Program-made: the position numbers and the translations under genes | Assembly (NCBI GenBank): GCA_965204725.1 | Contig: OZ242005.1 | Location: 992,001 to 1,056,000 of the forward strand | Direction: 5' to 3' | Length of the DNA stretch: 64,000 bases | DNA from: Candidatus Latescibacterota bacterium | GTDB taxonomy: Bacteria > Latescibacterota > UBA2968 > UBA8231 | Part shown: piece after piece, positions 1 through 64,000 of the stretch | Numbering within the stretch: the stretch's first letter is position 1 | How the letters are laid out: each line of letters starts with the position of its first letter | The notes under the pieces: model-generated | Told to the model about the DNA's origin: nothing | What the model saw: the letters and a program-made list of their open reading frames with translations, nothing else | Databases searched by the model: none

Positions 1-1
1 C

Positions 2-334
2 GACTTTGCCGGCCATTGGTACTACGCCGATGTCAAAGACTGCGAGATTAGCGAGCGGATGCTCTACCGCCAAGGCATCATTGGCAATTGGTGGTGGCAA
101 TACCGCGTCCCCGGCCGCGGCCAGCTCAACTGGAGCACCATCATCGGCGCGCTGTGGGAATCCGGCTACGACTACGTGCTGTGCGTCGAAAACGAGGACC
201 GCGGCTTTCCCGGGCTAGAGGGCTTTGCCTTTGGCGGCCGCCACTTACGAGGCTTGCTACCGCCCAAGGAATCGAACTTTAAGCGGCAAGGCTCCCCTTG
301 GCAGACGAGCGGGTGGGAGCGCAGGGCTGAGTGA
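2..334 (+). CDS. Sugar phosphate isomerase/epimerase (xylose-isomerase-like TIM barrel), 5'-truncated by window edge
   Basis: Frame is open from the window start: [13 protein letters not shown]...[11 protein letters not shown]...[12 protein letters not shown], matching the C-terminal KD / PGxG / GYD...ExE motifs of this family. Confidence 0.75.
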
Positions 335-395
335 CGCTTGCCGTTGGGACCGTTTGCCCTATTATTTGCCACGCGCAACCAGCCACAGAGGAGCC

Positions 396-2069
396 ATGAG
401 CACAAACAAAAACCGCGACTTCATCCGCGAAGCCATTGACGCCGATCTCAAAAGCGGCCGCTACGACAAGGTCATTACCCGCTTCCCACCCGAGCCGAAC
501 GCATACCTGCACATCGGCAGCGTCAAGGCCATCTCGATCAACTTCGGCATTGCCGCCGACTACGGAGGCCAGTGCAACCTCCGCTACGACGACACCAACC
601 CCACGCGCGAAGAGCAAGAATACGTGGATTCCATGCAGGAGGACATTCGCTGGCTCGGCTACGACTGGGGGCCTCGGCCCTACTACGCTTCCGATTACTT
701 CGACCAGCTCTACGACTGGGCCGTCGTGCTCATCAAAAAGGGCTTGGCATACGTGGATGACCAGACTGCGGACGCGATCCGGGAAAACCGCGGTACGCTC
801 ACCGAGCCGGGCAAAAACAGCCCGTACCGCGACCGCTCCATCGAGCAAAACCTCCACCTTTTCGAGCAAATGAAAGCCGGCGCGTTCCCCGATGGCAGCC
901 GCGTGTTGCGCGCCAAAATCGACATGACCGCGCCCAACATCAACCTGCGCGACCCGGTCCTGTACCGCATCATGCACACCCCCCATCACCGCACCGGCGA
1001 CGCTTGGTGCATCTATCCGCTCTACGACTGGGCCCACGGCCAGAGCGACTCCATTGAGGGCGTTACGCACTCGTTGTGCTCGGACGAATTTATCAACAAT
1101 CGCCCCCTGTACGATTGGTTCATCCAACAGCTCGGCATCTTCCCCTCGCGCCAAATCGAATTCGCCCGCGGCAACATCACGTACACGGTTTTGTCCAAGC
1201 GCTACATCCGGCAGCTCATCGAGCAAAAGCGGGTGTCTGGCTGGGACGATCCCCGGCTCTACACCTTGCGCGGCCTGCGCCGCTTGGGCTGCCCGCCCGA
1301 AGCCATCCGCCGCTTCTGGGCCGAAGCGGGCATCGCCCGCCGCGGCAACAACATCGACGTCTCGCTCCTCGAATACTGCATCCGCGACCAGCTCAACAAG
1401 ACCGCGCCGCGCCGCATGGCCGTGCTCAATCCGCTCAAGGTCGTCATTGAAAACTACCCAGCGGACCAAAGCGAAATGCTAACGGCCATCAACAACCCAG
1501 AAGACGAAAGCGCCGGCACCCGCTCCATCCCCTTTTCGCGGCACCTCTACATCGAGCGCGAAGACTTTATGGAAGACCCGCCGCGCAAGTTCTTTCGCCT
1601 CGCCCCGGGCCGCGAAATCCGCCTGCGCTACGCCTATTTCATCACCTGTACCGAGGTGGTCAAAGACGACCACGGCGAGGTCGTCGAATTGCGCTGCACG
1701 TACGACCCAGCCACTCGGGGCGGCAATGCCCCCGACGGCCGCAAGGTCAAAGCCACCCTGCACTGGGTCTCGGCCCCCCATGCGGCCCCAGCCGAGGTGC
1801 GGCTCTACGACCGGCTCTTCAAGGTCGAAAAACCGCTCGAAGCGCCGCCCGGAGGCACTTGGCTGGACAACCTCAACCCAGACTCGCTCAAAGTCCTCAA
1901 CCCCTGCTATCTAGAGCCATCCCTCGTCGAGATGGCCCCGGGGGATTCCTGCCAATTTGAGCGGCTCGGCTACTTCTGCGCCGATAGCTCGGACCACGCC
2001 CCGGACGCGCCTGTCTTTAACCGCACCGTCACCTTGCGCGACACTTGGGCGCGGCTGCAAAAGCGCTAA
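396..2069 (+). CDS. glnS: Glutamine--tRNA ligase
   Basis: [68 protein letters not shown]; GAGGAG RBS before ATG 396. Confidence 0.95.
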
Positions 2070-2085
2070 GGCCCTCCCGCCGCGC

Positions 2086-2856
2086 ATGCGGGTTTCGCGC
2101 CTCCTATCGGCCTTGCTGCTGGCGGCCCCGGTTGCCGCCGAAGAGGTCTTCGTGCCGGCCGGTCCCTTCACCATGGGCATCGACCACCCGCGCGCCACCG
2201 ACGAAAAGCCCCGCCGCCAAGTCTATCTCAGCGCCTTTTCCATCGACCGCTACGAGGTCACCAACGCCCGCTTCGCCGCCTTTGTCGCGGCGACCGGCTA
2301 CCAGACGGAGGCGGAAAAACGCGGGGTGGAAAAGGCCGATGGCATTAGCTGGCGTCAGCCCCACGGCCCCGGCGCGGCGGCCGCTCCAAACCATCCGGTC
2401 GTCTATGTTAGCTGGCGCGATGCCGAGGCGTATTGCGCTTGGCGCGGCGGTCGGCTGCCCACCGAGGCCGAGTGGGAAAAAAGTGCCCGCGGCTCCGATG
2501 GTCGGCTCTGGCCTTGGGGCGCGGCGTTTGCCGCTGGCCGCGCCAATGTTTGGGGCGCGGAAGACGGCTATGCCGGGTTGGCTCCGGTCGGCTCTTTTCC
2601 CGCCGGCGCCAGCCCGTACGGCGCACTCGATCTAGCCGGTAACGTGTGGGAGTGGTGCGCCGACTGGTACGACGCCGACTATTATGCCACAGCACCGACC
2701 CAAGACCCGCAAGGGCCAGCGACTGGCCGCTTCAAGGTCTTGCGCGGCGGCTCGTGGATCAACCGCGGCCCCACGCTGCGGAGCATCAACCGCTTCGAGG
2801 TCCTGCCCGTAGAGCGCAGCCCCTATATCGGTTTCCGCTGCGCTCGCTCTCCATGA
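2086..2856 (+). CDS. Secreted FGE-sulfatase (SUMF1-fold) domain protein, probably non-catalytic
   Basis: Signal peptide; FTMG, EVTNARF, HPVVYVSW, RLPTEAEWEK, GNVWEW, RGGSW, GFRC; lacks the CxxxxC pair after RGGSW. Confidence 0.88.
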   Translation: MRVSRLLSALLLAAPVAAEEVFVPAGPFTMGIDHPRATDEKPRRQVYLSAFSIDRYEVTNARFAAFVAATGYQTEAEKRGVEKADGISWRQPHGPGAAAAPNHPVVYVSWRDAEAYCAWRGGRLPTEAEWEKSARGSDGRLWPWGAAFAAGRANVWGAEDGYAGLAPVGSFPAGASPYGALDLAGNVWEWCADWYDADYYATAPTQDPQGPATGRFKVLRGGSWINRGPTLRSINRFEVLPVERSPYIGFRCARSP

Positions 2857-4511
2857 CCCTGCTCATCGCGCTCTGGGCCGCACTTTTAGCGGCCTGCGAC
2901 GCGCCGACTCCCTCGCCGGCCCCCCCGCGCTTTGCCGAAGTGACCAAAGCCGCGGGACTTCACTTTGAGATGCGTTCCGGCGGGCAGGTCAAAAACTATA
3001 TCGTTGAAGCCAAGGGCGGCGGGGGCGCGTTTTTCGACTACGATGGCGACGGTTGGCTCGACATCTACTTGGTCAACGGCTCGCGGTTGGAAGGCTATCC
3101 CGACTCGACCTCGGCCCCGACTAACGCCCTCTACCGCAACTTGGGCGACGGCACCTTTAAGGACTATACCCGCTCAGCCGGGGTTGGCGATGCGGGTTGG
3201 GGCATGGGCTGCGCGGTGGCCGATTACGACCGGGACGGCGACCTCGACCTCTACGTGACCAATTACGGCCCCAACGTCCTGTACCGGAACGAGGGCACGG
3301 GCCGGTTCCGCGACGTCGGTCAGACCGCCGGCGTCGATCTAGCGGGCTGGAGCACCGGGGCTAGCTTCGGCGATTACGACCGGGACGGTGATCTCGACCT
3401 CTACGTGGCCCAGTACTTGGACTTTGCGCCCGAGCGCGTTCCGCCCCGGGGCGGAATGTGGAAGGGGGTTCTGGTCTTTGCTGGCCCATCCGGCCTCCCC
3501 GGGGCTCAAGACGTCCTGTACCGGAACGAGGGCGATGGCCGATTCCGCGACGTCACGCGCCAAGCCGGGGTCGATCAACCGACGCCGACCTACGGCCTGA
3601 GCGTCCTTTTTTGCGATTACGACCAAGACGGCGACTCAGACCTCTACGTCGCCAATGACTCGGCCCCCAATTTTCTCTATCGGAACGAAGGAAACGGCCA
3701 ATTCCGCGACGTCGGCGTGGAAGCTGGCGCCGCTCTCAGTGCCGAGGGTGGGGCGCAAGCGGGCATGGGCATCGCGTATGGGGACTGCGATGGCGATGGC
3801 GACAGCGACCTTTTGGTCACCCACTTTGAGGACGACTACAACACCCTGTACCGCAATCGCAGCGACGGGACCTTTGCCGTGGCCAGTGCTGCGGCCGGCC
3901 TCGCCGAGCCGAGCCTGCCCCACTTGGCCTTTGGCGCGTGTTTTTTCGATTACGACAACGACCAAGACCAAGACCTCTTCGTCGCCAACGGCCACGTCTA
4001 TCCCCAAATGCGACACCTGAACCCAGACGGGTACGCCGAACCCAACCAGCTTTTTGCCAATCAGGGCTTGGCCGCTGACTACCGCTTCGCGGAAGTGGTC
4101 GCCGGGGATATAAGCCGCCCGGCCGTCAGCCGCGGCGTCGCCCAAGGGGACTATGACAACGATGGAGATGTAGATCTTTTGGTCTGCAACCTCGACGGAC
4201 CGCCGCAACTGTTGCGCAACGACGGCGGCAACCAGCGCAACTATCTGAGCCTGCTGTTGGTCGGTACTGCGTCCAATCGCGATGGCATTGGGGCGCGGGT
4301 TTCCGCCGTCAGTGGCGGGGTCGAACAGGTCGTCGAGCGGGTCAGTGGCGGCAGCTTTCTCTCGCACAGCGACGGGCGCATCCACTTGGGCTTGGGCGCG
4401 AACACCATGGCCGAGCGCGTTGAAATCCACTGGCCTTCGGGCCGCGTCCAGCGCTTAGAGGACGTGGCCGCGAATCAGTTTTTGGTGGTAGAAGAACCGG
4501 GGCCGTACTGA
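2853..4511 (+). CDS. CRTAC1-family lipoprotein (FG-GAP/VCBS repeats + ASPIC/UnbV)
   Basis: LAAC lipobox; repeated DYDxDGDLD blades; C-terminal SNRDGIGARV...HLGLG...IHWPSG; ATGA overlap with upstream gene. Confidence 0.92.
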   Translation: MTLLIALWAALLAACDAPTPSPAPPRFAEVTKAAGLHFEMRSGGQVKNYIVEAKGGGGAFFDYDGDGWLDIYLVNGSRLEGYPDSTSAPTNALYRNLGDGTFKDYTRSAGVGDAGWGMGCAVADYDRDGDLDLYVTNYGPNVLYRNEGTGRFRDVGQTAGVDLAGWSTGASFGDYDRDGDLDLYVAQYLDFAPERVPPRGGMWKGVLVFAGPSGLPGAQDVLYRNEGDGRFRDVTRQAGVDQPTPTYGLSVLFCDYDQDGDSDLYVANDSAPNFLYRNEGNGQFRDVGVEAGAALSAEGGAQAGMGIAYGDCDGDGDSDLLVTHFEDDYNTLYRNRSDGTFAVASAAAGLAEPSLPHLAFGACFFDYDNDQDQDLFVANGHVYPQMRHLNPDGYAEPNQLFANQGLAADYRFAEVVAGDISRPAVSRGVAQGDYDNDGDVDLLVCNLDGPPQLLRNDGGNQRNYLSLLLVGTASNRDGIGARVSAVSGGVEQVVERVSGGSFLSHSDGRIHLGLGANTMAERVEIHWPSGRVQRLEDVAANQFLVVEEPGPY

Positions 4512-4513
4512 TC

Positions 4514-5355
4514 TCATGGCTGCCAACACGCATCAATCCGCTGCATCTGCTCGATTGTAAAGCGCAATGCGTTGGCGATGTTTTGAATGGCCTCTATCTC
4601 GTCCAGCGAAAGCGTCCGGCCCTTGCGCGACTTGAGGTACGTGTCGAGCACTGCGTAGCCGTCAATATGAAATTCCCACACGTCCTGCGGCACCGCGGAG
4701 AAATAGTCCGTCTTGTTGATGTACAACCGCTCGTGTTTGGCGTCGTACTGTACATTTTCTACGTCGAAGTCGCCGCCCGTGACATCTACCGCCACCGCTT
4801 GCGGTATCGACTTAAACAAGTGAACTTGCAACAATTCCCAGCCGAGCGTTGACAGTTTGGCGAAAGTCTCGCGCTCATCGACAAAGGGAATGTGCGCGAA
4901 GTCCCGCTTGAGAAGCTCCCGATATTTTGTGCGGTACGTCGGACTGTGCATTACGGCGTACATATAGCCCAAGAGAACTTCTGGACTGTAGCAACATTTG
5001 TATTTCTCGTCCGCGAATTTGCGGAATTGCGGACTAAAGTTTTCAATCCGCTCTTTTCCCTCGAAAGGATCGACTTCCTCGAACAGCGTCCTCGCGGTTT
5101 GTAGCCGATCCGGTGTTTGGTAGAGGTAAAGCGGGAAGAGATAACTTATGTCGTAGCGACTGCCGGCTTTATGGGAGATGATGTGCTCGGTTGCGAGTAC
5201 GGTCCAATCGTCTTTCGTGATCCGCGTCGTAACAAGGCCGATGTTCTCTCCCGCCAGCATGTGGCGCATTGTGTCATGCACTGGCCATCCTAAAAATCCT
5301 TTTGATAGATTTGTATGATAGGTCCATCTAAAATCAAAAGGTCTGTGCAAACATA
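4514..5355 (-). pseudogene. C-terminal specificity-domain remnant of a type ISP/IIG-like restriction-modification enzyme
   Basis: HRPFDFRW, YLFPLYLY, YMYAVMHSPTYRTKY...LKRDFAHIP, VWEFHIDGYAVLDTYLKSRKGR; helicase/MTase portion absent; 5' end cut at the IS end. Confidence 0.75.
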
Positions 5356-6002
5356 TAGCGATCCGACCCCCAAGCGGGGATCGCACGGCGCGCCGAGATA
5401 AAAAAAACTAGCCGCGCATAAGGAGGACCTCCAAGCGGGTCGTCTCCGTGCCTTTTTTGTCGACGAGTCGCACCTACACTGGGGCGATGCCTGTGGGTAT
5501 GCTTGGGGACGGTCGGGTCAACGGCGTACGGTGTGCATTGAAAATGAACGGCAACGGCAAACCTATTATGGGGCCTTGGATGGGGTTAAGGGCACCTTCC
5601 TCATGCAAAGCTACCCGAAGGCGAATTCACAGCATACGGTGGACTTTATACGCTATATACAACAGCGTCGTCCCGGTCAGCAGGTGTTGATCTTTTGGGA
5701 TGGGGCGTCCTACCATTATCAACAGGCCATGCGGGCTTTTCTCAAAACAATCCAAGCACACCGACCGACCGATGAATGGAAGGTACGCTGTATGCGATGT
5801 AGCCCCTTATACACCACAAGAAAATCCCATCGAAGATATTTGGTTAAAAGGGAAAACCTTTGTGCGTACTCATGCGTTGTGGACCACAAGCTTTGAACAG
5901 ATCAAAGACCTATTTGTCGAGGGCATTCGACAGAAAAAATACTTCCATTTTCCTAAGTTACAGCAATATATAACATCTCTTAAATGATGTAGAATTGCTA
6001 TA
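5354..6002 (+). mobile_element. IS630-family remnant (internally deleted, frameshifted transposase)
   Basis: FVDESHLHWGDACGYAWG, TYYGAL, IFWDGASYH, APYTPQENPIEDIW (DDE triad spread over two frames); slippery A8C at 5400-5408; imperfect inverted ends TATAGCGATCC / GAATTGCTATA with flanking TA. Confidence 0.85.
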
Positions 6003-6100
6003 TAGCCATCCTAAATGACTTGAAAGCATGGAATTTTGCCTACGAGGAGTCATTCCCGCGAACGCGGGAATCCAGTCTTGAGTGATGTATGGTTGCTATA
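6001..6100. mobile_element. Putative ~100 bp TA-flanked MITE containing a REP-like palindrome
   Basis: Ends TATAGCCATCC / ATGGTTGCTATA; internal GTCATTCCCGCGAACGCGGGAATCCAG (6049-6075); related reversed copy at 35410. Confidence 0.6.
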
Positions 6101-6127
6101 TCTATAACTTAAGCCGGGTGGTGAAAC

Positions 6128-8236
6128 TCACGGCAACTTCGTCGTCTTTTTCGCTTCTACCTGTCCGTCGATTTCGACCTGATAGAGATACACGCCGGCG
6201 GCCACGTCTTTGCCCGTCTCGTCGCGGCCATCCCATATCAACCGATGGCTGCCGGCCCCCAGCGGCCCCTGCCACACCTGACGCACTCGACGACCCAACA
6301 CGTCGTACACCGTCAGCGACACGCGCTCCGTGTCCTCGGCCAAATCAAGGGGCAGCACCACCGCCGGATTGAACGGATTGGGATAGCTGTCGCCCAGCCG
6401 ATGCTGCGCCGGCAGGGCTGCCGCTAGCGTCCGTACCGCTGTTAGCGGACCGCCCTGCAAACTCTTGAGCAGATGCACTCCGCCCAAGACCGGATCCAAC
6501 ACCACCAAATCGACATCGCCGTCGCCATCAACATCGCCCGGCAGCACCTGTACCCCATCGCCCGCTAAGCGATGCGTTTCCACTGCTTCTGTTGGGTTCA
6601 CGCCCCCGCCCCATTCGACGAACACCCCAAAGCCCGAAGCGCGATCGCCGCCGACAAACGCCCAATCCTCGACCCCATCGGCATTCAAGTCGCGCACCAC
6701 TACCGGCGAGCGCAAAAACAGCCGCTCATCATACAACACCTCCGCCTCCACATCGCCTCCGGGTCGGCTACGCCGTACAACCAGTCCCTTGCGTTGTTCG
6801 GTCCCGTCGTAGCGCAGGGCCGTCAGCAGCTCTATCTGCCCATCGTCATCCACATCGTTCCCATATAAAAAAAGAGGCCAACCACCCGACTCAAAAGCCA
6901 ATGGCTCGCCCGCTAGAGACGCTTCCCCCAAGCGAGTCACCTGCCATGAGTACGCGTCGCCGAAGACCGACATCCATAGACCCTCCAACATCCCGTTGCC
7001 GGTAAGGTCGCCGATCTGATAGAGGTAGAGGGGGCCGTTTTCAGGTTTCGCCAATCGCGAGGACGACCACACCCCATTTGCTACATCCCATACTTCAAAA
7101 TAGGACTCGCCGTCCGTTGGATATCCGTTTGCATCGTATTCGAGTGCTGTGGAAAAAAGTTCGACATCGCCGTCGCCATCCCAATCCGCTAGGCCCTTAA
7201 ATAAACGGTCTCTCATCTGCACGAGCTCCTCGATCGCAAGGGCTGATCCCATAGACACAACTGCTATGTCAAGCCAGCCAGCCAGCACAATCTCGTCTTG
7301 GCCGTCGCCGGTCAAATCGCCTGCGTGTATCCCTGATAAGGCTTCCGAGACCGGCATCTCCTCTGTGAGCACGGGCTTAAAGGACCCCTCACCGTCGTTG
7401 CGGGCCACAACCCAACCGGAGATAGGCCACTTCCCCGGTGGGGTATCCTCCCAAGCAGAGAAAAGGTCTAGGTCGCCATCGCCGTCCAAGTCCGTTAAAA
7501 CGCTAGCCCTATCGAAGACGAAGATCCCCCCTAAACCCGGCACAATAGGAAGAAAGACCGGCGGAGCAAAGTACTGGCCCCCTGCAAAGCGAAAGTACTC
7601 GGCTTGAGGCGGCGGTAGTTCTCCCTGTATGATCTCTTCCACGCCGGTCAACTCAATCCAGTCAATCGCCAAGCTGCCAACTTTTTCCGCCGCAGGCCGG
7701 GGCATTCCTGTTTCACTTCGATCCAAGGAAAAACTCAGCCGAATATCCCGTACCATCCCATCCCACAGAGCCTTGCGATGACTGGCAAGGTCAATTTCTA
7801 CTTCTTGCCACTCGGTCGTATAAACGAAGTCGCCTTGTACGAGAATCCCAAACCGACCTTTCGATGGCTCAGGATCCCTACCGGGAGAAGTACGGTTGTG
7901 TTCATTCGTCCAGCGGAGGGCTAAGGAACCCAAAGTAGGACTGTGATGTGCGATCCGAAATCGGACTCGGACCCGGTCGAAAAGGCGCGAATCGTAGTCT
8001 ATCGTCGGAGAGATCACTTCGACACTCGGATTGTGGTCATCGGAGCGAAAGGTCTCGATCTCCCACACGCTGTCTTTGACCACACTGGACAATAGGTGAA
8101 AGGCATGTCGGCCACCGGATGCGAGACTCTTTTTAGCAGCCCACCCTTGCGTCGTCTCTCCGTCGAAATCCCACCGGATCGCCTCGGCCGGGCTACTCCA
8201 TACCATAAAGCCTGCAACAACAGCGAGTTTCAACAC
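6128..8236 (-). CDS. Secreted FG-GAP repeat protein with C-terminal FlgD-Ig/T9SS-like domain (paralogue 3 in transcription order)
   Basis: GGAGGG RBS and GTG start; signal peptide ending AEA; WDFDGETTQGW N-domain; DLDGDGDLD repeats; YPNPFNP...WDGRDETG...GVYLY...KTTKLP. Confidence 0.85.
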   Translation of the reverse strand: MLKLAVVAGFMVWSSPAEAIRWDFDGETTQGWAAKKSLASGGRHAFHLLSSVVKDSVWEIETFRSDDHNPSVEVISPTIDYDSRLFDRVRVRFRIAHHSPTLGSLALRWTNEHNRTSPGRDPEPSKGRFGILVQGDFVYTTEWQEVEIDLASHRKALWDGMVRDIRLSFSLDRSETGMPRPAAEKVGSLAIDWIELTGVEEIIQGELPPPQAEYFRFAGGQYFAPPVFLPIVPGLGGIFVFDRASVLTDLDGDGDLDLFSAWEDTPPGKWPISGWVVARNDGEGSFKPVLTEEMPVSEALSGIHAGDLTGDGQDEIVLAGWLDIAVVSMGSALAIEELVQMRDRLFKGLADWDGDGDVELFSTALEYDANGYPTDGESYFEVWDVANGVWSSSRLAKPENGPLYLYQIGDLTGNGMLEGLWMSVFGDAYSWQVTRLGEASLAGEPLAFESGGWPLFLYGNDVDDDGQIELLTALRYDGTEQRKGLVVRRSRPGGDVEAEVLYDERLFLRSPVVVRDLNADGVEDWAFVGGDRASGFGVFVEWGGGVNPTEAVETHRLAGDGVQVLPGDVDGDGDVDLVVLDPVLGGVHLLKSLQGGPLTAVRTLAAALPAQHRLGDSYPNPFNPAVVLPLDLAEDTERVSLTVYDVLGRRVRQVWQGPLGAGSHRLIWDGRDETGKDVAAGVYLYQVEIDGQVEAKKTTKLP

Positions 8237-8298
8237 GATCGTTATACCCTCCCGGCGGTCCCGCAGCGGCGGCCCGAACAACAACATCGGCAAGCGGT

Positions 8299-10488
8299 CT
8301 AAGGCAACTTCGTCGTCTTTTTTGTTTCTATCTGTCCGTCGATTTCGACCCGATAGATGTACACACCGGCGGCCACGTCTTTGCCCGTCTCGTCGCGGCC
8401 ATCCCATATCAACCGATGGCTACCCGTCCCCAGCGGCCCGTCCCACATCTGCCGCACTCGACGACCTAGCACATCGTACACCGTCAGCGACACGCGCTCC
8501 GCGTTCTCGGCTAAATCGAGGGGCAGCACCACCGCCGGATTGAACGGATTGGGATAGCTGTCGCCCAGCCGATGCTGCGCCGGGCGTGTTGCCGTCGGCG
8601 TCAGCACGGCGGTCTGCTGCCCGCTTAGCGGATTCTTGAGCACATGCACGCCCTCTAAAGCCCGATCCAACACCACTAAATCCACATCGCTGTCACCATC
8701 CACATCGCCGGGCAGCACTGCCACGCCATTCCCCTCCAGTCCCGACGGCACATCCCCGGCTTCCAAACGCTCCACACCCGCGCCACTCAAGCGATGCCAT
8801 TCCACCACTCTATTCGGATGCAAGCCACCACCCCAGACGACGAATACGCCAAAACCCAACGCATAATCCCCGCCGATAAATGCCCAATCGTCCAAGCCGT
8901 CGGCATTCAGGTCGCGCACCACCACCGACGAGCGTAGGAACAGATACTCATCATAGAGCACCGTTTTTCTTATTCCATCGGGGCGGCTACTCCACACGGC
9001 CAACCCCTTGCGCTGCTCTTGGAAGTCCTCGCGGAAGCCCGCCAGTAAGTCCACTTGCCCATCGGCGTCGAAATCGCCGGCGCGACCGGCGAGGAGAGAA
9101 AACGGCATGATCTTTTCAAAGAGCACCCCCTGTGTCGGGTCGGCCCCGAAGCCCGTCACGCGAAACGAGATGGCTTGTTCAAACAGCTCCGTCTCCCAAA
9201 AAGCGGGTGGCCCCCACAGCACCTCCAGCACCCCATCGCCCGTAAAGTCGCCGATCTGATGCGCCCACGATAGCTCGGAAGCCGGGGCGGGAACCGGCCA
9301 CTCGGAGAACGTCCACACCCCGTTTACCAAGTCCCACCCCTCCAAAAAAGAGTCGTCCTCGTCCACAGGTTGAGCAAACACTTCCATCTGCCCATCACCA
9401 TCCCAATCGGCTAAACCTACCAATCGACGATTGGGCTTCTGCACGAGTTGCTGCAACTGGAACTCTTCTCCGACAGACCAAACTCCGAGGTCCGACCTTT
9501 CGAGGCTCATCACCATTTCGGCGCGGCCATCGCCGGTCACATCGCCGACAGATAGCCTCGGATAATACGCTGGGTCCTCCAGCGGCTCGACGCGGACGGT
9601 TTCAAACGCTCCTTCTCCGTTGTTGCGCGCTATGACCCAGCCGCCGAGTTGCTCCTCTAACCTCCAGAAGAAGGCGCACAGATCGAGGTCGCCATCGCCA
9701 TCTAAGTCAGTCAAGACCCCTTGTTGGGCGTCGCCTAAGAGACGAAATAAGCCTAAGCCTCGCGCAATCGGGTAGAACACCGGCGGCGCAAAAACCGTAG
9801 GGCCTTCAATGCCTAGGTCGAATACCGGCGGCCGAGGCAATTCGCCCTGTAGCACCTCTTCCACCCCGGTCAACTCAATCCAATCCACTTCCAAAGCCGA
9901 CACCTTCGTCGAAGCCGGCCGGTTAATCATAGACAGGGTCATATCCTCCAAGCCAAACAGCAGGCGAATGTCGTCTAACGGCCCCTCCCATAAGCGCTGA
10001 TACCCGAAGGAACTCTCCTCCATGTCAACCAACGAAAACTCAACCTCCTGCCATTCGGTCGTATATACGAACTCGCCATAGTCCTCGTTTGCCTGAAGAT
10101 AAAATCGCCCCCTCGGTAGAGGGTCACTCCCCGGAAACATGAGGTTGTGTTCATTGGTCCATTGGAGCAGTAAAGCTCCTGTTGTCGGGCTAGGATGGAC
10201 TGTGCGGAACCGCACCCGCACCCGGTCGAAAAGGTGGGAATCATGGCCGATCGTTGGAGAAATCAAGGTGACCCCTGCTCCACTGAGGCCGTCGGTGCGA
10301 AAGGCATTAATCCGCCACACCCCCGCTTCGACCGCCCCAGACAACGGGTGAAATTGATGGTCTCCCCCGGACCGAATAGGTTTCTTGGCCCCCCATCCTT
10401 GCGTCGTCCCGTCGTCGAAATCCCACCGGATCGCCATCGCCGGGCTACCCAACAGCACCATCCCCACACAAATAGAAATGAGCAACAC
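8299..10488 (-). CDS. Secreted FG-GAP repeat protein with C-terminal FlgD-Ig/T9SS-like domain (paralogue 2)
   Basis: GGAGG RBS, signal peptide ending AMA, same architecture as its neighbours. Confidence 0.85.
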   Translation of the reverse strand: MLLISICVGMVLLGSPAMAIRWDFDDGTTQGWGAKKPIRSGGDHQFHPLSGAVEAGVWRINAFRTDGLSGAGVTLISPTIGHDSHLFDRVRVRFRTVHPSPTTGALLLQWTNEHNLMFPGSDPLPRGRFYLQANEDYGEFVYTTEWQEVEFSLVDMEESSFGYQRLWEGPLDDIRLLFGLEDMTLSMINRPASTKVSALEVDWIELTGVEEVLQGELPRPPVFDLGIEGPTVFAPPVFYPIARGLGLFRLLGDAQQGVLTDLDGDGDLDLCAFFWRLEEQLGGWVIARNNGEGAFETVRVEPLEDPAYYPRLSVGDVTGDGRAEMVMSLERSDLGVWSVGEEFQLQQLVQKPNRRLVGLADWDGDGQMEVFAQPVDEDDSFLEGWDLVNGVWTFSEWPVPAPASELSWAHQIGDFTGDGVLEVLWGPPAFWETELFEQAISFRVTGFGADPTQGVLFEKIMPFSLLAGRAGDFDADGQVDLLAGFREDFQEQRKGLAVWSSRPDGIRKTVLYDEYLFLRSSVVVRDLNADGLDDWAFIGGDYALGFGVFVVWGGGLHPNRVVEWHRLSGAGVERLEAGDVPSGLEGNGVAVLPGDVDGDSDVDLVVLDRALEGVHVLKNPLSGQQTAVLTPTATRPAQHRLGDSYPNPFNPAVVLPLDLAENAERVSLTVYDVLGRRVRQMWDGPLGTGSHRLIWDGRDETGKDVAAGVYIYRVEIDGQIETKKTTKLP

Positions 10489-10527
10489 GACAGCACCTCC
10501 TATCCATAATTTGAGTTGGTGTGAAAC

Positions 10528-12663
10528 TCACGGCAGCTTGGTCGTCTTTTTCGCTTCCACCTGTCCGTCGATTTCGACCTGATAGAGATACACGCCGGCG
10601 GCCACGTCTTTACCCGTCTCGTCGCGGCCATCCCATATCAACCGATGGCTGCCCGCCCCCAACGGCCCCTGCCACACCTGACGCACTCGACGACCTAGCA
10701 CATCGTACACCGTCAGCGACACTCGCTCCGCGTCCGTTGCCAAATCAAGGGGCAGCACAACCGTCGGATTGAACGGATTGGGATAGCTGTCACCCAGCCG
10801 ATGCTGCGCCGGGCTCGCTGCTGTCGGCGTCATCACCGCTGTCAGCGGACCGCCCTGCAAACTCTTGAGCAGATGCACTCCGCCCAAAACCGGATCCAAC
10901 ACCACCAAATCGACCGCACCGTCGCCATCGACATCCCCGGGCAGCACCTGGACCCCATCGCCCGCTAAGCGATGCGTTTCCACTGCTTCTGTGGGGTTCA
11001 CACCCCCGCCCCATTCGACGAACACCCCAAAGCCCGAGGCGCGATCCCCGCCGACAAACGCCCAATCCTCGACCCCATCGGCATTCAAGTCGCGCACCAC
11101 CACCGGCGAGCGCAAAAACAGCCGTTCATCATACAGCACCTCCGCCTCCACATCGCCGCCGGGTCGGCTACGCCGCACAACCAGTCCCTTGCGTTGTTCG
11201 GCACCGTCGTAGCGCAGGGCCGTCAGCAGTTCTACTTGCCCATCGGCATCAAAATCGCCCGTGCCCAAAAAAGTAGATGAAGCGAGGCTACGGTCTGCCC
11301 CGAAAGCAAATAGGGTGCCTTCCGCAAACTCACCTCCCAACCGAGACACAACCCATGTATGGGCTTGGCCGACGATGGGGACCCACAGCACGTCCAGCCC
11401 CCCATCGCCCGTAAGATCGCCCACCTGAATGGGCACATGATCCTCCGGGAGAGCCGCCAACCGCGAAGCGGTCCATACGCCACCTGCTACATCCCAGACC
11501 TCGAAATAGGACTCGCCGGCCACGGAATAACCTTCTGCATTGTAGGAGACCGCAGAAACGTCCGTGGAAAAGAGTTCGACATCGCCGTCGCCGTCCCAAT
11601 CCGCCAAGTTTACGAACTCGCGGTTAGGTATCTCCGTCATCACCTCGATCTGGCGGTCCGGCCCCATAGACCAAACCGCTACCTGACTGTTTATAGCCAA
11701 CGCGAGCTCGGAGGTGCCATCGCCGGTTATATCGCCTAGATCCACCTTGAGATAAGCAGGTTCTCCCACCGCTTCAGTCCATGCGGTTTCAAAGACCCCT
11801 TCGCCGTTGTTGAGGGCCATGACCCAACCAGAGGTGTACAAATTCCGTGGTGGGAGGTGCTGCCAAATAGAGAAAAGGTCTAAATCGCCATCGCGGTCCA
11901 AGTCCGTCAATACACCCGCCCGCTCGTTTCCGAGAACCAACCTAGCTCCTGTGCCCGGCACAATGGGATGGAAAACGGGTGACGCAAAGTGCCGACCCCT
12001 GTCAAAGCGAAAATAGTCGGCTTGGGGAGGCGGTAATTCCCCCTGTAGCTTCTCCTCTACGCCGGTCAACTCGATCCAGTCGATCGCCAAGCGGCCTACC
12101 TTTTCCTCGGCCGGACGCGGCACTCCTATTTCGCCCTGATCCAAGTAAAAATTCAGCCGAATATCCCGTAACGCACCGGCCCAGATAATCTCATCGTGGT
12201 CCACAATGGGGATTTCTACTTCTTGCCACTCGGTCGTGTAAACAAAGTCGCGGGGGCCGGGGATCAAAAAGCGTCTTTGTTTAGGCCATTCAGGATCATG
12301 ACCCGGCAGCGTGAGGTTGTGTTCATTGGTCCATTTGACGTTGAAAAAACCTAACGTAGGGCTGTGATGGACGGTGCGGAACCGCACGCGCACCCGGTCG
12401 AACAGAGCCGAATCGTAGCCCAAGGTGGGAGCAATCACTTCGACACTCGGATTGTGGTCATCGGAGCGAAAGGTCTCGATCACCCACACGCCCTCTGCAA
12501 CCACCCCAGACAATAGGTGGAACTCGTGAAAGCCACCCGATGAGGCGGCCTTTTTCGCAGCCCACCCTTGCGTCGTCTCTCCGTCGAAATCCCAAGTGAC
12601 TGCCGCCGCAGGACTACTCCATAGCACAATGCCTACAACAATGGAGCACTTCAACTTCAACAT
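10528..12663 (-). CDS. Secreted FG-GAP repeat protein with C-terminal FlgD-Ig/T9SS-like domain (paralogue 1)
   Basis: ATG 12663 after GAGAAGG; signal peptide ending AAA; same architecture; C-terminal third nearly identical to 6128-8236. Confidence 0.85.
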   Translation of the reverse strand: MLKLKCSIVVGIVLWSSPAAAVTWDFDGETTQGWAAKKAASSGGFHEFHLLSGVVAEGVWVIETFRSDDHNPSVEVIAPTLGYDSALFDRVRVRFRTVHHSPTLGFFNVKWTNEHNLTLPGHDPEWPKQRRFLIPGPRDFVYTTEWQEVEIPIVDHDEIIWAGALRDIRLNFYLDQGEIGVPRPAEEKVGRLAIDWIELTGVEEKLQGELPPPQADYFRFDRGRHFASPVFHPIVPGTGARLVLGNERAGVLTDLDRDGDLDLFSIWQHLPPRNLYTSGWVMALNNGEGVFETAWTEAVGEPAYLKVDLGDITGDGTSELALAINSQVAVWSMGPDRQIEVMTEIPNREFVNLADWDGDGDVELFSTDVSAVSYNAEGYSVAGESYFEVWDVAGGVWTASRLAALPEDHVPIQVGDLTGDGGLDVLWVPIVGQAHTWVVSRLGGEFAEGTLFAFGADRSLASSTFLGTGDFDADGQVELLTALRYDGAEQRKGLVVRRSRPGGDVEAEVLYDERLFLRSPVVVRDLNADGVEDWAFVGGDRASGFGVFVEWGGGVNPTEAVETHRLAGDGVQVLPGDVDGDGAVDLVVLDPVLGGVHLLKSLQGGPLTAVMTPTAASPAQHRLGDSYPNPFNPTVVLPLDLATDAERVSLTVYDVLGRRVRQVWQGPLGAGSHRLIWDGRDETGKDVAAGVYLYQVEIDGQVEAKKTTKLP

Positions 12664-12705
12664 GACTAGTAACCTTCTCAGGAGATATACGATACAGTAA
12701 AACGA

Positions 12706-12745
12706 CAAGGGAGCGGTACGAGAATTGCGCCACACCGCTCCCTTG
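12706..12745 (-). terminator. Terminator-like or mRNA-stabilising hairpin after the small peptide gene
   Basis: 12-bp perfect stem CAAGGGAGCGGT / ACCGCTCCCTTG with 16-nt loop, followed on the minus strand by TCGTTTT. Confidence 0.6.
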
Positions 12746-12807
12746 ATAAGCTAAAAGGCAAATGCGCCCTGTGTTGCACCTCTATGCTCAATAGCTATAC
12801 AGGATCT

Positions 12808-13077
12808 TCAAAGGGTACAAACCCAGTTTACATATATACGACTACAGTCCGAACGTTGATGAACCAACCAGCAGCCGATCGGCTTGTCAACCGGGCAGTC
12901 CGGGTCGTAAGTGCAGCCAACATATCGAGGTCCCGATGTGCAGCCGGCTTCGGCCTCCTTGCCTCCGAGCAGGACTGCGATCCACGTGAGGGCGCTGATG
13001 ACCCAACCGAGGGCCAGCCCCTGCCGAGCCGGCACCAAGCCGCTCGACGACATGAAGAATTCCCTCAAGCTCTGCAT
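12808..13077 (-). CDS. Small secreted cysteine-rich peptide (44-aa leader + 45-aa core with 6 Cys)
   Basis: AGGAG RBS; hydrophobic leader ending AEA; core GCTSGPRYVGCTYDPDCPVDKPIGCWLVHQRSDCSRIYVNWVCTL; own promoter and downstream hairpin. Confidence 0.75.
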   Translation of the reverse strand: MQSLREFFMSSSGLVPARQGLALGWVISALTWIAVLLGGKEAEAGCTSGPRYVGCTYDPDCPVDKPIGCWLVHQRSDCSRIYVNWVCTL

Positions 13078-13214
13078 GATCTCTTCTCCTAAGTTGCCCA
13101 GTACGCCAGCGGCCCGATACCACTACGCGACTGGAAGTGAGGTTGAAAAATGACCGATACGAATTCGTATCTCCTCCTTTCTGTTCTATCGGCCTCGTTT
13201 CTACGGATTATATA

Positions 13215-13230
13215 TGCAAATTTCGTGCCA
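13215..13230 (-). promoter_or_regulatory. Sigma-54 (-24/-12) promoter
   Basis: Minus strand reads TGGCACGAAATTTGCA, an exact TGGCAC-N5-TTGCA consensus in an AT-rich intergenic region. Confidence 0.85.
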
Positions 13231-13252
13231 AAAAGCAGGACACGTACAAAAA

Positions 13253-13279
13253 AATCCTTTAGGATTACCCTAAAGGATT
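13253..13279. repeat. 11-bp perfect inverted repeat just upstream of the sigma-54 site
   Basis: AATCCTTTAGG-attac-CCTAAAGGATT. Confidence 0.7.
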
Positions 13280-13353
13280 GAAAAACATAGAAGTTATAAA
13301 ATCGTGATTTTCTTCTTATAGGATCTATGGGTTCAATAGAACATATAAAATTC

Positions 13354-13417
13354 GTTCAAAAGTTGTTCAAAAGTTGTTGAGAATGAACAGATTTTGAACA
13401 GATTTTGAACAACTTTT
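13354..13417. promoter_or_regulatory. Array of 11-bp phased repeats forming a large palindrome; candidate enhancer (UAS) for a sigma-54 activator
   Basis: GTTCAAAAGTT x2, then GAACAGATTTT x2 and GAACAACTTTT; perfect 15-bp inverted repeat 13358-13372 / 13403-13417; ~130-190 bp upstream of the -24 box. Confidence 0.55.
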
Positions 13418-13477
13418 CATCCACGGCGCGGACACCGGGTAGGCACGCAGTCCACGCGCTGTACGAGGACATTTTGC

Positions 13478-13660
13478 GTTAGGGCTGCTTGGGAAGCCCT
13501 CGGCCAAGCATGTCAACGCCGCCGACCGGCGCACCAGTGCGGTTGCGCGCCACGAGCCCCACATCGTACCCGGCGGCCAAAATTTTGCACTCGCGGCGAA
13601 AGATGCAGTTGTCAAAGGGGTTGTAGAAGGAGGTGAACTAGGCGCGGCTAATCCCATCAG
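13478..13660 (-). pseudogene. N-terminal remnant of a GT4-like glycosyltransferase
   Basis: Minus frame reads *FTSFYNPFDNCIFRRECKILAAGYDVGLVARN...LPKQP*, resembling the 'HxTSVHxPFDxRIFxKECxxLAxAGYxV' start of GT4 enzymes; bounded by stops. Confidence 0.5.
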
Positions 13661-13744
13661 CACACGCGACGCCCGGTTGCATAAATGACGAAAATTTAAT
13701 AAGATAAGATACGTTTTAACACTGTTTTCTACCGCCGGATTCCC

Positions 13745-14884
13745 ATGCTCATCGCCGTTTTTTGGGCCGCTTTATTCCTCGTCGTCTATACCTACCTAAT
13801 CTACCCAGTTTTGCTCTGGCTCTTGGCGGCCGGCCGCAAGATGCCCGAGTACGCGCCGCTCGGCGAATGGCCCACGGCGTCGCTGATTATTGCCGCACAC
13901 AACGAAGAAGCCGTATTGCGCGCCAAGCTAGAAAACGCGCTGGCCATGGAGTACCCGCCCGAGCGGCTCGACATCATCGTCGTCTCAGACGCCTCAACCG
14001 ATGGCACTGACCGCATTGCCGCCGAATTTGCCGAGCGCGGAGTGCGCCTGCACCGGCAGGAAGTCCGCGGCGGCAAGACCGAGGCGCAAAACGCGGGGGT
14101 GCGCTTGGCGCGGGGGCAGTTTCTCGCGTTCTCAGACGCCAACAGCATGTACGCGCCCAATGCGCTCAAGCGGCTGTTGGCGCCCTTTGCCGACGAGCGG
14201 GTCGGCTGCGTCTGCGGCGAGTTGCAATACGCCAATCCAGACGACCAAGGCGCTGGCAAGGGCGAAGGCCTGTACTGGCGCTACGAGCAATTTCTCAAGC
14301 GCCGCGAGAGCCTGCTCAGCTCTACGTTGGGGGCCAATGGGGCCATCTACGCGCTCCGGCGCGAGCTGTTCGTCGAGCTGGGCGGCGACATTATCAGCGA
14401 TTTTGTCGCGCCTTTGGGCGCGTGGCGGCGCGGCTTTCGCATTGCGTATGAGCCAAAGGCCGTTGCCACCGAGTACAGCAGCGGGTGCTTCGGCGACGAG
14501 TTCTACCGCCGGCGCCGCATTGTCTCGCGCTCGCTCTACGGGCTGTGGACCGAGGCCGGGGTGCTCAATCCGTGCGCCCACTTTTTTTTTGCGTTTCAGA
14601 TGTTTTCCCACAAGCTGCTCCGCTGGCTCGTGCCGGTGTGGCTGTTGGTGGTGCTCGCGGTCAATGTTCCGTTGGCCACGAGCGCGTTCTACGGCCTCTT
14701 GCTCGCGCTGCAAGTCGCTTTCTACGGCTTGGCCGCCTTGGGCCTCTTGCTGCCGACGCGGCTCGGGCGGTATTGGTTCTTCTACGTGCCGGCCTATTTT
14801 GCCGCGACCAATTTGGGCACCTTGCTGGGAGTGCTGAGCTTCCTAACGGGTCGCCGCGACCGCGTCTGGCAGCCCGCGAGGTAG
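13745..14884 (+). CDS. Glycosyltransferase family 2 (CESA-like, membrane-anchored)
   Basis: IIAAHNEE, VSDASTDGT, GGKTEAQN, FSDANS, GANGAIYALR, RRRRI, SHKLLRW, terminal TM helices. Confidence 0.92.
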   Translation: MLIAVFWAALFLVVYTYLIYPVLLWLLAAGRKMPEYAPLGEWPTASLIIAAHNEEAVLRAKLENALAMEYPPERLDIIVVSDASTDGTDRIAAEFAERGVRLHRQEVRGGKTEAQNAGVRLARGQFLAFSDANSMYAPNALKRLLAPFADERVGCVCGELQYANPDDQGAGKGEGLYWRYEQFLKRRESLLSSTLGANGAIYALRRELFVELGGDIISDFVAPLGAWRRGFRIAYEPKAVATEYSSGCFGDEFYRRRRIVSRSLYGLWTEAGVLNPCAHFFFAFQMFSHKLLRWLVPVWLLVVLAVNVPLATSAFYGLLLALQVAFYGLAALGLLLPTRLGRYWFFYVPAYFAATNLGTLLGVLSFLTGRRDRVWQPAR

Positions 14885-14891
14885 AGCGTTT

Positions 14892-16346
14892 ATGTCGCCC
14901 CTGAAACGCATCGTCCTGCTGCTGTTGAGCGATATAGCGGCCGTCAGTTTGGCGTCGGTTTTCTTTTTGTGGATGAAGTTGGCCGGCGGTGGGCTGGAGA
15001 TCGTCCGCCACACCTACGAGCGGCTCTATCCCGACGCCGTGGAAGGGCCGACCTTCTGGTATGCGCTGGGCTATTACTCGGACGTGTTGCCGCTGATAAG
15101 CGGCTGCTGGCTGCTGCTGTTCCTGTTCTTTGGCTTCTACCAATCCTCGCTTTCTAGCTCGCGCTTTGACGAGATTTTCGAGGTCACCAAGGTCGTCACC
15201 TTGGGCCTCTTGCTGGCCATGGTCGCCACCTTCGACCGCGACATCCGCCTCACTCGGCTGCTGGTCTTGTTCTACTGGCTGGGCATGGTCGCGCTGGTGG
15301 CGGGCGGGCGGGTGCTGGTGCGCAGCTTTGAGCGGCAACTCTTGTTGCGCGGCATCGGCCTCCGGCGCACGGCTATCGTGGGCGTGAATGCGCGCGGCAT
15401 GCGGCTTTTGCACGCGCTGCACACAGCGCCGGCGCAGGGATATGAGGTTGTGGGCTTTGTGCGGGCGCGCGGCGAGAAAGCAAGCGGGACGATTGACGGC
15501 TTGCCCGTGCTCGGCGAAGTGAGCGATCTGCGAGCCATCCTCGAGCCCGAGGGCATTGAGGCCGTGCTCATCGCCTTGCAATCCAATTCGCACGAAGAGA
15601 TCATGCAGATCGTCGAGGAGGCCGAGGGGTTGCCGGTCTCCTTCGGCATCACGCCCGACCTGTACGACATTGTGACCGGCCACGTGCGCACGACGCAGAT
15701 TTACGGCGTGCCCCTGATGGAGCTCAAGCCCGAGCTGATGCCGGCTTGGCAGCGGACGGTCAAGCGGCTCATCGACGTGGTGGTGGCGGCTGGTGTGCTG
15801 GCGGGTTTGGCCCCGTTGTGGCTGTTGGTGGCCGCGGCGATTAAGTTGACCTCCAAGGGGCCGGTGTTCTTTCGCCAAGATCGCGTCGGCGAGGGCGGCC
15901 AGACCTTTTCGATGCTCAAATTTCGCTCAATGTACGTAGATGCCGAGGAGAATACCGGCCCGGTGTGGGCCACGGGTGCGGACCCTCGGGTAACTCCGGT
16001 AGGTCGGGTGCTGCGCGCCCTGCACTTAGACGAAATTCCCCAGTGCATCAACTTCCTGCGCGGCGACATGAGCTTGGTCGGCCCCCGGCCCGAGCGCCCG
16101 TTTTTCGTCGAGCAGTTCAAGAAGCAGATTCCCTTGTACATGCGGCGTTTTAACGTCAAGCCCGGCCTGTTGGGCTGGGCGCAGTCCAAGCACGAGTTCG
16201 ATCTCGATTCCAAGGACGTGGTGGGCATTGCCCGCGAGCGGCTGGAGTACGATTTCTACTACATCGAGAACATGTCGCTCAAGCTAGACTTCAAGATCAT
16301 GCTGCAAACAGTGTGGTTCGTGCTGACGGGCAAGAGTACGCGCTGA
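14892..16346 (+). CDS. Polyprenyl-phosphate glycosylphosphotransferase (WcaJ/WbaP-type priming sugar transferase)
   Basis: N-terminal TMs, CoA-binding-like middle region, KRLIDV, GPVFFRQDRVG, KFRSM, LDEIPQ, GDMSLVGPRPER, VKPG. Confidence 0.92.
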   Translation: MSPLKRIVLLLLSDIAAVSLASVFFLWMKLAGGGLEIVRHTYERLYPDAVEGPTFWYALGYYSDVLPLISGCWLLLFLFFGFYQSSLSSSRFDEIFEVTKVVTLGLLLAMVATFDRDIRLTRLLVLFYWLGMVALVAGGRVLVRSFERQLLLRGIGLRRTAIVGVNARGMRLLHALHTAPAQGYEVVGFVRARGEKASGTIDGLPVLGEVSDLRAILEPEGIEAVLIALQSNSHEEIMQIVEEAEGLPVSFGITPDLYDIVTGHVRTTQIYGVPLMELKPELMPAWQRTVKRLIDVVVAAGVLAGLAPLWLLVAAAIKLTSKGPVFFRQDRVGEGGQTFSMLKFRSMYVDAEENTGPVWATGADPRVTPVGRVLRALHLDEIPQCINFLRGDMSLVGPRPERPFFVEQFKKQIPLYMRRFNVKPGLLGWAQSKHEFDLDSKDVVGIARERLEYDFYYIENMSLKLDFKIMLQTVWFVLTGKSTR

Positions 16347-16396
16347 CCTATCCCCGAGGGCCTGATCTGTTCCGCGGATAAGCGTTGATGAGGAGC

Positions 16397-16423
16397 TTGA
16401 CCGCGTCCCCCGTTTGCGGTCAA
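16397..16423. promoter_or_regulatory. Palindromic operator candidate upstream of vapBC
   Basis: TTGACCGC-N11-GCGGTCAA overlapping a TTGACC -35-like box. Confidence 0.45.
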
Positions 16424-16457
16424 TTTATGTGTAACGGTAGGTGTCGGAGGTAACACA

Positions 16458-16658
16458 ATGGCGACCAACTTGGCGATAGATCCCAAGCTGCTCGACAAGG
16501 CGCTTGAAGTCGGCGGCGAGAAGACGAAAAAGGCGACCGTCAACCGGGCCTTGCGGGAGTTCGTTGCACGCCGAGAGCAGGAACGGCTCTTGGAGCTTTT
16601 TGGCAAATTCGACTGGGACGACGGCTTTGACTACAAACGAAAACGGAGTCGTAGGTGA
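16458..16658 (+). CDS. vapB: VapB-family antitoxin
   Basis: MATNLAIDPKLL...KTKKATVNRALREF; GGAGG RBS; 4-bp overlap with PIN gene. Confidence 0.9.
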   Translation: MATNLAIDPKLLDKALEVGGEKTKKATVNRALREFVARREQERLLELFGKFDWDDGFDYKRKRSRR

Positions 16659-17062
16659 GGCTATTTGTGGACACGAGCGTCTGGTCGCTGGCCTTGCGAC
16701 GAGATGCGGTCCCCGAAGGACCCGAAGTCCAGTGTCTGCGGGAGGCACTCAGTAGTGGCGAATTGATTTACACAACCGGAATCGTCTTGCAGGAGCTATT
16801 GCAAGGCTTTCGAGGGCCGAAAGCCAAAACGCAGATCGTCGAAAGGTTCGAGGCTCTCACTCTGATCGCGCCCGTGCGTGAAGACTATATTGACGCAGCC
16901 GAGTTGCACAACGAATGCCGCCGGCACGGCATTCAGGTTGGAACCATTGACGCGCTACTCGCCCAGATCTGTATTCGTCATAAGCTAATTATGTTGACGA
17001 CCGACCTCGATTTCAGCCAGATGACAAAGTGGACGCCGCTTCAACTCTGGCGCGCCCGATGA
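16655..17062 (+). CDS. vapC: VapC-family PIN-domain toxin
   Basis: VDTSVWS, QELLQG, GTIDALLAQ, LTTDLDF. Confidence 0.92.
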   Translation: MRLFVDTSVWSLALRRDAVPEGPEVQCLREALSSGELIYTTGIVLQELLQGFRGPKAKTQIVERFEALTLIAPVREDYIDAAELHNECRRHGIQVGTIDALLAQICIRHKLIMLTTDLDFSQMTKWTPLQLWRAR

Positions 17063-17069
17063 TTCGTCT

Positions 17070-17843
17070 TCACGATCCGTGCGGATTGGCGCGCAGGGTT
17101 TTGAGGTGGCTGTCGAGGACCTGTACGCCGTAGCGAAGGGCGTTGCCGACGTTGAGGAAGCGATACCCCCAGCGAACCTTTTCTTGGAGTTGGTCTAATT
17201 CCGATAGCGTAGTGCCCACGGCGATTCCGGTGTCGGCTAGCTGTTGGGGCACGTCGCGCATGATCTGCTGCACGGGCTGCGACTCGGTATTGGTGATGGT
17301 CCCCACGGTGGCCGACAGGTCCAACGGCCCGACGAAAAGCACGTCAATGCCGGGGACGCGCTTGATTTCGTCCAAGTTGTCGTAGGCCCGCTGGCTTTCT
17401 AGCTGGAGGACGACGAGCGTCTCTTCGTTGGCGGTTTTGATGACCTCGTTCCAGTCTGCGCCCGCGATTTGGGTCCACATGGGCGAGAGGCCACGCCGGC
17501 CTTCGGGTGCGTAGCGGGCGGCCTCAACCGCTTGGGCCGCTTCGGCCGCCGTATCGACTTGGGGCACCATCACGGCCACTGCGCCCGCATCGTACGCCTT
17601 TTTGATCAGGGCCGGGTCGTTCCACGCGACGCGCACCATGGGGGCGACGCCGCGCATCCGCGCCAGCACCAAAATGGAGTCGAGTGCTTCGACGGCATGG
17701 GGCATGTGCTCGGTGTCGGCCCAGAGGAAATCGGGCTTTGTGTCAAGGACTGACCCGGCCACGTGTGGGGTGGGGGCCGGCAGGCTGGTGCCGAAGATGA
17801 GTTCGCCGCTACGCAGCCGCGCTTTTAGGTTGTTGGGATACAT
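17070..17843 (-). CDS. HpcH/HpaI aldolase family protein
   Basis: DTEH, VRV, DAGAVAVMVPQV, RYAPEGRRG, QLES, FVGPLDLS. Confidence 0.9.
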   Translation of the reverse strand: MYPNNLKARLRSGELIFGTSLPAPTPHVAGSVLDTKPDFLWADTEHMPHAVEALDSILVLARMRGVAPMVRVAWNDPALIKKAYDAGAVAVMVPQVDTAAEAAQAVEAARYAPEGRRGLSPMWTQIAGADWNEVIKTANEETLVVLQLESQRAYDNLDEIKRVPGIDVLFVGPLDLSATVGTITNTESQPVQQIMRDVPQQLADTGIAVGTTLSELDQLQEKVRWGYRFLNVGNALRYGVQVLDSHLKTLRANPHGS

Positions 17844-17860
17844 GGATAGCTCCGTTGGAA

Positions 17861-18670
17861 TTAGCCGTACAGCGAGTAGAAGATGGCGCCGCCGAGCAGG
17901 ATGCGATAGACGGCAAACGAGTGGGTTCCGCGGCGCTGGAGGAAGCGGAGGAGGAAGCCGATGGACAGGTAGCCGCTAACCGCCGCGGCAAAGACGCCTA
18001 CCCCCAAATTTAGCAGCCCGGCACCGCCTACGCCCCCTTTGAGCAGTGCGAATAATTGCAGGAGGCCGCTGGCGCCAATGGCCGGCAGGCCGAGCAAAAA
18101 GGAAAAGCGGGCGGCATCTTGGCGCTGGAGGCCAACGAAAAGCCCGCCCATGATGGTCGAACCAGACCGCGAACACCCGGGAATCAGGGCGAGGGCTTGG
18201 CACAGGCCAATGAACTGAATCGACCAGAAGCCGAGTTCCGGCATGGTGCGCTCGCGCCGCCCCACGCGCTCGGCCACCAGCAAAAACAGCGCGAGGACGA
18301 TCAAGCTCGCGGCGATGAGGGGAAGCTGGCGAGCCTCGGTCTCGATAAAGTCGCGTCCCCCGAGGCCGAGCACGGCAATGGGCACGGTGCCCACGGCAAT
18401 CGACCACGCCATGCGGCAGTCTGCGCTGTGGTTGAAGTTGCGATGGATCACCCCTTGCAGCGCGGCGGCGGTCAGCCGTTTGACATCGGTCGTAAAATAC
18501 GCGAATACGGCCGCGAGCGTCCCCAGTTGGATTACCGCGGAAAACGCCGCGCCTGGGTCGTCCCAGCCGAGGAAGTGGGGCACCACCCGCAGGTGGGCCG
18601 TGCTGCTGATGGGCAGGAATTCGGTTAGCCCTTGGACTATGCCCAAGATGAGTGCTTGTAGCCAGTGCAT
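17861..18670 (-). CDS. uppP: Undecaprenyl-diphosphate phosphatase
   Basis: GIVQGLTEFLPISSTAH, IQLGT, ALIPGCSRSGST, ARFSFLL, FAVYRI. Confidence 0.95.
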   Translation of the reverse strand: MHWLQALILGIVQGLTEFLPISSTAHLRVVPHFLGWDDPGAAFSAVIQLGTLAAVFAYFTTDVKRLTAAALQGVIHRNFNHSADCRMAWSIAVGTVPIAVLGLGGRDFIETEARQLPLIAASLIVLALFLLVAERVGRRERTMPELGFWSIQFIGLCQALALIPGCSRSGSTIMGGLFVGLQRQDAARFSFLLGLPAIGASGLLQLFALLKGGVGGAGLLNLGVGVFAAAVSGYLSIGFLLRFLQRRGTHSFAVYRILLGGAIFYSLYG

Positions 18671-18786
18671 GGGAGGGATTAAGCTAACCGCCGCCGCCCG
18701 CCCGGACAAGGAGGCGCGTCCCTTGACAAAAACGCGGGCCGATGTGCAGAATACCCCCTGATTTTCACCGACGACAAGGAGGCTCC

Positions 18787-19986
18787 ATGCCCGTTCTAAT
18801 TAAAGACGTTCAAGTCATTCTCACCCAACCGGCCGGCTCCCGCTTGGTCATCGTCAAGATCATCACTTCGGACGACGGCTTGTACGGACTCGGTTGCGCG
18901 ACCTTTACCCAGCGCTTCCACGCCGTGCATGCCGCCATTGACCAGCACCTCAAGCCCTTCCTCATCGGCCGGGAGGTCGATCGCATTGAGGAGACTTGGC
19001 AGATGTTGATGGTCAACGGCTATTGGCGCAACGGCCCGGTCCTCAACAACGCCATCTCTGGAGTGGATCAGGCGCTGTGGGACATCAAGGGCAAGCAGGC
19101 CGGGATGCCGCTCTATCAGCTCTTGGGCGGCAAGTGCCGCGAGGGGGCCGCGGTATACGGCCACGCGGGTGGCGACACCCCCGAGGCCGTCGTCGATAGC
19201 ATCCGCCAGTTCCAAGCGCAGGGCTACCGCTACATCCGCTGCCAGATGGGCGGGTACGGCGGCAAGGCATCGACCTTGGTCAAACCCGAGGGCGCGCCCG
19301 AAGGCGCGTATTACAATCGCAAAGAGTACATGATGAACCACCTGCGGATGTTCGAGCACATCCGCGCCGAACTGGGCTTTGAGGTCGAGCTGCTGCACGA
19401 CATCCACGAGCGGCTACACCCGATTGAGGCGGTAGGTTTTGCCAAGGATGTGGAGGAGTTCAAGCTGTTCTTCCTAGAGGACGCGCTCGCGCCCGAAGAC
19501 ATCGAGTGGTTCCGCCACATCCGCCAGCAGTGCGCGACGCCCCAAGCCATGGGCGAGTTGTTCAACCATCCGCACGAGTGGACGCCGCTCATCGAGGGGC
19601 GCTTAATCGACTTTATGCGCATGCACGTCAGCCAGATGGGCGGGATTACGCCGGCGCGCAATGTGGCGGCCTTCGGGCAGATGTACGGGGTGCGCACGGC
19701 TTGGCACGGGCCGGGCGACACCTCGCCGGTGGGGCACGCGGCCAACCTGCACTTGGACCTGTGGGCCCCCAACTTCGGGATCCAAGAGTGGTGCCGGTTT
19801 CCAGAGCACGTGTACGAGATATTTCCGGGGCTGCCCGAGGTGCGCAACGGGTACATGTATCCGAGCGATGGACCGGGGTTGGGCATTGACATCGACGAGG
19901 GTTTGGCGGCCCAATATCCTTGTGCGGACGAGGTCATTGGGTGGACGCAGACGCGCTTGCCCGACGGCAGCCCGGCCCGGCCCTAA
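18787..19986 (+). CDS. Enolase-superfamily sugar-acid dehydratase (RspA/mannonate dehydratase-like)
   Basis: YWRNGPV, ALWDIKGK, PLYQLLGG, HDIHERL, FLED, GELF, HGPGDTSPVG; AAGGAGG RBS; TTGACA at 18723. Confidence 0.9.
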   Translation: MPVLIKDVQVILTQPAGSRLVIVKIITSDDGLYGLGCATFTQRFHAVHAAIDQHLKPFLIGREVDRIEETWQMLMVNGYWRNGPVLNNAISGVDQALWDIKGKQAGMPLYQLLGGKCREGAAVYGHAGGDTPEAVVDSIRQFQAQGYRYIRCQMGGYGGKASTLVKPEGAPEGAYYNRKEYMMNHLRMFEHIRAELGFEVELLHDIHERLHPIEAVGFAKDVEEFKLFFLEDALAPEDIEWFRHIRQQCATPQAMGELFNHPHEWTPLIEGRLIDFMRMHVSQMGGITPARNVAAFGQMYGVRTAWHGPGDTSPVGHAANLHLDLWAPNFGIQEWCRFPEHVYEIFPGLPEVRNGYMYPSDGPGLGIDIDEGLAAQYPCADEVIGWTQTRLPDGSPARP

Positions 19987-19987
19987 G

Positions 19988-21199
19988 ATGAAAATCCTAG
20001 TTTCCAATCTCGGCAGCACCTCGTTTAAGTACAAGGTCTTTGCCATGCCCGAAGAAGTGGTCTTGGCGCGGGGCGGCATAGACCGGATCGGCGGCCAAGG
20101 CTCGGTTCACACCTTCCAGATCGGCGGGGCCGACGAGGTTGAGCGGGCCGTGGACTTGCCCGACCACGCCGGCGCGATTGACGAGGCCCTCGCCCGCTTG
20201 GCCGAGGGCGGGGTGTTGGGGTCTGTGGAGGCGCTCGACGCGGTGGGGTTTAAGGCCGTCCACGCCCGCGCTATCTCCGGGGTGGTCGAATTCGACGAGG
20301 ACGTGGTCGGGCGGATGGAGGATTTTTATCCGCTGGCGCCGGCGCACAATCCCGCTTATGTCGCGGCGATCCGGCAGTTTGCGCGGGTGGTTCCCACGGC
20401 GCGGCGGGTCGGGTGCTTTGAGACGGCGTTCCACGGCGCGATGCCGCAGCGGCGCAAAATGTACGCCGTGCCCTACGCTTGGTACGAACAGTACGGCATC
20501 CAGCGCTACGGCTTCCACGGGGCCAGCCACCGCTACGCCGCTGAGAAGGTCGCCGAACTGACGGGCCGCGCCGATCTCAAACACGTGAACATGCACTTGG
20601 GCGGCTCCTCGTCGCTGTGCGCGATAAAGGCCGGGGTTTCGCAGGGGGCGTCGCACGGGCTTAGCCCGCAGGGCGGCCTGCCGCAAAACAACCGCATTGG
20701 CGACTTGGATCCTTATGCGCTGGACTTGGTGATGCGCAACGAGGGCCGGCTGTGGGACGAGGTGTTGGCGCAGTGTGCCAGCGAGGGCGGCTTGGTGGGG
20801 CTTTGCGGGCACAGCGACATGCGCGACATTGAAGCGGGCGCGGCAAGCGGTGACGAGCGTTGTGCGTTGGCTATTGCCGTGCTGGCGACGTCGGCGCGCG
20901 ACTGGCTGGGGGCTTTTGTGGTGGAGATGGGCGGGCTGGACGCGATCAGCTTTACCGGCGGCATTGGCGAGTACTCGGCGGTCGTGCGCGGCGAAATCCT
21001 GCGCGACTTGGAATTTTTGGGGGTGGTGATGGATGCGGCCAAAAACGAGAATGTCCGGGGCGAGGGCCGCCTACACTCGGCGGCGAGCCGCGTGCAAATC
21101 CACGCGCTACGCACCGACGAGGAGCTGGTGGTGGCGCGGCAGACGTGGGAGTTTGTGCGGGGAGACGGGGGAAGCGTAGCAGAAGTTGCTACAAGGTAA
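19988..21199 (+). CDS. ackA: Acetate/propionate kinase family protein
   Basis: NLGSTSFK, LAPAHNP, FETAFH, RYGFHGASH, HLGGSSS, FTGGIGE, TDEE. Confidence 0.85.
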   Translation: MKILVSNLGSTSFKYKVFAMPEEVVLARGGIDRIGGQGSVHTFQIGGADEVERAVDLPDHAGAIDEALARLAEGGVLGSVEALDAVGFKAVHARAISGVVEFDEDVVGRMEDFYPLAPAHNPAYVAAIRQFARVVPTARRVGCFETAFHGAMPQRRKMYAVPYAWYEQYGIQRYGFHGASHRYAAEKVAELTGRADLKHVNMHLGGSSSLCAIKAGVSQGASHGLSPQGGLPQNNRIGDLDPYALDLVMRNEGRLWDEVLAQCASEGGLVGLCGHSDMRDIEAGAASGDERCALAIAVLATSARDWLGAFVVEMGGLDAISFTGGIGEYSAVVRGEILRDLEFLGVVMDAAKNENVRGEGRLHSAASRVQIHALRTDEELVVARQTWEFVRGDGGSVAEVATR

Positions 21200-21212
21200 A
21201 GGAGGTGCGCTC

Positions 21213-21707
21213 GTGAAGCTGAAATCTGTGGAGATTGAAAACTACCGCGCCATTGAGAAACTCTCATTGACGCTCGACCCGTCGCTGACGGTATTGCACG
21301 GCGACAATGGGTACGGCAAGACGAGCGTTTTGAGCGCGATTGCGGTAGGGTTGGGGAGTAGGGATATATTCGGACCATTTCTCGATACATTCATTGATTT
21401 TTGCGAGGAGGATTGGCGCGAGGACGCCGGGAAGCCGCGGGTATTGCTCACTGACATGAACGGAAAGCCTTGGGAACGACAAGGGACTAGGTCGGTGGTT
21501 GAGCGGGAGAAGAGAGAGCAAAGTGTGGTTGTCCGATCGGGAATATCAGGAGAAGATATTGGAACGATCGGTCGTACTTCGGCCCACTCGCCGAGCGCGT
21601 CCTCGCACAACAGCCGCAAGGGTGGATATGAAGGATGCCCTCATAGTCAACGCAGGCGACCGATTGCCGCGCTGACAGTACGCAAAAACCATATACGAAG
21701 GATATAA
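21213..21707 (+). pseudogene. Truncated AAA (SMC/AbiEii/OLD-like) ATPase, N-terminal fragment
   Basis: AAAGGAGG RBS; VKLKSVEIENYRAI, Walker A GDNGYGKT; no signature motif or Walker B; tail looks non-coding. Confidence 0.65.
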
Positions 21708-21711
21708 CCTC

Positions 21712-22428
21712 ATGTTCGGAATCATTCGCAACCCGTCCGGCGAAGTGCTGGACTACACTTTTCACGCCGGCGCGGAGGGATCACGGCACATCGCTGTCTT
21801 GGGGCACGGGGTGACCGGCAACAAGGACCGCCCGTTTGTCGTAGCACTGGCCGAGGGATTGGCGGTCGCTGGCATCCACGCGCTGCGCTTTTCCTTTGCT
21901 GGCAACGGCGCGTCTGAGGGCCGCTTTGCCGACGCGACCCTCTCCAAAGAGGTCGCAGATCTCGGCTCGGTTCTCAGTGCCTTGGACGGCTACTCGGTCT
22001 GCTATGTCGGCCACAGCATGGGGGGCGCGGTCGGCGTCTTGAGCCGCGACGAGCGCATCCGCCTGCTCGTCTCCTTGGCGGGCATGGTGCATACGCGCGC
22101 CTTTGCCGAGCGCGAGTTCGGCGCGGAGGTCCCCGATGAAGGCTGCATGTGGGACGACCCAGCCTGCCCGCTCTCGCAAGCGTACATGGACGACATGGCT
22201 CAGATCGACACCGTGGTCGAGCGCGGGGCCGAAATCGCCGTGCCTTGGCTGCTGATTCACGGTCGCGAGGACGACGTGGTGCCGATTGCCGACTCGCACG
22301 ACATCCTCGCCCGCGCCGGCGACAACGCCGAACTCGTCGTCATCAACGGGGCCGACCACGTCTTTAGCGAGCAGGTGCCGGCGATGGTCGAAACGGTGGT
22401 TGGCTGGCTACAAAGGCAGTGGGCATGA
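21712..22428 (+). CDS. Alpha/beta hydrolase
   Basis: HGVTG, FAGNGASEG, GHSMGG nucleophile elbow, IHGREDDVV, GADH. Confidence 0.9.
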   Translation: MFGIIRNPSGEVLDYTFHAGAEGSRHIAVLGHGVTGNKDRPFVVALAEGLAVAGIHALRFSFAGNGASEGRFADATLSKEVADLGSVLSALDGYSVCYVGHSMGGAVGVLSRDERIRLLVSLAGMVHTRAFAEREFGAEVPDEGCMWDDPACPLSQAYMDDMAQIDTVVERGAEIAVPWLLIHGREDDVVPIADSHDILARAGDNAELVVINGADHVFSEQVPAMVETVVGWLQRQWA

Positions 22429-22510
22429 GCCGCGCCCGTCCCGCCCGTCTGTTCCTATCTTTAAGACGCCCGGCAATTCCGCTGGCTGGGTGCGCTTTTC
22501 CAACGAAGCC

Positions 22511-25396
22511 ATGCAAAAGAAAACCCCGAGTCGCCTGAGTGCGCGCCAGCAACGGGCTTTGCTGCTGGTGGTGGCCTTGGGCGTCTTCATGGTCGCCGAT
22601 ACGCTCTATTTGCTGACCAACCGGCTGGCCGACGCCCTCGATTTTGCCTATTTCGCCGTCACCGACATCTCGCTGCCCAAGTTTTACCAAGGCATGGTGC
22701 TGTCGCACACGGGCGTCGGGCTGGTGCTGGTGGTCTTGGCGATGGGCTTTGTGGCTTGGCATTTACCGGCCGTTTGGCGCAAAAGCCGCAAGCGGGCCAT
22801 CTACACTGGCATCGCCACCCTGACGCTGGGCATCGTCTTGGCCGTCAGCGGGTTGTTCATCCTCAGCGCGGCGAGCAACCGCGGCAACCCGGTGGCCTAT
22901 TGGAGCCACGTGGCCGCGGCGGTTTTGGTTCCCCTCTTTTACTTGGCACACCGCCGCCTCTCGCTGTGGAAGCCGGCCGCGCGGACCTATCGCGTCGTGC
23001 CCTTAGCGGTGGTCGGGCTGCTCGCGCTCGCCGTGGTGCTACACGGGGTGACCTATCGCGGCGAGCAGTACACGTCGGCGGCCGAGCAGGCCTTTGCCGC
23101 TGGCAAGCACACCGGCCCGGGCGCCAAGGCGCGGCAGGTTGCCGACTACGCGCCGGCCGACTTTGTCCCCGCCAATTTCGTCCCGGCCGAAAGCCCCTTT
23201 TTCCCGGCCGCTACGACGACGACCACCGGCGACGTGCTGCCCTCGCGGATCATCACGCGCGGCGATCTGTCGCAGCCGGAGAAACTCGCTGGGGACCTCG
23301 ACGAGTATGGCTTTGTGGTCAACGAGCCAATCGGCTCGGAGACGTGTGCCCGCTGTCACGCGGCCATCGTCGAGCAATGGGCGACGTCCGCGCACCGCTT
23401 TGCCTCGTTCAACAACCCCTTCTACGAGGCGACGATCAACCACATGCGCCGCAACTCGACGGAGAGCAATGCAGAGGTCGCCGCCCACATCGCCTATTAC
23501 GAAGACGAAGGCTTGGAGGGCGAGGAGGGCAAAGTCAAGTCCAAGTGGTGTTCGGGGTGCCACGATCCGGCGCTGATGCTGGCCGGCAAAATGACCGAAG
23601 TGATCGACCGCGCCTCCCCCCAAGCCCAAGCGGGACTGACCTGCCTAAGCTGCCACGCCATCGACGCAATTCACGACCAGACTGGCAACGGCAATTACAA
23701 CATCGCCGACGAGCAGGAGGATCCCTATCTGTTCGCCGAGGCCAAAGAAGGCGCGGGCCGCTTCTTGCACGACACTGCGCTGAAGGCGCGGCCCATCGTC
23801 CACAAGAAGCAGATGCTCAAGCCCTTCTTCCGCACCTCTGAATTTTGCGCCACCTGCCACAAGGTCAGCCTCGACGCGCGCGTCAATGGCTACCGCTGGC
23901 TGCGCGGCCAAGACGAATACGACAATTGGCACGACAGCGGCGTGGCGCTCAACGCTTCTAGAACCTTCTACCTGCCGGCCGCCAAGCAAGTCTGCCAAGA
24001 CTGCCACATGCCGCTGGAGGAAGCGGTCGCCGGCGACGTGTCGGCGCGGGATGGGTACGTCAAGTCGCACCGCTTTTTGGCGGTCAATACGGCCCTGCCT
24101 TACATCCGCGGCGACGAGGAAACCATCGCGCGGATCGAGAAATTTCTGCAAGACGAAAAACTCAGCGTCGATGTGTTCGCGCTACGCCACCAAAGCGCGG
24201 CGCACTACGCGCTGGATAAGAGCCAGCCCGCGCTGGTGCCCGGCGGCGAGTACGCCTTCGACGTGGTGGTGCGCAACAAGGGCGTCGGGCACACCTTCCC
24301 GGGCGGGACCAACGATTCCAACGAGGGCTGGCTAGAGGTCTCGGTGGTGGGCGACGATGGCGCGGTGCTCGCGTTGAACGGGGCGGTGCAAGACGACGGG
24401 CACGTCGATGTAGAGGCGCACTTTTACAAGGCGCTGATGGTCGATGCAAGCGGCCAAGCCATCCATCGGCGCAACGCCCAAGACATTGTCACCGCCGTGT
24501 ACGTCCGCACCATTGGCCCGGGTGCGGCGGACGTGGCCCACTACAGTTTTCGGGTGCCCGCCGATTACGCGGGAAGCAAGCTGACGCTGCGGGCGCGGCT
24601 GTTGTGGCGCAAGTTCGACCGCGCTTATACGGAATTTGCCTTCCACAGCAACCGCGCCGGGTTCCGCCGCTTCGACCAAGTGCCGGAGTTGCCGGTGACG
24701 GAGATCGCCCGCAGCGAGGTGGAACTGGCGGTGGGGACAGCGTCCGCAACGGGTGCTCCCGATGCGGCGGACTGGACGCGCTTCAACGACTACGGCATTG
24801 GCTTGCTGCTCCAAGACGATACCCAAGGGGCCGCCCGGGCCTTTGCGACGGTGGAACAGCTCGCACCCGAGCGCTTGGATGGCTGCCGCAACTTGGCTCG
24901 GGTGGCCGTGCGCGACGGCCACTTGGAGCGAGCCTACGAGCATTTGCAGGACTGCGAGGCGTTGGCGAGCGGCGACGGGCAGACGGCGTGGGTCTGGGGC
25001 GTGGTGTTGCAAGAGGACGGTCGCTACGAGGCCGCGGCCCAGGCGTATCGCCGGGTGTTGCGCGACTTTCCCGAGGATCGGGCGGCGTGGCGCAACTTGG
25101 GCCGGGTGCTCTATCTCGATGGCCGCAACGAGGAGGCTTTGGCCGCTCTTGACAGCGTGTTGGTCATTGATCCAGAAGATCGCGTCGCGCACTACCACCG
25201 GATGCTCTCGTTGCGCGCCCTAGGCCGCGAGGACGAAGCCCTCGTCGCTGAGCAGGCGTACCAGTACTACCAGATTGACGAGTCGGCGCAAGAGCTGACG
25301 CGCCGCTACCGGCTAGCGCACCCGCACGACAACCGCGAGGCGCTCAAAATCCACGTTCATCCGCTGGGGGAAGGGGGTTCGGAGGGGGACCGTTGA
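22511..25396 (+). CDS. Membrane-anchored multiheme c-type cytochrome with C-terminal TPR repeats
   Basis: About 5 N-terminal TM segments; five CxxCH (CARCH, CSGCH, CLSCH, CATCH, CQDCH); GHTFPGG; C-terminal TPRs. Confidence 0.85.
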   Translation: MQKKTPSRLSARQQRALLLVVALGVFMVADTLYLLTNRLADALDFAYFAVTDISLPKFYQGMVLSHTGVGLVLVVLAMGFVAWHLPAVWRKSRKRAIYTGIATLTLGIVLAVSGLFILSAASNRGNPVAYWSHVAAAVLVPLFYLAHRRLSLWKPAARTYRVVPLAVVGLLALAVVLHGVTYRGEQYTSAAEQAFAAGKHTGPGAKARQVADYAPADFVPANFVPAESPFFPAATTTTTGDVLPSRIITRGDLSQPEKLAGDLDEYGFVVNEPIGSETCARCHAAIVEQWATSAHRFASFNNPFYEATINHMRRNSTESNAEVAAHIAYYEDEGLEGEEGKVKSKWCSGCHDPALMLAGKMTEVIDRASPQAQAGLTCLSCHAIDAIHDQTGNGNYNIADEQEDPYLFAEAKEGAGRFLHDTALKARPIVHKKQMLKPFFRTSEFCATCHKVSLDARVNGYRWLRGQDEYDNWHDSGVALNASRTFYLPAAKQVCQDCHMPLEEAVAGDVSARDGYVKSHRFLAVNTALPYIRGDEETIARIEKFLQDEKLSVDVFALRHQSAAHYALDKSQPALVPGGEYAFDVVVRNKGVGHTFPGGTNDSNEGWLEVSVVGDDGAVLALNGAVQDDGHVDVEAHFYKALMVDASGQAIHRRNAQDIVTAVYVRTIGPGAADVAHYSFRVPADYAGSKLTLRARLLWRKFDRAYTEFAFHSNRAGFRRFDQVPELPVTEIARSEVELAVGTASATGAPDAADWTRFNDYGIGLLLQDDTQGAARAFATVEQLAPERLDGCRNLARVAVRDGHLERAYEHLQDCEALASGDGQTAWVWGVVLQEDGRYEAAAQAYRRVLRDFPEDRAAWRNLGRVLYLDGRNEEALAALDSVLVIDPEDRVAHYHRMLSLRALGREDEALVAEQAYQYYQIDESAQELTRRYRLAHPHDNREALKIHVHPLGEGGSEGDR

Positions 25397-25608
25397 GGGC
25401 GCACGTGGAGAATTTCCTCCATGCCGAGTGCCCGCACTTGGTCAGCCTCTAGGGTGAGGACAGCTTGGTTGGGAAACTCCACCTCGTACGCGACCCCGCC
25501 GCCGTGAATGAGGACCACGACTCCGACATCGCCGGCGATTAGCTCGGCTTCGGGTTGATCGGCCGTTAGGACCGCTTGCCGGTGTTCGGCTAAGGTATTC
25601 GTATTCAT
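25357..25608 (-). CDS. DUF4926-like small protein
   Basis: AGDVGVVVLIH...AYEVEF...ILHVR; AAGGAG RBS. Confidence 0.75.
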   Translation of the reverse strand: MNTNTLAEHRQAVLTADQPEAELIAGDVGVVVLIHGGGVAYEVEFPNQAVLTLEADQVRALGMEEILHVRPQRSPSEPPSPSG

Positions 25609-25611
25609 GGG

Positions 25612-25923
25612 CTAACTCCTTTGTGGAACGGCTGTTACAAAACGCAGTGCGGTCTCGCCTTGGCGGATAAACCACACGGTGCGTACATGGAAGAGGCCGT
25701 ATGAAGGGGTGTCAATATACCCAAGGATAATGTATTTGGTGCCGTACTCAGTTGCAATGCGTTCAGCAAGCGGTTGCGTCGCGGCGATGACTAGCAGACC
25801 TCTGCGTAAATGTTCGACATTGTGGTCGCCATAGCCCAGTATGGCGAATAGATCGCGCTTGCTGCGGTTGTGCAACAGATAAGCCAATTTTGCATCGGCG
25901 ATATAGGCTTCTTTGCGGTTCAT
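25612..25923 (-). CDS. DUF6883-like protein
   Basis: AYIADAKLAYLL...SK...F...GY, TEYGTKY, VRTVWFI...RFVTA; paired with the DUF4926-like gene. Confidence 0.65.
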   Translation of the reverse strand: MNRKEAYIADAKLAYLLHNRSKRDLFAILGYGDHNVEHLRRGLLVIAATQPLAERIATEYGTKYIILGYIDTPSYGLFHVRTVWFIRQGETALRFVTAVPQRS

Positions 25924-26053
25924 ATCGAGCTAGGCCGATTGCATTCTTTTAGGGTGTCGGTTACTCTAGCAAACACCTGTGTATCAACCTTTCACATTGC
26001 AGGGCTTGAAGGAAAGAGTATGACGAAGAAGTACACCATAGGGTGCAAATTGT

Positions 26054-27823
26054 ATGCCAACGTCTCCTAGCGCGATCTGGCGACTGGGGGTCGGCGCGTT
26101 GCTGTGGGCCGCCTGCGGGCCGGAAGAGCCTTCGGCACCGGTGCCCGCGCCCGAGTACGCCAAAGCACCGTCGGCCGAATACGCGGTGGGGCGCGGGCGG
26201 AAAGAGGCCCCGGCCGTGCGCTTCGTGGATGTGACGCAGGAGGCGGGTCTTGAATTTGAGCACGAGACCGGGGCGCGCGGCGACAAGTGGATGCCAGAAA
26301 CCATGGGCAGCGGCTGCGCGCTCTTCGACTACGATGGGGACGGCTGGCTCGACGTGTTCTTGGTCAACAGCGAAGGCTGGCGCGGCGAAAAGACCCCCGG
26401 CAAGCTCTACCGCAACCTCGGCAACGGCACCTTTGCCGACGCAACGGCCCGCACGGGCCTAGACTTTTCAGTCTATGGCATGGGCGCGACGATTGCCGAC
26501 TACGACGCCGATGACGACCCGGATATATACCTGACGACCTTGGGGCCGAACTTGCTCTTGCGCAACGACGCGGGTCGCTTTGTCGATGTGGCGCGGGAAG
26601 CGGGCGTGGCCGGCGCGGTCTGGCGCGACGACGCCGGTCACGAGAGTCCCGAGTGGTCAACGGGCGCGGCTTGGGTGGATGTGGATGGAGATGGCTGGCT
26701 GGATTTGTTGGTCACCAACTACGTGCGCTGGTCGCCCAGCACCGACATATACACCACGCTCGACGGCAGGGAAAAGTCCTACGCCACGCCCCAGCAGTAC
26801 CCCGGCTCAACGCCCCGGCTCTATCGGAATCTGGGCGAGGGCCGCTTCCGGGAGATAACCCAAGAAGCGGGCCTGCTGTTGCCCGAAGGCAAGTCCATGG
26901 GCGTAGCCATGACCGACTTTGATGACGACGGCCGCATCGACTTGGTCGTCACCAACGACACCCAGCCCAATTTCCTATTGCACAACTTAGGTGGGGGCCG
27001 CTTTGCGGAGCGGGGGCTCGCCGCGGGCATTGGCTACGACGAAACCGGCCGGGCGCGTGCTGGGATGGGCGTAGATATTGCCTCGGTTGCCAACGACGGC
27101 GTGCTTTCCATCGCCATTGGCAACTTCAGCCGCGAGGCGCTCTCGCTCTACAGCCAAGCCGGCGGCGCGGTCTTCGTCGATGCTGCGGGCCGAGCGCGGC
27201 TGATGCAGGCGACGCTGCGGCCGCTGACCTTTGGGCTGCGCTTTTTCGACTGCGATCTCGACGGCTATCAGGACCTAATCTTGGCCAATGGACACATCGA
27301 GCCAGAAATCAACTCGACGCAGAAGGAAATCGAGTACCAGCAGACGCCGCAGTTGTTTTGGAACGATGGCGACGGGCGGATGGTCGAGGTGTCCGAGCAG
27401 GCGGGCGGACTGTTCCGCAAGCCGCTGGTGGCGCGCGGGCTGGCGGTCGGCGATATCGACGCCGACCACGACTTGGATGTGCTGCTGACGACCAATGGCG
27501 GTCCGGCCTATCTATTGCGCAACGAAGGGCCGACCGGCCGCGCGGTGGCACTCGACCTGACGGGCAAGGCGCCCAACCGAGACGCCATCGGCGCCAAGGT
27601 GACCGCGCAGGTGGGCGAGCAGACGCAGGTCTTTATGGTGCGCACGGGGTCTTCCTATCTGAGCCACAGCCCTGCTACGCTGACCGTTGGCTTGGGCGAG
27701 GCCGAGCAGATTGACCGCTTGGAGATTCGCTGGCCGGATGGGACGGTGGAAACCCTTGAACAGCTCGCGGCTGGGACGCGCTACGCAATCGCGCAGGGTG
27801 CGGGCATTGTGGAGGCTGAGTAG
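26054..27823 (+). CDS. CRTAC1-family lipoprotein (FG-GAP + ASPIC/UnbV)
   Basis: WAAC lipobox; PETMGSG; DxDGDGWLD repeats; NRDAIGAKV...SSYLS...GLG...IRWPDG. Confidence 0.92.
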   Translation: MPTSPSAIWRLGVGALLWAACGPEEPSAPVPAPEYAKAPSAEYAVGRGRKEAPAVRFVDVTQEAGLEFEHETGARGDKWMPETMGSGCALFDYDGDGWLDVFLVNSEGWRGEKTPGKLYRNLGNGTFADATARTGLDFSVYGMGATIADYDADDDPDIYLTTLGPNLLLRNDAGRFVDVAREAGVAGAVWRDDAGHESPEWSTGAAWVDVDGDGWLDLLVTNYVRWSPSTDIYTTLDGREKSYATPQQYPGSTPRLYRNLGEGRFREITQEAGLLLPEGKSMGVAMTDFDDDGRIDLVVTNDTQPNFLLHNLGGGRFAERGLAAGIGYDETGRARAGMGVDIASVANDGVLSIAIGNFSREALSLYSQAGGAVFVDAAGRARLMQATLRPLTFGLRFFDCDLDGYQDLILANGHIEPEINSTQKEIEYQQTPQLFWNDGDGRMVEVSEQAGGLFRKPLVARGLAVGDIDADHDLDVLLTTNGGPAYLLRNEGPTGRAVALDLTGKAPNRDAIGAKVTAQVGEQTQVFMVRTGSSYLSHSPATLTVGLGEAEQIDRLEIRWPDGTVETLEQLAAGTRYAIAQGAGIVEAE

Positions 27824-27829
27824 AACGGA

Positions 27830-29452
27830 TTGGCACAGCAACTGCGCGCAGTGAATACGACCGACATCGGCGACGCCATCCGCTTGGGGTGCCAAGCCAT
27901 GGGCCGGGCTTTCAACGCCGATGACGCCGATCTGCCCTACGGCGGAGCGCAGGTGCGGCCCCAAGCCTTTTTGGCCGGCAGCATGGAAGGCCATATCCCG
28001 GGCCGCCACTTGAACGCGTTGCTGGCGGCTGAAGACGCTGTGGGCTTGGACTTGGACGAAGCGGTGATCGACAAGCACGCCCGCGCGGCCTTTTTCTCGT
28101 ACAGCCGAGCACCCCTGCCCTTGCAGCGCATCGGCCCGCACACTAAGGGCGAAGGGGATCCCATTGAACTGCAAGAGCACAATTTGCGCGAAGGCTTTCA
28201 CGCCCTCTACGCCTTGGCCGCTTTCCGCGGGTCGGAGCGGGCCATGGAGTTGGCCGCGGCCAGCATTGAGTTGCTCTTCGATTATTGGGTGCCCAACGAG
28301 CAATGGGATCGCGCTCGTCTCACACGCGACACGCCGGTGCGCCTCCGCGATGGCGGCGAGGCGACCTTCATCCAAGGGCCGGCGCGCGCCATTGGGCCGC
28401 TGGTCAAATTGTACCAAGCCACCGGGCACCGGCCGGCCTTGGAGTTGGCCTCCGTGCTCAAGGACAAGGCCGTGCGCGAGTTCTTTCTCGACGATGGCGG
28501 CACCGAGCACTTTGGCTCGCACGTGCATTCGACCACCTGCGTGTTGTCGTCGCTGGCTCAGCTCGCCGAATGCACTGGGGACGCCGGCTTGATGCAGCGA
28601 GTTAAGCGGTTCTACGATGGTGAGTTGTGGGATTTGCGCGATCAGATCGGCTGGTCCATTGAGGTCTCGACCCGACCCACGCGCTGCCGCCGGGGCGAGG
28701 CCAACAATACCGGCGACATTATCGAGACCGCGCTCATTTTGGGGCGCTGGGGCCACCCCGAGTACTATGCCGATGCCGAGCGCATGTTGCGCAGCCACTT
28801 GCTGCCGTCGCAGTTACGAGATGTCTCGTTTATCGTCGAGCCCGATAATCCCGAAGGGGTGGATGGCAAGCGCGAGGTGGCGCACCGGCTGCGCGGCGGC
28901 TTTGGTTTTCCGGCGCCCTATGGGCACGAGCCGCTGGGGATCTGGCAATCGAACAAGCCGCGCATTGGCTTCAATACCGACATTGTCGGCGGGGCCGTCG
29001 GCTCACTCGCTGCGGCGTATCGGGCTGTGGTGCGCCGCGATGGAGAGGGGCATTGGGTCGATATGTTGTTCGATTGCGAGACCGATGGCCTTGCCGTGCA
29101 GTCGCCTTATACGCATCCGCGTTTGGCGGTTAAGGTCAAGCGGGCGGGGGCTTTGCGGGTGCGGGTGCCGCCTTGGGTTGGGGGGAGGGGGCCACAAGAG
29201 GCACAGAGGGAGGGGAATTGGGGGGGTGGGCCACAAGAGGCACAAAAGGCACAAGAGGCGCAAAGCGGGGGGTATGTGGTGATTGAGGAGCCGCCGGTGG
29301 GGGGCTGGATCGGCTTTGGGTTTGATTTGCCGATCCATGAGACGACCCTGACTTGGCGCGACAGTGCCATCCGCACCCGGCTGCGGGGCGACGAGGTGGT
29401 AGCGATGGATAACTTTGGCACGGACCTGACCTTTTTCCCGCCGTTTGATTGA
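27830..29452 (+). CDS. Hypothetical protein, distantly GH127/(alpha/alpha)6-barrel-like
   Basis: Long ORF with HxH, GEANNTGD, YYADAERMLRSHLLPSQ, LRVRVPPW; family call is tentative. Confidence 0.55.
   Translation: MAQQLRAVNTTDIGDAIRLGCQAMGRAFNADDADLPYGGAQVRPQAFLAGSMEGHIPGRHLNALLAAEDAVGLDLDEAVIDKHARAAFFSYSRAPLPLQRIGPHTKGEGDPIELQEHNLREGFHALYALAAFRGSERAMELAAASIELLFDYWVPNEQWDRARLTRDTPVRLRDGGEATFIQGPARAIGPLVKLYQATGHRPALELASVLKDKAVREFFLDDGGTEHFGSHVHSTTCVLSSLAQLAECTGDAGLMQRVKRFYDGELWDLRDQIGWSIEVSTRPTRCRRGEANNTGDIIETALILGRWGHPEYYADAERMLRSHLLPSQLRDVSFIVEPDNPEGVDGKREVAHRLRGGFGFPAPYGHEPLGIWQSNKPRIGFNTDIVGGAVGSLAAAYRAVVRRDGEGHWVDMLFDCETDGLAVQSPYTHPRLAVKVKRAGALRVRVPPWVGGRGPQEAQREGNWGGGPQEAQKAQEAQSGGYVVIEEPPVGGWIGFGFDLPIHETTLTWRDSAIRTRLRGDEVVAMDNFGTDLTFFPPFD
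29190..29265 (+). repeat. GGCACA(A/G)(A/G)A 9-mer repeat inside the CDS
   Basis: GGCCACAAGAGGCACAGAGG and GGCCACAAGAGGCACAAAAGGCACAAGAGG; related intergenic copy at 43312-43343. Confidence 0.7.
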
Positions 29453-29469
29453 GCCGACCCCAGCCGGTA

Positions 29470-30549
29470 CTAGTCGGCTAGTTCGCTGCCTCGGCGGTTG
29501 GCGATGGAGCGCGGTGTCAAGTCGAAGAGGGTCTCGTGCCCGTGGAAGAAGCGGTCGAACTCATCGACCATGAGCGTAAAAAAGCGCGGGTAGCTCTGCT
29601 CGGTCACGCCGGCGATGTGCGGCGTGAGAAAGACGTTTTCGAGGTGGAGAATCTCCCGGTCGCCATACGCATTGTCCGCGCCCGCATCCGGGTCGAACAC
29701 GTCTAGACCGGCGACGATGTCGCCCCGCTTGAGCCGCCGTACTAGCGCATCCGAATCAACCACCTTACCCCGCGATACATTGACGAACACCGCGCCCGGC
29801 CGGATCAGGTCTAGCTCCCGTTGCCCAATCATGCGCTCGGTGCGCGGGGTGTGCGGGGCTAGGCAGACGATGGCGTCGCACTGAGCCATTACGTTGTCCA
29901 ACGAGGTTTTGAGGAAGCCGACGGCGTCGGCCATCTCCCGCGCCAGATAGGGGTCGCACACCCACACTTCCGTATGAAAGGGGCGCAAAAACTGGATCAG
30001 CCGCCGGCCAATGTGCCCGCAGCCGATCAGGCCGACTCGCTTCCCGGTCAGGTCGCCGTGGATAAAGCCAAAGTCGGTGTGTGGACGGGGGCGCACGTCG
30101 CCGGCGATGAGGCGGCGGAATTGCGCCCCGGCGTTGCGCAGGGCAATGAGGATGAGGGCCAAGGCCCACTCGGCCACCGGATACGACGAGCCGTTGGTCG
30201 TATCCACCGTGCAGACGCCCCGCGCCCAAGCGGCTTCGACATCAATGCGGCTGGCAAAGCGGTCGCCCTCTAGCTCGCCGATGATCTTCAGGTCGGGCGC
30301 TCGGTCCAAGAGCGCGGCATCGACGGTTGGGCAGCCGTGGCAGACGACCAATCCGTCGCAATGACCTAGCCGCTCGCCCAGCACTTGGGCGGTGGCGGGG
30401 TCTGCGTTGGTGTTGTAAATGTCGCCGCCTTCGCATTCAAACCAATCCCAATCGGCAAAGGCTTTGAGGCGGTCGAGATCGGCCGCGGCGAGGTATTGCT
30501 CGCGGACGTGCTTGTTGCAGGCGATGATTATTTGCGGGCGGGTGTGCAT
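29470..30549 (-). CDS. D-isomer-specific 2-hydroxyacid dehydrogenase family protein
   Basis: VAEWAL, GLIGCGHIG, FVNVSRG, AGLDVF, LTPHIAG. Confidence 0.9.
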   Translation of the reverse strand: MHTRPQIIIACNKHVREQYLAAADLDRLKAFADWDWFECEGGDIYNTNADPATAQVLGERLGHCDGLVVCHGCPTVDAALLDRAPDLKIIGELEGDRFASRIDVEAAWARGVCTVDTTNGSSYPVAEWALALILIALRNAGAQFRRLIAGDVRPRPHTDFGFIHGDLTGKRVGLIGCGHIGRRLIQFLRPFHTEVWVCDPYLAREMADAVGFLKTSLDNVMAQCDAIVCLAPHTPRTERMIGQRELDLIRPGAVFVNVSRGKVVDSDALVRRLKRGDIVAGLDVFDPDAGADNAYGDREILHLENVFLTPHIAGVTEQSYPRFFTLMVDEFDRFFHGHETLFDLTPRSIANRRGSELAD

Positions 30550-30650
30550 GGTGTAAGTCCCTCTCGTTTGAGATAGCAACCATTACGTCTGAGATGCCGT
30601 AGAAAAGCTCCTCTTTTCACTGGACAATGTGATTCAGTGTGGGCATGGGC

Positions 30651-30935
30651 TTACGAGGGCCAGAATCGCAAAACGATATTGAGTAGAGCTAAACCGGAGG
30701 TCATCGCTACAACCAGAATTTTGACGCTGCCCTTGAGTTCGGCCATTTCGGCCTGCAATCGCGCAATGTCATCTTTGAGACCGCTCTCAACGCGCGTAAT
30801 CTCGGCCTGCAATCGCGCAATATCATCCTTTAAGACCGATCTCAACTCAGCAAGGTCTGCCTTGGAAGCGAGGTGATCGTACACGCCTTCGAGCCTTGCT
30901 AGACGCTCTTCAATAGTGGGGGGCACGGTAGCCAT
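30651..30935 (-). CDS. Small coiled-coil protein with C-terminal TM (DUF1640/CCDC90-like)
   Basis: HLASKADLAELR; duplicated LKDDIARLQAE (54-bp DNA period); hydrophobic C-terminus; AAAGGAG RBS. Confidence 0.7.
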   Translation of the reverse strand: MATVPPTIEERLARLEGVYDHLASKADLAELRSVLKDDIARLQAEITRVESGLKDDIARLQAEMAELKGSVKILVVAMTSGLALLNIVLRFWPS

Positions 30936-31174
30936 CGTCGGTGCGCTCCTTTCGTGGAGTGGGGGTGGGAGGGTGTGCTATGAACATACAGGACGAGATT
31001 GAGCCGCGTCAATGAGAAATCGGTAGTGGTCTTGTCGCCTTATCGGGGCTGAGACTTTCAAACAGACTCACTACCGGATTGCCGACGGACCGCTATCCGT
31101 CGCTTAACCTTGTAAAATCACCATCTGATGGGTAATATACAAGGTTGTTGTGAGCCAATCTGGAAAGGTGCCTC

Positions 31175-32356
31175 ATGGCCATCCCCCGTTCTGCCCAAAA
31201 CAGTGTGCTTGCGGCACTGGCGCAGTTCCCGGCTGTTGCTTTGGTCGGCCCGCGGCAGTGCGGAAAAACAACCTTGGCCCGCATGCTTGACCCATCGCCC
31301 GCGCCCGTTTTTTTCGACTTAGAGGACCCGCGGGACCGGCTGGTCTTGGAAGACCCCTTGCGGGCGTTGCAGGTCGGCGAACTCGTCGTCATTGACGAAG
31401 CGCAGCGCATGCCGGAGTTGTTCCCCGTTTTGCGGGTGCTCATCGACCGGAACCGTCGCCCCGGGCAGTTCCTCCTGCTGGGTTCGGCCACGCCCGATCT
31501 TCGTCGGCAGAGTGCCGAAAGTCTGGCCGGTCGGTTGCTGACCCTAGAGCTTACGCCGTTCACCGCCCAAGAGGTGGTCCCCAACCGCTTCTCGTTGGAA
31601 GTGCTGTGGGAACGAGGCGGCTTTCCCCTGTCGCTGCTAGCCACCACGAGCGAGCAGAGCGTTCTGTGGCGTCAGCAGTATGTGCGCGACATAACCGAAC
31701 GCGATTTGCGGCTCTTGGGATTTGATCTGCCGCCGGCGAGAATGTATCGCTTCCTGCAAATGCTGGCCCACAACCACGGCCAACTTTGGAATGCCAGCCA
31801 ACTGGCGCGCAGTCTCGAAGTAGGCGCCACGACCGCCGGGCGCTATCTCGACGTCATCCAGCAAACTTACCTCGTGCGGTGTCTGCCGCCTTACCTGCGG
31901 AATACGGGAAAACGCCTTACCAAATCCCCCAAGGTGTACATCCGCGACTCGGGCATCCTCCATTCCCTGCTCGCCCTGCAAAGCCGCGAACAGGTGCTTG
32001 GACATCCGGTGGCCGGTTATAGCTGGGAGGGTTTTGCCGTGGAGCAGTTTGCCGCTGTGCTGCCGCTTGGATGGGAACTGGCCTTTTGGCGCACGGCGAC
32101 CGGCGCAGAAATTGACCTGCTCCTGCTGCACGGCAGTCACCCGATCATCGCGGTCGAAATGAAGATGAATACCACCAATCCCCGCCCCGGTAGAGGGTTT
32201 TACGAAGGGTGTAAGGAGCTGGCCCCGCGTGAAAAGTGGGTCATCTACCCCGGCGACGAGCCCTTGGCCCTGCCCAATGGGGTGTTGGCCCTGCCGTTGG
32301 CTGAGGCTGTAGAGCGGTTTGTGTCTATCGCTCGGGGCGGTCGCCATCAGCCCTAG
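31175..32356 (+). CDS. AAA_14 ATPase with DUF4143 domain
   Basis: GPRQCGKT, IDEAQ, LLGS, ESLAGR, GGFP, KSPKVYIRDSG, EIDLL...VEMK. Confidence 0.9.
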   Translation: MAIPRSAQNSVLAALAQFPAVALVGPRQCGKTTLARMLDPSPAPVFFDLEDPRDRLVLEDPLRALQVGELVVIDEAQRMPELFPVLRVLIDRNRRPGQFLLLGSATPDLRRQSAESLAGRLLTLELTPFTAQEVVPNRFSLEVLWERGGFPLSLLATTSEQSVLWRQQYVRDITERDLRLLGFDLPPARMYRFLQMLAHNHGQLWNASQLARSLEVGATTAGRYLDVIQQTYLVRCLPPYLRNTGKRLTKSPKVYIRDSGILHSLLALQSREQVLGHPVAGYSWEGFAVEQFAAVLPLGWELAFWRTATGAEIDLLLLHGSHPIIAVEMKMNTTNPRPGRGFYEGCKELAPREKWVIYPGDEPLALPNGVLALPLAEAVERFVSIARGGRHQP

Positions 32357-32373
32357 CGCGTCTGGCTCGACCA

Positions 32374-35004
32374 ATGACTGAACGCCCACGCCTCGCCGCG
32401 CGCCTCGCGGGTGCCAGCCTGTTGCTCGGTGGCTTGGCCTTCAATCCGTTGGCCTTGGCGCATTTTTTTGCGGAGCCGCCGCTGGGCACTGAGGGGGTCA
32501 TCGCCCTCCAGATTGCCTTAATCGTTAGCGGCGGTTGGCTCGTTTGGCGCGGCCCCCGGTTGCCGCTAATTCCCCTCGCGCTCATCGCGGTCGCCTTGGG
32601 CGCACTGGCCCTGCTCGGGGGCTACGGCACGGCCCGCTCGCTGCAAAAGGTGCAGGACCGCAACCGGCTCTTGGCGACTATTGACCGCAGCGAACAGGTG
32701 CAGCAGCACCTAAGCGGCGAGGTCCTGCCGCTGCTCGCCTTGGGGATCGCGGCCCCGGCGCGCTCGCTTTTTGCCGACACGGTTGTGGTCGCGGATGTGG
32801 AGCAGATCGCCGAGGCGACCGAAGTCGTCCCGGCACTGGGCATTAAGCGCCAGCGCTGGGAAATTGCACCCGCCGAGCCGGTTTACGACGACGTCATCGC
32901 GCTGTGGGGGCCGCTCTGGGCCGCACTGGATTGGCACGACTATGCGGCCTTCCATCTTGAGACCGGGCATTTCCTCGATGCGGAGGCCGCGATCTACCAA
33001 GCCCGCTTGCGCTTCGACGCCGCGGCGCAGACCAAAGGCGGGGAGCGTGCGCAAATTCGGGCTGGGCTGGTGCTGGAGTGGCAGCAGCAGGACGATGCCA
33101 CTTGGCGGATCCAGCGCTGGGAAACCGAATCGCTGGAGATGCTCACGCAGCCGCACACACTCTTTGCCGCAGCCCGCGACGAGGTGCTCCCCGCCCAAGC
33201 TCGGGTTTCGCGCCACGCGGCCTTGGTGCTCCAGTCGTTTCGCGACTCCGCGTTCATCGCCCCGCACCGCTATTTCACGCGCCAAGCCTTTGATCGCCAT
33301 CCCGGCGTCAGCGTCGTGGATATTGACGCCGACGGGTACGACGACCTGTACCTTGCCGTGCGCCAAGGTAGGAACATGCTGTTGCACAATGGCGGCGACG
33401 GCACGTTCACCGAGCGCGCGGCCCAATACGGCCTCGATGTGGAGCACCACACGGCCGCGGCGCTCTTCGCCGACTTTGACAACGATGGCGACCCGGATGT
33501 ATTCCTCGGCCGCACGCTCGCGCCCAGCCGCTACTTGGTCAACGAGAACGGGTGCTTTGCCCCCCGCGACTTGGGTGCTGACGTATTGCCGTTCCTCGTA
33601 GCCTCGATCTCGGCCGCCGATTACGACCGCGACGGGCTGCTCGATGTGTACTTCTCCACTTATGCGGCGCGGATGGTGCTCGACGCGGTCTCCACAGCCC
33701 CGCGCGGTGCGCCTTGGGGCGGTGCGCTGTTGGCCGACTTCCTGCCGGCGGACCGCGCTCGGGCACTCTACGATCTGAGCCGCGACCGCATCGGCCGGCT
33801 CATCCACGACGCGCCCGGACCGCCCAATGTCCTGCTACGCAACCTCGGCAACGGACGCTTCGCGCCCACGGTAGCCGGGTGGCGCAATACCTTACAGGCG
33901 ACTTGGGCCGATTACGACCGCGACGGCGACCCGGATCTCTACCTCGCCAACGACTTTGCCACCAACAACTTGCTTCGCAATGATGGCGGTGCTCTGGTTG
34001 ATGTCACCGCGGAGAGTGGGGCCGCGGACTTGGGCTTTGGCATGGGCGCGAGTTGGGCCGATTACGACGGGGATGGCCGCCAAGACCTGTACGTGACCAA
34101 CATGCACAGCAGTGCCGGTCGCCGCATCACGGCTGCGGCCGGGCCGGCCGGCGCGGCTTTTGCCCCGTTGGCCCGGGGTAGCTCGCTCTTGAGGAACAGC
34201 CGGGCGGGCTTCGTCCGGGTTGCGGATTCGCCGGTGGAGGACGGCGGCTGGGGTTGGGGCGGCCAGTTTTTGGACTTTGACAACGACGGCGACCTCGACA
34301 TCTACGCTCCGAGTGGGTACTACACCCCGCCGGCTGCCGTCGCTCTGCCCGAGGATACCTGAAGCCTGTTTTGGCGCACGGTCGTGCGCCATGGTCGGAC
34401 GGACGGGGCATACAACGTGGGAGCGCGGCTCGACGCGGGGGCCTCGCTCAGCGGCTACCAGCGCAACCGTCTATTCCTCAATGTAGAAGGCCGCGCCTTC
34501 CTCGATGTGTCGGGCTTGTCGGCGGCGGATTCGCCGGCCGATGGTCGCGCCTTCGCCACCTTGGACTTCGACCGCGATGGCCGCATTGACTTGGCGGTCG
34601 TCAATGCCAACGAGCCGCTCTGCGAATTGTTTGCCAACCGCAGCAAGGCGGGGCACTTCCTCGCGTTGCGCTTTGTCGGGGGCAATGACCGCGCCGCGCC
34701 CACGAGCACGTGGAGTGTGCGCGATGGCTATGGTGTGCAAGTGGAAGTGGATGTCGGCGGGAGGACGCTGCTGCGCGAGCACCGCGCCGGCGAGGGCTTC
34801 TCGGCCCAGAACAGCGCGACCCTAATTGTCGGCTTGGGCGCGCACCTACGAGCGGAGGCCGTGCGCGTACGCTGGCCTTCGGGGCGAATGCAGCGCACAA
34901 CCGACGTGGCGGCTGGGACGCTATTGACCGCGTACGAAGACCCCCGGCACTCGCCTACGGGTGCGGCGTTTGTGGTGGTGCCGTATCGCCCCGGCGAGCC
35001 GTAA
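32374..35004 (+). CDS. Membrane-anchored FG-GAP + ASPIC/UnbV (CRTAC1-like) protein, 876 aa if TGA 34360-34362 is read as selenocysteine
   Basis: ORFs 32374-34362 and 34384-35004 are in the same frame, separated by one TGA; together they give the complete CRTAC1 architecture; SECIS-like hairpin follows the TGA. Confidence 0.75.
34360..34391 (+). promoter_or_regulatory. Candidate bacterial SECIS element with its UGA
   Basis: TGA-agcctgttt-TGGCGCAC-GGTC-GTGCGCCA: perfect 8-bp stem, GGUC loop at +21..+24 from the U of UGA. Confidence 0.7.
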
Positions 35005-35116
35005 GGGCGAGAGAAGCATTGTGCATTGATCTCATCGGTCGGATATTGACCGGACGTGACGACGGGTTCCGTTGCTACGGTTTACTACGGCGTATCCGGC
35101 TGACTAGGAGGCAAAT

Positions 35117-35437
35117 ATGTTCAAGGAATTAGACGCTATTGTGCTCACATCCGCAATTCCGCTTGAGCGCATTTGGGATATTCCACCCGGTAGCCCACTA
35201 AGCGAGAACGGCAGTCGAGGAGAAGGGCTGAAAGCCGGAGACGTCGGCACGATTGTATATATACAGGGTGATGGAGAAGCCTTTGAGGTGGAGTTCTTAA
35301 CGCCAGATGGCTACACAGTCGCTATTGCCACGGTCCTGCCATCGCAGGCTCGTCTAGCCACCGAAAAGGATCACGCCAACTACCGCTTTGGGAAGAATTC
35401 GCCCGCATATATAGCAACCCTACATCCTTCAAGATAG
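35117..35437 (+). CDS. DUF4926-like protein
   Basis: MFKELDAIVL...GLKAGDVGTIVYI...AFEVEF...GYTVAIATV; AGGAGG RBS. Confidence 0.8.
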   Translation: MFKELDAIVLTSAIPLERIWDIPPGSPLSENGSRGEGLKAGDVGTIVYIQGDGEAFEVEFLTPDGYTVAIATVLPSQARLATEKDHANYRFGKNSPAYIATLHPSR

Positions 35438-35485
35438 GATTCCCGCCTCGTGTCGGGAGACGAGGTGACGTTCTTTCGCGGGAAT
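35410..35485. repeat. Second, reversed and diverged copy of the 6001-6100 mini-element end plus REP
   Basis: TATAGCAACCCTACATCCTTCAAGATAGGATTCCCGC versus reverse complement of the 6100 end, TATAGCAACCATACATCACTCAAGACTGGATTCCCGC. Confidence 0.65.
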
Positions 35486-35494
35486 ACCTAGCGC

Positions 35495-38400
35495 TCAGCG
35501 AATCAACGCCAACTTAGCCGTTTGGACGGCATCGCCGGCTTGCAGCACGGCCCAATAGACCCCGGACGCGGCCTCTGCGCCCGCCGCCGTGCGGCCATCC
35601 CAGCGCACTTGGTGCCATCCGGCTTCCGCCCAGCCATCGGCCAACACGCGAATGGGCTGGCCCATCAGGTTATAGACGGCAAGCCGCACGGGACTGGCGG
35701 TAGCGACGGCAAAGGGAATGGTCACTTCGGCGTTGAACGGCGCGGGAAAGGGATCGCCTAAACCGGATACCAGTTCATCCGGTAGCTCAGACGGGAATCG
35801 CGTATCGGCGACCCGCTTGGCATTGGCCGGTCGCCGCGACGTCACAGACACATCTTTCAACTGCCATCTATCAAAAGATGAGGTGCGGTCTTGGTTGAAG
35901 AAATTGCGGAACTCGATGATGTTTGTGCCGGATCGTAGGTCTGTTCTCTCCAAGGGGAGATACCAATCCGTCCAATCCTCGCTCGCTGACGGCGTGGTGT
36001 ATAGCTCTTCGTTGAGAAAAATGTCCACTTCGCCATCACTTATTTCTTTTAATGAAAAGTAACAATAGAGCTCGCGACTAGTCCCTTCGTCAAAGCCAAA
36101 CTTGACGCTTTTGGGATTTTTGCTAACCGCTGGTGGACTGTAGCCGAAAAGCCCTCGGCTCGGAAGGGGCTCTACCGACTCGCCTTCGATTTCGAGACGC
36201 TTCGTCCCGGATGTCCCATTCGAGGTCCTAACCCACACATCGCCGCTCTGAGCCTCATCTGGAACCTCGACGACAATTCGGCGGTCCGACCAACTCACAT
36301 AGTCCGCACCAGAAGGCCGTACACTAGAGAAAAACAAAACGTATCCCGTGCCGCGGCTGGAGCCGAAATTACCACCCGTGAGCGTGAGACGATCTCCTGT
36401 TGCTACACTCGTCGGCGAGATGTTCGTCAGATACGGGCTTGTTATGTTCAAGCGGATGAAATTACTGGTGCCTTCTGCCGTTCTAACGGTCAGGTTGCCG
36501 GGCGGCGTATTGCGGGGTATGCGAAATCGGATCGTTCCATTCGTCCAAGAGGTGAACGAAGTGATCGCGGTCGAACCAATCCGCACGGAGCTGCTCCCCC
36601 GTGAGGAACCGAAGTTACCCCCGCTTACAGTAACAATGGTATTGGTCCTTGCGGTCTGCGGAGAGATGCTACTGATCCAAGGCGCGGTGCTTCCGATTTC
36701 GAGGTGCTTCGTCTCCGACGTCCCATTTGAGGTCGTAACCCGCACATCGTCGCTCGGAGCCTGATCTGGAACCTTGACGACGATTCGGCGGTCCGACCAA
36801 CTCACGTAGTCCGCAGCAGAGGCCCGCACAGACCCAAACAAAACGTACCCCGTGCCTCGTCTGGAGCCGAAGTTACCGCCCGTTAATGTGAGACGATCTC
36901 CCGGTTGTACGTGCGTCGGCGAGATCCTCGTCAGATACGGGCTCGTTATTGCTAAGCGGATGGAATTGCTGGTGCCTTCTGTCGTTCTGATCGTCAGGTT
37001 GCCGGGGGGCGTATTAAGGGGAACGCGAAATCGGATCGATCTACTCGACCAAGAGGTGAACGAAGTGATAGTTACCGAACCAATCCGTACAGAACTGCTC
37101 CCCCGAGAGGAACCGAAATTCTCTCCGCTTACGGTAACAACGTTATTGCTCCTTACGGTCCCCGGGGAGACGCCGCCGATCCAAGGCGAGGTAACTGTCA
37201 GCCGCGCCGTGTCGCTTCCGTTCGTCGTTACAACCTGTAGATCGCCGGTACGCGCTCCCGACGGCACTCGCACTCGGATCTGAGTATCGCTCCAGCTAAC
37301 ATAGTGGGAAGCACTAGGCATCTTACCCCCGAAGAAAACCACCCGGCTTGTGCCCCGATTCGCGCCGAAGGCCCGCCCACGGATAGTTACGACTTGACTG
37401 TACCGCACCCGGCTAGGCGATATGGAAGTAATTTGAGGAGAAGTAACTTGAGGAGCCTGCATAACCGGCAGTACGAGTTTGCCGTATCCAAAAGTATTGT
37501 CCCTTCCCCGAGGGCCTATGTCAACCGTTGCCTCGACCAGCGCGTCCCACAAATCGTCACGTGAATACGATGGATTAGCCGACTTGATTAGAGCCGCCGC
37601 GCCAGCGACGTGGGGCGCAGCAGCGGAAGTCCCAGTATAGCCATAAAAAACCTCCGACTCTCCATAAGAAGCTGTCGATACTCCACTAGGCGCGACGAGT
37701 TCGGGTTTGAAGCGGCCATCGGTGGTGGGACCGCGCGAGCTGTAGTCCGCAATTATGCCCAAGTCGTATTCGTCGAAATGGACCGCCCCGACGCTCATGG
37801 CCCCTCGGGCATCCGCCGGACTCCCGATACTGTTCTCCGCCACCGAATACTTTTCAAAATCGTGATTAAGCGACCATATTTTTAGCCTTCTAGGCCGGGC
37901 GTCGTTCTCGCTGCGAACAGAAATCTCGTACTTTCCCGATTGCTCTGCCTTGATTTCGATTCGTTCTACAGGGATATGGCTACTGAGATCTCTTTGAGGA
38001 TCGATACTGTAAGCCACAAATTCGAGATCGCCGGAGGGGTTCACAAAATCGAGGTACAAGTCGTAGTCCTCGCGGGAAGTGGGCCAATCATTCCACGTCA
38101 AGAAAATCCTTATCTCTTCCCCTTTCTCCGCTTCAATCCCTATCCCTTGGTCTTCTCCGCTAAAGTTCTGCCAACCGTCATCATCGGAATCAGACCAAAA
38201 CCCGTAGTAATGGCTCTTTGCGTCATTGCCCGCTGCATCTACCCAGAGAATGCCCTTATCTGCGGCGTCATTTACAATGTCGCAGGCTATTCCTCGCCCG
38301 TCGCCAATGCCGGTTCCAAACCAGCCCAGGGAGTGATTGATTATGTCAATCCCCTCTCGTATGCAGAAATCCTTGGCATTCTCCAAGTCAAGCAGATCGT

Positions 38401-39100
38401 CCACCTTCAGAAGCGTGAGTTCGGCTTCCGGTGCCACATCGTAGATAATCTCGGCACACGCCGTGCCGTGGACATCCTCGCCAGCGTATATCCCCTCGTC
38501 CGTATAGTCGAAATACCGCCAAGTCGCCGGCATGTCTGGCCCTAATTGGTCCGCCCCCTTAAATCCTCCGTCAATAACGGCCACCTTGACCCCTTGGCCT
38601 CTGACGCCTGCATTGTAATTATTTATAGAGTTGATGAGTCGCCGACCTTCGCTCCAAGTCTGTTGCGTGTGCGGCCGGAACGGTCGGCGGACAAAGCTCA
38701 CCCCCGGCAGTTCCGACACCGCCAACAACGACGACGCCGGAACCGAAACCCGCATCAAACTCTTGGACTGCGCCAACACCTCGACGCCCAGTGCCGCCAT
38801 AGACGACGTATCAATCGACGCCGACGCTTGCCCGCGCTGGGGAACCAAAATGACGACGACCGTATCCTCAACGCCTCCCGCACGAGTTAGCTTGCCCGCT
38901 GGCGGCACGGCCAACTCCCACAACGCACTCTGTATCTTGGCCGGGCCGTCGGGCTTGACCGGGGCAGAGTTTAGGTCCTGTCCCCAAAGGGGTACATAGC
39001 CGAGGACGCCCAAGAAAAGGGCGGTCATAACTTTACTGCGGAAAACGACTTTACGAGTACTCATATTGATGGCCTTCGCTGAAGTTAGGGGTTTTGACAT
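35495..39100 (-). CDS. Secreted S8 (subtilisin-like) peptidase with five IPT/TIG repeats and C-terminal FlgD-Ig domain
   Basis: Catalytic triad VAVIDGG / HGTACAE / GTSAAAPHVAG; AAGN; five (S/A)PxIxxISP...GxxFG repeats; PFPAPFN...WDGRT...GVYW. Confidence 0.92.
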   Translation of the reverse strand: MSKPLTSAKAINMSTRKVVFRSKVMTALFLGVLGYVPLWGQDLNSAPVKPDGPAKIQSALWELAVPPAGKLTRAGGVEDTVVVILVPQRGQASASIDTSSMAALGVEVLAQSKSLMRVSVPASSLLAVSELPGVSFVRRPFRPHTQQTWSEGRRLINSINNYNAGVRGQGVKVAVIDGGFKGADQLGPDMPATWRYFDYTDEGIYAGEDVHGTACAEIIYDVAPEAELTLLKVDDLLDLENAKDFCIREGIDIINHSLGWFGTGIGDGRGIACDIVNDAADKGILWVDAAGNDAKSHYYGFWSDSDDDGWQNFSGEDQGIGIEAEKGEEIRIFLTWNDWPTSREDYDLYLDFVNPSGDLEFVAYSIDPQRDLSSHIPVERIEIKAEQSGKYEISVRSENDARPRRLKIWSLNHDFEKYSVAENSIGSPADARGAMSVGAVHFDEYDLGIIADYSSRGPTTDGRFKPELVAPSGVSTASYGESEVFYGYTGTSAAAPHVAGAAALIKSANPSYSRDDLWDALVEATVDIGPRGRDNTFGYGKLVLPVMQAPQVTSPQITSISPSRVRYSQVVTIRGRAFGANRGTSRVVFFGGKMPSASHYVSWSDTQIRVRVPSGARTGDLQVVTTNGSDTARLTVTSPWIGGVSPGTVRSNNVVTVSGENFGSSRGSSSVRIGSVTITSFTSWSSRSIRFRVPLNTPPGNLTIRTTEGTSNSIRLAITSPYLTRISPTHVQPGDRLTLTGGNFGSRRGTGYVLFGSVRASAADYVSWSDRRIVVKVPDQAPSDDVRVTTSNGTSETKHLEIGSTAPWISSISPQTARTNTIVTVSGGNFGSSRGSSSVRIGSTAITSFTSWTNGTIRFRIPRNTPPGNLTVRTAEGTSNFIRLNITSPYLTNISPTSVATGDRLTLTGGNFGSSRGTGYVLFFSSVRPSGADYVSWSDRRIVVEVPDEAQSGDVWVRTSNGTSGTKRLEIEGESVEPLPSRGLFGYSPPAVSKNPKSVKFGFDEGTSRELYCYFSLKEISDGEVDIFLNEELYTTPSASEDWTDWYLPLERTDLRSGTNIIEFRNFFNQDRTSSFDRWQLKDVSVTSRRPANAKRVADTRFPSELPDELVSGLGDPFPAPFNAEVTIPFAVATASPVRLAVYNLMGQPIRVLADGWAEAGWHQVRWDGRTAAGAEAASGVYWAVLQAGDAVQTAKLALIR

Positions 39101-39327
39101 TCCAATTCGTCCTCCAAGCGGCGCGTTCTATGGCGACGCCAGATTAAGAACTAATGGTGCGGTCTGGGTAGTTTCTACTCTGAGGGTATCCCACCTTTCA
39201 GCTACGGAGCGTTCCTATGACCCCAGCCGAGTTTATAGTAGCCCTGTTCTATTGTATTGACAATCAGATGCTTGCCGTGCCGAAACATCCTCAAGCATCC
39301 TTATATCCCAGTGAGGTGATTGATTCA

Positions 39328-41565
39328 CTATCGGCGTAGCGTTTGTGACCGCGCCATCCTACGCAGCAGCAGCAAGGCCCCCAGATAGCAACAGATAGCG
39401 GCCCCCAGCGCGGCGGCAAATCCCCAATGCAGGGCGATGAAAACCGCCAAGGCCGCGCCAAAGACCGAGGCTACGCCGTTGACGGCAAATCCCCAGTCAA
39501 TGCACTCGCCGACGGCGCGTGCGGCGCGGGGGAAGGGCATCCCCATAAAAAATCCCGGCGGGGCGATCAACGCGCAGCTTATAGCGACCCGCACTCCCCA
39601 ATCGAGCCTTCCACAGAGCGCGACCACGTGCGGAAAGAGGACTAGATGCGCCGCTGTCCACGCGGCGACAAAGACAAACGGCCACCACGGCTCGCCGCGC
39701 TGCGAGCAGAAACTCCCCGCGCCCGAACTCAGCAAGAGCGCCAACAAAACGATTGGAAACGTGTAGGCCGAATGGCCCAAGAGCAGGCTGTATTGCTGGA
39801 TCCACACTACCTCGATCAGCATGTAGCCCATGCCAATCGCGGCAAAGTACAGCCAAGCGGCCCCCGCTAGCCCGGTTTGCCCACGCCAGCGCGGCAAGAG
39901 CAACAGGGGCACTCCCACCGCGACGACGACGGTCAGCACGGCCGCTACCAGCAGTCGCGCCAGCGGAAATCCGGTAAACTCAAAGGCCCTGCTGCCCGCG
40001 TCCCAGCGGTCCCAGCGCCCCATCTGCGCCACAAAGGGCCGGTCGTCGGTCGTCGGGCTGATGTCGATGGGGGCTGTGGCCCAATGCGCTTCCCAGCCGT
40101 CGGCCACAATCCGGCTGATTAGGTGATCGGTTGCGAGGGTTGGATGGAGGATGCGGCTGGCCGGGTCAGCCGCGGCAAACAGGGCTGGCAAGGTCGCGTG
40201 GACCAAGGTGCTCGCCAGCGGCTGCCGCCCCAAAACCAACACCTGCCGTCGCTGCGTGGGCAGGTCGTACACCGCGAGGTGGCTTTCGGCCGCTAGGCCC
40301 AGTGCTCGCAAGGCCGCTAGGGCCGCGCTGGTCAGCCGCGGCACGTACACTTGGTGCTCGATGAGCAAAACCCCGTCTGCGGTCAGGGCGCGGTAGAAGT
40401 CGGCGAAGGCTTCGACCGTGAATAGGTAGTTTTCGGCGAGGGCAAACGCCCCGGACGAGAGCGCGGCGAATGTATTGGAACTGCGCGAGATAATCAGGTC
40501 AAACGCGGCCGGGTGCTGCCGGGCATAGACGCGGGCGTCTGCGCTGTGAACCTCAACGCCGGCACTCTCGTACAGGTGGCCAAAGAACGCAGCTTGCGCT
40601 CCATGGGTGAGCATTTTGTTGAGCCCGGCGTTGACTTCAACCGCATCGACGCGCTGCGCCCCGCCCCATTTAGCCTGCATGACTTCGCTGCCCCCACCGG
40701 CCCCGACCACCAGGACCCGCTCGGGCGCGAGGGCGCGAATTAGCGGCCGCAGGTCGAGCGCAAACTCGGGTGCGGTCGCCGGTAGCCCTTCGCGCCAATC
40801 GCCGCGCACCCGGTGGAGCAGCATGTTGGCCGCGCCGTCGATGTCGATGCCGCGCACGGCCGCGCTGTGGGCGAAGACCCGGATGCGACCCAGGGCGTCC
40901 CAGCGTTCAGCGATGACGGGTGCCTTGGTCGGCTCCTTGGGCACGAGCGCGGCATCGGCGGCAAAGGCCGCGCCCCCGAGTGCGGCGAGCAAGGCCAGCA
41001 CTCCTGTGCGCTGGTAGCGGCCCGGCCCCCATCCGGCTAGGGCGCCGGGAATGCAGCACAGCACGGCCGCGGCCGGCACCCCAAAAACGTTCATCGCAGC
41101 GATGGCGGCCGCGCCGCCGCCGGCCGCGCCCACTAAGTCGGCCGCGTAGAGTTGGGCGGCGTTTGCGCGGTGGCGGCGCAAGAGCGCGGCGCAGCAGGCC
41201 CCGCCGGCCAGATAGGGCAGCAACAACAGCCCCACGCCCGCAGCCAGCAAGGCGAGGTCGCCTCCAGAACGCCCCAGCGCGCCAAATTCGATGGGCAGGC
41301 GCGTTACTGCGGCCGGCCCTATTGCGGCCGTGCCACTGGCCAAGAGCGCGGCGATTTGCGGCGAGGCGGTCCACGCTGGCCAAAAGCGCAGCGACAGTGC
41401 CCCGAGGCCGAGGCCGAACACGGCGAGGGAAACCACGAGAAAGGCAAAGGAGTAGAAGAATTCAGCAGAGAATATCCGCGTCCAGACGATCTCTAGCGCG
41501 ACCAGCATGGCCGCGACCAAGCCGATGGCCACTTGGTCGCGGCGCAAGGGACTCATGGTGCTCAT
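39328..41565 (-). CDS. Polytopic membrane protein with central spermidine-synthase-like SAM-binding domain
   Basis: N- and C-terminal TM bundles; LYAADLVG; VLVVGAGGG, VEVN, DAR, ENYLFTVEAF, TDDRPF. Confidence 0.85.
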   Translation of the reverse strand: MSTMSPLRRDQVAIGLVAAMLVALEIVWTRIFSAEFFYSFAFLVVSLAVFGLGLGALSLRFWPAWTASPQIAALLASGTAAIGPAAVTRLPIEFGALGRSGGDLALLAAGVGLLLLPYLAGGACCAALLRRHRANAAQLYAADLVGAAGGGAAAIAAMNVFGVPAAAVLCCIPGALAGWGPGRYQRTGVLALLAALGGAAFAADAALVPKEPTKAPVIAERWDALGRIRVFAHSAAVRGIDIDGAANMLLHRVRGDWREGLPATAPEFALDLRPLIRALAPERVLVVGAGGGSEVMQAKWGGAQRVDAVEVNAGLNKMLTHGAQAAFFGHLYESAGVEVHSADARVYARQHPAAFDLIISRSSNTFAALSSGAFALAENYLFTVEAFADFYRALTADGVLLIEHQVYVPRLTSAALAALRALGLAAESHLAVYDLPTQRRQVLVLGRQPLASTLVHATLPALFAAADPASRILHPTLATDHLISRIVADGWEAHWATAPIDISPTTDDRPFVAQMGRWDRWDAGSRAFEFTGFPLARLLVAAVLTVVVAVGVPLLLLPRWRGQTGLAGAAWLYFAAIGMGYMLIEVVWIQQYSLLLGHSAYTFPIVLLALLLSSGAGSFCSQRGEPWWPFVFVAAWTAAHLVLFPHVVALCGRLDWGVRVAISCALIAPPGFFMGMPFPRAARAVGECIDWGFAVNGVASVFGAALAVFIALHWGFAAALGAAICCYLGALLLLRRMARSQTLRR

Positions 41566-41601
41566 TCCACAGGCTGTCCGACCGGGGACAAAATCGGGCG
41601 G

Positions 41602-42852
41602 CTAGCTCAAAAACCACGCAATCGGCACGGCCGTAATCCCCTCAGCTAACGCCTGAACTCGCCCATCGTTGGACAGTACGAGGGCATGCAATACGGGTTT
41701 GTCGAGAATATCTTCCAATCGCCGCAGGTGACGGGCATCGCCCGCGGCGACCTGTTCGGTCATTTTGATTTCGATGGGAATAAATCCGGCCTCGGTTTCC
41801 AACAACAGATCGACCTCCCGTCCGTCGGCGGTGCGCAGATGGTGCAAGGTCACCGGCAGGCGGCTGTTCTTAATTTGCTTGTAGATCTCGGCAATCACCG
41901 CGCTTTCAAACTCGCCTCCCGTAGGCAAACCGCGCCGACCGAGCAACGCACGTTGCACCCCCGGATCGACAAAGTGGACCTTGGGTGCTTTGGACAAGCG
42001 CTTCTGCATATTGCGAAACCAAGGCTGGAGCAAAATGATCTGATAGCTGATCTCCAAATAGGTTACAAAACGCTTGGCCGTCTTGGTTGCAATCCCGGCC
42101 TGATTGGCCAAATTGGCCAGATTTAAGAGGCCGCCGGTCATCCCGGACAGGGCTTTTTGCGCCCGCACAAAAGGTTCCAATTCTCGCAAGTTGGCCAAGT
42201 CGCGCACATCGCGCTGGATATAGGTCTGGATGTAATTGGCTAGCCACTCGTATTTCTCGGCGGCGTTTAGGGTTTCGTCTGCCAACGCCGGCATGGCCCC
42301 AAACTGCAAATAGTCGTCCAACAGTTGGCGCACCCGCGCATAGCGCGTCTCTTGCCTTGGCATCCCCCACAACATGTCAGCGGGCGTCCCGCTTCTGAGC
42401 CATTCAATCAGGCGCGATTCGGCCACGGGATCGCGCCACGATTCGGTCAGCATTTCCGCAAACGTCAGCGGATATAGTTCGACCAAAGAGACCCGTCCGG
42501 CCAAGCTCTCGCGGATTTTTTCTATCAACAGAATTTGGCTCGATCCCAAAAGGATGTAGCGCGCATCGTCATACAGATCATAGACCGCCTTGATTGACTC
42601 TACCAAGCGGGGGGCCTTTTGCACCTCGTCGAGAATCGCCACCGGATACCGTTGTCGCCATTGCGCGGCCGATAGGGCTAGAAAATCAGGTCGCACGACG
42701 GGATCCTCCAGCGAGAGATACGCATACTCGGCAAAGCCGGCTCGCACGAGCGTGGTTTTACCCGTTTGCCGCGCCCCGGTCAGCACGATGATTCGCCCGA
42801 ACTTGGACGCTGATTTTTGTTTTAGATCGGGAAGTAAGGCTCTGTTTTTCAC
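41602..42852 (-). CDS. AAA_14 ATPase with DUF4143 domain
   Basis: GARQTGKT, LDEVQK, ESLAGR, KAPKVHFVDPG, EVDLL...IEIK. Confidence 0.9.
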   Translation of the reverse strand: MKNRALLPDLKQKSASKFGRIIVLTGARQTGKTTLVRAGFAEYAYLSLEDPVVRPDFLALSAAQWRQRYPVAILDEVQKAPRLVESIKAVYDLYDDARYILLGSSQILLIEKIRESLAGRVSLVELYPLTFAEMLTESWRDPVAESRLIEWLRSGTPADMLWGMPRQETRYARVRQLLDDYLQFGAMPALADETLNAAEKYEWLANYIQTYIQRDVRDLANLRELEPFVRAQKALSGMTGGLLNLANLANQAGIATKTAKRFVTYLEISYQIILLQPWFRNMQKRLSKAPKVHFVDPGVQRALLGRRGLPTGGEFESAVIAEIYKQIKNSRLPVTLHHLRTADGREVDLLLETEAGFIPIEIKMTEQVAAGDARHLRRLEDILDKPVLHALVLSNDGRVQALAEGITAVPIAWFLS

Positions 42853-42928
42853 GGTAGGCCCCTTTTGGGCGTAAAATCGGGCATTAAGGCCATAATTTAC
42901 GCCGAATAGAGGCGCTAGCAAGGTGGGG

Positions 42929-43252
42929 TTAGTCGAGGTGGAAGACTTCTTCGAGCTCGATCAATACGTCAGCCGGGGTGCCGCCGGCCGGTATATCGAC
43001 CAAGTCGCCGCAAGCCTCGCCCCAGCGTTGCGTGGCCTCTTCCGCGAGAAAGCCGGCGAGGGCGGTGGCGAAATTCGTCTCGGTCTCAAAGTAGCCGAAG
43101 ACGAGCCCGTCGGCGTTCATAAAGAGCGAGTAGCGTTGCCAGCCGTGGCGGGTGAGGGCCGCGCAGACTTCGGGCCACACTTGGCGATGCACTTCCTTGT
43201 ACTCGGCGATCCGATCCTTTTTGACCTGCATCTGAAAACCAACTCGTCGCAT
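42929..43252 (-). CDS. rhaM: L-rhamnose mutarotase family protein
   Basis: EYKEVHRQVWPEV, YSLF, LVFGYFE, LEEVFHLD; GAGGAG RBS. Confidence 0.85.
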   Translation of the reverse strand: MRRVGFQMQVKKDRIAEYKEVHRQVWPEVCAALTRHGWQRYSLFMNADGLVFGYFETETNFATALAGFLAEEATQRWGEACGDLVDIPAGGTPADVLIELEEVFHLD

Positions 43253-43311
43253 TTGATTGAGCTCCTCGGGAAATTTCATCGCCTAGGGCTGGAACTCGCC
43301 GCAAATTTATC

Positions 43312-43343
43312 GGCCACAAAAGGCACAAAGGGCACAAAAGGCA
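43312..43343 (+). repeat. Intergenic GGCACAAA(A/G) tandem 9-mers
   Basis: GGCCACAAAAGGCACAAAGGGCACAAAAGGCA. Confidence 0.7.
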
Positions 43344-43348
43344 TTGGG

Positions 43349-43891
43349 TCAAACTCCTTTGAAATTGTCTAGGTCTGGGACAATGGACTGGCCGCGGTCC
43401 AAATCGAAGTCGATCTCCACGGAGTGTGCTTGGTAGTCTTGGTCGCCGCGTGTGGTCTGATATACGTCGCGGCCCTCGACGCAGATGGGCATGGTGTGCC
43501 ACACCCCGAGGTGCAAGCAGACGCCCACATCGCCGGCCGAGTAAAAAGCGCGCAACTCCTCGGCCTTGATGTCGGCTTGGATCGCTCCGACGATGAACAC
43601 GGTCGGCGAGTGCAAGCTGGGGTAAAACGACTGGCCGGCGTCGGTGTGAAAGGCAAAATGGGCGCGCGCTAGCCCCTCGGAGATGGGGACGCGCTGCGGG
43701 TGAAGGGCGTACCAGCTCGGGGGGTCCTTGGGCTGGGGGCCGGGCGTGGCGAGGACGGGGTATGCGTTGGTGGCATAACCGCCTTTGACCTTGTCGGGCT
43801 TGCGTTCCTCAAAGGTGCTAATCACGTGGCCGAAGGGGGCAAACGCTTGAGGGGCGAGCGGCTCAACTGGGACTTTCACGAGGTTCCACAT
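43349..43891 (-). CDS. Ureidoglycolate lyase-like cupin
   Basis: EPLAPQAFAPFGHVI, H...QSFYP, LRAF...GVCLHLGVWH. Confidence 0.75.
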   Translation of the reverse strand: MWNLVKVPVEPLAPQAFAPFGHVISTFEERKPDKVKGGYATNAYPVLATPGPQPKDPPSWYALHPQRVPISEGLARAHFAFHTDAGQSFYPSLHSPTVFIVGAIQADIKAEELRAFYSAGDVGVCLHLGVWHTMPICVEGRDVYQTTRGDQDYQAHSVEIDFDLDRGQSIVPDLDNFKGV

Positions 43892-43933
43892 GGCAATCTC
43901 CTTTTGCAGGGGTTGGGAATGAGTGACCAGACG

Positions 43934-45178
43934 CTATTCAATGCCGAGGGCGGCGTCTATTTCCGCTTGATAGGCGTACGCTTGGCAGGATTCGACCGCG
44001 CTGAGCGCGACCGGGCCGCCGGCGCGCCACGACTCAAACACCGCGTAGAGCGCGGCCACGTCCTTGAGGCCGCAGCGGGCATCTACTTCAACGGTGCGCT
44101 GGCCGCGAATGGCTGCCGCCATTTCGTGCAACTCGTAGGCGATTAGCTTGACATCGACGAGCGGGTCGCCGGCCGAGACGCCGCTCGGAAACAGATGGCG
44201 AGTCAGCGGGTCGAGCGCTAGGTCCGCGCCCTCGGCCGACGCGAGGATGGCCTCTTGGCTGAGGGGATCGGCATCGCGCCGGGCCAGCGTTACGCGCCCC
44301 CCGCGTATGCCAAAGCCGTCGATGCTGCCGTCAGTGCCCAGGATGAGCTCGCGGTGGGCGCGGGCGTGGCCGGCGATCCCGACGATCCAGTTTAGGGTCG
44401 CGCCGCTGACCATTTTGAAGATCGCTTGGGTCGTGTCCTCGGCCGCGGCCGGGATGCGCTCTGGCATGGCCGCGAAACGCTTTTTGTAAAACTCGTAGTC
44501 CATGGACATGGAAGCTGATTTTTGCCGCTCCGGCTCGACCATCCGCGCATCGGCATAGACTTCGGCAACATCCCCCAACTGGTAGCGGATTACATGGGTG
44601 AAGTGGACCGCCATATCGAGGATAAAGCCGCCCAACTCCCGGCGGTGCCGCCAAGGGGTGATAAAAATGGAATTGCCCGAGCCGAGCGAGTGGTACAACC
44701 CCATATAGGGTGTGCCGATGGTGCCGCGGTCGATTAGGTGGCGCACGATGCGGGCCGAAGGGTCACGGCGGAAGTTTTCGGCTACGGAGACTATGCGCTT
44801 GTTGCGGGCGGCCGCGTCGAGGATCTGTTGGCAGGCTCGCACGGTGATGGCCAGCGGCTTTTCCACCAGCACGTGCAATCCCAAGTCGAGGGCCTCGCAG
44901 ACGACGGTGTGATGCACCGAAGGATCGGTCACCACATCTACGGCCTCTAGGTCTGGCACCTGCTGGACCAGTTCTTCCAGATTGGTACAGACCTTGGGAC
45001 GCACCCCGAGAAGTTGGGCGGCTTCGGCCGCGGCCAGCTCGGCGTTTTCAACGCGGATGTCGCAGACCGCGCTTAGCTCGATGGAGTCAAAGGGGGAGTC
45101 GGCTAGCTGCTTGAGGCCGTGCAGATGGCGAGTGCCCATGCCGCCGCAGCCGACGAGGGCTAGGCGAACCTTGTCCAT
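43934..45178 (-). CDS. Gfo/Idh/MocA oxidoreductase
   Basis: ALVGCGGMG, HVLVEKPLA, VAENFRR, LDMAVH. Confidence 0.92.
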   Translation of the reverse strand: MDKVRLALVGCGGMGTRHLHGLKQLADSPFDSIELSAVCDIRVENAELAAAEAAQLLGVRPKVCTNLEELVQQVPDLEAVDVVTDPSVHHTVVCEALDLGLHVLVEKPLAITVRACQQILDAAARNKRIVSVAENFRRDPSARIVRHLIDRGTIGTPYMGLYHSLGSGNSIFITPWRHRRELGGFILDMAVHFTHVIRYQLGDVAEVYADARMVEPERQKSASMSMDYEFYKKRFAAMPERIPAAAEDTTQAIFKMVSGATLNWIVGIAGHARAHRELILGTDGSIDGFGIRGGRVTLARRDADPLSQEAILASAEGADLALDPLTRHLFPSGVSAGDPLVDVKLIAYELHEMAAAIRGQRTVEVDARCGLKDVAALYAVFESWRAGGPVALSAVESCQAYAYQAEIDAALGIE

Positions 45179-45256
45179 TGAGCTATTCCTGCCAGTGGGG
45201 GAAGCGGCAACTCTACGGCAACTTTGAGGATTTCTAGCACGGCAACGCTCCTGTTG

Positions 45257-46771
45257 TCAAAAGGCCAGTAGCATCGGCCCCATGCGCTCTAGCAAGAGGG
45301 CGCGATAGCGCTCGGCCTTGGCTACTTGCAGCCGCTCGAGCGGGTTGAAGTCGTCGGTGATGAGTTCGCCCTCGGAGGGCATGGGGTGTTCGTGGGCCGC
45401 GAGCCAGTCGGCGGCTGCCGCGAGGGCAATGGGCTGCCGCGAGGCCAAGAAGACAAAGTCGTTAAACGCTTCGCCCGGCAGCGAGACGAAGGCTAGGCGG
45501 TGCGGGTAAATCTCGCCCAGCGTCCGGTACACGGCCGCCGCAGCCTCGGCCTCTGGCCCCTCCGTAAAGCCAACGAAGTTCAGGGCCAAAAGCCCGTCGT
45601 CTTTGAGGAGCCGGTCGAGATCGCCGAGCATTTCGACGCTCAGCAGGTGGCTGGGTACAGACCCGCCAGTGAAACAGTCGTGGACAATGAAGTCGTATTG
45701 CTGGTCGAGGCGGCGAATCTCGTAGCGGGCGTCGCCAACTCGCAGTGCCCCCGATGGCTCGTAGAGAAAGTATTGCTGCGCGGCGTGGGCCACCGCTGGA
45801 TCTAGCTCTAGGGCGTCTGTGGCAATGCCTTGGGCCGCAAACGCCATCGCAATGTAGCCCCCGCCGAGGCCGATGAGCAGCGCGTCGCTCCCCGCCGGGT
45901 GCAAGGAGGGCAGGGCGGTGATGATCTTTTGGTAGCTGAGCACCGGCCCGCGGGTGTCGAGCCGCAGCGCGCTGATGACCGAAGCGTCCGACAGCATCCA
46001 CCGGACGCGGCGGGCGCGGTCGTCGATGACCCGCACCCAGCCGTAGTGGCTTTCGGTTTGGTGGACTAGGCGATAGTCGCCGTAGCTGGTCGGTGTTGGG
46101 GTGGCCTGTAGCCAAAGCCCCGCGCTGGTCGCAACGGCCGCCGCCGCGACCGGCCCCAGCGCGGCGTACCCCCACCGCCGCTCGTACCAAGCCACTATTA
46201 GGGCCAGCAGGATCAAGGCCGCGCTGACTCCGCCGAGAATCACCCGCGACCCCAAGGCCGGCAGGAGGAAAAAGCCCAACAGTAAGGTGCCGACCACGCT
46301 GCCGACCGTGCTAACCGCAAAGACCGAGCCAGCCGCCCGGCCCACGCCTGCCCGCCGCGCCGCCAGCTCGATCACCTGCGGCCCTACCATCCCGAGGCAG
46401 GTCAGCGGCAGGGCAAAAAGCAGTAGGGCGCTGGTAAAGGCCCCGGTGCGTAGCCCCAGATCATTGGTCCACAGCAAGACCGGGCGGCAGACAAACGGAA
46501 TCGCGGCCGTCGTCAGCCCGGCGAGTGCTATGGCGTAGGACAGTCGGAAGCGCGTCTTGCGGTCGGCGACCAAGCCCCCGAGGTAATAGCCCAGTGCCAA
46601 GGCGATCAGAGCAACCGATATGAGCGACGACCACACGTAGAGGCTGACCCCGTAAAAGGGGCCGATGATGCGCGTGCCCAGCAACTCTAGCATCATCACC
46701 GCGGCGCCAGAGATGGTTACGGTGCCGTATAGCAGCAGCCGATCGGGGGCCGTGGTGCGTTGGTTAGTCAT
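45257..46771 (-). CDS. Fused membrane domain / spermidine-synthase-like protein
   Basis: MMLELLGTRII, STVGSVVGT, LLIGLGGG, ELDP, GDAR, DCF...PSHL, TDDFNP. Confidence 0.88.
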   Translation of the reverse strand: MTNQRTTAPDRLLLYGTVTISGAAVMMLELLGTRIIGPFYGVSLYVWSSLISVALIALALGYYLGGLVADRKTRFRLSYAIALAGLTTAAIPFVCRPVLLWTNDLGLRTGAFTSALLLFALPLTCLGMVGPQVIELAARRAGVGRAAGSVFAVSTVGSVVGTLLLGFFLLPALGSRVILGGVSAALILLALIVAWYERRWGYAALGPVAAAAVATSAGLWLQATPTPTSYGDYRLVHQTESHYGWVRVIDDRARRVRWMLSDASVISALRLDTRGPVLSYQKIITALPSLHPAGSDALLIGLGGGYIAMAFAAQGIATDALELDPAVAHAAQQYFLYEPSGALRVGDARYEIRRLDQQYDFIVHDCFTGGSVPSHLLSVEMLGDLDRLLKDDGLLALNFVGFTEGPEAEAAAAVYRTLGEIYPHRLAFVSLPGEAFNDFVFLASRQPIALAAAADWLAAHEHPMPSEGELITDDFNPLERLQVAKAERYRALLLERMGPMLLAF

Positions 46772-48122
46772 GCTCGCTGGTTTCTTGGGCCGTCTGCGCG
46801 AGTTGTTGGTAGCGCTGCATGGCCGCGTCGGCCCGGGCGTCTAGCCCTTGGCTCTTGTAGAGACGCGCTAGGTGGAAGTGGGCGTCGGCATAGTCTGGAG
46901 CTAACCGGAGTGCCTTGGCGAGGGCTTGGCTGGCTCGCTGCACATCGCCGCCGAGCATGTACGCCGCGCCGAGGTTGGTGAAGCCCTTGGCGTAGCGCGG
47001 GTTGATCGACAAGGCGATCTCGTAGTGTTCGATGGCCTCGGCGATGCGGCCCTGCCGCAACAATACATTGGCGAGGTTGTTGCGCGCACTCAGGTCTTGG
47101 TCGTTGATGCGGAGCGCGGTCGCGTACTCGACGCCAGCCTCGGCATAGCGCCCTAAGCCGCCGTAGAGCACGCCGAGGTTGTAGTGCGCGTTGGCGTCGT
47201 CTGGATAGAGGCCGAGGATATAGCGGAACCGCTCGATGTCGTCATATACGGGTTGGATGCGCTGGAAGGCGGCCAATAGCTTCTCGCCCCGCTCGGTGTC
47301 GCCTTGGCGCGTCAAGAGGGTGCCGAGCCGGTGGTACGCCTCGGGATTAAACGGGTCGAGGGCCATGGCGCGGGCAAAGAGCCGCTCGGCCTCATCGGCG
47401 CGGCCCTGATAGGCGCGCACTTGGCCCAGCCCGATGAGCGGTGCGGCGTCGTCCGGGCGCAACTCAATGGCCCGGGCAAAGTTAGCACCCGCTGCGGCGT
47501 GCTGGCCCTGCTTGTGTTGGATTTGCCCCAGCCGGAGGTACGCGTCGCTATACGCGGTGTCGATCTCAGCGGCGCGGGAAAAGGCCGTGCCGGCCGCGCT
47601 GTATTGCGCTTGGCGCTCGTAGATCACGCCGAGGTTGTAGAAAATGGCTGCGTCGCCCGGGGCCAGTGCCTGCGCTTGCTGGAGGACCGCGACCGCCTCG
47701 GCGTAGCGGCCATCGTCTGCGTGGGCGATGGCTAGCTTGCGGTAGAGGTCAATGCGGTCGGGGGCCGTGTCGAGCCCCTCTTGGTAGGTGGTTGCCGCGT
47801 CGGCGTTGCGCCGCTGCCGGACGTAAATGTCGCCCAAGAGGACGTAGGCGTCGGTGTGGTTTGGGGCCAGCGCGACGGCCTGCTCGGCTAGTTGGGACGC
47901 CAGCCCTAGCCGCCCTTGGATCAAGTCGAGGCGGGCCAAGAGCAGGCGGGCTTCGAGGTGCTGGCTGTCTGCTGAGAGCACCTGCTTGCAGGCGGCGACG
48001 GCCGCAGTGTACTCGCCGGCTGCTGCGAGGCGTTGCGCTTCGCCAAAGCGGTCGTTGGGTTTGCTGGGGTTGCCGCAGGCGGCGAGTAGGGCGGCCGCCC
48101 AAACGCTAAACTTGAGAGTCAT
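46764..48122 (-). CDS. TPR-repeat lipoprotein
   Basis: LAAC lipobox; many AxxNLGxxY TPR units. Confidence 0.9.
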   Translation of the reverse strand: MTLKFSVWAAALLAACGNPSKPNDRFGEAQRLAAAGEYTAAVAACKQVLSADSQHLEARLLLARLDLIQGRLGLASQLAEQAVALAPNHTDAYVLLGDIYVRQRRNADAATTYQEGLDTAPDRIDLYRKLAIAHADDGRYAEAVAVLQQAQALAPGDAAIFYNLGVIYERQAQYSAAGTAFSRAAEIDTAYSDAYLRLGQIQHKQGQHAAAGANFARAIELRPDDAAPLIGLGQVRAYQGRADEAERLFARAMALDPFNPEAYHRLGTLLTRQGDTERGEKLLAAFQRIQPVYDDIERFRYILGLYPDDANAHYNLGVLYGGLGRYAEAGVEYATALRINDQDLSARNNLANVLLRQGRIAEAIEHYEIALSINPRYAKGFTNLGAAYMLGGDVQRASQALAKALRLAPDYADAHFHLARLYKSQGLDARADAAMQRYQQLAQTAQETSEHD

Positions 48123-49764
48123 ACATGGCCGCGAGGTGATCTCGGTAGATGGAGATGCGGGCGGCGTGTTTTTCGCGCAAGTGGCCGATTAGCTCGTTGT
48201 AGAGGCGGTCTTCTTCCCGTTTGGTCAGCCAGTAGCGCACTTGTTTTTTCACCTCGTCGTAGGGCTTTGGCGTCGCGGCGGTTTTGTCCAGCACCTCAAA
48301 CAGGGAGAAGCCGCCTTGGCGGTGCTCGGTTGCCGTGATTTCGATTGGGCCGGTCAGCACCCCTACTTCCGCTTTGAGGGCTGCGGTGAGCAACTCGCCG
48401 AAAGCTACCCGCTCGAAGGAGTGGAGGTGGAAGGAGCCGGCGGTGTGTCCTTGGCGAATGCTGTGCTCAGCCGCCAACTCGCCTAGGTCGGCTCCGGCCC
48501 GGACTTGGGCCGCGAGGGCCTCGGCTGCGGAGCGAGTGTCCACGAGGATTTCTCGGACGCTCAGGGTTTGGTCGGCCATAAAGCGGTGCAGATTGGCCTC
48601 GTAGTAGTGCCGGAGTGCTTCCTCGCTCAGGTCGGGTTTTACGCGCCGGGCGCGCAGCTCATCGACGAGCATGGCGCGTTTTTTGCGCTTTAGCCAATCG
48701 ACAATTTGCGGCTCTTGTGCCAGCCCGCGCCGCTCAATTTCCAAGGGAAAGAGCACTTCCGGGACGAGGTAGAGCCGGACGAATTCGTCGAGGCCGCTGC
48801 TATCGGCGCGGACGCGAGCGACTCGGCTCACCTTGGGATAGAGGCGTTGAAAATCGGCGTGGGCGATTTGGCCGCCGTTGTAGTGGCCGAGGACGCCAGC
48901 CGGGTCCAGAGCGACCACAGTGCCAGCCGCGACGGTGGCCGCGAGATCGACCAGGGCGCGGGCGTTTAGCTCGACCTCGTAGGCCCGGCTCAATTCGGCG
49001 ATCAGGGCGCGTCGGCGCTCGCTGTGGGCGGCTAGCATCGCGCCTTGGGAAAAGACGAGATAATAGCTCGCCGGCGCCGGCCGCTCGTCCAAGACCTTGT
49101 ATAGGTCGTAGTGCTCGCCGACTGCGAGCGGAGCGCTGACCTCGCCTGCGGCCAAGTCGAAGATGGCCTCGGCCACCTCTAGGGGAACGCCTAAGGCGTC
49201 GATATTCCCGCGCCCGAAGTAGGATTCCAACACTCCTTGGTGCCGCCCTTCTTGGCGGTGGGTCAGGTGCGGGCCGGACAATTCTGTAAAGGGGGTGCCG
49301 TTTGCTAGCTGGCGCGACACCTGCGCGGCTTGGTCGGCCGTGGCCGAGCGGATGCGCGCTAATTTGAGGAGCCGACTCCACTTACTCTCGCTCCACTGCC
49401 GCTTTATTTCTTCGGGCGACAGGTCGATTTTGCCTTGGATTTCTAGCTTGACGAATTCTTCAAAGAGCTTTTTCTCGCGCACCTCGGCCCACTGGGCGAC
49501 AAAGCTCGAATCGGCGGCGAGCGGCTGGGCTTCCAGCAGCAGGAGCTCTAGGTCGATCATGGCTTGGAGGTATTCGTCGAGCGCATCGACGCCCTCCTTT
49601 TCGGAGAGCAAGAGGGCGGGCATGGTGTCCTTAAAGCGCAGTACGTCCGCAAAGGTTATCGACTTCTCGCCGACGCGGGCGACGACGCTTTGGTCAACGG
49701 GAGGGGCGCTGCAAGCGGCGATGAGCAACAAGCAGCCGATTGCGCGTAGAGCGGGATCCGTCAT
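48106..49764 (-). CDS. PpiC/parvulin-type foldase lipoprotein (SurA/PrsA-like)
   Basis: IAAC lipobox; VVARVG, GEVSAPL, VREILV, LAAEHS, GPI; start chosen at ATG 49764. Confidence 0.75.
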   Translation of the reverse strand: MTDPALRAIGCLLLIAACSAPPVDQSVVARVGEKSITFADVLRFKDTMPALLLSEKEGVDALDEYLQAMIDLELLLLEAQPLAADSSFVAQWAEVREKKLFEEFVKLEIQGKIDLSPEEIKRQWSESKWSRLLKLARIRSATADQAAQVSRQLANGTPFTELSGPHLTHRQEGRHQGVLESYFGRGNIDALGVPLEVAEAIFDLAAGEVSAPLAVGEHYDLYKVLDERPAPASYYLVFSQGAMLAAHSERRRALIAELSRAYEVELNARALVDLAATVAAGTVVALDPAGVLGHYNGGQIAHADFQRLYPKVSRVARVRADSSGLDEFVRLYLVPEVLFPLEIERRGLAQEPQIVDWLKRKKRAMLVDELRARRVKPDLSEEALRHYYEANLHRFMADQTLSVREILVDTRSAAEALAAQVRAGADLGELAAEHSIRQGHTAGSFHLHSFERVAFGELLTAALKAEVGVLTGPIEITATEHRQGGFSLFEVLDKTAATPKPYDEVKKQVRYWLTKREEDRLYNELIGHLREKHAARISIYRDHLAAMYDSQV

Positions 49765-49786
49765 TCCCGCGCAAGCGGGAATCCAG
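49760..49786. repeat. REP-like palindrome
   Basis: GTCATTCCCGCGCAAGCGGGAATCCAG, near-identical to 6049-6075. Confidence 0.85.
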
Positions 49787-49836
49787 CCGGTATCGTTTAG
49801 ACGCAAGAGACAACCACCAGAGTTTCAGACCGCTTC

Positions 49837-50592
49837 TTAGCTTTTGTCTGCACGCCGAGTCCGGGCGTAGTACACTTCGCGCTGGAAGTCATAGGGTATA
49901 TCCACAGTCTCGACCGGCGCGTCGCGGAAGTCGAACCGCAGCACCATGTCGCGGACCCACAGCGTGAATTCTTTGACGTCGCGGTCGAGCGGGGGAAAGA
50001 CCAAGTACCCCTCTTGCTCTTGGCCGCTGAAGATCATGTCGTCGGCAAACAGGGTGCGCTGCAAGAGGTCGCGCCGCTCCTTAAAGCCCTTGCGCGCGTT
50101 GCCGCCATAGGCTTGGGCGTAGGGCCAATAGTACTCGGTGAGGGCGAGGAGGCTGAGTGCCTCGTAGCGACGCCCGTTGGGGGCGATCAATTCGATGTTG
50201 GCGGGATTTAGGCGCACCTTGGGATAGGCGTAATTTTTGATTTTGACTAAAAATACAGTAAACCGCGTCGGGGCCTCTTCTTCGCCGGGCGGCGTCCAGT
50301 CGCCATAGGTGTAGGGATTGGTTGCCACCGCGTAGGGGTTGGGCAGGGTAAAGCCCTCTGGGGCCTCGGAGACGCCGGCGAATTGCCGATTCAGGGCCTC
50401 GGGCGACATGGGAAACACGGCGACTTCTAGCCGGTCTTTGACGAAGGTGATGCTGTGGTCGTCGCCGACTCGGTAGTTGGCGTCTGCGATTTCTGCGGGC
50501 ACTACCGGGCCGGTAAAGTGCCGATACCCCAACTTCAAGCCGCATCCGACGAGCGCGATTAGCACTAGGAGTACGCTACCCAATTTTCTCAT
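49837..50592 (-). CDS. Hypothetical lipoprotein
   Basis: LVGC lipobox; NPYTYGDW, YAYPKV, GYLVF; GAGGA RBS. Confidence 0.75.
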   Translation of the reverse strand: MRKLGSVLLVLIALVGCGLKLGYRHFTGPVVPAEIADANYRVGDDHSITFVKDRLEVAVFPMSPEALNRQFAGVSEAPEGFTLPNPYAVATNPYTYGDWTPPGEEEAPTRFTVFLVKIKNYAYPKVRLNPANIELIAPNGRRYEALSLLALTEYYWPYAQAYGGNARKGFKERRDLLQRTLFADDMIFSGQEQEGYLVFPPLDRDVKEFTLWVRDMVLRFDFRDAPVETVDIPYDFQREVYYARTRRADKS

Positions 50593-50630
50593 GGCTATCC
50601 TCGCTTCTTTGAAACCTCCTGATACAAGAT

Positions 50631-50654
50631 GAGGAGGGGCGGCTGCCCCTCCTC
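50631..50654. terminator. Intra-operon hairpin (stabiliser or weak terminator)
   Basis: GAGGAGGGGC-ggct-GCCCCTCCTC, no strong U tail on the minus strand. Confidence 0.55.
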
Positions 50655-50688
50655 TCTTTGCTACGGCTGATGCAATGCGGCCGTTGCT

Positions 50689-51612
50689 TTAGTCGAGCTG
50701 GCTGTTCAGATGGGTCTTGACTCGGCCCCAACTCGTGGATTCGACCGACGTGTCGTCGTCCTCGATCTCGTCGGCTTCGAGCAAGATGTAGTCGAGCATC
50801 TGGTCGCCCTTTTGGTCCTGACCCGTGGAGCCGCCCAGCGGATAGAGCTGGTGCTTGGCCCCGGTCTCGCCGCCGTCGCCGTCGAGCGGGCGGACGCCGA
50901 TGTGGGTTACTTGGTCCGCTTCGAATATGTGCCGAATCGCCTCGTCCTGAGTCACGCCGTGGATGTCCCAAAAGGCGTTGCGGAACTCAAAGGTGTACGA
51001 GACGTTGGTCGAGAAATGCTCGGCATCCGGCGGATTGACCGTCCAAGCGATCTCGAAGATGTCGCCCGTAGGCTGGCCCTCAAACATATCCGAGCTCCAG
51101 CCGATCGGCGGCAAGTCGATGTATTCGAGCAGGCTGTTGTACGCCACGGGCTGGCCCGGCAGCGGCTTGATGCGCAGGTGATACCGCTGGGCGTTGAGGA
51201 CCTGATCGACGTTTTCGCCGAGGAAGTCGCCGCCCGAATGGTCTGGGTCGAAGGTGATCTGGATGCAGTCGTCGTTCCACCAGCGCTTCTGGTCTTCTTC
51301 AATCAGACGCAGGGTGTCGTCTTGAACGCGAATGAAGAAGTAGAAGCGATTGTCCGGCGGCTCGCTCCACGCCATCAGAATGCTGACGTCGTAGTCTTCC
51401 TTGGCGATGGTTTCGCCGCCGGCGGTGAACATGCCCTCGGTCGTGAGGATGAATTCCTCGTCCAGCCAGCCCCAATCGTCTTCGAGGCCGTCGATGGTCA
51501 TGGCGCTGGGATTGGGCACGCCCGGAATGAAATACTCCGCGCCGACATGGGCGTTGGCCGCGCTCGCTAAGGCGAATGCTGCGGCGCAAACAAAGAAAAG
51601 GCTCTTTTTCAT
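50689..51612 (-). CDS. Secreted CBM9/DOMON-like protein with C-terminal 'TSVESTSWGRVK' motif
   Basis: Signal peptide ending ANA; TIDGLEDDW, VQDD, DCIQITFDPDHSGG; acidic; SWGxxK tail. Confidence 0.7.
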   Translation of the reverse strand: MKKSLFFVCAAAFALASAANAHVGAEYFIPGVPNPSAMTIDGLEDDWGWLDEEFILTTEGMFTAGGETIAKEDYDVSILMAWSEPPDNRFYFFIRVQDDTLRLIEEDQKRWWNDDCIQITFDPDHSGGDFLGENVDQVLNAQRYHLRIKPLPGQPVAYNSLLEYIDLPPIGWSSDMFEGQPTGDIFEIAWTVNPPDAEHFSTNVSYTFEFRNAFWDIHGVTQDEAIRHIFEADQVTHIGVRPLDGDGGETGAKHQLYPLGGSTGQDQKGDQMLDYILLEADEIEDDDTSVESTSWGRVKTHLNSQLD

Positions 51613-51721
51613 GCGTTCCCTCCGTGGGATGGGTGGTATAGCTATATAGCTAGGACGATTTATCGCGGCCCTATATTACGTTTTTCAAGGGGGCTTAGCA
51701 AGTTCAAATTTCGCCGTTTTG

Positions 51722-54358
51722 CTACTCTTGTCCGGTGCTGGCGAAAATGCGAATGAACCCCAGCGAGGTGTTGCGATCCTCGGCCTCGAAGTTTTGCGAT
51801 TCTAGCTGAAGGCCGGCGTTTAAGGTGAGTTGGTAGCCCAAATAGGCCGAGGTATTGGAGAACAGAATCGAATAGACGCGGCTGGTAAAGTCCTCGGTAA
51901 AGCCGACTTGGAGCTCGGCGGGCCGGTCGCGCAAGTTCTCAAACCAACTGAATTCTAGGCCGAGGGCGATCCAAGTTTGTTCGAGGATCGCATAGCGCGA
52001 AATCAAGAACAAGGTCTCTTCGAGCTCGCGGATGTGGGCCTGCGACGGGTCGGTGGGGACCTCGCGCTTGAAGGTGCTCTTCCACTTGGGCCAAACGGTC
52101 AGGTTGGCCCCGATGGGAATGGTGTAATCGGCTTTGGTGATCAGCCCGAAAAACGAGCGGTCGCGCCGGTCGGCGGCCTGCTCGCCCCGCTGGTTAAAAA
52201 GCTCGTGTTTGACCTTGGCGGTCGCCCTGAAGTTGCGGATGCGATTGTAGTGCGCCTGCAAGTAGATGCTGTTGACGAACGTGTCTTGGTTGTCGAGCGG
52301 ATCGGTAAAATCCGTCCGGCCCGTTGGGTCAACCCACCGCAAGCGGTCTTCCCGGATGTTGTCCTTGACCAGCTTGGCGTGCTCAAAGAGCGCGACCTGT
52401 AGGCCCGGGAAATTCCAGCGCACAGTGAACAAACCGTAGTTGGCCTTGCTCTTGCGCGCCGAGCTTAGCTGGCGCTCGCTCAAGCGGCCGAGGGTTAGCT
52501 GCGCGTCCTCGCTGAGCATCAGGCCGCCGTACGCGTTGTAGCCGCGGTGGTCGCGGTCGTAGGGATAGTCGGGCTGGCGGTCGTCTTCAAAGCGGTCAAT
52601 TAGGGTGTTGTTGTTCATGTCCATGCCGAAGAGAAAGTCCGGCGGGTCCACCTCGTAGCGCAGGAAAGGCTCGTCGTAGTCGGGCCGCGAGTTGCGGTTT
52701 TGGTTGAAGTCGGAGACGAAGTCGTTGTTTTCGTCTAGCCCGGGGAACACCGCTAAGTCGGCGCCCACCGAGCCGCCCGAAGCGCCCACCCCGGTGCCGA
52801 ATTGGCCGGCCCGCTGCCAGTCGGCAAAGCGGTCTTGGTCGTCGTTGTCATCGACGAACTCGAAGTAGTGGAAAATTTCGCTGCTGTAATCAATGCCGCC
52901 CAGCGAGTTGGCCATGAACGCGGTCGTGCTGTAATCCGGGTCCATGGTGAACATCTCGCCGTAGGCAAACCACGGATACGAGGTATAAGACGCGGTGATA
53001 TAACCGGCCTCTCCCTTGTCTTCGGCGAGGGTGTGTTGGGCTAGGTTTTGGTTGGGGAAGCGCCGGAAGCGCCGATTGCGCACAAACTCGGCGCGCAGGT
53101 CCAACCCGCCGAGGCTCAGAACCTCAAAATCCACCCCGATGACATCGCTGCCGGTGGGCAGCCCGTACTCAAAGCGCAAAAACTGCTGGTTCGACCCGTC
53201 GGATATTTCGCCTTCGGCTTGCGCTACGGGCAAAAAGACGGGGTCGCCCAAGCGGTCGGTCTGCACATTGGACGTGACATCCACTCGGTAGTCGTTGGCC
53301 AAGATCAACTCGAACTCGATTTTGCTCGCCTCCTGATAGGTCGGCACCTTTTCAGTGGGTCGGAAGCTGTTGCGGATGTCGTAGATCAGTTCGATGTTGT
53401 CCACCCCCCTAGCCTCCAAGCTGCCGCCGGTGCGAATTCCGCCGCGGACGATTGGGGTGATCTCCGGGTGAATCTCGCCATCGATCAGCACTCGGTCGAA
53501 AAACAGCAGGGCGCCGTCGTCGCTCGATTCGGGCGAATCGTCCGAGATCAAGATCGTCACGGTCTCGACGCTGCCGGTATTTTGCGGCGTGGTCAAGACG
53601 CCCTTGAGTGAGTTGTCGCCCATGTCGAGGGTGCTGCGGGCGTTGTGGGCACTGACCCACGTGGCCCCCACTTTGGCGAAATCGCCCACTTGGGCCACGC
53701 CCCGGCCGCCGAGCAGGCGGGTGGAGTTTTCCACGAGGGCTGCGGCCTCGGATTGGGTTCCGGCTGGATTGGCCGGCGAGCTGATGCGCGAGCCGAGGAA
53801 CGTGAAGGCGTACTTGTCGGCGAGGAAGTCCCACTGGATGCCGTTGAAGGTCGGCTTGGAGAAGGTCAGGGGAGTCAGGGTGGTGCGGATGGCGTCGCCC
53901 ACGGTCAGCGCGGTGTGAAACTGGCCCTTGTGGGCCGACGAGATCACCACGCGGTCGAACCAACTGCTGTAGCGCGGGCTTTTGAAGATGCCGCTGCCTT
54001 GGCGCAGGGGGTTGTTCTCGGTCCAGTCGTAAATCGTCCAGCCGCGGGCGATGTAGTTGCCGAAGGCATCGTAGTGGCGGTTGCCCTCTAGCTGGATATC
54101 GACGTAGCGCTCGTACTCGTCGCGGGCGTAGTTGCTGTACTCCCAGCCCCGCCAGCCGTATTCGTAGAAGAGGTTTTGCGGCAGGTAGAATTTGCGGCGA
54201 TTGGGTGCTAGGGCACCGGGGTGGATTCGCACCCCGTAGATACCCGGCTCGGCGATGGGCCGATAGCCAGTAGTCAACTGGGCAGCAGCACCACTCCAGT
54301 CGAGCGCGAGCAACGCCAGTGCTGCACACAATGCCGGTCGGACGAGAAACAAAAACAT
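51722..54358 (-). CDS. Large secreted protein, putative outer-membrane beta-barrel with Ca-binding-like loops
   Basis: Signal peptide; alternating aromatic strands; DDNDDQDRFAD, DENNDFVSD, DMNNNTLID; terminal FIRIFA; GAGGGAGG RBS. Confidence 0.6.
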   Translation of the reverse strand: MFLFLVRPALCAALALLALDWSGAAAQLTTGYRPIAEPGIYGVRIHPGALAPNRRKFYLPQNLFYEYGWRGWEYSNYARDEYERYVDIQLEGNRHYDAFGNYIARGWTIYDWTENNPLRQGSGIFKSPRYSSWFDRVVISSAHKGQFHTALTVGDAIRTTLTPLTFSKPTFNGIQWDFLADKYAFTFLGSRISSPANPAGTQSEAAALVENSTRLLGGRGVAQVGDFAKVGATWVSAHNARSTLDMGDNSLKGVLTTPQNTGSVETVTILISDDSPESSDDGALLFFDRVLIDGEIHPEITPIVRGGIRTGGSLEARGVDNIELIYDIRNSFRPTEKVPTYQEASKIEFELILANDYRVDVTSNVQTDRLGDPVFLPVAQAEGEISDGSNQQFLRFEYGLPTGSDVIGVDFEVLSLGGLDLRAEFVRNRRFRRFPNQNLAQHTLAEDKGEAGYITASYTSYPWFAYGEMFTMDPDYSTTAFMANSLGGIDYSSEIFHYFEFVDDNDDQDRFADWQRAGQFGTGVGASGGSVGADLAVFPGLDENNDFVSDFNQNRNSRPDYDEPFLRYEVDPPDFLFGMDMNNNTLIDRFEDDRQPDYPYDRDHRGYNAYGGLMLSEDAQLTLGRLSERQLSSARKSKANYGLFTVRWNFPGLQVALFEHAKLVKDNIREDRLRWVDPTGRTDFTDPLDNQDTFVNSIYLQAHYNRIRNFRATAKVKHELFNQRGEQAADRRDRSFFGLITKADYTIPIGANLTVWPKWKSTFKREVPTDPSQAHIRELEETLFLISRYAILEQTWIALGLEFSWFENLRDRPAELQVGFTEDFTSRVYSILFSNTSAYLGYQLTLNAGLQLESQNFEAEDRNTSLGFIRIFASTGQE

Positions 54359-54396
54359 GAGATACCCCTCCCTCAAGAGGCTTGGCCGAATTTTAG

Positions 54397-56691
54397 CTAG
54401 TACGCCACGTGGATGATCTGCGCCAAGTTTTGCACCTCGGCTTGGGCGTCGATTTGGATGCGACACAGGTAAATGCCCGGGGGCACGCGCCGGCCCTCGG
54501 CGTCTTCGCCATTCCATTCATAGACGAGGAAGCCATCGCTGTTGCGGCCCCCAGCCAACGAGCCGACCTGCCGCCCGTCGAGCGCGTAAATATCGACCGC
54601 TACCGGAGCGTCGGCCTTCAATACCGCAAAGCGAATAGAGGCGCGGTCGCCGACCCCGTCGCCGTTGGGCGTGAGGACCTTGGGCGAAATGGCGACTTTG
54701 TCGAGCAATGCCTCAGACGCGGGCACGGCCGGCAAAAACACCGTGGTGGCCGCTCGCCCGGCCGGATCGACCTGCTGCCAGAACTCCATTTCGTCGGTGT
54801 GGCCGACAAAGGCCGAAAAGAGATAGGGATTGGCGAATACGTTGGCCCGCAGGTCGATTTCGACCGTTTGTCGGCGAACCACTCGGGGCAGTTCCACGAC
54901 CAGCGAGTCGGGCAGCAGGGCTAGAGAAACCGGCTCAACCTCGACGCCGGCGACGCGGATGACCACGCTCTCGGCCGCAGCCTGCGACGGCGTGTCGAGC
55001 CGCAGCCGGTTAAAGCCCTTGTCGCCCGAGCGGAAGTCCGGCTGCAGGGTGTAGGTAAAGTGTTCCGGCTGGCCCACTTGGGCCTCGTTGGGGGACACTT
55101 GGCCCAAGGCCCCATTGAGAAACGAGTCCGTGTAGTTGAGCCGCAGCCCGTTTAGAGTGGGGGCCACGTCTGGGCTATCCGACTTGAGCACCACCTTGAA
55201 CTGCACGTAGCGCCGCGGGCTAGGCGAGAGAAACTCTTGGCCGGAAAACAGGTAGGTATTGCTCCAGCCGCTCCAATCCTCGCTCGGCCGAATGTAGGGG
55301 ACGATTTCCCCTTTCCACCGCTTCTTGAGGGCGTTGTATTCGTCCTCGGTTACTTCGTGGCCCTTGCGATGGTAGTACGTATTGCCTTCGTCCAGCCCAC
55401 TGCCCGAGCGCGTCTGCGCCAAAATTTGCGTTCCCGGGGGCAGCTCGGCGTCCCATTCGAGGGTGCGGAACACCTTGGGGCGGTCGTCTATCTTGAGGAA
55501 GTCCGAGCGCAGCTCCACTTCGGCGACATAGCCGGTGGGGATGACCACGGCTTCGGCCATCGCGCCGCTGCTGCTGCCCCCGAAGACCATTTCGAGATGG
55601 CGCAGGGGCCGATACGGGTGCATGAGGTACGTGATCGGCTCGGGGTTGTTCCAATCGCCCGGCTCGGGGAAGTCGAAGAGGACGTCGAAGTTGATGTCGC
55701 CCGAGGGCTTGAGCTCGCCAGCCGACCCCAAAAGCCGATGGCGCAAGATGCGGGGCCGCCCCCAAGTGGTGGTTTCCTGAAACGCGACGAAGATGACGCG
55801 GTTGATCCAAAAGACCGCGCCCAGATCCCAGCGCCATTGGGCGATGAACTGGCCGGTCTCGCTCCAGTTGAGCTCCTCCCAGAAGGTATTGACATTGCCG
55901 TCGATCATGGCCGGAGCGCGCTCCTTGCCCTGATCGTCGATGATGCCGCCCCGCCCCGCGGTTCCTTGGGCGATGTTCTGCCCAAACGAGATGACCTCGA
56001 CCTCGGCGAGGGCCGCGCCCTCGCTCTTGACGTCGGCGATGATGCGGATGTATTGGGTGGGAGCGAAAGACGCAGAGACGTCCGCGGCCGCGGCGGGTTG
56101 GCCAAAGCTCAGCACCCGTTTGGTCGCCTCGCCAAAGGCCACGGGATACGACAAGAGGGTCTCTTCGTTGCGCTTGGTCGTGCCGCCGATGAGGTTGAAG
56201 AGGAAGACGTCGTCGGTGATGGATTGGAATTTGCCGTCGGAGCCAAAGACCCGCAGTGCCCGCAGCGGGCGCGCCCCTTCCTCGTCGGGGAAGTGCAGGC
56301 GGATTTCTTTGACGGCCACCATCCGGCCCAAGTTGATCTCGATCCACCACGCGTTGAGCGGGTCGTCTGGGTTGGGTTGCCAGTAGGTGGTCGGGTCGTC
56401 GTCGATGATCAGGGGGGCGTCGGCCGCGTTGGACCCGGCCTTCCACACCCCGCCGCGCTGCTCGCCGGCCTTTTTGAGCTCGTGCGTGAACAGCGGCGCG
56501 CTCGGCGCGGCGTTGAAGGGCTGCTCAAACCGAATCGGCTTGATCGACCCATCGGTGCGCAGGTCGAGGGTGCCGACCGGGAAGACCCAAGTCTCCCACT
56601 GCCGCTTGGTATTGACCTCAAAGACTTCTTGAGAATGGGCAACACTCGCTGGCAAAACCAGCGTCAGCAAACTAAGCCATAGTCGGTTCAC
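54397..56691 (-). CDS. Secreted protein with discoidin-like domains and C-terminal FlgD-Ig domain
   Basis: IIDDDPTTYW, IDGNVNTFW, PSPRRYVQF, LTPNGDGVGD...WNGED...VPPGIY...HVAY. Confidence 0.8.
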   Translation of the reverse strand: MNRLWLSLLTLVLPASVAHSQEVFEVNTKRQWETWVFPVGTLDLRTDGSIKPIRFEQPFNAAPSAPLFTHELKKAGEQRGGVWKAGSNAADAPLIIDDDPTTYWQPNPDDPLNAWWIEINLGRMVAVKEIRLHFPDEEGARPLRALRVFGSDGKFQSITDDVFLFNLIGGTTKRNEETLLSYPVAFGEATKRVLSFGQPAAAADVSASFAPTQYIRIIADVKSEGAALAEVEVISFGQNIAQGTAGRGGIIDDQGKERAPAMIDGNVNTFWEELNWSETGQFIAQWRWDLGAVFWINRVIFVAFQETTTWGRPRILRHRLLGSAGELKPSGDINFDVLFDFPEPGDWNNPEPITYLMHPYRPLRHLEMVFGGSSSGAMAEAVVIPTGYVAEVELRSDFLKIDDRPKVFRTLEWDAELPPGTQILAQTRSGSGLDEGNTYYHRKGHEVTEDEYNALKKRWKGEIVPYIRPSEDWSGWSNTYLFSGQEFLSPSPRRYVQFKVVLKSDSPDVAPTLNGLRLNYTDSFLNGALGQVSPNEAQVGQPEHFTYTLQPDFRSGDKGFNRLRLDTPSQAAAESVVIRVAGVEVEPVSLALLPDSLVVELPRVVRRQTVEIDLRANVFANPYLFSAFVGHTDEMEFWQQVDPAGRAATTVFLPAVPASEALLDKVAISPKVLTPNGDGVGDRASIRFAVLKADAPVAVDIYALDGRQVGSLAGGRNSDGFLVYEWNGEDAEGRRVPPGIYLCRIQIDAQAEVQNLAQIIHVAY

Positions 56692-56707
56692 GGCTACCGT
56701 TCCTTTC

Positions 56708-58657
56708 TCAGTACGCCACACCCATGCTGCTAGAACGCACGAGGGTCTCGCGTTCCGTGTGGACTTGGACCACAGCGAGGTACAGCCCCGGCGGCACTAC
56801 CCGCCCTTGCGCGTCGCGCCCGTCCCAAGCTATGGCATACGCACCGCTGGTGCTCTCGGCGTCGAGGACGGTATGCACGGGGCGACCGGCCAAATCGAAA
56901 ATTTCAACGGCCACGGCGACCGGCTTGACCAACTGCAAGAGGCTGTAGATCAGCTCTACGTGGTCGTTGACGCCGTCGCCATTGGGGGTGAAAACCGGGG
57001 TGCTTACCGCCAAGGGGGACACCAACTCGCTGGCCGAAGCGGCCGTCGTCAGCACCCGCAGGGCATTGGTCAGCACGTCTGGGTTGGCGTCGCCCGGCTG
57101 CACCCGCTGCGGTACGCCGCCGTCCTCGGCCTGCGAGTCGAAGACCTCGGCCTCGACCGAGGTGCCTTGGATGAAAATCTGTGCGTCAAACACGGCGCGC
57201 ATGCGGTGAATGCCGGTTTCCGGTCGCTGCGAGGGAAAGAAGATGGTCAGACTGCCCAACTCGGCCCGCAGGCTGTCGGGGGTGATCTCGGTCGCGTCTT
57301 CGCCGGTGAAGAACTGCCGAAATACCGGCGTTGATTGGGGGGTGAGGATGCGCAGGGCGTCAAAGCCCGTGTCGGCCTCGCCGATTTGGGCCACGACATC
57401 GTAGGCAAACGTCGTAAAGTCCCCGGCCGTCACAATGGGCACGTCGCCGGGGGGCCGGGGCACGTCCAACTGGGAAATCTCGGCCACCAAGCTCTGGGCG
57501 ACGGGCGGGATGGTGTGTTCGACACTGAGCGAGGTCAGCCGCAGGCCATCGAGAATCGCGCCGCTTTCGATCCGCACCTCAAACTGGAAGTAGCGCCTTG
57601 GGCTGGGGAGCTGGATGGGCTGGCCGGATTCCGTAAAGGGGGCCGACCACAGGCTCCAGTTGACTTGATCGTCGTCAACCGGGCCGCGCACGCCCTCGTC
57701 GAGGGCCTGATACTCGGCTTCGGTGACGACCTGCCGCTCGCGGGTAAAGAGGTCTGTGTACTCGTAATAGACCCGAGGGTTGTCGTCGAGGCCGGTGCGC
57801 ATGACCACCGTTAGCTCGGCGGCTGCGGCCGGTTCGACCACGAACTCGTCGCCGCTTTGGCGCAGCTTTTCCACCGTCCATTCTATGCGGCTGAAATTGG
57901 CTGACTCCCCGAGGTCGATGACTTGGGATAGATAGGAGCCGGCCGGCGCGAACCCCGTGCCGAAAAGCTGGAATTCGGCCAGTTCAAACGGGCTGGCCGA
58001 GGTGACTTCGAGCTCGATGTAGCGGACAAATTGCAGGGGAAAGTCGATCTGCGCCGTGTTCTCGCGGGTAAAATCGACGCGCCTGATGGGGGTGTAGATC
58101 GGCTCGTCCCGCTCGTTGAAGCTGGCCCCGTCGTTGACTTTGAGCACGTAGCCGCGGATGTAGTCTTCGCTGAACGGCCGCCCCTCTGAACTGACGCCGT
58201 CCAAGCGCGGAAAAAACGCAATCCGATTGGCGGGAAAACGGGTCCCCAAATCAAAGAAAAACTTGGTGCCGTCTTGGGCGATGCCAAAGCGCTTAAACGC
58301 GAGGTGGGTGGAAGTCGTGTCGATGCCATCGACGATTTCCAAGAGGGGACGCACGACCGCGATGTTGTCCCAGATCAGGGCTTGGGCGCGCTCCTCCACG
58401 TAGCCCGCGGGAAACGCGTCGGCCCAACTCAGGCTCGGAATGACGTTGTCCTCAGAGGTAAAGGCCACGAGTTGGACGGTGCCCGGCACGTCGAAACTCA
58501 TCGCGGTGGAACGCTGCTCGTGGTCCCGCCAAGCGACCCCTTCGTCGCCGCCCACCGTCCACTGGCGGACTTCGGCTACCGCTGGTTGCACGGCGAGGAC
58601 CGTAGCGGCTGTAGCGAGAGCCGCAAGGCGAGAAATGGTCGGGTGTTGGAATTCCAT
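56708..58657 (-). CDS. Secreted protein with C-terminal FlgD-Ig domain
   Basis: Signal peptide; PSPRRYFQF; FTPNGDGVND...WDGRD...VPPGLY...GVAY. Confidence 0.8.
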   Translation of the reverse strand: MEFQHPTISRLAALATAATVLAVQPAVAEVRQWTVGGDEGVAWRDHEQRSTAMSFDVPGTVQLVAFTSEDNVIPSLSWADAFPAGYVEERAQALIWDNIAVVRPLLEIVDGIDTTSTHLAFKRFGIAQDGTKFFFDLGTRFPANRIAFFPRLDGVSSEGRPFSEDYIRGYVLKVNDGASFNERDEPIYTPIRRVDFTRENTAQIDFPLQFVRYIELEVTSASPFELAEFQLFGTGFAPAGSYLSQVIDLGESANFSRIEWTVEKLRQSGDEFVVEPAAAAELTVVMRTGLDDNPRVYYEYTDLFTRERQVVTEAEYQALDEGVRGPVDDDQVNWSLWSAPFTESGQPIQLPSPRRYFQFEVRIESGAILDGLRLTSLSVEHTIPPVAQSLVAEISQLDVPRPPGDVPIVTAGDFTTFAYDVVAQIGEADTGFDALRILTPQSTPVFRQFFTGEDATEITPDSLRAELGSLTIFFPSQRPETGIHRMRAVFDAQIFIQGTSVEAEVFDSQAEDGGVPQRVQPGDANPDVLTNALRVLTTAASASELVSPLAVSTPVFTPNGDGVNDHVELIYSLLQLVKPVAVAVEIFDLAGRPVHTVLDAESTSGAYAIAWDGRDAQGRVVPPGLYLAVVQVHTERETLVRSSSMGVAY

Positions 58658-58658
58658 G

Positions 58659-60716
58659 CTAGTAGGCTACGGCCACCGCTCCGAAGCGCACCTGTTGGCC
58701 ACGGTCGGTGTCGGCCCTAATGCGGACCAGATAGACGCCCGGGGCTACGAGCTCATTGGCCTCGTCGCGGCCGTCCCATTGCAGCGCGTGATACCCCGCG
58801 CCCTGCACCCCACCCGATAGACGCCGCACCCGTTGCCCGGCCAAGGTCAGCAACTCGATTTCTACTTCGACCGCATTTAGGACGCTGAACAAGGTGTATT
58901 CAATGGCTACTTGGTCGTTGATGGCGTCGCCTTGGGGCGTGAAAATCGCGGGCGCGATGGCGACTTGGGACAACACGGATTCTAGCGAGCCGGAGCGGAC
59001 CAATACCCGCAACTGATCGGTGCCCAATTCGGCGCTGGCGTCGCCGCCTTCAACGCTTTGGGGCAGCGTGTTGCCCTGCCGCGCAAACACTTCGGCGCTG
59101 AGCTGGTCCGACGCTCCGTACACGGTCGTCTCCAGCCGCACCCTGAGCGCGTCGCTGGTGGCCGGCCCGATCGGCTGCGGCAAATAGATCGCCAAGTCGT
59201 TCCCTTCGTGGACGATGCTGTCGGGCGTCACGGTCGCCAGCGGCTCGCCCATTTCCAACCCCAGCACCCGGCCCGTAGAGGGCAAGCCCAAGCGCACCGC
59301 GTCGAACCCCGGCTGGCCGGCGTCGGAAAACTCCGCGCGCAAGCCGAGGACGAACTCGGTCGGCTCGCCCGCAGGCACTTGGGGCACTTTGCCGTTGGGA
59401 TGCAACTGGTCAACTGCCGCGACTTCGCCCAGAATTTGGTCGGCCAAAAGCGGGGAGGTTTCAATGGAGACCCAATCGAGGCGGGCAAACTCCCACAAGG
59501 CTTGGGTCTCTAGCTGGATTTGTAGCTGAATATAGCGCCCCTTGGGGATGCGGGGCCGCTGGCCCGAAACCCGAATCGGCGGCGACCAGAAGCTCCAGTT
59601 GTTGGCATCGTCGGCGATGACGCCCTGCCAACCCACCGCCGGTGGATCCCACGGCCACACGCGCGGCTTGAGCCTAGAGTAGATGTCCTTTTCCACTTCC
59701 ACCGGCTGGGCCAAGTCGTTGTACGAGTGATAGGCGATGGGGCCGTCGTCCAGCCCGGTCTTGATTTCGATGTTGACGCCGGCTTGGGCGTCGGGTGCTT
59801 CGACCCATTGCTCGCCATCGCGCCGCCAAGTGCTCAAGCCGAAGTTCACCGCGCCGATGTTGATGAGCGCGCCCATGTCGATCACCTGCGATAGCCAGTG
59901 CGCCCGGGGGACAAACCCTCGGCCGTACACCTCTAGCTCGGCCAGCGCGTAGCGCGTGAACTTGGGTGGGGCGTCTGGCAGCACTCGCATGCGGAAGAAG
60001 CGCAGATACTGGAGCGGAAAATCGATCTCGATCACGGCGTCGAAGTTTTGGTCCACCTTGGCCAAGGTTTGATCCAGCGGCAGGTAGTAGTCCGTCTCCT
60101 GCGTACCGGCGACGCCCGAGCGGAATTGCGGGGGTTGTTGGGTTTCGACCGCGACTTTGTCGTTGGTGGCGGTTAGCTCGTAGGCTTCAAATTTGTAGTT
60201 GGGTCGGTACGGCTCTTGGAAGAAGGGGTCGTTGCCCTCGGGCGGCACCAACCGGAAGCGGTCGGCGGGAATGGGCATCCCCATATCGAGCGTGTAGAAC
60301 TCGCCCCAGATCCCCCCGAGGCCGCCGCTGCCCTGAAAGTCGCGCCCCTCGTAAAACGTGTTGAGGTCGCCGTCGATAAATTCCATCGGGTTGGAGACGT
60401 GCCCGGGCCGGGAGACATCGCCGATGGCCCGCCAGATGCGGGGCATCCCCTCTTGGTAGTTGATGTCAATCGGCTGCCGATAGCGCGTCCAGTGGCGCAG
60501 TTGGGTCACCACATTGACGTCGGGCTTGAGTTGCAGCGGTTGGATTGAGCCGGGGGTGGTGGCGTTATCGACCATCAGGTTGACCAGCGTCTGCTCCTCC
60601 CAATCGAGGCCATCGACGCCCCCGAGACGGAATTGCGACACCTGCGCTCCGGCCGCGCCGACTTGGGCTACGGCCATGCACGCCGCGATCAACCAGAGCT
60701 TGGACTTGGATTTCAT
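58659..60716 (-). CDS. Secreted protein with C-terminal FlgD-Ig domain
   Basis: GGAG RBS, signal peptide; WSFWS; FTPQGDAIND...WDGRD...APGVY...AVAY. Confidence 0.8.
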   Translation of the reverse strand: MKSKSKLWLIAACMAVAQVGAAGAQVSQFRLGGVDGLDWEEQTLVNLMVDNATTPGSIQPLQLKPDVNVVTQLRHWTRYRQPIDINYQEGMPRIWRAIGDVSRPGHVSNPMEFIDGDLNTFYEGRDFQGSGGLGGIWGEFYTLDMGMPIPADRFRLVPPEGNDPFFQEPYRPNYKFEAYELTATNDKVAVETQQPPQFRSGVAGTQETDYYLPLDQTLAKVDQNFDAVIEIDFPLQYLRFFRMRVLPDAPPKFTRYALAELEVYGRGFVPRAHWLSQVIDMGALINIGAVNFGLSTWRRDGEQWVEAPDAQAGVNIEIKTGLDDGPIAYHSYNDLAQPVEVEKDIYSRLKPRVWPWDPPAVGWQGVIADDANNWSFWSPPIRVSGQRPRIPKGRYIQLQIQLETQALWEFARLDWVSIETSPLLADQILGEVAAVDQLHPNGKVPQVPAGEPTEFVLGLRAEFSDAGQPGFDAVRLGLPSTGRVLGLEMGEPLATVTPDSIVHEGNDLAIYLPQPIGPATSDALRVRLETTVYGASDQLSAEVFARQGNTLPQSVEGGDASAELGTDQLRVLVRSGSLESVLSQVAIAPAIFTPQGDAINDQVAIEYTLFSVLNAVEVEIELLTLAGQRVRRLSGGVQGAGYHALQWDGRDEANELVAPGVYLVRIRADTDRGQQVRFGAVAVAY

Positions 60717-60810
60717 AAGGCGTCTCCCAAAAAAGAAGCGCGAACACAGGAAGATAACGCAAAACAGCAGGGGCCTGTCAATCAAAATTTAACGCCGGGG
60801 CGAAAGGTCT

Positions 60811-62763
60811 TCAGCCCCAGAATATCACGTTCCAAGTCATGCCGGTGAAGTGATCGACGATCAGGTAGAAACCCCCGGGCGTGAAGTAGCCGAGGATCAT
60901 CCCCATGAAAAAGGGCCGCGTCTTTAGGTAGAGCCGCACGCCCCCGTATTTGAGCACGAGGACCTTGACGCCCCAAGCGATGAACATATTGAACCACAAG
61001 TGGTCCATGATCCAAATCGGCCCGATCACGTAGCCGAGCGGGTGCAGGGGCCACCAGACGTAGAGCCAGCGTGCGACCATCAACCCGGTCATAATCGCCG
61101 CGCCAATCCCCATGTTGATCCAGCCCCAGCCGTAGAAGTCGGTCGGCGTGCGGAGGACCTTTTCTATGTAGCTGTAGTTGCCGCCGCTCCAGATCCACAG
61201 GTTGATCGCCCCGTACTTGTGGCTGAGCAGCATGACCATCCACACGGCCGCGCCCATGGCCACGACCAGCGCCAAGACGATGATCCAAAACAGGGGCCGG
61301 CGGTTGCGCCCCAATTCCTCGCCCAGCCGCAGGCTGTTGGCGCAGGAGACCATGACGAAATTGCGCCCGGTGGTCCACAAGAAGGTCGTTGCCAAGACGA
61401 CGAGACCTTGGGCGCCAATGACCGACGAACCCACCGCAGACACCAAAATCCCCGCGGGAACCACCGGCGGGGAGCCATCGGAAAGCCCGCCCTCGGCCAC
61501 CACCCGCGAATAGCCGAAGATGATGACGACCCCCAAGAAGAGAATGGCCAGCCCAAAGACCAGCGGCAGCCCGGCCAGCCACAACCAACCCACGATGGTC
61601 AGCGAAGACCCCGCCAGCACGATCAGGGCGGCGCGGTAGGAGAGGATCTCGTCGCTGTCGTCAATGCGCTCATCGCCTTTGAACGCCTTGCGCCACACGC
61701 CCTTGAGGTGCTTGCGCGCCGTCCAGATGCCGCCCAAAAAGAGCACGAGGATCGCGCCCATCGACTGGTAGGCCAAAAAGGGATCGCGCACCGCGTGGCC
61801 GGCCCCGCCCGTCTCCGAGCTGACCACGCCGAGCAGGCCGAAAATGCCGCGCACCGCAAAGGAGAGCAGGTTGAAAAACCACAGGCTGAAGGCGATGTCG
61901 GTCTTGAGAAAGTAGAAGAAGCCGATGATGTTGAAGCGCAGCGCGATATACAAGTCGGCCGTGCGGCGAAAAACCTGCACATCCATGCGCACGGGATCGA
62001 CGTTTTGGGCGATGGGGATGGTCTCGGGGAAGTAGTTGTACAACCCGTGCAAGGTGCCCCACAGCGCGGGGATGGCAAAACCGGCCCACATGACGGGGTT
62101 TTTGAAAAAGGGGCTTAGCTTTTGGCCCTCTTCGCCCTCTGCGGTCATGGCCAGCGGCACCTGCATCAGCGGATAGATCAGCCGCTCGTGCTCAATCCAC
62201 TGTTTGCGCAAGATCGCCATGAAGGAAATCATCATCAGGAAGAGGGCGCAGATAAAGGGCGTCCACATCCCGATGACTCCGCGCCACACTTCCCAAGGAA
62301 TCGGTTCGTCCCGCCCACTGCCCTCGTAAAATTTGCGGACGGTCTCCAAGTCATGGACCATCAGCCAGTCGGGGATGTAGGGATGGATCAGCGCCCGCCA
62401 CTCGTTTTCAGCGGTGGCGTAGTAGAAGGGGTAGCTCAAGGCGCTGAGGAATTTGCCGACGAAGAGGGTTGGGATCGGCGAGGCCATGACCATCATAACA
62501 TAGACCACGAGCAGCTCGCGCCGATTGAGTCCCAAGTGGGGGTGGACGAGCTTGAGCAGGGGATTGATAAAAAGGGTCAATAGGAAGAGGATGAACACCG
62601 CCCCCGGCATACTCGTGCCCAGCGCCATAAAGGAGCCGTGCAGGTAGAGGGTGCCGTAGGCGGCCCCGGCCGACACGCTGAAGGCCCCCGCGCATCCGAC
62701 CAGCACGGACTTGAGGGTAAAAGCCGGTCCGCCGGGGGCGGTCCGCTCGGGTTTGATAGGCAT
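60811..62763 (-). CDS. Polytopic membrane protein, DUF6785/DUF6784-like (putative transporter)
   Basis: More than 12 TM segments; ELLVVY, RKQWIEHERLIYPL, WWPLHPLGY, KYGG...RPFFMGMILG. Confidence 0.75.
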   Translation of the reverse strand: MPIKPERTAPGGPAFTLKSVLVGCAGAFSVSAGAAYGTLYLHGSFMALGTSMPGAVFILFLLTLFINPLLKLVHPHLGLNRRELLVVYVMMVMASPIPTLFVGKFLSALSYPFYYATAENEWRALIHPYIPDWLMVHDLETVRKFYEGSGRDEPIPWEVWRGVIGMWTPFICALFLMMISFMAILRKQWIEHERLIYPLMQVPLAMTAEGEEGQKLSPFFKNPVMWAGFAIPALWGTLHGLYNYFPETIPIAQNVDPVRMDVQVFRRTADLYIALRFNIIGFFYFLKTDIAFSLWFFNLLSFAVRGIFGLLGVVSSETGGAGHAVRDPFLAYQSMGAILVLFLGGIWTARKHLKGVWRKAFKGDERIDDSDEILSYRAALIVLAGSSLTIVGWLWLAGLPLVFGLAILFLGVVIIFGYSRVVAEGGLSDGSPPVVPAGILVSAVGSSVIGAQGLVVLATTFLWTTGRNFVMVSCANSLRLGEELGRNRRPLFWIIVLALVVAMGAAVWMVMLLSHKYGAINLWIWSGGNYSYIEKVLRTPTDFYGWGWINMGIGAAIMTGLMVARWLYVWWPLHPLGYVIGPIWIMDHLWFNMFIAWGVKVLVLKYGGVRLYLKTRPFFMGMILGYFTPGGFYLIVDHFTGMTWNVIFWG

Positions 62764-62784
62764 TAGCTAGCGAGCGCCGGCGAA

Positions 62785-63600
62785 TCAGCCGTAAAATTTG
62801 GCAACCAACTCGGCTGGTTTGCCCTGTACCGTCGCCGGATCCAGCGCCTGTGCGCCGAAGATCACGGGAAAGGGTTGGCCGGTGTCCTGGGTGCGGGTCT
62901 CGGCGTCCATATAGGTCACACTGAAAGCGCGGCGGGCCGACTCCGTGGCGTTGGTGCCCGAGCGATGCAGCAGGAAATTGTGCAGCAAAATGGCCTCCCC
63001 GGCCTCGGCTTCCAAATTGATCACCGCCTCGGGGGGCGTGTATTGGGCCTCTTGCTCGGCGGGGAGAAAGTGCCGCTCGTTGATGATGCCGTGCTGGTTG
63101 CTCCCCGGCACAATTTGCATACAGCCCGTGGCGGTGGTCGCGTCGTCGAGGGCCGTCCACACGGTGACGATGGGGTTGGTGTCAATGCCCCAGCCGATTC
63201 CCACGTCTTGATGCCAAGGCAGTTCGCGGCGGAGTTCGGGCGGTTTGTTCATAAACATCGAGCGGAACACCGAGACCTCCGCGCCGATGTAGCGGCGGGC
63301 GATTTGGCGGAAGAGGGGGTGCTGGATATAGGCGAGAAAGAGCGGGTCTTGCTCTAGGTCGTCGATGCGCCGGTACGCGAGCGTCGGCACCTCGTTGCCC
63401 ATCGTGCGGCGCACCTCGCCGCCTTCTTCAACGACCTGCAAGCGCATATTCTCGTAGCGGACGCGGCCCAGCATGATGTCGTCGATGCGCTGCTGCAAGG
63501 CGGCCAACTCGTCTGCGGACAGGACTTGGCCCAGCCGCACATAGCCTTGGGCTACAAACTGCTCGTGGTGTGCATCGTCAAAAGTGGAAAGGGCTTGCAT
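62785..63600 (-). CDS. Phytanoyl-CoA dioxygenase (PhyH) family Fe(II)/2OG dioxygenase
   Basis: MNKPP, WHQD, VWTALDDAT, GCMQIVPGS, LHRSGTN...RRA; AGGAG RBS. Confidence 0.92.
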   Translation of the reverse strand: MQALSTFDDAHHEQFVAQGYVRLGQVLSADELAALQQRIDDIMLGRVRYENMRLQVVEEGGEVRRTMGNEVPTLAYRRIDDLEQDPLFLAYIQHPLFRQIARRYIGAEVSVFRSMFMNKPPELRRELPWHQDVGIGWGIDTNPIVTVWTALDDATTATGCMQIVPGSNQHGIINERHFLPAEQEAQYTPPEAVINLEAEAGEAILLHNFLLHRSGTNATESARRAFSVTYMDAETRTQDTGQPFPVIFGAQALDPATVQGKPAELVAKFYG

Positions 63601-63709
63601 AATGCGGTCTCCTTTTTTTAGGACGGGGTATAATGATAGTAGGGGTTTATGCGCGTGTAGTGCTGCAAGCCGTCATTGACATCGCGTCCATCCGGCTTCA
63701 AGGGACGGG

Positions 63710-63856
63710 CTACGTTTTTCGGCTACCTCTTTTTTTAGATGGCGATTTTTTCGGTGGTGGCGGTGGCGGCGGGGGTGGCTTCGGCTTCGGCTGCCTCCCG
63801 CTTTGGGGTTGGCGTCCTTCTCGCAGCGGTACATTTCTACCTTCGTTCTTAGCCAT
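63710..63856 (-). CDS. Small basic proline-rich peptide (48 aa)
   Basis: AAAGGAG RBS; MAKNEGRNVPLREGRQPQSGRQPKPKPPPPPPPPPKKSPSKKRGSRKT. Confidence 0.55.
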   Translation of the reverse strand: MAKNEGRNVPLREGRQPQSGRQPKPKPPPPPPPPPKKSPSKKRGSRKT

Positions 63857-63905
63857 AACCGCGATTTCTCCTTTCATTACGGCAACTATTTTGTTCGATC
63901 TCGTC

Positions 63906-64000
63906 CTAGTGAAAATCAATTCTATCGATACTGTCCGCCTTTAGCAGCAAGCCTTTTATCCGTTCATCTGGAACAGGCTCCTCTTGCCCTTCTACATACT
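63906..64000 (-). CDS. C-terminus of a gene running off the window, DUF6338-like
   Basis: YVEGQEEPVPDERIKGLLLKADSIDRIDFH*; G-L-L...I-x-x-I-D-F ending resembles DUF6338 proteins. Confidence 0.4.
   Translation of the reverse strand, partial: YVEGQEEPVPDERIKGLLLKADSIDRIDFH

Follow-up and report, generated by a model that had tools for sequence, protein, structure and literature searches.

An in-frame UGA almost certainly read as selenocysteine in a CRTAC1-like FG-GAP/UnbV propeller protein of a Candidatus Latescibacterota bacterium

Comparative sequence analysis indicates that the in-frame TGA of an FG-GAP/UnbV gene in a Candidatus Latescibacterota genome is almost certainly read as selenocysteine (Sec). 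The overall explanation that we favour, with a probability of roughly 0.87, is that of an 876-residue UGA-Sec protein with a CRTAC1-like propeller, for which a hairpin immediately downstream of the UGA serves as bacterial SECIS element (bSECIS). According to this explanation, the gene at positions 32374-35004 of the window (the whole stretch of 64,000 nucleotides analysed here) would yield a single 876-residue protein, the UGA at 34360 would be decoded as Sec by the host's SelA, SelB, SelD and tRNA-Sec, and the hairpin at 34372-34391 would act as the bSECIS. The product would be a membrane-anchored, probably extracytoplasmic, CRTAC1-like FG-GAP propeller followed by an UnbV_ASPIC domain, with Sec663 placed at the N-terminus of a helix within a subfamily-specific insertion. 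A previous reading of the window, made from the sequence alone, had proposed Sec at residue 663 of an 876-residue beta-propeller, and this proposal is now supported by the decoding machinery, the conserved TGA, the hairpin, the Cys-containing homologues and the predicted fold.

The upstream open reading frame (32374..34362, + strand) encodes 662 aa residues and terminates in a TGA at 34360-34362, past which the frame is unbroken (PEDT-TGA-SLFWRTVVRH) up to a TAA at 35002-35004, resulting in 876 residues of which the TGA represents residue 663. The junction of two open reading frames in one frame, as described in the sequence-only reading, was recovered together with all of its described elements, and the parts of the gene are as follows.

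32374..35004, + strand: putative selenoprotein gene, entire (frame, Pfam, orthologues, AF2 model)
32374..32640, + strand: hydrophobic N-terminal helices, residues ~5-88 (AF2 helices 5-22, 25-31, 38-59 and 66-123)
32752..33171, + strand: alpha+beta domain, residues ~127-266 (AF2 strands 133-266; conserved consensus)
33286..34683, + strand: FG-GAP beta-propeller with DxDxDG Ca-type motifs, residues ~305-770 (Pfam, AF2, fold search)
34360..34362, + strand: UGA/Sec codon, residue 663, at the start of predicted helix 663-673 (comparative genomics)
34372..34391, + strand: bSECIS-type hairpin (folding, covariation, bSECIS criteria)
34621..34623, + strand: Cys750 (alignment of congeneric orthologues)
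34726..34929, + strand: UnbV_ASPIC domain, residues 785-852, wholly 3' of the TGA (Pfam E 4.7e-15; pLDDT 94-98)

The N-terminal helices are presumed to form a membrane anchor that would leave the remainder of the protein extracytoplasmic, a topology suggested by the hydrophobicity of the sequence. The alpha+beta domain is retained in the Sec forms and its consensus is conserved over clades in the alignment; no Pfam match was obtained for residues ~127-266, and from its predicted secondary structure we would guess that it is NTF2-like. Pfam analysis of the read-through product assigned FG-GAP_3 (121.8 bits over five stretches), FG-GAP (71.1 bits) and UnbV_ASPIC (55.7 bits, cut-off 23.4). The propeller is split by the TGA and, as had been proposed, the downstream part supplies both a propeller blade, with the motif DFDRDGRID at residues ~731-739, and the UnbV_ASPIC domain. 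Each of the two intact paralogues of the window (2646/2853..4511 and 26054..27823) carries the Ca-binding motif and the NxLF strand within one open reading frame, in agreement with the earlier description of these elements as contiguous, and the TGA site is situated within an insertion of approximately 31 residues relative to both.

An AF2 model of the 876-residue read-through product (pLDDT 91.9, pTM 0.90) presents a complete CRTAC1-like propeller, with Sec663 as the N-terminal residue of the predicted helix 663-673 and a pLDDT of 88 for the block 661-670. The best fold match in the PDB is murine CRTAC1 (9etn_A; E 2.6e-24, TM 0.71 on the target, rmsd 4.0), and 9etn is likewise the sole PDB match by sequence. 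The likeness to the CRTAC1/ASPIC/UnbV family extends to FG-GAP_3, FG-GAP and UnbV_ASPIC all scoring above their Pfam cut-offs, while the window protein differs in its insertion of some 31 residues with the Sec at the N-terminus of a helix, which the ordinary window paralogues do not possess, and in the addition of the presumed N-terminal membrane anchor and the alpha+beta domain; most Sec-form relatives furthermore carry an added redoxin-like CxxC domain.

The TGA might alternatively be a genuine stop, producing a truncated 662-residue propeller with the downstream frame as a separate gene or a remnant. Public gene calls do terminate at this position, most matches being approximately 660-680 aa in length, with a coverage of just 38% of the junction query, and some of them bearing the name 'VCBS repeat-containing protein'; a GTG is also located 24 nt downstream. 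This GTG (34384), the sole start codon nearby, is however the opening codon of the 3' arm of the hairpin, buried in the stem as previously noted, and constitutes a Val codon there. Termination would moreover forfeit a propeller blade and the UnbV domain, yet the read-through product is predicted with high confidence as one fold, and uninterrupted relatives exist with Cys or other sense codons at the column. The codon is also always TGA, with zero spacing, a continuous frame and conserved downstream residues in over 100 loci across phyla (see below), and we therefore regard a genuine stop as highly improbable.

Conservation of the TGA was observed at every level of relatedness. Orthologues are 66–86% identical over the full length with one TGA apiece. 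The TGA occupies the identical column in 20 of 20 congeneric loci and in all 54 best matches (E ≤ 1.8e-22) obtained among 168 genomes of the phylum. The same holds for 80 of 80 genome-contig loci from at least five phyla, the contig titles referring to Gemmatimonadota/Latescibacterota, Longimicrobiales, Acidobacteriota, Proteobacteria, Verrucomicrobiales/Akkermansiaceae and Planctomycetota. A stop codon at this column is never TAA or TAG, the downstream frame is continuous with zero spacing throughout, and downstream residues are conserved in-frame in over 100 loci from different phyla, at 40–86% identity. Homologues arranged as two genes in different frames, which would have spoken for separate genes, were never seen. 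Weaker paralogue matches (e.g. L049-L056) flagged as containing a TGA were considered as additional Sec sites and rejected, as these codons are ordinary gene-end stops.

The mere presence of a stop codon could point to an assembly or sequencing error, or to a recent pseudogene. Contigs from four runs belonging to four studies, one run possibly being the source of the assembly itself, are nonetheless identical at 34360-34362 and at 34363-34394, although elsewhere in the 361 nt compared two of them show 7 and 9 differences. The codon being shared by these contigs and by over 100 independent genomes, and purifying selection acting on either side of it, this explanation is effectively refuted, as is the concern that the TGA might be unique to the assembly or unsupported by reads.

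Concerning the hairpin, its 5' arm tggcgcac (34372-34379) and 3' arm gtgcgcca (34384-34391) are fully complementary and enclose the loop ggtc (34380-34383), which corresponds to +21 to +24 when the U of the UGA is taken as +1. The hairpin begins 9 nt after the TGA and its apical loop lies 17 nt after the UGA, so that the perfect 8-bp stem and GGUC loop are present just as first described. The bSECIS model specifies an apical loop of 3-9 nt, an upper stem of 4-16 bp, a G in loop positions 1-2, a UGA-to-loop distance of 16-37 nt and a minimum free energy of ≤ −7.5 kcal/mol (PMC13188914, Fig. 2 legend). With its 4-nt GGUC loop, 8-bp stem, 17-nt spacing and −15.1 kcal/mol, the hairpin falls within all of these limits (PMC13188914). 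Across 64 distinct sequences, the loop G22 is invariant (64/64) and U23 is at least 90% conserved, and 84.8% of stem cells are paired versus 17–64% in slid controls. Covariation, which had been put forward as a source of support, is present as double-sided changes at three stem pairs, a level reached by none of 500 shuffles, but is modest in extent, with 6 of 512 cells doubly changed. Two further clades display other hairpins at the same place, namely an 8-bp stem with a CGUGC loop and a 6-bp stem with a CGUGUC loop. In the Cys paralogues the SECIS-like hairpin is missing, the energy there being −3.9 to −4.3 kcal/mol versus −15.1 kcal/mol here.

When 760 windows of 10 codons were ranked by synonymous diversity in 22 congeners, those at 662 and 666 came third and fourth from the bottom, and synonymous sites are frozen at codons 668-671 and 673; since the stem overlies the conserved peptide WRTVVR, part of this nucleotide conservation may be protein-driven. 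Folding of the single sequence yielded z = −1.48, with 15 of 200 shuffles equally stable in this GC-rich context, and the significance of the hairpin accordingly derives from its conservation over more than 100 loci rather than from the stability of one sequence. A search of Rfam produced no match at E ≤ 1 within 34250-34500, a result that is uninformative because a hairpin of this kind may well fall outside the curated families.

The arrangement resembles that of Escherichia coli fdhF, where GGUC at approximately +22 to +25 of the SECIS is bound by SelB: both have an in-frame UGA, a hairpin about 10 nt downstream and a small GGUC/GU loop approximately 17 nt after the UGA. The fdhF stem contains a bulged U that has no counterpart in the simple, fully paired 8-bp helix of the window hairpin, and the window protein falls outside every known selenoenzyme oxidoreductase class.

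The likeness to the E. coli system extends to SelA, SelB, SelD and tRNA-Sec, all of which are encoded in the genome from which the window derives. The tRNA-Sec scored 70 bits and bears the anticodon TCA, while SelA, SelB and SelD scored 477.9, 350.8 (cut-off 242) and 373.9 bits, respectively; the SelD is of the Sec type, its own gene containing one in-frame TGA. A lack of Sec machinery, named beforehand as an argument against Sec, can consequently be dismissed. SelA was also identified in 49 of the 50 genomes bearing the TGA form, the sole exception being an 80% complete genome, although this co-occurrence is only mildly informative because SelA is common in the phylum (131 of 168 genomes) and related genomes are not independent.

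Decoding of the UGA by a suppressor tRNA or a near-cognate one, carrying Trp, Cys or Arg, was considered in light of these data; the hairpin would in that case stimulate read-through rather than act as a SECIS. It would be compatible with the Trp found at about the Sec column in distant paralogues (DSY-W-YDF), with the W at the column in database protein P0161, and with some close relatives carrying Arg, Gly or Ser codons one step from TGA. On the other hand, the hairpin fits the bSECIS model in its position, its size and its G-U loop, it is missing from the Cys paralogues, and SelA accompanies the TGA form in 49 of 50 genomes; we also know of no comparable programme of hairpin-driven UGA read-through in bacteria that has been kept across phyla. 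Such decoding is consequently deemed very improbable, if slightly less so than a genuine stop, and Sec insertion is retained as the preferred reading.

Cys, the presence of which in some homologues was expected under a Sec assignment, occupies the Sec column in several database relatives (P0095, P0125, P0138, P0156, P0211 and P0227) and in one paralogue in the same genome. Many other full-length relatives possess S, E, D, N, A, R, Q, T or G at this column, so that the scaffold does not depend on this position, and the relatives as aligned here do not display the classic pattern of all-Cys homologues. Within 22 congeneric orthologues, Sec663 and Cys750 (22/22) are the only invariant Cys/Sec positions. 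Cys at position 750 is found in 26 of 32 short forms versus 1 of 69 long forms, and Cys750 may tentatively be regarded as a candidate resolving thiol in the window clade, which is without the thioredoxin-like domain, on evidence that is weak because it stems from a single clade.

In relatives, C-terminal Redoxin, AhpC-TSA or Thioredoxin_8 domains with a WCxxC motif are found on proteins with a signal or anchor sequence, and Pfam assigned Redoxin/AhpC-TSA domains in seven of eight long forms. The CxxC is retained in 68 of 69 long Sec forms and in 3/3 Cys forms. Where the column holds any other residue, retention falls to 6 of 44 forms, or to 6 of the 24 in which a thioredoxin-like segment is clearly aligned. 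This pattern of retention, together with the fusion of the domain, suggests a redox relay between Sec and the CxxC. The tree on which Sec/Cys and CxxC were compared contains at least eight state changes, and correction for it left six independent pairs (approximately 3.2 concordant, 0.1 opposite and 2.7 unchanged; median p 0.25); the association as judged from these sequences is thus not significant after phylogeny, in a test that is underpowered. A complex prediction for the Cys form P0125, pairing propeller residues 212-792 with thioredoxin-like residues 806-937, scored 0.00 (mark 0.32) and is neutral on contact.

Redoxin domains fused to catalytic modules are exemplified by the Trx-Msr fusions, such as PilB. 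When set against the extracytoplasmic TlpA/ResA-type redoxin fusions, the relatives differ in that the Sec lies approximately 250 residues upstream in the propeller and not in the redoxin domain itself, and the window protein differs in having no redoxin domain. Pfam detected no thioredoxin-fold CxxC domain in the window protein, and no thioredoxin gene was found near the locus in the window. It appears an even proposition that Sec663 is redox-active and recycled by the fused TlpA/redoxin-like CxxC in most members, or by Cys750 or a separate thiol oxidoreductase in the window clade. A bolder proposal, which we consider possible but somewhat short of even, is that the Sec helix and the redoxin CxxC (or Cys750) together make up the catalytic centre of a novel type of extracytoplasmic selenoenzyme, acting as reductase or peroxidase on a propeller-held ligand. 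Under this proposal, the state changes on the tree would reflect repeated loss of the catalytic module, leaving catalytically dead scaffolds. The redox or metal-binding role advanced in the sequence-only reading is strengthened on account of the CxxC domain in most relatives, though the function itself is one that we infer.

A non-catalytic function may be envisaged in which Sec663 is likewise decoded but would act as a ligand for a soft metal or metalloid, the CxxC domain being its metal-handling partner; TlpA-like proteins do act in copper delivery. Several observations would accord with this, including the acidic or polar residue ahead of the column (D at −2 in nearly all forms), the D, E, N, Q and S found at the column in relatives as possible hard-metal ligands, and the richness of the propeller in Ca-type DxDxDG sites. 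Thiol-disulfide chemistry nevertheless usually employs just such a pairing of a helix N-terminal Sec with a redoxin-type WCxxC domain, the column is occupied by A, R, L, I, G and T as well, and alignments near the site reveal no second conserved Cys or His ligand. Several catalogued selenoproteins do bind metal (PMC13188914, Table 1), and on balance we view the ligand role as unlikely, though far less so than the alternatives to Sec decoding discussed above.

The Sec-containing FG-GAP/UnbV proteins apparently constitute an uncatalogued, widespread family of bacterial selenoproteins. None of the 119 prokaryotic selenoprotein families in a 2026 catalogue has an entry with PF13517, PF01839, PF07593, VCBS, ASPIC or CRTAC1 (PMC13188914, Table 1). 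The window protein matched no NCBIfam model at E ≤ 0.01, the main texts of a few selenoprotein papers from 2025–2026, the supplements of which may list more, do not refer to VCBS, FG-GAP, ASPIC, CRTAC, propeller or Gemmatimonad, and a literature search returned no paper connecting the CRTAC1/ASPIC/UnbV family with selenocysteine. The family shares with most catalogued ones a single Sec, Cys homologues and a tie to thioredoxin-fold CxxC chemistry, and differs from them in that a beta-propeller, instead of a thioredoxin-like fold, harbours the Sec. As public gene calls stop at approximately 660-680 residues, the family is mis-annotated throughout the databases, and this affects many marine and sponge-associated Gemmatimonadota/Latescibacterota, Planctomycetota, Verrucomicrobiota, Acidobacteriota and Proteobacteria.

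To our knowledge, the prokaryotic selenoproteins known so far are, with few exceptions, oxidoreductases that have a thioredoxin fold or a metal cofactor, and the presence of Sec in a Ca-type beta-propeller would broaden the structural range of Sec use. With over 80 naturally occurring SECIS variants and their compensatory changes, the family provides a benchmark for bacterial SECIS predictors. ASPIC/UnbV/CRTAC1 proteins are abundant in bacteria, yet we are aware of no activity ascribed to them and of no report of a redox role for CRTAC1-family proteins, and the Sec offers a first hint of redox chemistry in the FG-GAP/UnbV family. For the ASPIC/UnbV/CRTAC1 family, the Sec/Cys column and its link to the CxxC redoxin domain point to a defined residue and a specific, testable chemistry and, should the selenoenzyme proposal prove true, it would represent the first catalytic function for this family and the first beta-propeller selenoprotein.

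The TGA at 34360-34362 closes a forward-strand ORF of 662 aa (32374..34362), and 213 further codons follow in the same frame up to a TAA at 35002-35004. When this TGA is taken as selenocysteine (Sec, U), the product (P0001) has 876 residues with U at position 663, in the context ...ALPEDT-U-SLFWRTVVRHGRTDG..., so that the two ORFs join across the TGA as the sequence-only reading had described, with matching coordinates. Pfam analysis of the product identified FG-GAP_3 (five stretches), FG-GAP and an UnbV_ASPIC domain at residues 785-852, which confirms that the latter is encoded downstream of the TGA. Comparison with the window's two intact paralogues places the TGA inside an insertion of approximately 31 residues, flanked by the DFDNDGDLD motif and the NRLF strand; public gene calls end the protein at the TGA. 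Comparison of homologues shows UGA 34360 to behave as a conserved sense position with a conserved, compensated hairpin of the bSECIS type (the bacterial hairpin 3' of a UGA that directs Sec insertion), in genomes with Sec machinery, and we consider it probable (about 0.87-0.9) that this UGA is decoded as selenocysteine.

The selenoprotein gene is neighboured by genes for a DUF4143 ATPase, a DUF4926 protein, an S8 peptidase with TIG domains and a 2-hydroxyacid dehydrogenase. The AAA_14/DUF4143 gene at 31175-32356 stops 18 nt ahead of the selenoprotein start codon.

Other genes of the window
22286-25396 (+): 1036-aa protein with multihaem signatures (MtrC/MtrF-like domain, paired CXXCH, cytochrome c554), then TPR repeats
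31175-32356 (+) and 41602-42921 (-): AAA_14/DUF4143 ATPase genes
35495-39100 (-), convergent with the selenoprotein gene: 1201-aa subtilase (Peptidase_S8) with five IPT/TIG domains and a FlgD-Ig-like C-terminal domain

In a search of 40 relatives and the window's own genome, a full-length orthologue (66-86% identical) with one TGA was found in 22 of the 25 genomes of the genus, own included. The orthologue in genome G015 carries one TAA besides the TGA, and that in G017 (L048, contig G017:C284) is in two pieces, which lie in different frames on either side of a stretch of unknown bases, probably marking a gap in the assembly rather than a broken gene; G016 and G018 hold only a more distant TGA-bearing homologue. 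The TGA column was identical in all 20 congeneric loci compared (own included). When A2, a profile of the sequence around the TGA junction, was run against all 168 genomes available for the phylum, one TGA was present in 54 of the 54 listed matches at E <= 1.8e-22 and in a broken copy at E 3.4e-17, the remaining matches (E 9.3e-19 and weaker) having no TGA. A cross-phylum scan with A2 over one GTDB genome per species, from which 80 of 203 confirmed loci were kept, revealed TGA at the column in 80 of 80 (78 by pattern, L141 and L143 by eye), and returned no Cys-codon locus although one of its two patterns targeted a Cys codon. The record titles of these loci name Latescibacterota/Gemmatimonadota MAGs, Longimicrobiales, Gemmatimonadales, Acidobacteriota and Acidiferrales, as well as Proteobacteria/Gammaproteobacteria, Akkermansiaceae/Verrucomicrobiales and several Planctomycetota. 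Distant subfamilies with the TGA read KDT-U-SLFWRHVLAS, PDG-U-(S/A)C(V/I)WQAVV, ADL-U-SFFWRTVV, RDL-U-SFFWRQVV and VDL-U-SSFWLTVV. One Sec-form gene, L163 from a Longimicrobiales MAG, has a Pro/Arg-rich tail where its relatives continue into the UnbV end and a redoxin domain, and has the appearance of a long form that was frameshifted or misassembled.

Contigs of four sequencing runs, each from a different study and mostly of sponge or marine metagenomes, show no difference at positions 34360-34394; elsewhere in the 361 nt compared, two of these contigs have 7 and 9 differences. One of the runs could be the origin of the assembly. The TGA is therefore not unique to this assembly and occupies the same column in homologues, which the sequence-only reading had named as support. 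Runs X8-X16, labelled sponge or marine metagenomes and derived from several studies, contain near-identical copies of this stretch, and the lineage consequently appears to be sponge- or marine-associated.

The perfect 8-bp stem with a GGUC loop, reported to lie nine nt past the TGA, is present in the sequence: tggcgcac (34372-34379) is fully paired with gtgcgcca (34384-34391). This single GC-rich sequence is no more stable than its shuffles (z -1.48; 15 of 200 fold as well), and the weight of the hairpin must therefore come from comparison. According to the bSECIS consensus in the Fig. 2 legend of PMC13188914, the apical loop has 3-9 nt and the upper stem 4-16 bp, there is a G within the first two loop positions, usually with G or U after it, the UGA-loop distance is 16-37 nt and the MFE is <= -7.5 kcal/mol; the window hairpin (loop GGUC, stem 8 bp, spacing 17 nt, -15.1 kcal/mol over a 33-nt span) agrees with this consensus in all four respects. 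Across 64 distinct 39-nt windows with a 4-nt loop, aligned without gaps, G22 of the loop never varies and U23 has a conservation of at least 90%; the 8-pair helix is paired in 84.8% of 512 cells, against 17-64% with the 3' arm slid, and its six inner pairs are kept in 84-100% of sequences. Two-sided changes occur at three pairs (C-G to U-A, A-U to G-C and C-G to U-A), amounting to 6 of the 512 cells, and none of 500 shuffles matched the observed pairing and double-change values; the covariation that had been looked to as support is real but modest. One subfamily has at the same place the hairpin UGGCGCCA-CGUGC-UGGCGUCG, with a C-to-U/G-to-A double change in L069, and a second has GGCUGU-CGUGUC-ACAGCC. 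No hairpin was found at this position in the Cys paralogues (-3.9 to -4.3 kcal/mol for the own-genome copy, L096 and L097). The 22 congeneric orthologues have a gene-wide synonymous codon diversity of 0.277, which falls to 0 at codons 668-671 and 673, with the 10-codon windows from 662 and 666 ranking 3rd and 4th lowest of 760, protein and RNA constraints being entangled here since the stem encodes the conserved peptide WRTVVR.

The window's genome (G000; 5.43 Mb, 2 contigs) encodes the full Sec-decoding machinery, for which a check had been proposed: tRNA-Sec (70 bits; called tRNA-SeC, anticodon TCA, by ARAGORN), SelA (477.9 bits), SelB (350.8 bits against a cut-off of 242) and SelD (373.9 bits; L018, G000:C1:3670414-3671337, outside the window). 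This SelD is a selenoprotein too, with one in-frame TGA in the usual context ...VACGG-U-ASKL... and a hairpin 3' of it (-31.6 kcal/mol over 55 nt). SelA (E <= 1e-30) is found in 131 of the 168 genomes of the phylum and in 49 of the 50 with the TGA form, the lone genome without it being G081 (80% complete, 820 contigs); this co-occurrence is consistent with Sec decoding, and is a weak test because SelA is common in the phylum and related genomes are not independent.

Cysteine stands at the Sec column in some full-length homologues, which had been named as supporting evidence: in P0095 (AKDY-C-STFWRHDIY), in P0125, P0138, P0156, P0211 and P0227, and in a paralogue of the 740-aa class in the window's own genome (G000:C1:4182723-4185482, outside the window; AQDY-C-TTFWTHDIY), which has neither a hairpin after the Cys codon nor a thioredoxin-like tail and whose orthologues of approximately 740 aa occur in at least 17 congeners. 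An exhaustive HMMER search with A2 against 1.84 billion representatives gave 9486 matches at E <= 1e-3; among the best 150, the 72 motif-bearing sites scored at the column, a few of which are repeats elsewhere in long proteins, carry S (20), E (10), D (10), N (8), C (4), A (4), R, Q and T (3 each) and others. When 99 long forms were placed in a quick tree, built with the Sec column masked, the Sec/Cys state switched at least 8 times. The many residues at the column imply that Sec is not required for the scaffold and that Sec/Cys has been replaced many times. Close full-length relatives P0079, P0127, P0128, P0147 and P0182 have Arg exactly at the column (e.g. HDT-R-SVVF, RDT-R-SVYWRHVV), which suggests recent Sec loss, since CGA and AGA, both Arg codons, can arise from TGA by a single change.

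The 102 distinct C-terminal parts of Sec forms comprise 33 short (< 260 residues past Sec), mostly from the window's clade, and 69 long. Among eight long forms examined with Pfam, seven have Redoxin/AhpC-TSA/Thioredoxin_8 after UnbV_ASPIC; L092 also has TPRs and the tail of L159 is different. Tails were aligned and the residue at the Sec column was scored against the state of the CxxC position.

State of the CxxC position by residue at the Sec column
Sec: CxxC intact 68, one Cys 0, no Cys 1; total 69
Cys: CxxC intact 3, one Cys 0, no Cys 0; total 3
Other residue: CxxC intact 6, one Cys 8, no Cys 30; total 44

Of the 'other' forms, 24 have a thioredoxin-like segment that aligns clearly, and six of these keep the CxxC; in several Ser, Glu and Asp forms the domain is recognisable with its cysteines gone (P0169 matches AhpC-TSA at 3.5e-7). 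This pattern is the expected trace of a Sec/Cys-CxxC relay, and is suggestive rather than established; of the only six independent pairs available to a phylogeny-aware test, approximately 3.2 changed in the same direction, 0.1 in opposite directions and 2.7 not at all (median p 0.25). The window's clade has no thioredoxin-like domain, and no thioredoxin gene lies near the selenoprotein gene. Cys750 (34621-34623, NANEPL-C-ELF) is invariant in 22 of 22 congeneric orthologues. With a Cys here in 26 of 32 short forms versus 1 of 69 long forms, this residue is nearly restricted to Sec forms without the fused redoxin domain; Cys750 and that domain form a complementary pattern, but one drawn from essentially one clade.

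AlphaFold2, run on a 55-row protein alignment (A4), modelled the 876-residue read-through product with a mean pLDDT of 91.9 and a pTM of 0.90.

Predicted architecture of the read-through product (AlphaFold2)
Residues 5-22, 25-31, 38-59 and 66-123: N-terminal helices, with hydrophobic stretches in the first ~88 residues
Residues ~127-266: alpha+beta domain
After the alpha+beta domain: propeller
Residues 789-870: beta domain

Sec663 starts a predicted helix (663-673), with a pLDDT of 88 at 661-670 and 66 in the next loop (671-680). The predicted fold is similar to that of murine CRTAC1 (9etn_A), the best PDB fold match (E 2.6e-24, TM 0.71 on target) and also the sole PDB sequence match. Since a Ca-motif blade (DFDRDGRID, ~731-739) and the whole UnbV domain are encoded 3' of the TGA, a protein ending at residue 662 would lack part of the propeller. 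Proteins of other clades open with signal-peptide or lipobox-like sequences, as judged by eye, from which an extracytoplasmic location is inferred.

In the proposed mechanism, SelB·GTP·Sec-tRNA-Sec would bind the GGUC loop and Sec663 would be inserted; the mature protein would be membrane-anchored with its propeller outside, and Sec663, at the N-terminus of a helix, may be the reactive centre. Most lineages would use the fused TlpA-like CxxC domain for re-reduction; in the window's lineage, this would fall to Cys750 or a free oxidoreductase. We would put the chances of such a redox relay of Sec663 with the redoxin domain or Cys750 at about even, the main functional rival being that Sec663 serves as a metal or metalloid ligand.

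FG-GAP, VCBS, ASPIC/UnbV and CRTAC1 have no entry among the 119 prokaryotic selenoprotein families in Table 1 of a 2026 catalogue (PMC13188914), and VCBS, FG-GAP, ASPIC, CRTAC, propeller and Gemmatimonad are absent from the main texts of PMC13188914, the deep-Sep paper (PMC12013277) and the BSepDB paper (PMC13326102), whose supplements might list more. P0001 matched no NCBIfam model, a collection covering most selenoprotein models of the 119-family catalogue. Full-text literature searches returned nothing relevant tying selenoproteins or selenocysteine to FG-GAP, VCBS, UnbV/ASPIC, CRTAC1 or these taxa, and no paper pairing a bSECIS with a propeller. As the catalogue, NCBIfam and the literature gave no match and gene calls end at the TGA, this selenoprotein family is apparently undescribed so far. 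Recoding itself is well known and no new mechanism is involved; what the finding would add is a widespread, mis-annotated family in which Sec is placed in a new fold, giving the ASPIC/UnbV/CRTAC1 family its first testable chemistry.
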